NCBI RefSeq assembly: GCF_001457595.1 | Contig: NZ_LN831039.1 | Location: 4,860,001 to 4,892,000, forward strand | DNA: 32,000 nt | Origin: Mycolicibacterium smegmatis | Lineage (GTDB): Bacteria > Actinomycetota > Actinomycetes > Mycobacteriales > Mycobacteriaceae | Direction: 5' to 3' | Part shown: piece by piece, positions 1 through 32,000 of the stretch | Layout of the letters: each line of letters begins with the position of its first letter | Numbering within the stretch: position 1 is the first letter of the stretch | Translations under genes and position numbers: made by a program | Notes under the pieces: model-generated | The model's input: the letters and a program-made list of their open reading frames with translations, nothing else | Databases searched by the model: none | What the model was told of the DNA's origin: nothing

Positions 1-187
1 TCGCGCCCACGCCCGCGAGTGACGCCGTCACCGCGGGCTTCCTGATGAACCCCACGACTGCGGCCCTGATGTCGTCGGCGACCCGTTGCGGGTTGGCACG
101 CTCGGCCAGCGAGTCGACAGTCAACGCCAGCCGATCGCGGGCCTCGTCGATCTCGCGCTTGATGGTCTCCGGATCGCGGTTCGCCAC
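1..187 (-). CDS. DUF3618-like small protein, N-terminal part only (gene continues past the left edge)
   Basis: Minus-strand GTG at 187..185 lies 6 nt after AGGAG (198..194). It reads VANRDPETIKREIDEARDRLALTVDSLAERANPQRVADDIRAAVVGF..., the RDPE.I..EI...R..L..TVD.L pattern I associate with DUF3618 proteins. It is absent from the ORF track because the window truncates it. Confidence 0.6.
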   Translation of the reverse strand, partial: MANRDPETIKREIDEARDRLALTVDSLAERANPQRVADDIRAAVVGFIRKPAVTASLAGVGA

Positions 188-291
188 TGTTTGCTCCTCT
201 AAGCCGGTCCGTGTCGTGGTGCCCTGCCGCACTACCCTAGATCAGCCGGCACCGTTCGATCGGTACCGCCCGACGAGAAGGGATCTTGTGC

Positions 292-765
292 ATGCCGCCA
301 ACACCCCGTCTACAGGCAGGTGACACCGCACCCGCGTTCAGTCTGCCGGATGCCGACGGCAACACTGTCAGTCTCTCCGATTACCGGGGCCGAAAGGTCA
401 TCGTGTACTTCTACCCGGCGGCATCCACCCCGGGGTGCACCAAGCAGGCCTGCGACTTCCGCGACAACCTCGCCGAACTCAACGACGCGGGCCTCGACGT
501 CGTCGGGATCTCCCCCGACAAGCCCGAGAAGTTGGCCAAGTTCCGCGACAAGGAGGGTCTGACCTTCCCGCTGCTGTCCGACCCCGACAGGTCGGTGCTG
601 ACGGCCTGGGGGGCGTACGGAGAAAAGACCATGTACGGCAAGACCGTTCAGGGCGTCATCCGGTCCACGTTCCTGGTCGACGAGGACGGCAAGATCGCCG
701 TCGCGCAGTACAACGTGCGCGCCACCGGCCACGTCGCCAAACTGCGCCGCGACCTGTCGGTCTGA
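292..765 (+). CDS. bcp: Peroxiredoxin Bcp (thiol peroxidase)
   Basis: ORF track 286..765. ATG at 292 is preferred over TTG at 286 (GAAGGGA about 8 nt upstream). The translation carries the peroxidatic-Cys motif YFYPAASTPGCTKQACDFRD and, from memory, is nearly collinear with M. tuberculosis Bcp (Rv2521). Confidence 0.93.
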   Translation: MPPTPRLQAGDTAPAFSLPDADGNTVSLSDYRGRKVIVYFYPAASTPGCTKQACDFRDNLAELNDAGLDVVGISPDKPEKLAKFRDKEGLTFPLLSDPDRSVLTAWGAYGEKTMYGKTVQGVIRSTFLVDEDGKIAVAQYNVRATGHVAKLRRDLSV

Positions 766-776
766 CCGCGTGACCT

Positions 777-1784
777 TCAGGTCTGTGTGAACAGCAGGAA
801 GGTCAGGTACGCCAGGTAGGCCACCACCATCGCGCCGCCCTCGGCGCGATGGACGCGGCGCCCCGAGAAGAAGACCGGGATCAGCAACAGGGTCGCGACG
901 ACCATGACGGGGATGTCGATCCACACCAGGCTCGAGTTGAGCGGCAACCCGTCCGCAGGCACCAGGCACGTGGCGCCCAGGATCAGCACGATGTTGTAGA
1001 CGCTGCTGCCCAACAGGTTTCCGATCGCGATGTCGCGCTCGCCGCGCACCGTGGAGACGATCGTCGTCACCAGTTCGGGAGCCGACGTGCCGATCGCGAC
1101 GATCGTGAGCCCGATCAGCGCGTCGGAGACCCCGAATTCGCGTGCGATACCCACAGCCCCCTCGACGAGCCAATCGGCCCCGACGACCACGACGGTGATA
1201 CCGACGATCGTCATCGCGAAATACCGTACGAGGCTTCCCGTGTCGGGCATGTCGGGTTCACGCTCTGCGGCGCCGTCGTCGCCTGCCGGCTCACCTCGGT
1301 ACGCGTACGCGTACTCGTCGACGACGTCCCGGCTCTCGACCCGCGCCGAGCGCACCACCACCACGGTGTACGCGACCGCGGCACACAGCAGGATCACGCC
1401 GTCGACGCGCGACAGCGTCCCGTCGATGCACAGCACCCAGAACAGCACCGCTGCCACTGCCATCACGGGCAGATCGAGACGCAACGTGCGCCGCTGAATC
1501 GCCAAGGGCCGCAACAGTGCACTGAGCCCGAGGATGAACAGCAGGTTCACGGTGTTGGTGCCCGCGATGTTGCCGACCGCGAGCGCACCGCTACCCTCGG
1601 TGGCCGCCGTCACGCCCACGGCCAGTTCGGGCAGACTCGTCCCGATAGACACCACCGTCATACCGACGACGATGGGGCTGATACCCATTCGCGACGCCAT
1701 CTGGGCACCACCGCGAACCATCACCTCTGACCCGAACGCCAGGGCGAGCAGGCCCGCCACGAACCAGGCAGCGCTGCCCAGCAC
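777..1784 (-). CDS. Ca2+/cation antiporter, CaCA family (YrbG-like)
   Basis: 335-aa polytopic membrane ORF with a GTG start. It has the two alpha-repeat signatures SIGTSLPELAV and AIGTSAPELVT. The start lies 6 nt after the stop of the upstream M20 gene, so they likely form an operon. Confidence 0.85.
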   Translation of the reverse strand: MLGSAAWFVAGLLALAFGSEVMVRGGAQMASRMGISPIVVGMTVVSIGTSLPELAVGVTAATEGSGALAVGNIAGTNTVNLLFILGLSALLRPLAIQRRTLRLDLPVMAVAAVLFWVLCIDGTLSRVDGVILLCAAVAYTVVVVRSARVESRDVVDEYAYAYRGEPAGDDGAAEREPDMPDTGSLVRYFAMTIVGITVVVVGADWLVEGAVGIAREFGVSDALIGLTIVAIGTSAPELVTTIVSTVRGERDIAIGNLLGSSVYNIVLILGATCLVPADGLPLNSSLVWIDIPVMVVATLLLIPVFFSGRRVHRAEGGAMVVAYLAYLTFLLFTQT

Positions 1785-1790
1785 GGTCCG

Positions 1791-3119
1791 TCAGCGGCCG
1801 AGCGCGTCGAGCAGCAACGCCTCCGCGGTCGCGGCCTTCTCGAACACCCCGAGGTGCAGGCTCTCGTTGATGCTGTGGGCTTGTGTGCCCGGATCTTCCA
1901 CACCGGTCACCAGGATCGTCGCGTCCGGGAACGCCGCGGCGAACTCCGCGATGAACGGGATCGACCCGCCCATCCCCATGTCCACGGGTTCGTGGCCCCA
2001 GGCCTTGCCGAACGCCGCGCGGGCGGCGTCGTACACCGGCCCGCTCGCGTCGATGGCGTAGGGCTGCCCGATGTCACCGGGTGTGACCGTGACCTTCGCG
2101 CCCCACGGCGTGTTCGCCTCGAGGTGACGCGTCAGGGCCTCCAGATGCGCGCGGGCATCGCCGCCGGGGGCCACGCGCATGCTGATCTTGGCGCGCGCCC
2201 GCGGGATGAGGGTGTTCGACGACTTGCCGATGGGCGTGGTGTCGATCCCGATGACGGTCACGGCGGGCTTGGCCCACATGCGTTGCACCACTGAGCCCGA
2301 ACCGATCTCGGACACGCCGTCGAGCAGACCGGATTCCTGCCTGACCCAGTCCACGCCGCGGTCGACGTCGGCCGCGGTGGCCTCGTGCAGACCTTCCACC
2401 GCGACGTTGCCCTCGTCGTCGTGCAGGCTCGCCAGCAGCCGTACCAACACGCTCAGCGCATCGGGAACCACGCCACCCCACAGGCCGGAATGCAGGCCGT
2501 GGTCGAGCGTGGCCACCTCCACCACGCAGTCCGCCAGACCGCGCAGCGACACCGTGAGCGCGGGTTGTTCGGTGCTCCAGTTGTCGGAGTCGGCGATGAT
2601 GATGACATCGGCGGCCAGCGCGTCGCGGTGCGCCGCGAGCAGCGCGCCCAGCGACGGTGAACCGGACTCCTCCTCGCCTTCGACGAACACCGTCACGCCG
2701 ACCGGCGGCTTGCCGTCGAAGGCGCGCACCGCCGCGAGATGCGTTGCGATGCCTGCCTTGTCGTCGGCGGTGCCCCTGCCGTAGAGCCGGCCGTCACGTT
2801 CGGTCGGCTCGAACGGCGGTGAATCCCATTGCGCCGGGTCACCTTCCGGCTGCACGTCGTGGTGGGCGTACAGCAGCACCGTCGGCGCCCCTGGCGGCGC
2901 GGGGTGGTGCGCGATGACCGCGGGCGCGCCGCCCTCGCTCACGATGCGGACGTCGCCGAACCCGGCATCGGTCAGCAGCTTCGCGACCGCCTCGGCGCTG
3001 CGTGTCACCTCGCCGCGGCGGGCCGGATCGGCCCACACCGATTGGATGCGGACCAGATCCTCAAGATCCGCCCGCACCGAAGGCAACACCTGCTTGACCC
3101 GCGCGACCACATCACTCAT
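1791..3119 (-). CDS. M20 family metallopeptidase / dipeptidase (Rv2522c-like)
   Basis: 442-aa ORF with ATG at 3119. M20 metal-ligand motifs are present: LLYAHHDVQP, GRGTADDKAG, VEGEEESGS. Its position next to acpS-fas matches the M. tuberculosis gene order. Confidence 0.85.
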   Translation of the reverse strand: MSDVVARVKQVLPSVRADLEDLVRIQSVWADPARRGEVTRSAEAVAKLLTDAGFGDVRIVSEGGAPAVIAHHPAPPGAPTVLLYAHHDVQPEGDPAQWDSPPFEPTERDGRLYGRGTADDKAGIATHLAAVRAFDGKPPVGVTVFVEGEEESGSPSLGALLAAHRDALAADVIIIADSDNWSTEQPALTVSLRGLADCVVEVATLDHGLHSGLWGGVVPDALSVLVRLLASLHDDEGNVAVEGLHEATAADVDRGVDWVRQESGLLDGVSEIGSGSVVQRMWAKPAVTVIGIDTTPIGKSSNTLIPRARAKISMRVAPGGDARAHLEALTRHLEANTPWGAKVTVTPGDIGQPYAIDASGPVYDAARAAFGKAWGHEPVDMGMGGSIPFIAEFAAAFPDATILVTGVEDPGTQAHSINESLHLGVFEKAATAEALLLDALGR

Positions 3120-3126
3120 ACCGGTG

Positions 3127-3132
3127 AGCCTA
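3127..3132 (-). promoter_or_regulatory. Candidate -10 hexamer TAGGCT, 7 nt upstream of the M20 ATG (possible leaderless start)
   Basis: The minus strand reads TAGGCT-caccggt-ATG. No Shine-Dalgarno sequence sits in the 35-nt gap after acpS. TANNNT is the mycobacterial -10 consensus. Confidence 0.3.
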
Positions 3133-3154
3133 GTGGCGAGGTGGCGGAGTGCGC

Positions 3155-3547
3155 CTAGGGCTCTTCGATGATCGCGACCGCGGCGGCGGTCTGATCCTCG
3201 TGCGTGAGCGACACGTGGATGGTCACGTCCTCCAGGTGTTTGGCGATCTCACCGGACAACCGCACCTTCGGACGGCCCCACATGTCGGTCACCACCTCGA
3301 TGTCGCGGTGGATCCCTTCCGGCAGGGCGGGCCGCTTGGAGAACCGAGAGCTCGACCAGGCCTTGATCACGGCTTCCTTGGCGGCCCACCGGGCCGCCAG
3401 GTGCCGGGCCGCCGACGAACTCTTGTCCGCGGCGTCCCGGCGCTCACCTGGCGTGAACGTCTCGGCGAACACGGTGCCCGGCCGGTCGACCTGCTCGGCG
3501 AAATCCGGGATGGACACCAGATCGATACCGACTCCGACTATCGCCAT
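3155..3547 (-). CDS. acpS: Holo-[acyl-carrier-protein] synthase (4'-phosphopantetheinyl transferase)
   Basis: 130-aa ORF beginning MAIVGVGIDLVSIPDF and containing AARWAAKEAVIKAW, typical of AcpS. It lies 57 nt downstream of fas, consistent with the known mycobacterial fas-acpS operon. Confidence 0.92.
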   Translation of the reverse strand: MAIVGVGIDLVSIPDFAEQVDRPGTVFAETFTPGERRDAADKSSSAARHLAARWAAKEAVIKAWSSSRFSKRPALPEGIHRDIEVVTDMWGRPKVRLSGEIAKHLEDVTIHVSLTHEDQTAAAVAIIEEP

Positions 3548-3604
3548 AGAAGCGAACCTAGTCGACGGTGTCCTCGCCGAGTCACTCCACTCCCTTCGAC
3601 ACGA

Positions 3605-6600
3605 TCACAGGACGTACTGATCGTTCTCGCCGAGGCGCGCGTCCGTGCTGAGCAGCATGGCCGCCTCCTGGCGCTTCTCGGGCACGTCGTGGTCGAACCG
3701 GCGGTCGGCAGGCTTCTCGTACATCGGCCGCCCACCGGCGATCGCGCTGACCAGCCGTCGCTGACCGGCGAGCATGCGCTGCTCGGCCCGCGTGCGGTAG
3801 TCCTCGCGCTCGGACGGATCCAGCGCGGCGATGAACGCCTCGGGATGCACCAGCGCCACCAGACCCGACACGTGCCCGAACCCGAGGCTGGTCACCAGAC
3901 CGGCCTTGAGCGGGAACTTGCCGCGCAGGTCCAGGGGCTCACGCACCCACACGAAGTGGCCCGAGGTGGCCAGCTCGTCGTCGACGCAATCCAGGCTGCG
4001 GTTCGGCGGGATGACCCCGTCGCGCAGGATCTGGCACAGGCCCATCATCTGGAACACCGCGGCGCCGCCCTTCGCGTGACCGGTCAGTGTCTTCTGGCTG
4101 ACGACGAACAGCGGGTTACCCGGCGCCCGGCCCATCGAGTCCGCGATCCGCTCGTGCAGCTCGGTCTCGTTGGGGTCGTTGGCCAGCGTCGAGGTGTCGT
4201 GCTTGGAGATCACCGCGATGTCGTCGGCACCGACGCCCAGCTGGGCCAGCGACCGTGCCAGCGTCGACTCCCTGCCGCCGCGGGCGGCGCCCAGGGCACC
4301 GAGTCCCGGAGCCGGGATGGACGTGTGCACACCGTCGGCGAAGCTCTGCGCGTAACCGACGACCGCGAGCACCGGCAGACCCATCTTGAGCGCGAGATCA
4401 CCGCGGGCCAGCAGGATGGTGCCACCACCCTGGGCCTCGAGGAACCCGAGCCTGCGACGGTCGTTGGCGCGCGAGAACTTCGAGTCGCTGATGCCCTTGG
4501 CCCGCATCATCTCGGTGTCGGCCGTGGCGGCCATGTCACCGAATCCGATGATGGCCTCCAGCGTCAGATCGTCGAAGCCGCCGGCGATGACCAGGTCGGC
4601 CTTGCCGAGCTTGATCTTGTCGACGCCCTCTTCCACCGAGACCGCTGCCGTGGCGCACGCACCCACCGGGTGGACCATCGCGCCGTAACCGCCCACATAC
4701 GACTGCATGACATGTGCGGCAACGACGTTCGGCAGGACCTCCTGCAGGATGTCGTTCGGCTTGGCCCGGCCCAGCAGGTTGCCGTGGTACATGGTCTGCA
4801 TCGAGGTCATGCCGCCCATGCCGGTGCCCTGCGTGGACGCCACCTGGCTGGGGTGCACCCAGCGCATCAGCTCGGTCGGTGTGAAGCCGGACGACAGGAA
4901 CGCGTCGACGGTCGCGACGATGTTCCACAGCGCCACACGGTCGATCGAGCTCGCCATGTCCGGGCTGATGCCCCAGACCGTGGGGTCGAAGCCCGTCGGG
5001 ATCTGCGCACCCACGGTCCGCGACAGCTTGGTCTTGCGCGGCACGCGGATCTCGGTGCCCGCCTTGCGGGTCACCTCCCAGTCGGACGAATCCGGCAGCG
5101 GGCGGGCCACGGTGTGCTCGGGGTCGAACTGCACGAACGCACGCGCATCGGCCTCGCTGGACACCACGAACGTGAAGTCCTTGTCCAGGAACACACTCAC
5201 CAGCAGCGGCGACGCGTGATCGGGGTCGATCGCGCCGTCGTCGACGAACTCGCGGATACCGCAGCGCTCCACGACCGCGTCGTGATAGCGCTCCACGATC
5301 TCGCACTCGGGCACCAGTTCACCGGTCTCGGTGTCGTACCAGCCGGCCTTGGGATCGTCCTCCCACTTGACCATGCCGGTCGTCCACGCGAGTTCGAGCA
5401 CGCCGGCCGCCGACAACTCGCCGGAGACCTCCATCTCGAAGCGCGTGCGCGACGAACCGTACGGGCCGAGTTCGGCACCACCGACGATGACGACCAGATC
5501 GGCCGGGTCGACGTCGAGGTCGTCCCATTCCGGAGCCGGCGCCGGGTTGTAGCCCCGCGGCGGCGACGGCAACGCGCGGATGGTTCCCGCGGGCGCCTCG
5601 TCGTCGGATTCGTCTGCCGCACCGGACATCTCCTCGCGGGCCTTGGCAGCCAGCTCGGCCATGTCGATCTTGATGTCGCCCAGACCGCCGGTCAGGTCGA
5701 CCTTCACCGGCGCACCCGCCGCGGCCACCTTGGTCTCCACCGTGCAGAGATCCAGCAGCATCGCCGCCATCTCGTCGGTGGTGTAGGTGGTCACGCCTGC
5801 CTCTTCGACCGCGCTGACGATGGCGTCGTTCTGGCCCATCAGGCCGGTGCCCTTGGTCCAGCCGATCAGCGCATGCGCCAGGCTGACCCGCTCGGCCCAC
5901 GACTTCTCGGCGCTCCAGCGGTTCTCCAGCGCGTCGAGTGCCGATTTGGCCTCGCCGTACGCGCCGTCGCCACCGAACATGCCGCGGTTCGGCGAACCCG
6001 GCAGCACGACGTGCAGACGCGACGCGATGTCACGCTCGGCGCCGATCTTCGACAGCCCGCTGATGAGCCGCTGCACGGCCCACAACAGCACCTTCATCTC
6101 CATCTCGGCGCGCGAGCCGACCTCGGACATGTCCCCGGCCACACGCGGTGCGGCGAACGGGAACAGCAGCGTCGGGGTCTGCGCATCCTTGAGGTGGATC
6201 GACTGCGGCCCAAGGCTTTCGGTCTGCTCGGTACCGACCCACTCCACGAGCTTGTCGATATCGCTGTAGGAGGCCATGTTCGCCGGGACCACCCACAGGG
6301 TGGCGTCGAACCGGGCGTGGTCGCGGTAGAGCTGCTTGTAGAACGCGAGCCGGTCGTCGTCCAGACGCGAGGTCGTGGCGATGACCGTGGCGCCGCCGTC
6401 GAGCAGCTGCCCGACGACCGATGCCGCGATCGAGCCCTTCGACGCGCCGGTGACCACAGCGACCTCGTCGCTGTAGCGGCCCTTGCCCGGGTTCTCCGCA
6501 CCGGCGGCGATCCGGCCGAACAGCGACGCGTGGACGTTGCGGCCCGCGGCAAGCGCCTTGCCCTGCCACCAGTTCGCCTGTGTCGCAACCACATGGCCCG

Positions 6601-9600
6601 TGCCCTCGAAGCGCTGCGAGAGCTGCTCCCACTGCGCGTCGATGTCGCCTTCTTCGGCCAGCCAGAGCTTGACCAGGTCCTCGCGGGCGCTGGCCCACCG
6701 GTCGTCGAACACCACGGCCTTGCGGGCGTCGAACGTCGGAGCCACCAGACGCGGCCAGTCCGAACCGAGTTCGGCGGTGACCAGGTCGATCAGCTCGGCG
6801 TCGGTGGCCGCCTCCGGGGTGGTGACGACGTCGGAAAGACCCAGCTGGTTGAGCACCAGGCGCGCGGCCGAGGCCAGCACACCGTCGGGACCGGTGACCT
6901 TCTCGGCGAACTCGCCGAGTGCCGCGGAGTCCACGACACCACCCGAGGCGCCACCCGCCGACGGCAGCGAGACCGAAATCCCGCGCCGCGCAGCGACTGC
7001 CGCGACAGCGCCGTCGATGACCTTGTCGACGTCGGCCGCCGACGCCAGAGCACCGGCGTGCAGACCACCCAGGTCGCCACCGCGCACGCTGCTGCCCTCA
7101 CGCGTGCCGAGCGCGAACTCGACGGTCACGTGCTTGGCCCAGCCCGGCCCCAGCTCCCAGGTCTTGGTGACGCGCTCGGTGATGTACGCCGGACGTTTGC
7201 CCGACGGTCCGAGCACGGTACGCAACTGGTCGTTGATCGCGTCCGAGAGCACCGGGCCGAACGGCTTGTAGGTGCGGGCGAGCTTGGTCACCTGCCCCTT
7301 GAGCGCACCCAGATCCGCTTCTGCCGCACCGTCGATCGCGCCGAGGTTCAGCTCGGAACCGAGGTCGACCAGCAGCTGGTTACGCCGCGAGGACGCGCCG
7401 TCGGTGATCGACTCGATGGAGTCGAGCGCCTCGATCTGGTCGATGCGCATCTTGGCGCTCAGCGCGATCAGCGCCACTGTCGCGTCCGCGGCATCGAACG
7501 TGATGTCGTCGGGGCGGGGTCCGCCGGACGGCGCCGCGGGCGCGGCGACCGGAGCCGGGGCCGCCGCAGCAGCAGGCGCCGCCTCGGCGGGCGCATCTGC
7601 CGTGGGCTCGTCGGCCTCGGGCTCGGGTTCCGGATCGGTGTCGGTGGCGAACAGCACCGCGGCGTCACGCTCGGAGTTGAGCACCTCGACGGTGCTGTGC
7701 GAGTACTCCGGGAGCTTGAGCGTGTTGGTCGCCAGGCCGGCCACGGTCGGGGCCGACTTCACGCCGATCTCGACGAACCGCTCGACACCGAGACCGCCTG
7801 CGGCCTCCTCGATGAACAGCAGGTCCTGCGTCTCGATCCAGCGCACCGGGCTGGCGAACTGCCATGCCAGAAGCTCGATGACGACCTTGCGGCACAGTTC
7901 CTTCGGCTTCTCGTTGCGCCACGTGTCGTAGTCGGCGAGCACCTCGTCGAGCGGCTCGGCGGGCACCAGGTCCCGGATCTCCTGGATGAAATCGCGGTCC
8001 AGGGTGAACGGCCGGGGCACCAGGTTCGGGATGTAGCGCCCGATGATCAGCTCGGGATCCTTGTCGCGCGGCATGACGCGCTCCAGGCTGCGCCGGAAGT
8101 CGGCCACGCCGACCCGCAGCACGCTCGAGTGGAACGGCACGTCGATGCCGGGCACCAGGATGAACGACCGCTTGCCGCCGGTGATCTGGCGACGACGCTC
8201 GATCTCCTCCTCCAGCGCCTCCAGGCCTGCGACCGTGCCCGCGATGGCGTACTGCGAGCCGCGCAGGTTGAAGTTCACGATCTCCAGGAACTCACCCGTG
8301 CGCTCGGAGATCTCGGCGACGAAGTCCTTGACGTCGGCGTCGTCGAGGTCGATCTGGCTGGGCCGGATCGCGGCCAGGCGGTAGTTCGACCGGCCCAGTT
8401 CGTCACGCGGCACGATGTCGTGCATCTTGCTGCCGCGGTGGAACACGACCTCAAGCAGTGCCTCCAGCTCGTACACGCCGGACACGCATGCCAGCGCGGT
8501 GTACTCACCGACGGAGTGACCGCACGCGATCGCGCCCTCGACGAACGCACCCTGCTCACGCATCTCGGCGACCTGCGCGGCCGCGACGGTCGCCATGGCG
8601 ACCTGGGTGAACTGCGTCAGGAACAGCACGCCGTCGGGGTGGTGGTAGTGCACGCCCGAGGCGATCAGGCTGGTGGGGTTGTCGCGCACGACGTGCAGCA
8701 CCGAGAACCCGAGGGTCTCGCGGGTGAACTTGTCGGCCGAGTCCCACACCTTGCGGGCGGCCTTCGAGCGGGCACGGACCTCCATGCCCATGCCCTTGTG
8801 CTGGATGCCCTGGCCGGGGAACGCGTAGACGGTCTTCGGGGCCGCCAGGCGTGCGGTCGCCGCCATCACCAGCTCCGAGCCGATGCGTGCGGAGACCTCC
8901 AGAACCTCTGCGCCGACGTCGATTCCGACGCGGTCGACGCGGAAGTCGACCTGGTCGCCCGGCTTGACCATGCCCAGGAAGCGCGCGGTCCAGCCGATGA
9001 GCTTGGCCGGCGGGACGGGCTTGCCGTCGGTGGCGGTGACGACGTGCTGGGCCGCGGCCGAAAGCCACATGCCGTGCACGATCGGGCCTTCCAGCCCGGC
9101 CAGCAGCGCTGCGGCGCGGTCGGTGTGGATCGGGTTGTGGTCACCCGAGACCACGGCGAACGGACGCATGTCGACGGGGGCGCCCACGGTGACGTCGCGA
9201 CGGCGGCGGCGCGGGGTGTCGGTGGCGTTGTCGGAGATCGCACCACCGGCGCGCACCGGGTCGGTCAGTTCGGCCGCACCGGTGCGGCCGCGGATCGCGA
9301 ACCGCTCCTCCAGCGTGGCCAGCAGCGCGCCGTCGGCGGCGTTGCGCACCTCGACCGAGACCGGGACCACGCGGCCCACCTCGGTGTCGGTCGCCGCGGA
9401 AGCCTTTGCGGTGACGGTGAATTCGGCCGGCTCCTTGGGCAGCTCGGCCAGCAGACGTGCGGCGTGGTCGAGGTGCACGAGGCTCAGCAGACCCTCGATG
9501 ACGGGGAATCCGGCGTCGGTGGCCGCCGAACCGATCGCGGCGAACACCGCGGGCCAGCAGCGGCCGACGAGGGCGTCGGGCACGACGGTGAGCGTCGGGG

Positions 9601-12600
9601 CCAGCGGGGCGCCGAACGTCGCGGTGACACCCGTGTGGTCGGCGACGCGCTCGGGATCCCAGTCGACGGTCACGGTCGCGGTGTTGTCGACGACCTTCGG
9701 CAGGTTCTCCGGTCCCTCGACACCGGCCGCGATCGCGAGCACGGCGCGCATGGCGGTCGCGGCGTCGTCGACCTCGACGATGGGCGCGCCACCGCTGCGG
9801 ACCACGTCGGTCAGCGTGAAGCGGATCTCGATCCAGGTGCCGGACAACGGAACCGACAACACGACGTGCTGATCGTCGGCGACCTCAAGGCGTGCGCCCG
9901 TGGACGGGTGCGACGCGGAGCGGTTGTCCGAACCTTCCCGCACCTGCCACTCCGTGGGCGCGGCGATGCGGTGCACGGGGTTGACCGACATGCGGCCGGC
10001 CCACAGTACGTCGGGGGCGTCGAGCACGACGGCCAGCGGACCGCTCGCGTCGCGACGGGCCTGACGGCGCGAGAGCACCTCGACGGGCTCGGCGCCCGCG
10101 CCGAGCACCTCGTCGACCGCGGCCTGCTCGAAGCGGTCCAGCAGTTCACCGACGGGCTCGTCGACGCGGGTGATGCCCGCGACGGCCGCGGTGCCCGGGA
10201 TGACGCAGACCTGATCGGCCTCGTAGCGGGCGTCGTGCGCCTGCCACAGCGAGTCACTGCGCCACCAGCGGCGCACGTCCTTGTCGATGACCGGGACGAA
10301 GTTGACGGGCTTGCCGAGCGTCTTGCACAGCTCGACGAAGAACGGCACGTCGGCCGGGTGCAGGACGACGGTCTCGGCGTCCGGGTAGCGCTGCAGCAGC
10401 GCGGTGATGGCGGCCTCGGGGTCCTCCAGCAAACGCTCGCCGTCGGCATCGGCGTCGAACAGCGTCTCGATGGGCCCGAAGTCCTGCGGGTGCAGACGCG
10501 CCTCGGCACGCTTGAGCATCTGCTCGAAGCGGTCGCGCCAGGTGATGTCGAGCCACGGCGAATCCGGGCGCTTGGTGTCGGCGGTGCTGTTGCCGTCGCC
10601 GATCGCGAGTTCGACGTAGCGGCGCAGCCACTGCAGGTAGGTCATCTCGGCGACGTCACCGAAGTACGGCTTGGCGGTCTGCGCCATCGCGGCGATGATC
10701 TCGTCGCGGCGCTCGGCGACCGCGTCGGCGTCACCGGCGACCTCGTCGAGCAGACGCCCGCAGCGTGAGGCGGCGTTGTCGATCTCGTGGATGTCGGCGC
10801 CGAGCTGGCTGCGACCTGAGGCCATGCCGTTGGCGGCCTTGCCCGCACCCACCCACGCTTCGGTGCCCTTGGTCTCCACCAGCAGCTGCTTGACCTGCGG
10901 GCTGGTGGTCGCCTCCAGCGTCGCCATCGCGGCGGTGCCGACCAGGATGCCGTCGATCGGCATGAGCGGGTAGCCGTGCACCTCGGCCCAGCGGCCCGAC
11001 AGGTACTCGGCCGAACGCTCGGGCGTGCCGATGCCGCCGCCGACGCAGATCGTGATGTTGGAACGCGACCGCAGCTCGGAGTAGGTGGCCAGCAGCAGGT
11101 CGTCGAGGTCCTCCCATGAGTGGTGGCCACCGGCGCGGCCGCCCTCGATGTGCACGATCACCGGCTTGGTGGGGACCTCGGCGGCGATGCGGATGACCGA
11201 ACGGATCTGCTCGACCGTGCCCGGTTTGAACACGACGTGGCTGATGCCGACCTCGTTGAGTTCGTCGATGATGTCGACGGCCTCTTCGAGGTCCGGGATG
11301 CCCGCGCTGACGACGAGGCCGTCGATCGGGGCGCCGGACTGCCGGGCCCGCTGCACGAGGCGCTTGCCGCCGACCTGCAGCTTCCACAGGTAGGGGTCGA
11401 GGAACAGCGTGTTGAACTGGATCGCGCGGCCGGGCTCCAGCAGGGTCTCGAGCTCGGCGATGCGGTCGTTGAAGATCTGCTCGGTGACCTGCCCGCCGCC
11501 TGCGAGCTCGGCCCAGTGGCCTGCGTTGGCGGCCGCGGCGACGATCTTGGCGTCGACGGTCGTGGGCGTCATGCCCGCGAGCAGGATCGGGGAACGCCCG
11601 GTGAGCCGGGTGAACTTGGTCTCGAGCTTGACCGAGCCGTCGGGCAGCTTCACCACGGTCGGGGCGTAGCTGGACCACGGGCGGGCCACCTCGGGCACCG
11701 CGCCGACGGTGAACAGGTTGCGCTGGCCGCCGCGGGTGGCCGCCGGGACGATGCCGATGCCGAGGCCGCGGATGACGGGCGCGGTCAGCCGCGTCAGGAT
11801 GTCGCCGGGGCCCAGGTCGAGGATCCAGCGCGCGCCTGCCTCGTGCAGTTCGGTGATCTCGTCGACCCAGTCGACCTGGCGGACCAGGATGGATTCGGTG
11901 AGCTCCTTGGCGAGCTCGACGTCGAGGCCCACGGTCTCGGCCCAGCGGCCGACGATCTCGATGCCGTCGGACAGGCGCGGGGTGTGGAAGCCGACCTCGA
12001 CCTGCACGGGGTCGAAGACGGGAGCGAAGACCGCGCCACCGCGCAGCTTGTTCTTGCGCTCGGCCTCTTCCTTCTCGGCGATCTGGGTGCAGTACAGCTC
12101 GAAGCGCGACAGCTGCTCGGGGGTTCCGGTGATGACGACCGAGCGGCGTCCGTTGCGGATGGACAGCACGGGGGGCAGCACGGTGCGCACGTCGGAGGAG
12201 AACTCCTCGAGCAGCTCGTAGATGCGCTCGGGGTCGGCGTTGGTGACCGACACCATCGGCGGGCGGTCCCCCAGCACGGTGATGCCGCGGCGACGCGCGA
12301 CGAGGGTGCCCGCGGCACCGATCAGCTGCGCCAGGGCCAGCAGCTCGACGTCCTTGGCGCCCTTGGCGGCCAGCGCCTGCACCGCCAGCACACCCTGAGA
12401 GTGGCCTGCGACGGCGACCGGCGGGGTGGCGGTCAGATCCATGCCCTGACGCGCCAGCGCGCGTACCGCGGCGATCTGGGTGAGCAGGACACCCGGCACC
12501 GACACGGCGGCGGACGTCAACTGCTTGTCGGAGGGCACGGGCTCTTCGGCGGCCAGTGCACGCACCCACTGCAGGGGCTCGAAGCCGATCGGGCGGACGA

Positions 12601-12874
12601 CGACCAGTTCGGACGCGACGGGCTCCAGCAGCAGCTCGGCCTCACCGGCCAGCGTCGCGAGCTCGGACTCGATACCGGCCGAGGACACCAGTTCCTCGAG
12701 GGTCTCCAGCCACGCGCTGCCCTGGCCGCCGAACGCGACGGCGTAGGGCTCGCCGGCACTGAGCCGGTCGACCAGGGCGTGGGCGGTGTCGGCAGCATTC
12801 CCGTCGGCCGTACGGTCAGATCCGGACTCGTCGTTCCAACCGGCGGGGACCCGGTCGTGTTCGTAGATCGTCAC
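3605..12874 (-). CDS. fas: Type I fatty acid synthase, multidomain (AT-ER-DH-MPT-ACP-KR-KS order)
   Basis: Single 3089-aa ORF with a GTG start. Domain signatures seen in the translation:
- AT: VAGHSQGVLAV (Ser codon at 12400..12398)
- ER: ILLAGMTPTTVD...AGHWAELAGGGQ
- Hot-dog dehydratase: VVSGDHNPIHTD
- MPT: ACGHSVGEYTALA
- Ala/Pro/Glu linker followed by ACP: LLVDLGSELNLG
- KR: VAVVTGASKGSIAAS
- KS: PVGACATAAVS, LTGHAKGGA, SLGFGHVSG. Confidence 0.98.
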   Translation of the reverse strand: MTIYEHDRVPAGWNDESGSDRTADGNAADTAHALVDRLSAGEPYAVAFGGQGSAWLETLEELVSSAGIESELATLAGEAELLLEPVASELVVVRPIGFEPLQWVRALAAEEPVPSDKQLTSAAVSVPGVLLTQIAAVRALARQGMDLTATPPVAVAGHSQGVLAVQALAAKGAKDVELLALAQLIGAAGTLVARRRGITVLGDRPPMVSVTNADPERIYELLEEFSSDVRTVLPPVLSIRNGRRSVVITGTPEQLSRFELYCTQIAEKEEAERKNKLRGGAVFAPVFDPVQVEVGFHTPRLSDGIEIVGRWAETVGLDVELAKELTESILVRQVDWVDEITELHEAGARWILDLGPGDILTRLTAPVIRGLGIGIVPAATRGGQRNLFTVGAVPEVARPWSSYAPTVVKLPDGSVKLETKFTRLTGRSPILLAGMTPTTVDAKIVAAAANAGHWAELAGGGQVTEQIFNDRIAELETLLEPGRAIQFNTLFLDPYLWKLQVGGKRLVQRARQSGAPIDGLVVSAGIPDLEEAVDIIDELNEVGISHVVFKPGTVEQIRSVIRIAAEVPTKPVIVHIEGGRAGGHHSWEDLDDLLLATYSELRSRSNITICVGGGIGTPERSAEYLSGRWAEVHGYPLMPIDGILVGTAAMATLEATTSPQVKQLLVETKGTEAWVGAGKAANGMASGRSQLGADIHEIDNAASRCGRLLDEVAGDADAVAERRDEIIAAMAQTAKPYFGDVAEMTYLQWLRRYVELAIGDGNSTADTKRPDSPWLDITWRDRFEQMLKRAEARLHPQDFGPIETLFDADADGERLLEDPEAAITALLQRYPDAETVVLHPADVPFFVELCKTLGKPVNFVPVIDKDVRRWWRSDSLWQAHDARYEADQVCVIPGTAAVAGITRVDEPVGELLDRFEQAAVDEVLGAGAEPVEVLSRRQARRDASGPLAVVLDAPDVLWAGRMSVNPVHRIAAPTEWQVREGSDNRSASHPSTGARLEVADDQHVVLSVPLSGTWIEIRFTLTDVVRSGGAPIVEVDDAATAMRAVLAIAAGVEGPENLPKVVDNTATVTVDWDPERVADHTGVTATFGAPLAPTLTVVPDALVGRCWPAVFAAIGSAATDAGFPVIEGLLSLVHLDHAARLLAELPKEPAEFTVTAKASAATDTEVGRVVPVSVEVRNAADGALLATLEERFAIRGRTGAAELTDPVRAGGAISDNATDTPRRRRRDVTVGAPVDMRPFAVVSGDHNPIHTDRAAALLAGLEGPIVHGMWLSAAAQHVVTATDGKPVPPAKLIGWTARFLGMVKPGDQVDFRVDRVGIDVGAEVLEVSARIGSELVMAATARLAAPKTVYAFPGQGIQHKGMGMEVRARSKAARKVWDSADKFTRETLGFSVLHVVRDNPTSLIASGVHYHHPDGVLFLTQFTQVAMATVAAAQVAEMREQGAFVEGAIACGHSVGEYTALACVSGVYELEALLEVVFHRGSKMHDIVPRDELGRSNYRLAAIRPSQIDLDDADVKDFVAEISERTGEFLEIVNFNLRGSQYAIAGTVAGLEALEEEIERRRQITGGKRSFILVPGIDVPFHSSVLRVGVADFRRSLERVMPRDKDPELIIGRYIPNLVPRPFTLDRDFIQEIRDLVPAEPLDEVLADYDTWRNEKPKELCRKVVIELLAWQFASPVRWIETQDLLFIEEAAGGLGVERFVEIGVKSAPTVAGLATNTLKLPEYSHSTVEVLNSERDAAVLFATDTDPEPEPEADEPTADAPAEAAPAAAAAPAPVAAPAAPSGGPRPDDITFDAADATVALIALSAKMRIDQIEALDSIESITDGASSRRNQLLVDLGSELNLGAIDGAAEADLGALKGQVTKLARTYKPFGPVLSDAINDQLRTVLGPSGKRPAYITERVTKTWELGPGWAKHVTVEFALGTREGSSVRGGDLGGLHAGALASAADVDKVIDGAVAAVAARRGISVSLPSAGGASGGVVDSAALGEFAEKVTGPDGVLASAARLVLNQLGLSDVVTTPEAATDAELIDLVTAELGSDWPRLVAPTFDARKAVVFDDRWASAREDLVKLWLAEEGDIDAQWEQLSQRFEGTGHVVATQANWWQGKALAAGRNVHASLFGRIAAGAENPGKGRYSDEVAVVTGASKGSIAASVVGQLLDGGATVIATTSRLDDDRLAFYKQLYRDHARFDATLWVVPANMASYSDIDKLVEWVGTEQTESLGPQSIHLKDAQTPTLLFPFAAPRVAGDMSEVGSRAEMEMKVLLWAVQRLISGLSKIGAERDIASRLHVVLPGSPNRGMFGGDGAYGEAKSALDALENRWSAEKSWAERVSLAHALIGWTKGTGLMGQNDAIVSAVEEAGVTTYTTDEMAAMLLDLCTVETKVAAAGAPVKVDLTGGLGDIKIDMAELAAKAREEMSGAADESDDEAPAGTIRALPSPPRGYNPAPAPEWDDLDVDPADLVVIVGGAELGPYGSSRTRFEMEVSGELSAAGVLELAWTTGMVKWEDDPKAGWYDTETGELVPECEIVERYHDAVVERCGIREFVDDGAIDPDHASPLLVSVFLDKDFTFVVSSEADARAFVQFDPEHTVARPLPDSSDWEVTRKAGTEIRVPRKTKLSRTVGAQIPTGFDPTVWGISPDMASSIDRVALWNIVATVDAFLSSGFTPTELMRWVHPSQVASTQGTGMGGMTSMQTMYHGNLLGRAKPNDILQEVLPNVVAAHVMQSYVGGYGAMVHPVGACATAAVSVEEGVDKIKLGKADLVIAGGFDDLTLEAIIGFGDMAATADTEMMRAKGISDSKFSRANDRRRLGFLEAQGGGTILLARGDLALKMGLPVLAVVGYAQSFADGVHTSIPAPGLGALGAARGGRESTLARSLAQLGVGADDIAVISKHDTSTLANDPNETELHERIADSMGRAPGNPLFVVSQKTLTGHAKGGAAVFQMMGLCQILRDGVIPPNRSLDCVDDELATSGHFVWVREPLDLRGKFPLKAGLVTSLGFGHVSGLVALVHPEAFIAALDPSEREDYRTRAEQRMLAGQRRLVSAIAGGRPMYEKPADRRFDHDVPEKRQEAAMLLSTDARLGENDQYVL

Positions 12875-12883
12875 TGGGCGCTA

Positions 12884-12890
12884 TCTCCTC
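12884..12890 (-). promoter_or_regulatory. Shine-Dalgarno sequence of fas (GAGGAGA)
   Basis: The minus strand reads GAGGAGA-tagcgccca-GTG, a 9-nt spacer to the start at 12874. Confidence 0.6.
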
Positions 12891-13032
12891 GTGCTGCTCT
12901 GTCTGCTGCTGTCGTTGTCGCGTGTGGGCCTGTCGCGCAGGGCGGCGGCTCGGTGGTCTTGCGGGATCTCGTGGTGGTCTGTGGCGGTCTCGTGGGCGCG
13001 ACCTGGGCGCCTCGGTGCGTCAGGCCAACGGC

Positions 13033-13048
13033 GATTCGACGTCGAATC
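13033..13048. promoter_or_regulatory. Perfect 16-bp palindrome GATTCGACGTCGAATC in the fas upstream region (candidate operator)
   Basis: GATTCGAC/GTCGAATC is exactly self-complementary. It lies about 160 bp upstream of the fas GTG. Confidence 0.4.
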
Positions 13049-13177
13049 CTGGGGGCGTGCGGAGCGGTCCCGGGTGGGTCTGCTCGCGGCGGCGCCCTAA
13101 TAAGAGTGGCATAAGAACAGAGCGGCCTTTTCGGCGCGGATCGGTTACTGATGAGTTCTACGCACGGGTAACCGTCG

Positions 13178-13187
13178 GTAACGTTAC
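13178..13187. promoter_or_regulatory. Perfect 10-bp palindrome GTAACGTTAC within a cluster of GGTWAC hexamers
   Basis: GGTTAC 13143-13148, GGTAAC 13167-13172, GGTAAC 13177-13182, CGTTAC 13182-13187, GGTTAC 13241-13246. Confidence 0.3.
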
Positions 13188-13282
13188 GCGCCGCCGACGG
13201 GCGGCCCGAGGCGTTCAGGACAAACGTCCTGTTGGCAGGTGGTTACGGCCGAGTAGGGACAACACCGCAGATCAAGGCAGCA

Positions 13283-13304
13283 TTGTTATCTAATCGTTAT
13301 CTAA
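13283..13304. repeat. Two tandem 11-mers (TTGTTATCTAA / TCGTTATCTAA) in an AT-rich island
   Basis: GTTATCTAA occurs at 13285-13293 and 13296-13304. The period is exactly 11 bp and the units match at 10 of 11 positions. Confidence 0.6.
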
Positions 13305-13374
13305 ATTTACGGGCCGGCAGACGCGTCTCGCTCAACCGCCGGAGAGTCGACAATCCGACCGAAACTGTCTAGTG

Positions 13375-13386
13375 AGCCGTACGGCT
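13375..13386. promoter_or_regulatory. Perfect 12-bp palindrome AGCCGTACGGCT
   Basis: AGCCGT/ACGGCT is self-complementary. It lies between the pseudogene stop and the fas-proximal region, next to the most AT-rich stretch of the window. Confidence 0.35.
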
Positions 13387-13411
13387 TGGCTCAAAAAGTT
13401 TGCTGAAAATA

Positions 13412-13425
13412 TTACTAGTCAGTAA
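13412..13425. promoter_or_regulatory. Inverted repeat TTACT-AGTC-AGTAA overlapping a TAATAT -10-like hexamer on the fas-sense strand
   Basis: The arms TTACT and AGTAA are reverse complements. The minus strand reads ...cttactgactagTAATATtttcagc..., a near-consensus -10 box. If this promoter is used, the fas 5' UTR would be about 0.5 kb. Confidence 0.3.
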
Positions 13426-13467
13426 GGTTTTGCCGCCGCCGCGGTCCTGCGGCCGGTCGGTCGGTCC

Positions 13468-14159
13468 CTATCGCGGCGTGCGGACGTGGTTGATGCCGAC
13501 CCGGATCCCGCCAGCTGTGCGCTTGTCGATCTGCACCTCGTGCGGGCGCGCGGCAGGGTGCGTCAGCTTCTCGGCGAACCCCGGTTGCACTGCCGAAGGC
13601 AGGAACGGGGGCCATCCCGCAAAGCCTTCTCGAGGGTCCTGGCGTCGACGCACGCGGCGACCCGCCGCTCGCGGGCACCGCGCCGGTGGCCCGCGGATAC
13701 GGAGCGACCTGGCATTCGCACTGCTCGTAGCCCAGGATCGTCGTCGATCGAGGTTTTGAGCCGCGCGCCGCAGGAGCCGCCCGCGGCAACGTGTGACCGC
13801 CGCCCGCGCTCGGTCGGCGCACCCGCGGCATGCGAACCGAACCGATCCGCGGTGTCCGACTCTCCCAACCGACGGCAGGACGCGATCTTGAGCCCGTTCC
13901 GGTAGAGATCGCGTGCCTCCTTCGAGCCGGAGGGCGCACCGAACCGCCGCGCGCCGCCGGGTCTGCGTCCGGATACGTGGCGGATCGGGCCGATTGCTCC
14001 TGCGGCACGGATGCCGGAAACCTTGAGCGCGCCGGCCGAGTGACCGAGCAGCATGCCGGGTGGGCCCGCCGAAGCCTTCGGGACGCAGTTTGCCGACGAG
14101 ACGAAATCCGTGGCCTGAACAGGCTCATCACACGAAATCAAGATTGAGACTGCGAACAC
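13468..14159 (-). pseudogene. Decayed Rv2525c-like (DUF1906, Tat-secreted glycoside-hydrolase-like) gene relic with at least 3 frameshifts
   Basis: Homology jumps between the three minus-strand frames:
- Frame of ORF 13563..14159: ASAGPPGMLLGHSAGALKVSGIRAAGAIGPIRHVSGRRPGG...EARDL..NGLKIASC...TAD...AAGG...SIDDDP
- One extra nt near 13730-13733 shifts to GYEQCECQVAPYP in the frame of ORF 13415..14131.
- Back to the first frame: RRVAACVDARTLEKALRDG...NRGSP
- Then the frame of ORF 13468..13653: THPAARPHEVQIDKRTAGGIRVGINHV, ending at the stop at 13468.
From memory this is collinear with M. tuberculosis Rv2525c, the gene next to fas in that species. No twin-arginine signal peptide survives. Confidence 0.65.
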
Positions 14160-14172
14160 ACCGCGGAATTCT

Positions 14173-14178
14173 TACGAT
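14173..14178 (+). promoter_or_regulatory. Candidate -10 hexamer TACGAT, 5 nt upstream of the ABC ATPase ATG (possible leaderless operon)
   Basis: The sequence reads TACGAT-gagcc-ATG with no Shine-Dalgarno sequence. Only 24 nt separate the pseudogene ORF from the ATG at 14184. Confidence 0.35.
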
Positions 14179-14183
14179 GAGCC

Positions 14184-15290
14184 ATGCCTTCGGGGAGGGT
14201 CCAGAAAACGGCCGGCACACCACACGGCTCAGGAGCCACCGCCGTCGGTTCTGCGGATGCGGCGCCCCGCATCGAACTCGTCGGGGTCCGCAAGGTGTTC
14301 GGAGACGGCCGCCGCGAGGTCGTGGCGGTCGACCACGCCGATCTGACGGTCGCCGACGGCGAACTGTTCGCGATCCTCGGACCGTCCGGGTCGGGCAAGA
14401 CCACGGTGCTGCGGATGATCGCGGGTTTCGAGACCCCGACCTCGGGGACCATCCGGCTCGGTGGGACCGACGTCACCGGGGTGCCCGCGCGGCACCGCGA
14501 TGTCAACACCGTGTTCCAGGAGTACGCGTTGTTCCCCCACATGACCGTCGCGCAGAACATCGAATACGGCCTGCGGGTGCGCGGCGTCGGCAAAGCCGAA
14601 CGACGCCGCCGTGCGGCCGACGCGCTCGACATGGTGCGGCTGACCGATCAGGCGCGCAGGCGCCCCATCCAGTTGTCGGGCGGCCAGCGACAGCGCGTCG
14701 CGCTCGCACGCGCACTCGTCGGCCGCCCGCGTGTACTGCTGCTCGACGAACCCCTCGGCGCACTCGACCTCAAGCTGCGCGAGCAGATGCAGGTCGAACT
14801 CAAGGCGATCCAGCGCGAGGTGGGGATCACGTTCGTCATCGTCACCCACGACCAGGACGAGGCCCTCACGCTGTGTGACCGGCTCGCGGTGTTCAACAAC
14901 GGCCGCATCGAGCAGGTGGGCGGGGCCCGCGAGGTCTACGAACACCCTGCCAACCGCTTCGTCGCCGACTTCGTCGGCACCTCGAACGTTCTCGACGGCG
15001 AGGACGCCGTGGCGGTGTTCGGCCGGTCGGGCACCCTCGCGGTGCGGCCCGAGCGCATCGCCGTCGCCCCCGCGGGAACAGAACCGGCAGCCGGGCACCG
15101 CGGCATCGCGGCGACGGTCACCGAGATCATCTACGCGGGCCCGCTCACCCGCATCGCCGCGACCACCGCGGGCGGGGTCGCCGTCAACGCCAGCGTGCTC
15201 ACATCGAGTTCGTCTCTGCCGCAAGATATCTCCCACGGTTCTCCGATCACGTTGACGTGGCCGGAGTCCGCCGTCCACCACCTCGACTGA
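14184..15290 (+). CDS. ABC transporter ATP-binding protein, PotA/spermidine-putrescine type with C-terminal TOBE-like domain
   Basis: 368 aa. Walker [10 protein letters not shown], signature [15 protein letters not shown], Walker [12 protein letters not shown]. No alternative in-frame start lies before the conserved core. Confidence 0.92.
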
Positions 15291-15310
15291 TGCTCACGAA
15301 GGGGCCGACG

Positions 15311-16516
15311 ATGAAGTTCTCTGCCATGCGCAATGCCGTGCGTACCGCGTTCGTGCTCGCCGCGTGTGCGACGCTCGTCGCCGCCTGCTCGGATTCGCAG
15401 CAGAACGGCGGCGGTGAGGGCGGCTCACCACCGCAGATGGAACCGCTGAGCGCCGTGGGCGACGGCGAAGGCCAGTTGAACCTGGTCGCGTGGGCCGGTT
15501 ACGCCGAGGACGGCTCCAACGATCCGGCGGTCGACTGGGTGACACCGTTCGAGCAGCAGACCGGGTGCCAGGTGAACGTGAAGGTGGGCAACACCTCCGA
15601 CGAGATGGTGCAGTTGATGAGAAGCGGCCAGTACGACGGTGTCTCGGCATCCGGCGACGCCACGCTGCGGCTCATCTACGCCGGTGACGTCGCGCCGGTG
15701 AACACCGATCTGGTGCCCAACTACGCGACGGTCTCGGACTTCCTCAAGGACAAGCCGTGGAACTCCGTCGACGGCCAGATGTACGGGGTTCCACACGGCT
15801 GGGGCGCAAACCTGTTGATGTACAACGTCAACGTGGTGCGCGACGCCCCCAATTCGTGGGCCGCGGTGTTCGACGACGCCGCCAAGTACAGGGGCAAGGT
15901 CACCGCGTACGACTCCCCCATCTACATCGCCGACGCGGCGCTGTACCTGTCGAAGTCCAAGCCGGAACTCGGCATCGAGGACCCGTACTCGCTGACACCC
16001 GAACAACTCGACGCCGCAACCGAACTGCTCAAGACCCAGCGCGAGAACATCGGCGAGTACTGGTCGGACTACACCAAGGAGGTGCAGGCCTTCGAGTCGG
16101 GCACCTCGGTGATCGGCACCACCTGGCAGGTCATCGCCAACACCATCGGCGCGGACAACAAGGTCCAGGTCAACACCGTGCTGCCCAAGGAGGGGTCGAC
16201 CGGTTGGTCGGACACCTGGATGCTGTCGTCGAAGGCCGCCCACCCGAACTGCATGTACAAGTGGATGGACTGGATCATCTCTCCCGAGGTCAACGCACAG
16301 GTCGCGGAGTACTTCGGCGAGGCGCCGGCCCAGACGAAGGCGTGCGAACACACCACCCAGAAGGACTTCTGCGACATCTACCACGCGACCGACGCCGACT
16401 TCGCCGCCAAGATCGCCTACTGGACCACACCGCAGACCAAGTGCGTCGACGGAAGCGGCGACGGCTGCACGGCCTACAGCGAGTGGGTCGACAAGTGGCA
16501 GCAGGTCAAGGGCTGA
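15311..16516 (+). CDS. ABC transporter substrate-binding lipoprotein (PotD/PotF-like, polyamine-type)
   Basis: ORF track 15257..16516. ATG at 15311 is preferred (GAAGGGG upstream, 20 nt after the ATPase stop). The N-terminus MKFSAMRNAVRTAFVLAACATLVAACSDSQ has a signal peptide with a lipobox (VAAC). The mature part looks like a family-1 solute-binding protein. Confidence 0.88.
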   Translation: MKFSAMRNAVRTAFVLAACATLVAACSDSQQNGGGEGGSPPQMEPLSAVGDGEGQLNLVAWAGYAEDGSNDPAVDWVTPFEQQTGCQVNVKVGNTSDEMVQLMRSGQYDGVSASGDATLRLIYAGDVAPVNTDLVPNYATVSDFLKDKPWNSVDGQMYGVPHGWGANLLMYNVNVVRDAPNSWAAVFDDAAKYRGKVTAYDSPIYIADAALYLSKSKPELGIEDPYSLTPEQLDAATELLKTQRENIGEYWSDYTKEVQAFESGTSVIGTTWQVIANTIGADNKVQVNTVLPKEGSTGWSDTWMLSSKAAHPNCMYKWMDWIISPEVNAQVAEYFGEAPAQTKACEHTTQKDFCDIYHATDADFAAKIAYWTTPQTKCVDGSGDGCTAYSEWVDKWQQVKG

Positions 16517-17334
16517 CAGACCGGGCTCGGCTGGCGTTCCTGCTGACGCCGCCGCTGGCCTGGCTGGTCGTCGCCTATCTGGGATCGCTTGCGGTACTTC
16601 TCGTTTCGGCCTTCTGGCAGACCAACGAGTTCACCGGCGCGGTGGTGCGCGCCTTCACGCTGCACAACATCGAGCGCGTGCTCACCGACGAGGTGTTCCG
16701 CGTGGCCACGCTGCGCACGCTCGGGGTGGCGCTGACCGTCACGGTCATCTGCGCGGCACTCGCCGTGCCCATCGCGCTGTACATGGCCAAGATCGCCTCG
16801 CCGCGTGCCCGGCTGATCCTGGTGGTCGCGGTGACCACGCCGCTGTGGGCCAGTTACCTGGTCAAGGCCTACGCGTGGCGCATGCTGCTCTCCCCGGAGG
16901 GACCGTTGTCGTGGGCGACGGGGTTCACGCCCGGCTACGGCATCGTCGCCACCGTGGCCACCCTGACCTATCTGTGGTTGCCGTACATGGTGATCCCGGT
17001 CTACGCGGCGTTCGAGCGGATCCCCGACGCGCTGGTCGACGCCAGTTCGGACCTCGGCGCGTCCGATTTCGCGACCATGCGGATGGTGCTGGCCCCGTTG
17101 GTCTTCCCGGGGATCGCGGCGGGCTCGATCTTCACGTTCTCACTGTCGCTCGGCGACTACATCGCCGTGACGATCGTCGGAGGGAAGACGCAGATGCTGG
17201 GCAACATCATCTACGGCCAGCTCGTCACCGCCAACAACCAGCCGCTTGCGGCCGCGCTGTCGATCATCCCGCTCGCCGCGATCGTCGCCTATCTGCTGGC
17301 GATGCGGCGCACGGGTGCACTGGAGAACGTGTGA
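16495..17334 (+). CDS. ABC transporter permease (PotB-like)
   Basis: This is the C-terminal two-thirds of track ORF 15757..17334. Only the part after the binding-protein stop is real. The start is probably GTG 16495 (or 16483), overlapping the upstream stop. It has six TM segments and the EAA loop ERIPDALVDASSDLGASDFATMR. Confidence 0.85.
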   Translation: MAAGQGLTDRARLAFLLTPPLAWLVVAYLGSLAVLLVSAFWQTNEFTGAVVRAFTLHNIERVLTDEVFRVATLRTLGVALTVTVICAALAVPIALYMAKIASPRARLILVVAVTTPLWASYLVKAYAWRMLLSPEGPLSWATGFTPGYGIVATVATLTYLWLPYMVIPVYAAFERIPDALVDASSDLGASDFATMRMVLAPLVFPGIAAGSIFTFSLSLGDYIAVTIVGGKTQMLGNIIYGQLVTANNQPLAAALSIIPLAAIVAYLLAMRRTGALENV

Positions 17335-18134
17335 TGTTCTCGCGCAACGGGATCAGGGCGTTACGGATCTGGACCGCCGTGGTTCTGGTGTTCCTGTACA
17401 TCCCCCTGCTGCTGGTCCTGATCAACGCGTTCAACGCATCCCGCACGTTCGCGTTCCCGCCGACCGGTTTCACGCTGGCCTGGTGGGCCGACGCGGCCCG
17501 CAGCCCGGGCATGTGGCACGCGCTGGCCAACTCCGTGGTGGTCGGTCTCGCGGCCACCGCGATCGCCCTGGTGCTGGGCACCATGATCGCGTTCGCCGTG
17601 CAGCGGCACCGGTTCTTCGGGCGCACCACGGTGAGTTTCCTCGTGGTGCTGCCGATCACGCTGCCGGGCATCGTCACCGGCATCGCGCTCAACGCGACGT
17701 TCACCTCGGCGCTCGGGCTGATGCTCGGGATGGCCACGGTGATCATCGGCCACGCGACGTTCTGCATCGTGATCGTCTTCAACAACACCCAGGCGCGGCT
17801 GCGTCAGATGGGTTCGAGCCTGCAGGACGCGTCGGCCGATCTCGGCGCGTCGTCGTGGCAGACGTTCCGGTTCGTCACGTTCCCGATGATGCGCGGCGCG
17901 TTGCTCGCCGGCGCGATCCTGGCCTTCGCGCTGTCGTTCGACGAGATCGTGGTGACGACGTTCACCGCGGGACCCACGGTGCAGACACTGCCGATCTGGA
18001 TCTTCTCGAACCTCTTCCGGCCCAATCAGGCGCCGGTGATCAACGTCGTGGCGGCGGCACTGACCGTGTTGGCGATCATCCCGGTATGGCTCGCGGGGCG
18101 TTTCGGGGGTGACCCCGCCGGAGCGCGGGTCTAG
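17334..18134 (+). CDS. ABC transporter permease (PotC-like)
   Basis: This is the C-terminal part of track ORF 16845..18134. ATG at 17334 shares its A with the upstream TGA (GTGATG), suggesting translational coupling. EAA loop: LRQMGSSLQDASADLGASSWQTFRF. Confidence 0.88.
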   Translation: MFSRNGIRALRIWTAVVLVFLYIPLLLVLINAFNASRTFAFPPTGFTLAWWADAARSPGMWHALANSVVVGLAATAIALVLGTMIAFAVQRHRFFGRTTVSFLVVLPITLPGIVTGIALNATFTSALGLMLGMATVIIGHATFCIVIVFNNTQARLRQMGSSLQDASADLGASSWQTFRFVTFPMMRGALLAGAILAFALSFDEIVVTTFTAGPTVQTLPIWIFSNLFRPNQAPVINVVAAALTVLAIIPVWLAGRFGGDPAGARV

Positions 18135-18154
18135 TCAGGGTCTCGACGCCTGCT

Positions 18155-18817
18155 TCAGGACGCGCGAAGGTGCAGCGCGCGCCGGAAGGCCCGGTGGAAC
18201 GAATGGTTGAACGCCCGCGCCACGACCGTCGGCGTGATGTCCACGGCTTGCCCGCTCTCCGGATCGGAGGTGGATACCGCAGCAGCCTGTTCGGCCAGGT
18301 CGTCGACCGCATCCGCGGTCAAGCGCGCGACGCGCGCAGCGGTCCCGATCAGCGCCGGCTGATCGTCGCTGGCGGCAACCGCGGCACTGAGCGCGGGGTC
18401 GGTCAGCACGAAGACGCCGTCGGCCAACTCGGCGAGGCCTGCCTCGACCAGGGTGCGTGCGTCGGACTCCGACACGTCGGCGGTGATGGGAGAGCGGTGG
18501 GCGGTCAACTCGGCCCGCTCGATTCCCAGCGCCTCGGCGAGATCCTGCCCATGGCGGACGCTGCTGAAGAACTCGGCGATGTGTGCCGAACTGAAACCCT
18601 TGTTCAGCAACGAAGCGATCAGCCTGAGCTGGGCCACGTGTGCATCGTCGTAGTACGCCGAGCGACCCACCCGGCGAGGCGGGTCGAGGAGCCCGCGCTC
18701 GCGGTACGCGCGGATGTTTCGCGCGTTGACACCTGAGAGCTGGGCGAGTTCGTCCAATCGATACTCAGCCAACCCGACGTCCCCCGCGTCGCCCTGAACG
18801 GACACCCATGCCGCCAC
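18155..18817 (-). CDS. MerR family transcriptional regulator
   Basis: 220 aa. N-terminal MerR helix-turn-helix YRLDELAQLSGVNARNIRAYRERGLLDPPRRVGRSAYYDDAHVAQLRLI. GTG at 18817 follows GGAGG. The exact start is uncertain (in-frame GTG 18805 and a TTG further downstream). Confidence 0.85.
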   Translation of the reverse strand: MAAWVSVQGDAGDVGLAEYRLDELAQLSGVNARNIRAYRERGLLDPPRRVGRSAYYDDAHVAQLRLIASLLNKGFSSAHIAEFFSSVRHGQDLAEALGIERAELTAHRSPITADVSESDARTLVEAGLAELADGVFVLTDPALSAAVAASDDQPALIGTAARVARLTADAVDDLAEQAAAVSTSDPESGQAVDITPTVVARAFNHSFHRAFRRALHLRAS

Positions 18818-18994
18818 CCTACCTCCGGCCGAACGTAGCGAGCAAATTTTTCAAGCGTGGCGCACAAACGACAGAACAAAGAACTTAGTCGCTCTTATCT
18901 GCAGCGATGTCGAGAAATCAGCCGCAGAAACTCCGTGACTATGCAATCTCAGCCAACTCTCAGGCTCGCGTTGCGCGACGGCGGGCCGGCGCAC

Positions 18995-19010
18995 GGTGAG
19001 TGAACTCACC
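18995..19010. promoter_or_regulatory. Inverted repeat GGTGAGT-GA-ACTCACC in the MerR/MFS divergent region (candidate MerR operator)
   Basis: The two 7-bp arms are perfect reverse complements. The repeat lies about 85 bp upstream of the probable MFS start. Confidence 0.4.
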
Positions 19011-19092
19011 TCGGCAAAGATGGAATCCCCCGGCAGCGCTGCGCGACCATGGAGCCGGACATCAGAACAACGAGGGCTCGAAGAAAGGCAGC

Positions 19093-20364
19093 GTGGTGCG
19101 TCCCTGGATCGTGTGGACCACCGGGCTCCTCGCCTACATCATCGCCGTCCTCGACCGCACCACCCTCGGCGTTTCGGGCCTGCAGGCCGCCGACCGGTTC
19201 TCCGCCACTCCCACCGTCCTGTCCACGTTCGTCGTGCTCCAGGTCGTCGTCTACGCCGGCGCGCAGGTCCCCGCCGGTGTGCTGCTGGACCGGTTCGGCT
19301 CCCGTGTGCTCATCGTGTGCGGCGCAGCGCTCATGGCCGGCGGCCAACTGGTGCTGGCGTTCAGCGAGTCGCTACCGGCCGCGATCGGCGCCCGCGCGAT
19401 CGTCGGCCTCGGCGACGCGGTCACCTTCATCTCGGTGTTGCGTCTGGTGCCGCACTGGTTCAAACCCTCGCAGGTTCCGTTGCTGACCCAGCTGACGGGC
19501 ATCTGCGGCCAACTCGGCCAGGTCCTGTCGGCGGTTCCGTTCCTGGCCCTGCTCACCGCGGCCGGCTGGACACCGGCATACCTGTCGGTCGGCGCGTTCG
19601 GGCTGCTCGTGATGGCGCTGGTACTCGCCGTCGTCAAGAACACGCCGCACGGCCGCGTCGTGGCCACCGAGACCACCTCGGTGCGCGACATCCCCGGCAG
19701 CGTCAAGACCGTCTGGCTGCGCCCGGGCAACCGGCTCGGGTTCTTCACCCACATGGGCACGCAGTTCTCCGTCACGGTGTTCGCGCTGATGTGGGGCGTC
19801 CCCTATCTCACGGTGGCGCAGGGTCTCTCGACCGCGGCGGCCGGCGCCCTGCTCACCGTCTCGGTGGTGACGGCGATCTCGGCCGGTGTCGCCATCGGCA
19901 TCTTCACCGGGCGGCACCCGCACCGCCGATCACGTCTGGTGCTCTGGATCATCGCGAGCAACGCGTCGATCTGGACCATCGTGCTGGCGTTGCCCGGTCC
20001 CGCGCCGACGTGGCTGCTGGTGGTCCTCATCGTGATCATCTCGGTGGGTGGTCCGGGGTCGATGGTCGGCTTCGACTTCGCCCGGACGTTCAATCCGAGT
20101 GCGACGCTCGGCACCGCGCAGGGCATGGTCAACATGGGCGGATTCCTGGCGTCCCTGATCGTCATGCAGGCGATGGGCGTCGTGCTGTCACATGCCGGTA
20201 GCTACTCGTTCGAGTCGTTCCGCCTGGCCTGGACGGTGCAGTACGCCATCTGGATCCTGGCGACCATCGGCATCCTGATCACCCGCCACAAGACCCGCCG
20301 GTTGATGGCCGCCGAGCAGGAACGCATGCTGCTCGAAGGGTTCGAGGCTCACCCGCCACGCTGA
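19093..20364 (+). CDS. MFS transporter
   Basis: ORF track 19000..20364. The first 31 codons have low third-position GC (about 63 percent) and overlap the inverted repeat. GTG 19093 (or 19096) follows GAAAGG and begins directly with TM1 (RPWIVWTTGLLAYIIAVLDRTTLGV). About 12 TM segments. Confidence 0.85.
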   Translation: MVRPWIVWTTGLLAYIIAVLDRTTLGVSGLQAADRFSATPTVLSTFVVLQVVVYAGAQVPAGVLLDRFGSRVLIVCGAALMAGGQLVLAFSESLPAAIGARAIVGLGDAVTFISVLRLVPHWFKPSQVPLLTQLTGICGQLGQVLSAVPFLALLTAAGWTPAYLSVGAFGLLVMALVLAVVKNTPHGRVVATETTSVRDIPGSVKTVWLRPGNRLGFFTHMGTQFSVTVFALMWGVPYLTVAQGLSTAAAGALLTVSVVTAISAGVAIGIFTGRHPHRRSRLVLWIIASNASIWTIVLALPGPAPTWLLVVLIVIISVGGPGSMVGFDFARTFNPSATLGTAQGMVNMGGFLASLIVMQAMGVVLSHAGSYSFESFRLAWTVQYAIWILATIGILITRHKTRRLMAAEQERMLLEGFEAHPPR

Positions 20365-21680
20365 TCGCCGCCGATCCGTTCGGCGACTTTCGCACCGATG
20401 CGGCGGTGGCCCCCGGCCTCGTGGCCTGCGACGGCGATCATCGGTGCGGCCGTCACGAGCAGCAGGCACAACGCCATGTCGATTCCTGCCGCGGCCAGGC
20501 CGACCGAGGCGACCAGCGGTGCGGCCGCGACCACGAGGAGCACCAGGTAGAAGCGGTCGACGGTGCCGACCAGGGTCGCGTAGATGACGAACATGCCCAC
20601 CAGGAAGACCGCGACCGGAACCGCCACGGCGAGCACCGTGGCGACCGCATCGAGGTGCGAGTGTCCTTCGACGTGGTAGGCGGCCAGGTGCAGCCCGGCC
20701 CCGGTCGCCACGATCGCCCCGAACACGAAGATGTGGAGATAGCCGTACCGGAACGACAGCCTGCGATGCACGTGCAGCAGTTCGGCGGCGGGAACCAGAA
20801 AGTACACCCACCACAAGCCGAAGGTGAGACCCGTGCCCGCCATGGCGAGCAGCACGGCGTCCGTTGACCAGCCCTGCTCGCCGACCGCGGCCGTGAGCGA
20901 TGCCGCGGTGCCCACCACTCCCTCACCGAGCGCGATGATCGCCAGCAGGCCGTACCGCTCGGCGATGTGGTGGGCGTGCCACGGTGTGCCGCCCATGCGG
21001 CGTTCGGCCACCAGCGGACCGCAGATCTCGACTGCGACCAGCACCGCACCCGTCGCGAAGAACTCCATGGGCGTGGTCTGCACGAAGATCTGGGCGATCC
21101 AGCCGAGCTGCGCCAGCACGAGCGCGGCGGCATAGGTGAGGCACGCCGTGCGGTGCTGCCGGTCCTGCGCGGCCGCCCGCAGCCACTGCGCCACCAGCGC
21201 GATGCGCATCACCACGTAGCCGGCCACCATCACGGCGTTGTCGACATGTCCGCCGTGGTCGATCGACGCGAACGTCGCCGGCAGCCCGAGGGCCAGGATG
21301 ATGACGCCGACCATCTGCAACATGGTCATCGCGCGGTACACCCAGTCGTCGGTGTCGTACGCCGAGGCGAACCACGTGAAGTTCATCCACGCCCACCAGA
21401 TCGCGAACGTCGCGAAGCCGAACGCCGTCAGCCCGTGCGCGACGTGCCCTTCGGCTATCAGGTGCGCCAGCTGCGAGGCCGCGACGCCGAAGGCGATCAC
21501 GAACGTGAGGTCGAACAACAGCTCAAGTGGTGATGCCACCCGGTGCTGCTCATGCGGATCACGTCCGCTCATCCGGAAAAGCCGGTGCGCCTGCACAGGT
21601 AGCTCGCGTGCCCCCTCGTCCACGTCCTGGATCCTTCCCCCCTCGGCGTCGGCGCGCATCGCGCGGGTGCCGGCAAACAT
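20349..21680 (-). CDS. Low-temperature-requirement A (LtrA)-like integral membrane protein
   Basis: 443-aa polytopic ORF. The motif GRDPHEQHRVASPLELLFDLTFVIAFG is characteristic of the LtrA family. Start is uncertain (ATG 21680, 21659 or 21572). The 3' end overlaps the convergent MFS gene by 16 bp. Confidence 0.8.
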   Translation of the reverse strand: MFAGTRAMRADAEGGRIQDVDEGARELPVQAHRLFRMSGRDPHEQHRVASPLELLFDLTFVIAFGVAASQLAHLIAEGHVAHGLTAFGFATFAIWWAWMNFTWFASAYDTDDWVYRAMTMLQMVGVIILALGLPATFASIDHGGHVDNAVMVAGYVVMRIALVAQWLRAAAQDRQHRTACLTYAAALVLAQLGWIAQIFVQTTPMEFFATGAVLVAVEICGPLVAERRMGGTPWHAHHIAERYGLLAIIALGEGVVGTAASLTAAVGEQGWSTDAVLLAMAGTGLTFGLWWVYFLVPAAELLHVHRRLSFRYGYLHIFVFGAIVATGAGLHLAAYHVEGHSHLDAVATVLAVAVPVAVFLVGMFVIYATLVGTVDRFYLVLLVVAAAPLVASVGLAAAGIDMALCLLLVTAAPMIAVAGHEAGGHRRIGAKVAERIGGDQRGG

Positions 21681-21705
21681 GTTCGCCCGAAATCACAGCA
21701 AATGC

Positions 21706-21719
21706 AGTAGTGCACTACT
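21706..21719. promoter_or_regulatory. Perfect 14-bp palindrome AGTAGTGCACTACT between ltrA-like and SARP-like genes
   Basis: Exactly self-complementary. It sits in the 75-bp divergent gap 21681..21755. Confidence 0.4.
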
Positions 21720-21755
21720 CGTGTCATACGTGCGTCGCGGCGTCACGATGAGTAC

Positions 21756-22301
21756 GTGCATCGACAGTTTTCGCTGAACCTTCTGGGTGAGTTCGTCGTT
21801 TACCGGGATATGAAGCAGCTCGCGCTACCGCCGTCGTGCCGGCGGCTGGTCGCGCTGGCCGCGCTGAAGCAGCGGCCGCTGCACCGTAACTGGGTGTGCG
21901 AGACACTGTGGCCCGGAAGCCCGCCGAACAGGGCTGTCGCGTCGTTACGCTCGGCACTGTGGCGGTTGCGGCCGATGGGGGCGGATGCGCTGCTCGAGGT
22001 GGCGCCCCAGGAGATCGCGCTCGCTGCGAACGTATGGGTCGACTGGCACGAGATCATCCGGCTCACCGGCGTGCGCGCAGCCCGCGGAGGCGTTGCCGAT
22101 CCTGCACTCAAGGCCCTGCTCCACAACGGCGACCTGCTCGAGGGCTGGCCCGACACGTGGTGCGCCAGCGAACGTGAGCAGCTCCGCAACCTGCGACGGG
22201 ACGTGCTCGCCGGCGCGACCGACCAGGACCGCAGGCAGCTTCCGCAGCACGGCTTCAGGAGCCATCTGCTGCACCGGGTGACCGATCCGAGTTGGCCGTG
22301 A
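21756..22301 (+). CDS. Short SARP/AfsR-like regulator (winged-helix DNA-binding region plus truncated BTAD-like segment)
   Basis: 181 aa with a GTG start. The N-terminus FSLNLLGEFVV...LALPPSCRRLVALAALKQRPLHRNWVCETLWP...SLRSALWRLR resembles the OmpR-type wHTH of SARPs. DLLEGWPDTWCASEREQLRNLRRDVL resembles the start of a BTAD domain, but the protein ends about 100 aa short of a full BTAD. Confidence 0.6.
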   Translation: MHRQFSLNLLGEFVVYRDMKQLALPPSCRRLVALAALKQRPLHRNWVCETLWPGSPPNRAVASLRSALWRLRPMGADALLEVAPQEIALAANVWVDWHEIIRLTGVRAARGGVADPALKALLHNGDLLEGWPDTWCASEREQLRNLRRDVLAGATDQDRRQLPQHGFRSHLLHRVTDPSWP

Positions 22302-22423
22302 CCGCGCCCGTCGTAGGACTGATCGTGCTGATGTCGGTCGGCCTGCCGCTCGGCGCGTGGGGGTTGCACGACCTGCAGGTGCGTCTGGAGCGCTGGGCCT
22401 ACGATCGCCACGCCCAGGATTGA
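22298..22423 (+). CDS. 41-aa single-pass membrane micro-protein, translationally coupled to the SARP-like gene
   Basis: Not in the ORF track (too short). GTG 22298 overlaps the upstream TGA (GTGA). Translation: MTAPVVGLIVLMSVGLPLGAWGLHDLQVRLERWAYDRHAQD. Third-position GC is about 35 of 40 codons, typical of real genes here. It has a hydrophobic N-terminal helix and a charged tail. Confidence 0.6.
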   Translation: MTAPVVGLIVLMSVGLPLGAWGLHDLQVRLERWAYDRHAQD

Positions 22424-22435
22424 GACGGGCTGGCT

Positions 22436-23038
22436 CTACACCGGGTCGAAGGTGGAGATCAGCCAGTTGCCGTCGATCTTGGTGAGGCCGACCTTGACGC
22501 TGCTGGTCGCGAACGACCCGTCGGGGATCTCCTGACTGGTGGTGGTCTGGTTGATGAACAGCAGCACCACCGCGGACTCGGGCTTGATCTCCGACACCGC
22601 ACCGTTGACGACGGTCGCCTTGGTCTTCACCTTCTTCTGCTGCGCAGCGGGCGCGACGACCTTGGTGGTGAAGTCGGTGTAGTACGAGAGGAAATCACCC
22701 GTCAGATGCGTCTTGGCGGTCGCGAAATCCTGGTCGAGGCTTTCCGGTGCGTAGGACAGCAGCGCGACCGTGCCGTCGGTGGCCGCCTTGAGCGCGACCT
22801 CGGCCGCGGCCGGATCGGTCTCCTTGTCCACCCGGTATTGCGTCAGGTACACGAACGTCGCCAGTGCGGCCGACGCGACCAGAGCGATTCCGAGCATGAT
22901 CGGCACGGTCTTGGCCCTGATCGCCTTGAGCACCCCTCGGCTTGGTGCGTGTGCGGGCGCGGGTTCGGTGGCGGTCACGGCCTGGTCGACGGTCTCGGGT
23001 GCCTCGACGGCGTCGGAGGTCTGGTCTTGCGCGCTCAC
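22436..23038 (-). CDS. Mce-associated membrane protein (Mam family)
   Basis: 200 aa with one N-terminal TM segment (VPIMLGIALVASAALATFVYL). The following domain has the typical Mam pattern ...ATDGTVALLSYAPESLDQDFATAKTHLTGDFLSYY...AVVLLFINQTTT.... GTG 23038 overlaps the upstream stop (GTGA). Confidence 0.82.
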   Translation of the reverse strand: MSAQDQTSDAVEAPETVDQAVTATEPAPAHAPSRGVLKAIRAKTVPIMLGIALVASAALATFVYLTQYRVDKETDPAAAEVALKAATDGTVALLSYAPESLDQDFATAKTHLTGDFLSYYTDFTTKVVAPAAQQKKVKTKATVVNGAVSEIKPESAVVLLFINQTTTSQEIPDGSFATSSVKVGLTKIDGNWLISTFDPV

Positions 23039-23946
23039 GGTACGAACTCGACTTTCGCCAACTTGATCTGGTCGCCGTCCTGCTTGACGGTCACGCTCAG
23101 CCGCCAGTTGCGTGGATCTTGATCGGCCCCGGCGGAATTCGAGATCCGCGAGGTAGCCGCGACCAGCACGACCGCGGAGTCATCGGTCATGGAGTCCACC
23201 GCGGTGGCGTTCACCTGGGCCTCGGTGGTGACCTTGGCCTGCTCGGCCACCTTGGCGAAGTCCTCGGCGGTCGCCTCGAAGTCGGCGCGGAAGTCGCCGG
23301 TCGACATGTCGATGATCCGCTGCACGTCCTCCTTGGCGTGGGTGTGATCGAGCGACATCAACGTGACGACGCCTTGGCGGGCCGCCGCGGCGAACTCGGC
23401 GGCACGGCGCTGATCGTCCTGCATCTGCTTGTGGTGGTACATCATGAGGCCGCTCACGGTCAGCAGACCGAGGATGATCACCACCGTCACTCCCGCGGCG
23501 ATCCACTTCCACACCGGCGCGTTGGTGCGGGTCGTCAGCTTGGCCTCGGGCAACTCTTGCGCCTCTTGCGCCTCCGGCTTTCCGGCGCTGTCCTTCTCGG
23601 CTGCTTCGGTGTCCTCGGCGGCTTCGGTGTCTTCGGTGTCTTCGGCGTTCTCGGCGTCTTCCGGCTCGCCGGTTTCGGACTCGTCCACGGACTCGTTCTC
23701 GGCGTCGGCTTCGGAGCTGCGCTTGGCGGCCTCCTCGGCCTGCCGCCGCAACCGCAGGGCCTCCGCACGTGCACGCGCGGCCGCGGCGATCGCCTCGGCT
23801 TCCGCGGCTTCGGCCTCGGCCTGCTCGGCGAGCAGAAGCGCGTCGTCGGCCGAGAGTTCCCCGGCCGGGGAATCGCTGCGGTCGGCGTCCTGATCGTCAC
23901 CATGGGATCCGTTGATCACGGGCAACGTAGGCTTGCGGGACGGCAT
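23035..23946 (-). CDS. Mce-associated membrane protein (Mam family) with long acidic low-complexity N-terminal extension
   Basis: ORF track 23035..23979 starts at a TTG. ATG 23946 is preferred (GGACAGGAGG ends 6 nt upstream). It has about 140 aa of Glu/Asp/Ala-rich sequence, then a TM segment (WIAAGVTVVIILGLLTVSGLMMY), then the Mam domain (VVTLMSLDHTHAKEDVQRIIDMSTGDFRADF...AVVLVAATS). Confidence 0.82.
   Translation of the reverse strand: MPSRKPTLPVINGSHGDDQDADRSDSPAGELSADDALLLAEQAEAEAAEAEAIAAAARARAEALRLRRQAEEAAKRSSEADAENESVDESETGEPEDAENAEDTEDTEAAEDTEAAEKDSAGKPEAQEAQELPEAKLTTRTNAPVWKWIAAGVTVVIILGLLTVSGLMMYHHKQMQDDQRRAAEFAAAARQGVVTLMSLDHTHAKEDVQRIIDMSTGDFRADFEATAEDFAKVAEQAKVTTEAQVNATAVDSMTDDSAVVLVAATSRISNSAGADQDPRNWRLSVTVKQDGDQIKLAKVEFVP
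23554..23571. repeat. Perfect 9-bp tandem duplication CTCTTGCGC x2 (encodes AQE-AQE)
   Basis: Seen directly at 23554-23562 and 23563-23571, in frame within the acidic region of the Mam gene. Confidence 0.7.
23604..23657. repeat. Six imperfect in-frame 9-bp tandem units (consensus CTTCGGTGT)
   Basis: Units: CTTCGGTGT / CCTCGGCGG / CTTCGGTGT / CTTCGGTGT / CTTCGGCGT / TCTCGGCGT. They encode the repetitive ...ENAEDTEDTEAAEDTEAAE... segment. Confidence 0.65.
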
Positions 23947-23980
23947 GTGGACCTCCTGTCCGTTCAGCAGCCTGCTCAAT

Positions 23981-23995
23981 GAGAATCACGTTATC
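23981..23995. promoter_or_regulatory. Operator-like site GAGAAT-CAC-GTTATC upstream of the Mam operon (site 1 of 4)
   Basis: GAGAATCACGTTATCAGTTT matches site 2 (GAGAATCATATTCTCAGTTT) at 17 of 20 positions. It overlaps the minus-strand TANNNT candidate TAACGT (23993..23988), about 40 nt upstream of the ATG at 23946. Confidence 0.45.
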
Positions 23996-24039
23996 AGTTT
24001 TTGATAGCGACCCGACCCTGCATCGGCAGCGGGGGCTGG

Positions 24040-24060
24040 AAAATACCGCTTTTGCTGCGG
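24040..24060 (-). terminator. Weak intrinsic-terminator candidate after the first acyl-CoA ligase gene
   Basis: The minus strand reads CCGC-agcaaaa-GCGG-TATTTT. The stem is short (4-6 bp) and is followed by a T-tract, about 30 nt after the stop at 24089. Confidence 0.25.
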
Positions 24061-24088
24061 AAACGTTATTTACGTGCTGTGCGTGGGC

Positions 24089-25600
24089 TCAGCGTTTGCT
24101 GAGTGCTTCACGCGCTTTCAGGTGGTCCTTCATCACCTTGCCCGTGGCATTGAGGGGTAGCTCTTCGAGAAACTCCACATACCGGGGCACCTTATATCCC
24201 GCCATGCGCTCACGGCTCCAGGCAATCAGATCCTCGGCCGTGACGCACTGCCGGGTCCCATCCAGTGGCTCCCTGAGCACCACGAACGCCTTGCCCACCT
24301 GGCCCATGCGGTCGTCGTCGACGCCGATCACCGCAACCTGTGCGACGTCGGGGTGTTCCAGCAGGAATCCCTCGATCTCGGCCGGGTAGGCGTTGAAGCC
24401 GCCCACGATGAACATGTCCTTCTTGCGCCCGATGATGCGCAGACGGCCGGATTCGGTGAACTCGCCGAGGTCACCGGTGTGCAGCCAGCCGTCGGCGTCG
24501 ATGGCCTCCGCGGTGGCCGCCGGGTCGTCGAGGTAACCCTGCATGACGCTGTAGCCGCGGACCAGCACCTCGCCGTCGTCGGCGAGGTTCACCTCGACCC
24601 CGTCGCACGCCGTGCCCACGGTGGTCGCGATGTCGGTGAAGGAGTCGCCCGGGCGCGAGAGCGTCGCGGTGCCCGCCTCGGTCAGACCGTAGCCGGTGGC
24701 CACGGTCTCGAACGGCAGCTCCTCGTGGATGCGCCGGATGAGTTCGACGGGAATGTCGGCCGCACCGGTCACCCCCGCGCGCAGCGTCGCCAGCTTGGCC
24801 TTGTCCGGCACCCCGAGCAGCGAGTGGTACAGCGTCGGCGGCCCCGGCAACATCGTGACGCGTTCCGTCGCAATGAGTTCCACGATGGCGTCGACGTCGA
24901 ACACTGCCACGGGCAGCACGGTGGCGCCCCGGATGAGGCTCGCGATACAGCCGGCCTTGTAACCGAACGTGTGGAAGAAGGGGTTCACTATCAGGTAGCG
25001 GTCGCCCTCGCGCAGATCGGCCAGGTCGCACCATTCCGCATACAACCGCAGGGTTTGGAGGTGATTCATCATGACGCCCTTGGGACGCCCGGTGGTGCCC
25101 GAGGTGTAGACGATGTCGGCGATGTCGGTGCCGCGCAGCCCGCCCACCACGGCCGGCTCGCCAGAGGCCAGGAAGTCGGATTTGATCTCGATCGCGGGCA
25201 CCCCGGCAGGCACCTCGAAATCCTGCCCCAGGAAACCCTGCTGGCGCAGAACGACTTTCGCGCCGCTGCGGCGGATGACGTCGGCGGCCTCCTCGGCCTT
25301 GAAGCGCGTGTTGACCGGGACCACCACGCCGCCCGCGGTGAGCGCGCCGAATGCCGCGATCATCCATTCGGCGGAATTGGGTGCCCAGATGGCCACCCGG
25401 TCACCTCGCCCGATCCCGTGTGCGAGAAAGGCGCCCGCGGCGCGGCGCACCCGGTCGGCGAGTTCGACGAACGTGAGGCGCAGCGGACCGGCGGCCCCAG
25501 CTGGATTGTCGCCATGGTCGACGACAGCCTCGGCGTCGCCGAACCGGTCCGCTGCGCTCAGGACCATCTCGGGGATGGTCTGCCACGATGGGTGGGTCAC
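24089..25600 (-). CDS. Acyl-CoA synthetase / AMP-dependent ligase (FadD-like)
   Basis: 503 aa. AMP-binding motif YTSGTTGRPKGV and later GWLHTGDLG...GRKKD. GTG 25600 overlaps the upstream stop (GTGA). Confidence 0.9.
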   Translation of the reverse strand: MTHPSWQTIPEMVLSAADRFGDAEAVVDHGDNPAGAAGPLRLTFVELADRVRRAAGAFLAHGIGRGDRVAIWAPNSAEWMIAAFGALTAGGVVVPVNTRFKAEEAADVIRRSGAKVVLRQQGFLGQDFEVPAGVPAIEIKSDFLASGEPAVVGGLRGTDIADIVYTSGTTGRPKGVMMNHLQTLRLYAEWCDLADLREGDRYLIVNPFFHTFGYKAGCIASLIRGATVLPVAVFDVDAIVELIATERVTMLPGPPTLYHSLLGVPDKAKLATLRAGVTGAADIPVELIRRIHEELPFETVATGYGLTEAGTATLSRPGDSFTDIATTVGTACDGVEVNLADDGEVLVRGYSVMQGYLDDPAATAEAIDADGWLHTGDLGEFTESGRLRIIGRKKDMFIVGGFNAYPAEIEGFLLEHPDVAQVAVIGVDDDRMGQVGKAFVVLREPLDGTRQCVTAEDLIAWSRERMAGYKVPRYVEFLEELPLNATGKVMKDHLKAREALSKR

Positions 25601-26787
25601 GTGGTGACGAGACGTCCCAGGTTGCCGCCCATGATCTTTGCCTGGTCCTCGACCGACAGGTGCTCGAGTGCGGTCACGTAGTGCGTCGGCTCGGCCAGGC
25701 CCTCGGGGTGCGGCCAGTCGGAACCGTAGAGCACCTGATCCACACCGATGAGGTTGATCAGGTCGTCGATGCCCTCCTCGTAGAACGGGCTGACATAGAT
25801 GCGGTTCTTGATCTCCTCGATCGGGTTACCCAGGAACGCCTCCGGAGCCTTCTTGTACACCTCGGCCATGGAGTCCAGAAGCGGGAACATCCATTTCGAG
25901 CCGGCCTCGACGATGCCGACCTTGAGCTTGGGATGCCGGAACAGCGCACCGTGGATCACCCACGAGGCCACGGCATCCTGGATCGGGCGCCACTCGTTGA
26001 GGATCGACATCGCGTTGGTCTGGAACGGCAGCATCTCCTGCGCGGCACCGTCCCACTCGGAGGTGTAGCGCGAGTAGCCGCTGTCCGACGAGTGCATGCC
26101 GACGAACACGTCGTGGTGCACGACCCGCTCCCAGAAGGGATCGAACTCGGGAAGCGCGAACGAGCGCGGACCGCGGAAACCGGGCACCGGCGCGGGCCGG
26201 ATGAGGATGGCGCGCGCGCCGCGGCTGACGGCCCACTCGAGTTCCTCGATGGCCTTCTCGACGATGGGCAGCGTGATGACGGGCGTGGTGAAGATCCGGT
26301 TCTTGTAGTTGAAGCCCCACACCTCGTCGAGCCACAGGTTCAGCGAGTGGATGATGACGTGGATGGCGACCGGATCGTCGCGCAGCCGCTCCTCGATGAG
26401 GCTCGCCAGCGTCGGGAACATCAGCGAGCGGTCGACGCCCAGCTGGTCCATGAGCTCAAGACGCGGTTCCGGCTCGAAGAAGGCCGGGATCGAACGCATC
26501 GGCTCGCCGAACAGCTCACGCTTGCTCTTGCCGTCGGGGTTGCCGAACTTGAAGTACTCCTCCCATGCGCCCGGCTTGGCGACCACCGAGAACGTCGGGT
26601 TCGGGATGTAGTTGCTGATCTGGCCCTTGATGGCGATCTTCGTGCGGCCGTTGACCTCGACGTACTGGACGATGTCCTTGTAGTCCTTCGGGAGGTACTT
26701 GGTCATCGCCTCCGGCGGCTCATACAGGTGGTTGTCCGCGTCGAACAGCGGAAACGGTATGTCGACTCGATGCGACAGTTGCCCCAT
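25597..26787 (-). CDS. Amidohydrolase_2 family protein (metal-dependent hydrolase/decarboxylase-like)
   Basis: 396 aa. N-terminal FDADNHLYEP and C-terminal LYGSDWPHPEG resemble the PF04909-type TIM-barrel family. ATG 26787 follows AAAGGAG. Confidence 0.75.
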   Translation of the reverse strand: MGQLSHRVDIPFPLFDADNHLYEPPEAMTKYLPKDYKDIVQYVEVNGRTKIAIKGQISNYIPNPTFSVVAKPGAWEEYFKFGNPDGKSKRELFGEPMRSIPAFFEPEPRLELMDQLGVDRSLMFPTLASLIEERLRDDPVAIHVIIHSLNLWLDEVWGFNYKNRIFTTPVITLPIVEKAIEELEWAVSRGARAILIRPAPVPGFRGPRSFALPEFDPFWERVVHHDVFVGMHSSDSGYSRYTSEWDGAAQEMLPFQTNAMSILNEWRPIQDAVASWVIHGALFRHPKLKVGIVEAGSKWMFPLLDSMAEVYKKAPEAFLGNPIEEIKNRIYVSPFYEEGIDDLINLIGVDQVLYGSDWPHPEGLAEPTHYVTALEHLSVEDQAKIMGGNLGRLVTT

Positions 26788-26809
26788 GGAACACTCCTTT
26801 TCCTATCGC

Positions 26810-26824
26810 GAGAATCATATTCTC
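26810..26824. promoter_or_regulatory. Perfect 15-bp palindrome GAGAAT-CAT-ATTCTC (operator-like site 2 of 4)
   Basis: It sits in the 35-nt gap between the second ligase stop (26823) and the amidohydrolase ATG (26787). The minus-strand TATGAT (26819..26814) lies at its centre. Confidence 0.5.
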
Positions 26825-28436
26825 AGTTTGCGGATGTCGCAATGTCCATCACTGCCGCCGGGTTCCGAACAGCCTGGCGAACGCGGTATTTCTGCACCTT
26901 GCCGCTCGCGGTGCGCGGGAAGTCCTGACCGTCCGGCACGTGGTGCAGTTCCTCGGGCCACTTCTGGCGCGCGACGCCGACGCGTTCGAAGTGCGCCCGC
27001 ACGTCGTCGAGCGTGGGCAGCGGTGCCCCGGAGCGCGTGCGCAGCACCGCGGCGACACGCTCGCCCAGCCGCGCGTCGGGGGCGGCCACCACGATGGCCT
27101 CGATCACCTCGGGGATGCCGAGCAGCACCTCCTCGACCTCGAGCGCGCTGATGTTCTCGCCGCCACGGATGATGAGGTCGGCCGTGCGGTCGGTGATGGT
27201 GAGGTATCCGTCATCGTCGAGATAGCCGATGTCGCCCGTGCGGTACCAGCCGTCGTCGTCGAATGCCTTGGCGGTCAACGCATCGTCGGTGTACCCCAGG
27301 CACAGGTCCGGACCGCGGCTGAAGATCTCGCCGTCGGGGCCGAGCCGGATCTCCACCCCGGGGCGAGGATTGCCGTCGGTGTAGAGCCGCTTGCCCTCCG
27401 GCGCCGACGGCGATGATCCCGTGATCGACGGGTGCTCGGTGCTGCCGTAGGACCGGAACACGAAGATGCCGAGGTCCGCCAGACGGCGGGTGACCGCCGC
27501 GGGCACCGTGGACCCGCCGAGTCCGACGGTCCTGATGCGGGCCAGATGCCTGTCGGCGAAGTCGGGGTGATCCAGCAGGCTCGTGACGAAATACGGTGGG
27601 CCACCGCCGATCGACAGACCGTCACTCTCCATGAGCCGCAAAACTTTCGCGGGGTCCCAGACGTCGCACAGGTCGACGGGCGCCCCTTCGAGCACCGGGA
27701 TCAGAAACGCCCCCACCATGCCGATGAAGTGCCCGACCGGGGTCGCGGTGAGCTGACGGCCACGGTTGGGCGGGTAGTTCGCCAGCAGCTGACGGGTCTC
27801 GCAGCTCAGCGTCTGATGACTGTGGATGACGCCCTTGGGATCTCGTGTGGTACCCGAGGTGAACGCGATCAGCGCGGGCGCGGCCGGATCGGTGTCGAGC
27901 GTCCCCGACATCGGCCGCTCGGCGAGCAGATCGGTGAACGACGACTCGCCGACCAGGCCCACGATGGGGACCTGGGCGCACAGGTCGGGCTGAAAGCTCA
28001 TGCGCCCGAAGCGCTCTGTCGTGAGGAACACCTTGGGCTTGGCGGTGGACAGGATGTGCGCGAGTTCCTTGCGCCCGTAGAAGTGCACGATCGGGACGGT
28101 CACCGCACCGAGGAAGGACGTGGCCCAGAACGCCGCGGCGGCCTCCATCCAGTTCGGCAGCTGGAACGCGATCACGTCACCGGGCCCCACCCCACGCGCA
28201 CGCAGACCCGCGGCAAGCCGGCGCGCGAGCGTCTCGACCTCGCCGAAGGTGCCCGTGTAGGGCCGCACCTCCGAGTGGACGCAGAACACGACGTCCGGGC
28301 CGGCCGCGAGGCCTTCGGCCAGCATCTGACCCAGCGTCTCGGGCGTCCACCACCCTTCCTCGACGTACCGTTTGGTCAGCTCAGCGGGGATGTCGCGCAC
28401 ACCGGTGATGCTATTCTCAGTCCACGAGAATACCAA
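26823..28436 (-). CDS. Acyl-CoA synthetase / AMP-dependent ligase (cyclohexanecarboxylate-CoA-ligase-like)
   Basis: The track ORF is 537 aa from TTG 28436. Motif FTSGTTRDPKGV and later GWYRTGDIG...DRTADLI. The true start may be GTG 28400 (12 codons shorter), because the first 12 codons coincide with operator-like site 3 and a -10 box. Confidence 0.88.
   Translation of the reverse strand: MVFSWTENSITGVRDIPAELTKRYVEEGWWTPETLGQMLAEGLAAGPDVVFCVHSEVRPYTGTFGEVETLARRLAAGLRARGVGPGDVIAFQLPNWMEAAAAFWATSFLGAVTVPIVHFYGRKELAHILSTAKPKVFLTTERFGRMSFQPDLCAQVPIVGLVGESSFTDLLAERPMSGTLDTDPAAPALIAFTSGTTRDPKGVIHSHQTLSCETRQLLANYPPNRGRQLTATPVGHFIGMVGAFLIPVLEGAPVDLCDVWDPAKVLRLMESDGLSIGGGPPYFVTSLLDHPDFADRHLARIRTVGLGGSTVPAAVTRRLADLGIFVFRSYGSTEHPSITGSSPSAPEGKRLYTDGNPRPGVEIRLGPDGEIFSRGPDLCLGYTDDALTAKAFDDDGWYRTGDIGYLDDDGYLTITDRTADLIIRGGENISALEVEEVLLGIPEVIEAIVVAAPDARLGERVAAVLRTRSGAPLPTLDDVRAHFERVGVARQKWPEELHHVPDGQDFPRTASGKVQKYRVRQAVRNPAAVMDIATSAN
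28408..28413 (-). promoter_or_regulatory. Candidate -10 hexamer TAGCAT, 7 nt upstream of GTG 28400 (possible leaderless ligase transcript)
   Basis: The minus strand reads TAGCAT-caccggt-GTG. Confidence 0.35.
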
Positions 28437-28440
28437 TACC
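28413..28440. promoter_or_regulatory. Operator-like site 3 of 4: ATTCTC-AGTCCAC-GAGAAT-ACC-AATACC
   Basis: ATTCTC and GAGAAT are reverse complements separated by 7 nt. The 28-mer matches site 4 at 20 of 28 positions. It lies between the divergent ligase and enoyl-CoA hydratase genes. Confidence 0.5.
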
Positions 28441-28444
28441 GGAA

Positions 28445-29173
28445 GTGGAGAACGATTTGGTCGACCTCGAACTCGACGGCGAACTTGCGGTCATCACCAT
28501 CGACCGGCCGCACGCCCGCAATGCCATCTCGCTCGACACCATGGACGAGCTCGACAAGGCGCTCGACGGGGCGGCCGGTTCGCGCGCACTGGCCATCACG
28601 GGCGCGGGCGACCGCGCGTTCGTGTCCGGGGGCGACCTCAAAGAACTTGCCGCACTTCGCACCGAACGCGAGGCCGGGGCCATGGCATGGCGCATGCGCT
28701 CGATCTGCGACCGCATCGCCGGGTTTCCCGGCCCTGTGATCGCCGCGCTCAACGGACACGCCCTCGGTGGCGGCGCCGAAGTGGCCGTATCGGCCGACAT
28801 CCGGATCGCGGCCGATGACGTCAAGATCGGATTCAACCAGGTCGCCCTTGAGATCATGCCCGCGTGGGGCGGCGCCGAGCGTCTGGTGACACTCGTCGGC
28901 CGCAGCCGGGCCCTGTTGCTCGCGGGCACCGGACGCGTGCTCGACGCCGCCGAGGCCGAGCGCGTCGGACTCGTCGATCAGGTCCTGCCGCGCGCCGAAT
29001 TCGCCGACGGGTGGCGGGCTCTGGCACACACGCTCGCCGGGCGCCCGGCCGGCGAGATCAAACGCGTGATGGGTGGCGTCCCCGCCACCGAGGCCGTGGC
29101 GGCGTTCGCGCGCCTGTGGGTCGCCGAAGAGCACTGGGCGGCCGCCGACAAGGTGATGAACAAGAAGAAGTGA
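28445..29173 (+). CDS. Enoyl-CoA hydratase/isomerase (crotonase family)
   Basis: 242 aa with a GTG start. LAVITIDRPHARNAIS, GGDLKEL and NGHALGGGAEVAVSADIRIA are crotonase-fold signatures. Confidence 0.9.
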   Translation: MENDLVDLELDGELAVITIDRPHARNAISLDTMDELDKALDGAAGSRALAITGAGDRAFVSGGDLKELAALRTEREAGAMAWRMRSICDRIAGFPGPVIAALNGHALGGGAEVAVSADIRIAADDVKIGFNQVALEIMPAWGGAERLVTLVGRSRALLLAGTGRVLDAAEAERVGLVDQVLPRAEFADGWRALAHTLAGRPAGEIKRVMGGVPATEAVAAFARLWVAEEHWAAADKVMNKKK

Positions 29174-29193
29174 ACCGGTGGGATCTCCGGCGA

Positions 29194-29718
29194 TCACGCG
29201 CCGCCGAGTTCGCGCACCGGGTCCGAACCGTCCCACGCCCTCACGGCCTGCCGCACGAAGGTGGCCATACCGGCTGACGCGTCGGTGAGTTCCATGATCT
29301 CGATGACCGTCGCCCCCGCGGGTGGCTCGTAGTACGCGAAGCGCACGCCCTCGGCTTCCCCTCCCGACCACACCTCGGGCCAGCCCGCGTCTTCGAGGTC
29401 GGCGACGGCCGCGTCGAAGTCCCTTGCCCAGTAAGCGAGCTGATGGAAGCCACCGCCGGTGGCGGCCAGGAATTCGGTGAACACGCTGTGGGTGTCGCCG
29501 TGCTGCTGGATGAGTTCGATCTGCAGGTCGCCGCTGTTGGACAGCGCCAGCGACAGCGTCACCTCACACGGCTCACCGCGGAACCGGACCCGCTGCGTCA
29601 TCCCGCGGATGACGAACCACGGACCGACGCCCATCTGCAGCCACCGTGAGATGGCGTCGTCGAGGTCGGCCACCACGTAGCCGATCTGGCAGATCGAACC
29701 GGGCAGCACCGGATTCAT
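29194..29718 (-). CDS. VOC (glyoxalase/dioxygenase) family protein, methylmalonyl-CoA-epimerase-like
   Basis: 174 aa. QIGYVVADLDDAISRW...IELIQQHGDTHSVFTEFLAATGGGFHQLAY resembles the paired beta-alpha-beta-beta-beta VOC modules of acyl-CoA epimerases. ATG 29718 follows GAGAGGA. Confidence 0.75.
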   Translation of the reverse strand: MNPVLPGSICQIGYVVADLDDAISRWLQMGVGPWFVIRGMTQRVRFRGEPCEVTLSLALSNSGDLQIELIQQHGDTHSVFTEFLAATGGGFHQLAYWARDFDAAVADLEDAGWPEVWSGGEAEGVRFAYYEPPAGATVIEIMELTDASAGMATFVRQAVRAWDGSDPVRELGGA

Positions 29719-29778
29719 CGCATCCTCTCTGAAATCTGCGGGTGAAAGAGCCTGCTCCCCAGCCTAGTGAGGTACTCG

Positions 29779-29806
29779 GTTCTCACTGGACGAGAATCAC
29801 ATTTCC
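29779..29806. promoter_or_regulatory. Operator-like site 4 of 4: GTTCTC-ACTGGAC-GAGAAT-CAC-ATTTCC
   Basis: Same architecture as site 3. It lies in the 103-bp divergent gap between the VOC gene and the DUF35 gene. Confidence 0.5.
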
Positions 29807-29809
29807 GGT

Positions 29810-29815
29810 TATCGT
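29810..29815 (+). promoter_or_regulatory. Candidate -10 hexamer TATCGT, 6 nt upstream of GTG 29822 (possible leaderless DUF35-thiolase operon)
   Basis: The sequence reads TATCGT-cagcac-GTG with no Shine-Dalgarno sequence. Confidence 0.4.
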
Positions 29816-29821
29816 CAGCAC

Positions 29822-30253
29822 GTGTCCACTCAGAAAGCCCTGGCGCCCGAGATCTCCACCTGGCCCGATGAGAATCCGCAGTTGATCGGCAGCAGATGCG
29901 ACACCTGCGGGTCCTACGTGTTCCCCGTGCAGGACCACTGCCCCAGGTGCAGCAGCGCCGACACCTCAGAGGTGCTGCTCCCCCGCCGCGGCACCGTCGT
30001 CGCGTGGACCACGCAGGGCTTCCCGCCCGGCGCCCCGTACGCGGGCCCCACGGGTAAGGACTTCGTGCCGTTCGGTGTCGGCCTGGTCGAACTCGCCGAC
30101 GAGACCGGCCCCGTCATCCGCGTCGAGGGCCGGTTGACCGAAAACGACCCGGACAAGCTGGAATTCGGCCAGCAGGTCGAGCTCACGATGATTCCGTTCA
30201 CCACCGACGACGAGGGCAACGAGGTCGTCACGTTCGCGTTCCAGCCGGTCTGA
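29822..30253 (+). CDS. DUF35 OB-fold / zinc-ribbon acyl-CoA-associated protein
   Basis: 143 aa. Four-Cys ribbon CDTCGSYVFPVQDHCPRC followed by an OB-fold-like segment. It is the usual partner of SCP-x-type thiolases. Confidence 0.85.
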   Translation: MSTQKALAPEISTWPDENPQLIGSRCDTCGSYVFPVQDHCPRCSSADTSEVLLPRRGTVVAWTTQGFPPGAPYAGPTGKDFVPFGVGLVELADETGPVIRVEGRLTENDPDKLEFGQQVELTMIPFTTDDEGNEVVTFAFQPV

Positions 30254-30265
30254 GGAGGTTCAGCA

Positions 30266-31411
30266 ATGACCAATGACGTCGCCATCATCGGCGTGGGACT
30301 GCATCCGTTCGGCCGCTTCGACAAGCCCGCGGTGCAGATGGGCGCCGAGGCCATCCGCCTGGCCCTGAAGGACGCCGGGGTCGAGTGGAAGGACATCCAG
30401 TTCGGGTTCGGCGGCAGTTACGAGGTGTCCAACCCGGACTCGGTGACCCGCCTGGTGGGCCTGACCGGCATCACGTTCACCAACGTGTTCAACGCGTGCG
30501 CCACCTCGGCGAGCGCGATCCAGCAGACCGCAGACACGATCCGGCTGGGCAAGTACGACATCGGCGTGGCCGTCGGGCTGGACAAGCATCCGCGCGGCGC
30601 GTTCACCGACGATCCGGCCAAGCTCGCACTGCCGCAGTGGTACGCGCAGAACGGGCAGTTCGTCACCACCAAGTTCTTCGGAATGAAGGCCAACAAGTAT
30701 CTCCACGACCACAACATCAGCCAGGACACGCTGGCGCGCGTGGCCAACAAGAACTTCCGCAACGGCGCACTGAACCCGAATGCGTTCCGGCGCAAGGAGA
30801 TCTCGGTCGAGGAAATCCTCGCCTCACCCACGCTGAACCACCCGCTGACGCAATACATGTTCTGCGCACCCGACGAGGGCGCGGCCGCGGTGATCATGTG
30901 CCGGGCCGACATCGCGCACAAGTTCACCGACAAGCCGGTGTACGTGCGCGCCAGCGAGATCCGCACGCGGACCTTCGGCGCCTACGAGGTGCACGCGACC
31001 TCGGCGCCGCCCGAGTCCGACGCCGCGCCCACGGTGTACGCGGCCAGGGCGGCCTACGAGGCCGCGGGCATCGGCCCCGAGGACGTCGACATCGCGCAGT
31101 TGCAGGACACCGACGCCGGTGCCGAGGTGATCCACATGGCCGAGACCGGGCTGTGCGCCGACGGCGATCAGGAGAAGCTGATCGCCGAGGGCGCCACCGA
31201 GATCGATGGTTCGATCCCCGTCAACACCGACGGCGGCCTGATCGCCAACGGTGAGCCGATCGGGGCCTCGGGTCTGCGCCAGATGCATGAACTCGTACGC
31301 CAGTTGCGCGGCGAGGCCGGCGACCGCCAGGTGCCCGGCAACCCCCGTGTCGGGCTCGCGCAGGTCTACGGCGCACCCGGCACCGCATCCGCCACGATCC
31401 TTTCCCTCTGA
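30266..31411 (+). CDS. Thiolase-like protein, SCP-x / lipid-transfer-protein (Ltp) type
   Basis: 381 aa. ATG follows GAGGAGG. Nucleophile region FNACATSASAIQ and C-terminal NTDGGLIANGEPIGASGLRQ. It starts 12 nt after the DUF35 stop. Confidence 0.9.
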   Translation: MTNDVAIIGVGLHPFGRFDKPAVQMGAEAIRLALKDAGVEWKDIQFGFGGSYEVSNPDSVTRLVGLTGITFTNVFNACATSASAIQQTADTIRLGKYDIGVAVGLDKHPRGAFTDDPAKLALPQWYAQNGQFVTTKFFGMKANKYLHDHNISQDTLARVANKNFRNGALNPNAFRRKEISVEEILASPTLNHPLTQYMFCAPDEGAAAVIMCRADIAHKFTDKPVYVRASEIRTRTFGAYEVHATSAPPESDAAPTVYAARAAYEAAGIGPEDVDIAQLQDTDAGAEVIHMAETGLCADGDQEKLIAEGATEIDGSIPVNTDGGLIANGEPIGASGLRQMHELVRQLRGEAGDRQVPGNPRVGLAQVYGAPGTASATILSL

Positions 31412-31422
31412 GGTGTTCTCCC

Positions 31423-31484
31423 CGCGAGCAGACGCAGAACTGCCTGTTTTCAGCGCTTTTCAGGCAGTTATATGTCTGCTCGCG
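31423..31484. terminator. Long interrupted hairpin between convergent thiolase and TetR genes (bidirectional terminator candidate)
   Basis: The outer 11-bp stem is CGCGAGCAGAC / GTCTGCTCGCG and the inner 9-bp stem is AACTGCCTG / CAGGCAGTT. A 4x4 internal loop separates them and the apical loop is 14 nt (ttttcagcgctttt). There is no flanking U-tract on either strand. Confidence 0.5.
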
Positions 31485-31493
31485 AGGGAAAGG

Positions 31494-32000
31494 TCAGCCC
31501 GCTGCTTCGATCGGCAGCGGTTCGCCTTCGATGCGTCGCAGCCAGCCTTCGCAGAACTCGAGCACCTCGGCGTGCCCGGCCGACATCCCGAGCGCCTGTT
31601 CCATCACCATCACGCGCGACACGCTGGTCGCCAGGAAGGTCCACACGATCGGGGGCACGTCGGCCGCGTTGACGCCGTAGCGGTCCAGCGCGGCTGTCAT
31701 CGCCTTGGTCTGCTCGTCACGGAATCGTTCGGCGTAGCGGCCGATCTCCGTGCGCAGGGCCTTGCGGTGATTGGCCACACCCATGATCTCCATCGTCAAC
31801 CGCGTCGCACTGGGGTCGATGCCGAAGCGCCACAACGCCCACAGCGGCTGCGGCGAGTCGAGCGCACGGGCCTGCGCCGCCAGGCCCTCCTCGGCGCGCC
31901 TGCGGAACACCGCGAGGAACAGATCGTCCATGGTGCGGAAGTAGTAGTGCACCAGTTGCGGCTTGAGGCCGGCCCGCTCCGCGACCCGGCGGGACGTGAC
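31494..32000 (-). CDS. TetR family transcriptional regulator (N-terminus beyond the right edge)
   Basis: Track ORF 31494..31952 begins at an internal GTG. The frame stays open to the window edge and reads ...VTSRRVAERAGLKPQLVHYYFRTMDDLFLAVF, the TetR helix-turn-helix. Confidence 0.85.
   Translation of the reverse strand, partial: VTSRRVAERAGLKPQLVHYYFRTMDDLFLAVFRRRAEEGLAAQARALDSPQPLWALWRFGIDPSATRLTMEIMGVANHRKALRTEIGRYAERFRDEQTKAMTAALDRYGVNAADVPPIVWTFLATSVSRVMVMEQALGMSAGHAEVLEFCEGWLRRIEGEPLPIEAAG

Follow-up and report, generated by a model that had tools for sequence, protein, structure and literature searches.

Most mycobacterial Mce importers are still without a known substrate or regulator. 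Among the described systems that come closest to the locus considered here, KstR2 recognizes the motif AnCAAGnnCTTGnT and governs the HIP/FadD3 regulon. KstR is a TetR-family repressor of cholesterol and lipid catabolism and of mce4 in both M. smegmatis and M. tuberculosis, acting through the operator TnnAACnnGTTnnA, a 14-bp palindrome (PMC1995591). Mce3R, a double-TetR repressor of mce3, binds two asymmetric, non-palindromic 25-bp sites (PMC11667970), and BkaR (MSMEG_4718) recognizes the operator GTTA-N-T-N4-A-N-TAAC and is autoregulated from its own divergent promoter (PMC3920632). In general, TetR regulators are usually autoregulatory via an operator in a divergent promoter (PMC3920632; PMC1995591).

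The window, a stretch of 32,000 nucleotides from Mycolicibacterium smegmatis mc2155, covers the MSMEG_4770-4779 region, on whose genes a literature search found no papers. On the minus strand, the paralogues mamB (MSMEG_4770, 22436-23038) and mamA (MSMEG_4771, 23035-23946) encode single-pass membrane proteins; next to them on the same strand lie a FadD3-family acyl-CoA ligase (ligase 1, 24089-25600; it scores 745.6 bits on the NCBIfam equivalog NF005801, above the cutoff of 657), an Amidohydro_2 TIM-barrel amidohydrolase (25597-26787) with PtmU3, DitZ and 4dzi as relatives and 91-98% identity genus-wide, and a second acyl-CoA ligase (ligase 2, MSMEG_4774, 26823-28400), whose annotated start (4877802) corresponds to window position 28400. 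An enoyl-CoA hydratase with a TTG start is encoded on the plus strand at 28457-29173, followed by a VOC/glyoxalase-family protein on the minus strand (29194-29718) and, again on the plus strand, by a DUF35 protein of the ChsH2-like OB/zinc-ribbon type (29822-30253) and, directly after it, a thiolase-like lipid-transfer protein (30266-31411). The gene of a TetR-family regulator (MSMEG_4779, minus strand, 31494-32000) runs off the window end. The Mam pair matches no Pfam or NCBIfam profile; a cluster member carries the JGI name Mce-associated membrane protein (one such name), there is a weak match to OmamC (PDB 9r33, E 0.045), and the N-terminal transmembrane helix, the conserved C-terminal domain and the paralogy fit Mam proteins. 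The name, the OmamC match and the architecture tentatively suggest a Mam identity for the genes at 22436-23946, and an mce operon lies 11 kb from the pair in M. smegmatis and adjoins it in two other loci (L132 and L071).

A previous sequence-only reading had reported GAGAAT/ATTCTC strings at four places in this region, and all four were found there, together with the identities it had counted (17 of 20 positions between sites 2 and 1, and 20 of 28 between sites 4 and 3). Site 1 (23981-23995), which runs GATAAC-GTG-ATTCTC along the minus (mamA) strand, has two mismatches and is the poorest of the M. smegmatis copies. Site 2 (26810-26824), GAGAAT-N3-ATTCTC upstream of the amidohydrolase, had been described as a perfect 15-bp palindrome in non-coding DNA; in fact, two inverted 6-bp halves flank a 3-bp centre that is not palindromic, and the site shares 2 nt with the ligase-2 stop codon. 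Site 3, between ligase 2 and the hydratase, has the core ATTCTC-N7-GAGAAT (28413-28431) and spans 28404-28440 with its weak flanking half-sites, and site 4 (29779-29806) is a composite, GTTCTC-N7-GAGAAT-N3-ATTTCC. Two arrangements of the half-site are found, GAGAAT-N3-ATTCTC (15 bp) and ATTCTC-N7-GAGAAT (19 bp), which interlock with a 22-bp period. Two spacing classes, N3 and N7, are unusual for a rigid dimer.

Alignment of the orthologous intergenic regions from approximately 80 loci of other mycobacteria, with 54-81 loci per site, retained all four sites, the half-sites staying unchanged as the spacers and flanks diverge. At a constant distance to the ATG, site 2 shows no mismatch in 78 of 81 loci; site 3 shows none in 75 of 75, its N7 spacer being unconserved with near-zero information; site 4 has 0-2 mismatches across 55 loci, as RTTCTC-tCTaGAC-GAGAAY-nnC-ATTTCC, and site 1 has 1-3 mismatches across 54 loci, as GAnAAY-N3-ATTCTC with the ATTCTC half invariant. 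The hexamer count alone shows no enrichment in the window (7 observed versus 6.7 expected); all seven hexamers fall within 5.9 kb (P ~2.4e-4 under random placement), and paired half-sites exceed expectation both as TTCTC-N(3-11)-GAGAA (2 observed versus 0.04 expected) and as GAGAA-N(1-9)-TTCTC (2 versus 0.08). When 1.67 Mb of sequence from 84 related loci was compared with Markov simulations, exact GAGAAT-N3-ATTCTC occurred 84 times versus 0 simulated and exact ATTCTC-N7-GAGAAT 98 times versus 0.4. The four sites are real, strongly conserved predicted DNA-binding sites on the promoters of this cluster in fast-growing mycobacteria.

Each site overlaps a predicted -10 or -35 element, as the sequence-only reading had held in placing every site at a TANNNT -10 hexamer, except that the hexamer proposed for mamA does not generalize across species. 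Sites 1 and 2 lie on the predicted -10 elements of the mamA and amidohydrolase promoters. At site 1, the putative -10 of the mamA-mamB promoter, TAACGT (23988-23993, minus strand), occurs only in M. smegmatis and in the fortuitum group, GATAAT or GAAAAT taking its place in the remaining species, and among the ends listed from a published 5'-end map one falls 267 nt upstream of mamA (window position 24213), not at site 1. The amidohydrolase promoter returned by a promoter scan, TTGCGA-N17-TATGAT (26814-26842, minus strand; -35 at 26837-26842, -10 at 26814-26819), has a cATTGC block and a TAnGAT that are conserved across orthologues. In such 15-bp sites, operator and -10 hexamer are inseparable by sequence alone. 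Site 3 fills the 17-nt spacer of the predicted leaderless ligase-2 promoter (28408-28436, minus strand; -35 TTGGTA at 28431-28436, TTGGCA in most species; -10 TAGCAT at 28408-28413; predicted leaderless GTG at 28400), which stands back-to-back with the hydratase promoter. Similarly, site 4 covers the -35 and spacer of the predicted leaderless DUF35-thiolase promoter (29787-29824, plus strand; -35 TGGACG at 29787-29792, -10 TATCGT at 29810-29815, GTG at 29822), in which TTAtcGT and its spacing to the GTG are conserved. Both TTGGCA-N17-TAGCAT and TnGACG-N17-TATCGT are conserved, with the start codon 6-7 nt past each -10. This placement of the sites fits repression by promoter occlusion.

Beyond the window, too, alternating N3/N7 arrays of these half-sites with the 22-bp period stand ahead of four small secreted-protein genes, an SDR/ferredoxin/P450 operon and an acyl-CoA dehydrogenase (ACAD)/amidohydrolase divergon. 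The half-sites are likewise present upstream of a DUF732 gene and, in at least 15 loci each, upstream of h158-h139 and in the h169/h134 divergon. In relatives (M. goodii and others), an array with five half-sites in register over 56 bp, GTTCTC-N7-GAATGT-N3-ATTCGC-N7-GAGAAT-N3-ATTTCC, stands upstream of an aldehyde dehydrogenase-CoA-transferase-yrbEAB-mceA-F operon; the corresponding mce operon of M. smegmatis lies 6 kb past the window end and is interrupted in mc2155 by an insertion sequence. Judged by the motif, these genes are taken as one regulon, a supercluster of 60-75 kb whose gene order differs from genus to genus, and again in a metagenome contig, while the gene set stays linked. The suggested coupling of Mce uptake to CoA-dependent catabolism is strengthened by the nearness of the mce operon and by the array at the relatives' mce promoter. 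The proposal of a single operator family likewise stands for the promoters of the Mam pair, both ligases, the amidohydrolase, the hydratase and the DUF35-thiolase pair; the VOC gene may share this control, and the sequence flanking site 4 towards it is not conserved. Expression readings for MSMEG_4774 and MSMEG_4780, at 0 in androstenedione medium and ~12-15 in cholesterol medium, are weakly consistent with tight repression.

Taken together, the half-sites probably make up the operators of one sequence-specific repressor that governs the cluster by promoter exclusion. Such a repressor, most likely a dimeric helix-turn-helix protein, would exclude RNA polymerase when bound and would be released upon binding a pathway intermediate, most likely an acyl-CoA. 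Its release would switch on the entire supercluster, comprising the orphan Mce importer, its accessory proteins (Mam and secreted) and a CoA-dependent pathway that appears to be built like steroid or terpenoid degradation.

The adjacent TetR, MSMEG_4779, had been named the obvious, though unproven, candidate regulator, and no other transcription factor is embedded in the supercluster: two further regulator-like genes nearby, a MerR that is paired with an MFS pump and a SARP-like ORF, sit at the far edge and lack the motif. MSMEG_4779 also stays with the cluster through several rearrangements, neighbouring the thiolase in M. smegmatis, the hydratase in Mycolicibacter and a GAGAAT site in L071, and standing directly upstream of the amidohydrolase in L082. 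However, the intergenic region that it shares with a divergent P450 holds no GAGAAT site in 65 of 65 genomes, contrary to the usual autoregulation of the family, and contains a different, invariant 22-bp palindrome, ATGCTGAGCAC|CTGCTTAGCAT, which occurs once per locus and only where a TetR of the MSMEG_4779 type is present, even without the P450. These two features of its own promoter make the TetR a weak candidate. Moreover, at least seven loci retain all GAGAAT sites with no such TetR within 10 kb; across the locus sequences, the TetR lies within 10 kb in 65 of 80 loci, and the rest keep the sites. Binding of the GAGAAT sites by MSMEG_4779 is accordingly regarded as doubtful. A published orthologue table gives no M. 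tuberculosis orthologue of MSMEG_4779. Against the repressor reading as such, a search of ~75 kb around the cluster and of ~1.7 Mb from related loci turned up no regulator gene whose promoter carries a GAGAAT site.

A multimeric, nucleoprotein-forming regulator such as an Lrp/AsnC-type protein, with its gene in another part of the genome, would account for the phased half-site arrays with their 22-bp period and several sites per promoter, and is consistent with the lack of a cognate regulator in cis; site 2, furthermore, appears to match 12 of 15 positions of the E. coli Lrp SELEX consensus, YAGHAWATTWTDCTR. However, no Lrp/AsnC-type gene was found near any of the loci, Lrp arrays usually have a phasing of ~30 bp, and the half-site also looks like known KstR sites (GAGAAC-AC-GTTCTA is one), a likeness that speaks for a TetR paralogue instead, all of which renders an Lrp-type reader unlikely.

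Alternatively, the hexamers could be promoter elements in themselves, GAGAAT acting as a two-way -10-like hexamer or as the signature of a dedicated sigma factor. GAGAAT does fit the nAnnnT pattern of a -10, TGGACA-N18-GAGAAT was scored as promoter-like in the scan, the N7 arrangement sits at divergent pairs (hydratase/ligase 2, VOC/DUF35 and h169/h134), and in two promoters, those of the amidohydrolase and of ligase 2, GAGAA borders directly on the -10 hexamer. This reading is nevertheless very improbable: three sites already have better consensus -35/-10 pairs, with 17-nt spacing and the correct distance to leaderless starts, so that the invariant GAGA/TCTC flanks would go unexplained, the strict two-fold symmetry at the unidirectional amidohydrolase and mamA promoters has no promoter rationale, and the five in-register half-sites of the mce promoter speak against it as well. 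Finally, every site can be drawn as a short hairpin, yet RNA-level leader hairpins or copies of a small mobile or repetitive element can hardly be entertained, since fold energies are no better than those of shuffles (z -0.4 to +0.5), an Rfam covariance-model search of the sites matched no family, sites 3 and 4 would not be transcribed because they lie upstream of leaderless starts, and the sites keep a constant distance to the orthologous start codons across ~80 species, with no flanks common between sites.

The repressor-operator reading can be carried further, at somewhat short of an even chance: the GAGAAT array may serve as operator code for a master repressor, a KstR-like paralogue with its gene outside the cluster and not the adjacent TetR, governing in environmental mycobacteria a third large supercluster of the steroid/terpenoid type with a dedicated Mce importer, alongside those of KstR and KstR2, while the embedded TetR-P450 pair would act as a sensor module of its own for the first step. 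If so, identifying the repressor and its ligand would de-orphanise both the Mce transporter and its substrate. By sequence alone, the motif defines ~40-50 genes that are likely switched with one orphan Mce system, including importer subunits, Mam and secreted accessory proteins, P450s, dehydrogenases, the two CoA ligases, the PtmU3/DitZ-like TIM-barrel enzyme and aldolase-type DUF35-thiolase pairs. The operator DNA is usable as bait for the repressor, the promoters as reporters in inducer screens and the gene list as a set of deletion targets; for such work, the TetR next door, obvious as it looks, is probably not the right candidate, and the insertion sequence within the mce operon of mc2155 calls for caution.

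Compared with the known regulators, the motif belongs to neither KstR nor KstR2, in agreement with the sequence-only reading, and comparison of the motifs excludes BkaR and Mce3R likewise. The BkaR operator was ruled out by its different core. What BkaR has in common with the system here is that it is a TetR of mycobacteria, that its palindromic operators sit at a CoA-metabolism operon, and that its gene lies in this genome at a distance of ~60 genes. Mce3R resembles the proposed regulator in linking an mce operon to nearby lipid-metabolism genes; its operator was ruled out by the two-fold symmetry of the hexamer pairs found here, and no double-TetR gene was found near the cluster. As in the KstR2 regulon, a FadD3-family ligase is among the apparent targets and the whole looks like a local catabolic regulon of the TetR type, but the two motifs are unrelated, and the present regulon is far larger. 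The closest analogue, by function only, is KstR with its operator: in both cases palindromic sites overlap the -10 (here predicted) of lipid-catabolic and mce genes, numerous copies are distributed across an extensive lipid-catabolic set (mce operon, FadD/FadE/Ech/Ltp, P450s and DUF35), and the half-sites share an AGAA core, as in the KstR instance GAGAAC-AC-GTTCTA (PMC1995591). Neither GAGAAT-N3-ATTCTC nor ATTCTC-N7-GAGAAT matches TnnAACnnGTTnnA, however, and the published work on KstR names no MSMEG_47xx gene, be it as a motif instance or as derepressed (PMC1995591). Unlike in KstR, the half-site here ends in AAT rather than AAC, the two halves are separated by 3 bp (by 7 bp in the inverted arrangement) rather than 2 bp, no autoregulatory site for the reader is visible, and the half-sites form arrays with a 22-bp period.

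The GAGAAT/ATTCTC half-sites fall within the non-coding gaps of a gene cluster for which locus tags were taken from published tables, and genome coordinates in mc2155 (CP000480), where the window's thiolase protein has an exact match, equal the window coordinate plus 4849402. The cluster comprises mamB (22436-23038, minus strand, MSMEG_4770), mamA (23035-23946, minus, MSMEG_4771), a FadD3-family ligase matching an NCBIfam equivalog (ligase 1; 24089-25600, minus, MSMEG_4772), an Amidohydro_2 protein (25597-26787, minus, MSMEG_4773), ligase 2 (26823-28400, minus, MSMEG_4774), an enoyl-CoA hydratase (28457-29173, plus, MSMEG_4775), a VOC protein (29194-29718, minus, MSMEG_4776), a DUF35 protein (29822-30253, plus, MSMEG_4777), a thiolase-like protein (30266-31411, plus, MSMEG_4778), and a TetR (from 31494, minus, MSMEG_4779). 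Leftward of the cluster, the window contains fas, acpS, an ABC transporter, a MerR-MFS pair, and LtrA; it contains no mce operon. Of these, fas (type I fatty-acid synthase, 3089 aa) and acpS lie at 3155-12874, preceded on the left by bcp, an M20 peptidase, and a Ca/Na exchanger, and represent ordinary housekeeping context.

Four sites precede mamA (site 1, 23981-23995), the amidohydrolase (site 2, 26810-26824), the divergent ligase 2 and hydratase (site 3, 28413-28431), and DUF35 (site 4, 29779-29806). Their strings and identity counts in the sequence-only reading proved correct on checking against the sequence; site 2, described there as a perfect 15-bp palindrome, is actually a 6+6 inverted repeat around a non-palindromic centre. 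By count, the hexamer shows no enrichment across the window (7 observed vs 6.7 expected); all seven copies are located inside 5.9 kb (P ~2.4e-4), and the paired half-site arrangements go well beyond chance expectation. The sole other such palindrome in the window, GAGAAC-N7-GTTCTC at 17323-17341 within an ABC-permease coding region, is probably a chance match.

Orthologous loci were collected with the amidohydrolase as the query and one genome per species, yielding 80 loci from Mycolicibacterium, Mycolicibacter, and related metagenome bins, most of which retain the gene order of the hydratase divergent from ligase 2-amidohydrolase-ligase 1-mamA-mamB. Aligning the intergenic regions, a check that had been proposed earlier, revealed conserved half-sites at all four positions. 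Site 2 reads cATTGC-N13-TGAGAATAnGATTCTC in every locus, at a constant spacing to a conserved AAGGAG ribosome-binding site and ATG, with a perfect palindrome in 78/81 cases; similarly, site 3 reads TATTGGCATTCTC-N7-GAGAATAgCATC in every locus, with a perfect palindrome in 75/75 and seven spacer positions that are nearly information-free. Site 4 follows RTTCTC-tCTaGAC-GAGAAY-nnC-ATTTCC-nn-TTAtcGT (55 loci), and site 1 follows GAnAAY-GnC-ATTCTC with an invariant right half (54 loci). Over 1.67 Mb of loci, the two exact palindromes occur in 84 and 98 copies, where simulated sequence gives 0 and 0.4. Half-sites that stay invariant beside spacers free to vary are the mark of a DNA-binding protein with two-fold symmetry, rather than of drift or shared ancestry.

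Several further features accompany these alignments. The full promoter/operator architecture of site 3 is retained in a metagenome contig of 72% GC (L094 4116-4185). The gap between ligase 1 and mamA (24001-24088) contains two additional conserved non-coding blocks, namely a GTAAATAnCATTTCCGCAG block immediately after the ligase-1 stop, and a GTATCG-N6-CGATAC palindrome ~20 nt upstream of site 1 in most species, which is degenerate in M. smegmatis. The Amidohydro_2 protein itself retains 91-98% identity over ~80 species, compared with 70-85% for its operon neighbours, and its solved relatives include PtmU3 (a di-iron monooxygenase) and DitZ.

Each site is embedded in a candidate promoter. For the amidohydrolase, site 2 lies within TTGCGA-N17-TATGAT, which is also found by a consensus scan, and the -10 forms the centre of the palindrome. 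For ligase 2, the elements are TTGGCA (TTGGTA in M. smegmatis) and TAGCAT, with a 17-nt spacer that is exactly ATTCTC-N7-GAGAA; M. smegmatis and the fortuitum group have a GTG 7 nt past the -10, and because this GTG is the annotated MSMEG_4774 start, ligase 2 is predicted to be leaderless. DUF35, with TnGACG-N17-TATCGT and a GTG 6 nt past the -10, is likewise predicted to be leaderless; its -35 lies inside the N7 spacer, and a GAGAAT-N3-ATTTCC unit lies inside the promoter spacer. At mamA, the left half-site falls on a -10-like hexamer, GATAAT or TAACGT. An occupied site would block RNA polymerase at each promoter, which points to repression as the mode of control. Among the 5' ends listed from Martini et al. 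2019, none falls at a predicted start. Those listed include ends at genome 4873615 (window 24213, minus; 267 nt upstream of mamA, within the ligase-1 3' end) and at genome 4873040 (window 23638, minus; within mamA and 600 nt ahead of mamB). Transcripts of the Mam genes may also arise from internal promoters or processing sites that do not depend on site 1.

All sites can be placed in a common register as subsets of ATTCTC-N7-GAGAAT-N3-ATTCTC-N7-GAGAAT-N3-ATTCTC, with a period of 22 bp. In this register, site 3 reads GGTATT-GGC-ATTCTC-N7-GAGAAT-AGC-ATCACC, site 4 GTTCTC-N7-GAGAAT-CAC-ATTTCC, the DUF732 promoter of L082 (a relative with a compacted gene set) GTTCTC-N7-GAGAAT-AAC-ATTCTC, and the mce-operon promoter GTTCTC-N7-GAATGT-ATG-ATTCGC-N7-GAGAAT-GAA-ATTTCC. 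Where an outer half-site also has to serve as the -35 or the -10, it is degenerate, and the inner half-sites stay perfect. Such an array could be read by dimers on N3-centred 15-bp units, spaced two helical turns apart and binding cooperatively; alternatively, the dimer might be centred on N7.

Judged by the motif, the regulon extends well past the window, where M. smegmatis carries a divergent P450 (MSMEG_4780), four small secreted proteins, and then an mce operon (MSMEG_4785-4794). When the cluster was extended via mceC homologues and a second P450, the layout was found to run from an ACAD pair, divergent from two Amidohydro_2-Rieske-hydrolase genes, to P450-ferredoxin-SDR-SDR, then through aldehyde dehydrogenase-CoA_transf_3-(DUF35-thiolase)-yrbEAB-mceA-F, the secreted proteins, and P450-TetR to the window genes. 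GAGAAT-type sites recur in the extended loci of relatives at the aldehyde dehydrogenase/mce promoter and the SDR promoter, as well as in the ACAD/amidohydrolase divergon (one a perfect GAGAATAACATTCTC), and strong sites occur upstream of the genes h158-h139 and between h169 and h134 (at least 15 other species each). In L082, sites precede the amidohydrolase, DUF732, the aldehyde dehydrogenase-yrbE-mce operon, and an ACAD; in a compact cluster on a metagenome contig (L132, 1224-1246 and 6324-6346), mamA/B stand beside h169 and mceF with a GAGAAT site between. These sites at mce and catabolic promoters support the coupled uptake-and-degradation module suggested previously, and the module is far larger than proposed. 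Its enzymes include a FadD3-family ligase, paired ACADs, DUF35-thiolase pairs, a Rieske protein and hydrolase, P450s, a family-III CoA-transferase/racemase-type protein, and a TIM-barrel protein related to PtmU3 and DitZ, a set reminiscent of pathways for steroids or terpenoids; that the substrate might be a branched isoprenoid or a polycyclic terpenoid is no more than a guess. The mce operon of mc2155 is broken by an ISL3-family transposase element (MSMEG_4788-4791; L003/L004 20565-21146), with mceC and mceB intact in another M. smegmatis strain (L002 20020-21146), consistent with a published description of the operon as split in mc2155 and whole in another strain (PMC4881515); this interruption is relevant to experiments in the laboratory strain.

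A regulator encoded in cis was sought in 21-kb loci of 80 species, with Pfam applied to unlabelled ORFs, and the search was extended through the mce operon and 10 kb more past the second P450; it returned only clade-specific TetRs whose own promoters contain no GAGAAT site. The leading guess for the reader is a KstR-like paralogue encoded elsewhere, as suggested by the likeness of the GAGAAT half-site to KstR instances such as GAGAAC-AC-GTTCTA (PMC1995591). A metagenome scan with ATTCTC-N7-GAGAAT-NNCA gave 120 matches, nearly all of them chance occurrences in unrelated low-GC DNA; three were related clusters, none of which showed a regulator. An Lrp-like protein is a weaker alternative to the KstR-like paralogue, suggested by a likeness to the Lrp consensus.

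The adjacent TetR (MSMEG_4779), which the sequence-only reading had put forward alongside the operator family and the Mce link, fares less well than those two proposals and is probably the wrong candidate. It is the sole regulator within ~75 kb and travels with the cluster; however, the region between it and the P450, from which it is always divergent, lacks any GAGAAT site and carries instead a different, invariant 22-bp palindrome, ATGCTGAGCAC|CTGCTTAGCAT (also written ATGCTGAGCACCTGCTTAGCAT), at L003 11936-11959, or window 32201-32224, just beyond the window. This palindrome occurs as a single copy in each of 65 loci, only where a MSMEG_4779-type TetR is present, and is kept where the P450 is missing (e.g., L071). 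By the usual logic of TetR regulators, and given that BkaR (PMC3920632) and KstR (PMC1995591) are each autoregulated from their own divergent promoters, it is probably the TetR's own operator, in which case the TetR would control the P450 and itself; that it also reads the GAGAAT sites seems doubtful. A homologue search with this TetR recovered close relatives within Mycolicibacterium alone, none of them a named orthologue, and an M. tuberculosis counterpart is absent from the published orthologue tables (Rv0135c corresponds to MSMEG_6480).

In seven loci (L017 3995-4723, L083 4139-4804, and five others), a second TetR (TetR2) sits ahead of DUF35, within an insertion between DUF35 and the VOC gene that brings SnoaL-like and zinc-ADH genes; there, site 4 is located between the TetR2 stop codon and DUF35. 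A third (TetR3) is found in Mycolicibacter. PDB sequence searches with two of the TetRs gave generic helix-turn-helix matches only. MerR (18155-18817), paired with an MFS pump, and a SARP-like ORF (21756-22301) were set aside as readers, with no motif near either, and RNA-level explanations of the sites were rejected. The divergent MerR-MFS pair (18155-20364; MFS, MSMEG_4767) keeps its place at the edge of the cluster in ~36-50 loci and looks like an independent efflux module. The 181-aa ORF, which adjoins mamB, has a SARP/OmpR-type winged-helix appearance by eye, without a Pfam or NCBIfam match, and sits beside LtrA in ~33 loci.

The searchable literature on MSMEG_4770-4784 consists only of expression tables and the remark on the split mce operon. 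In line with the sequence-only reading, which did not recognise it, the motif differs from each of the four operators compared, those of KstR, KstR2, BkaR, and Mce3R. The KstR operator is TnnAACnnGTTnnA, and none of its published instances falls at these cluster genes (PMC1995591); the BkaR operator (PMC3920632) is also different, and Mce3R binds asymmetric 25-bp sites (PMC11667970). In its organization, the array would most closely parallel the KstR system, with many promoter-overlapping palindromes serving one repressor across a lipid-catabolic and Mce supercluster; unlike the KstR system, it is an unusual array of alternating spacing.
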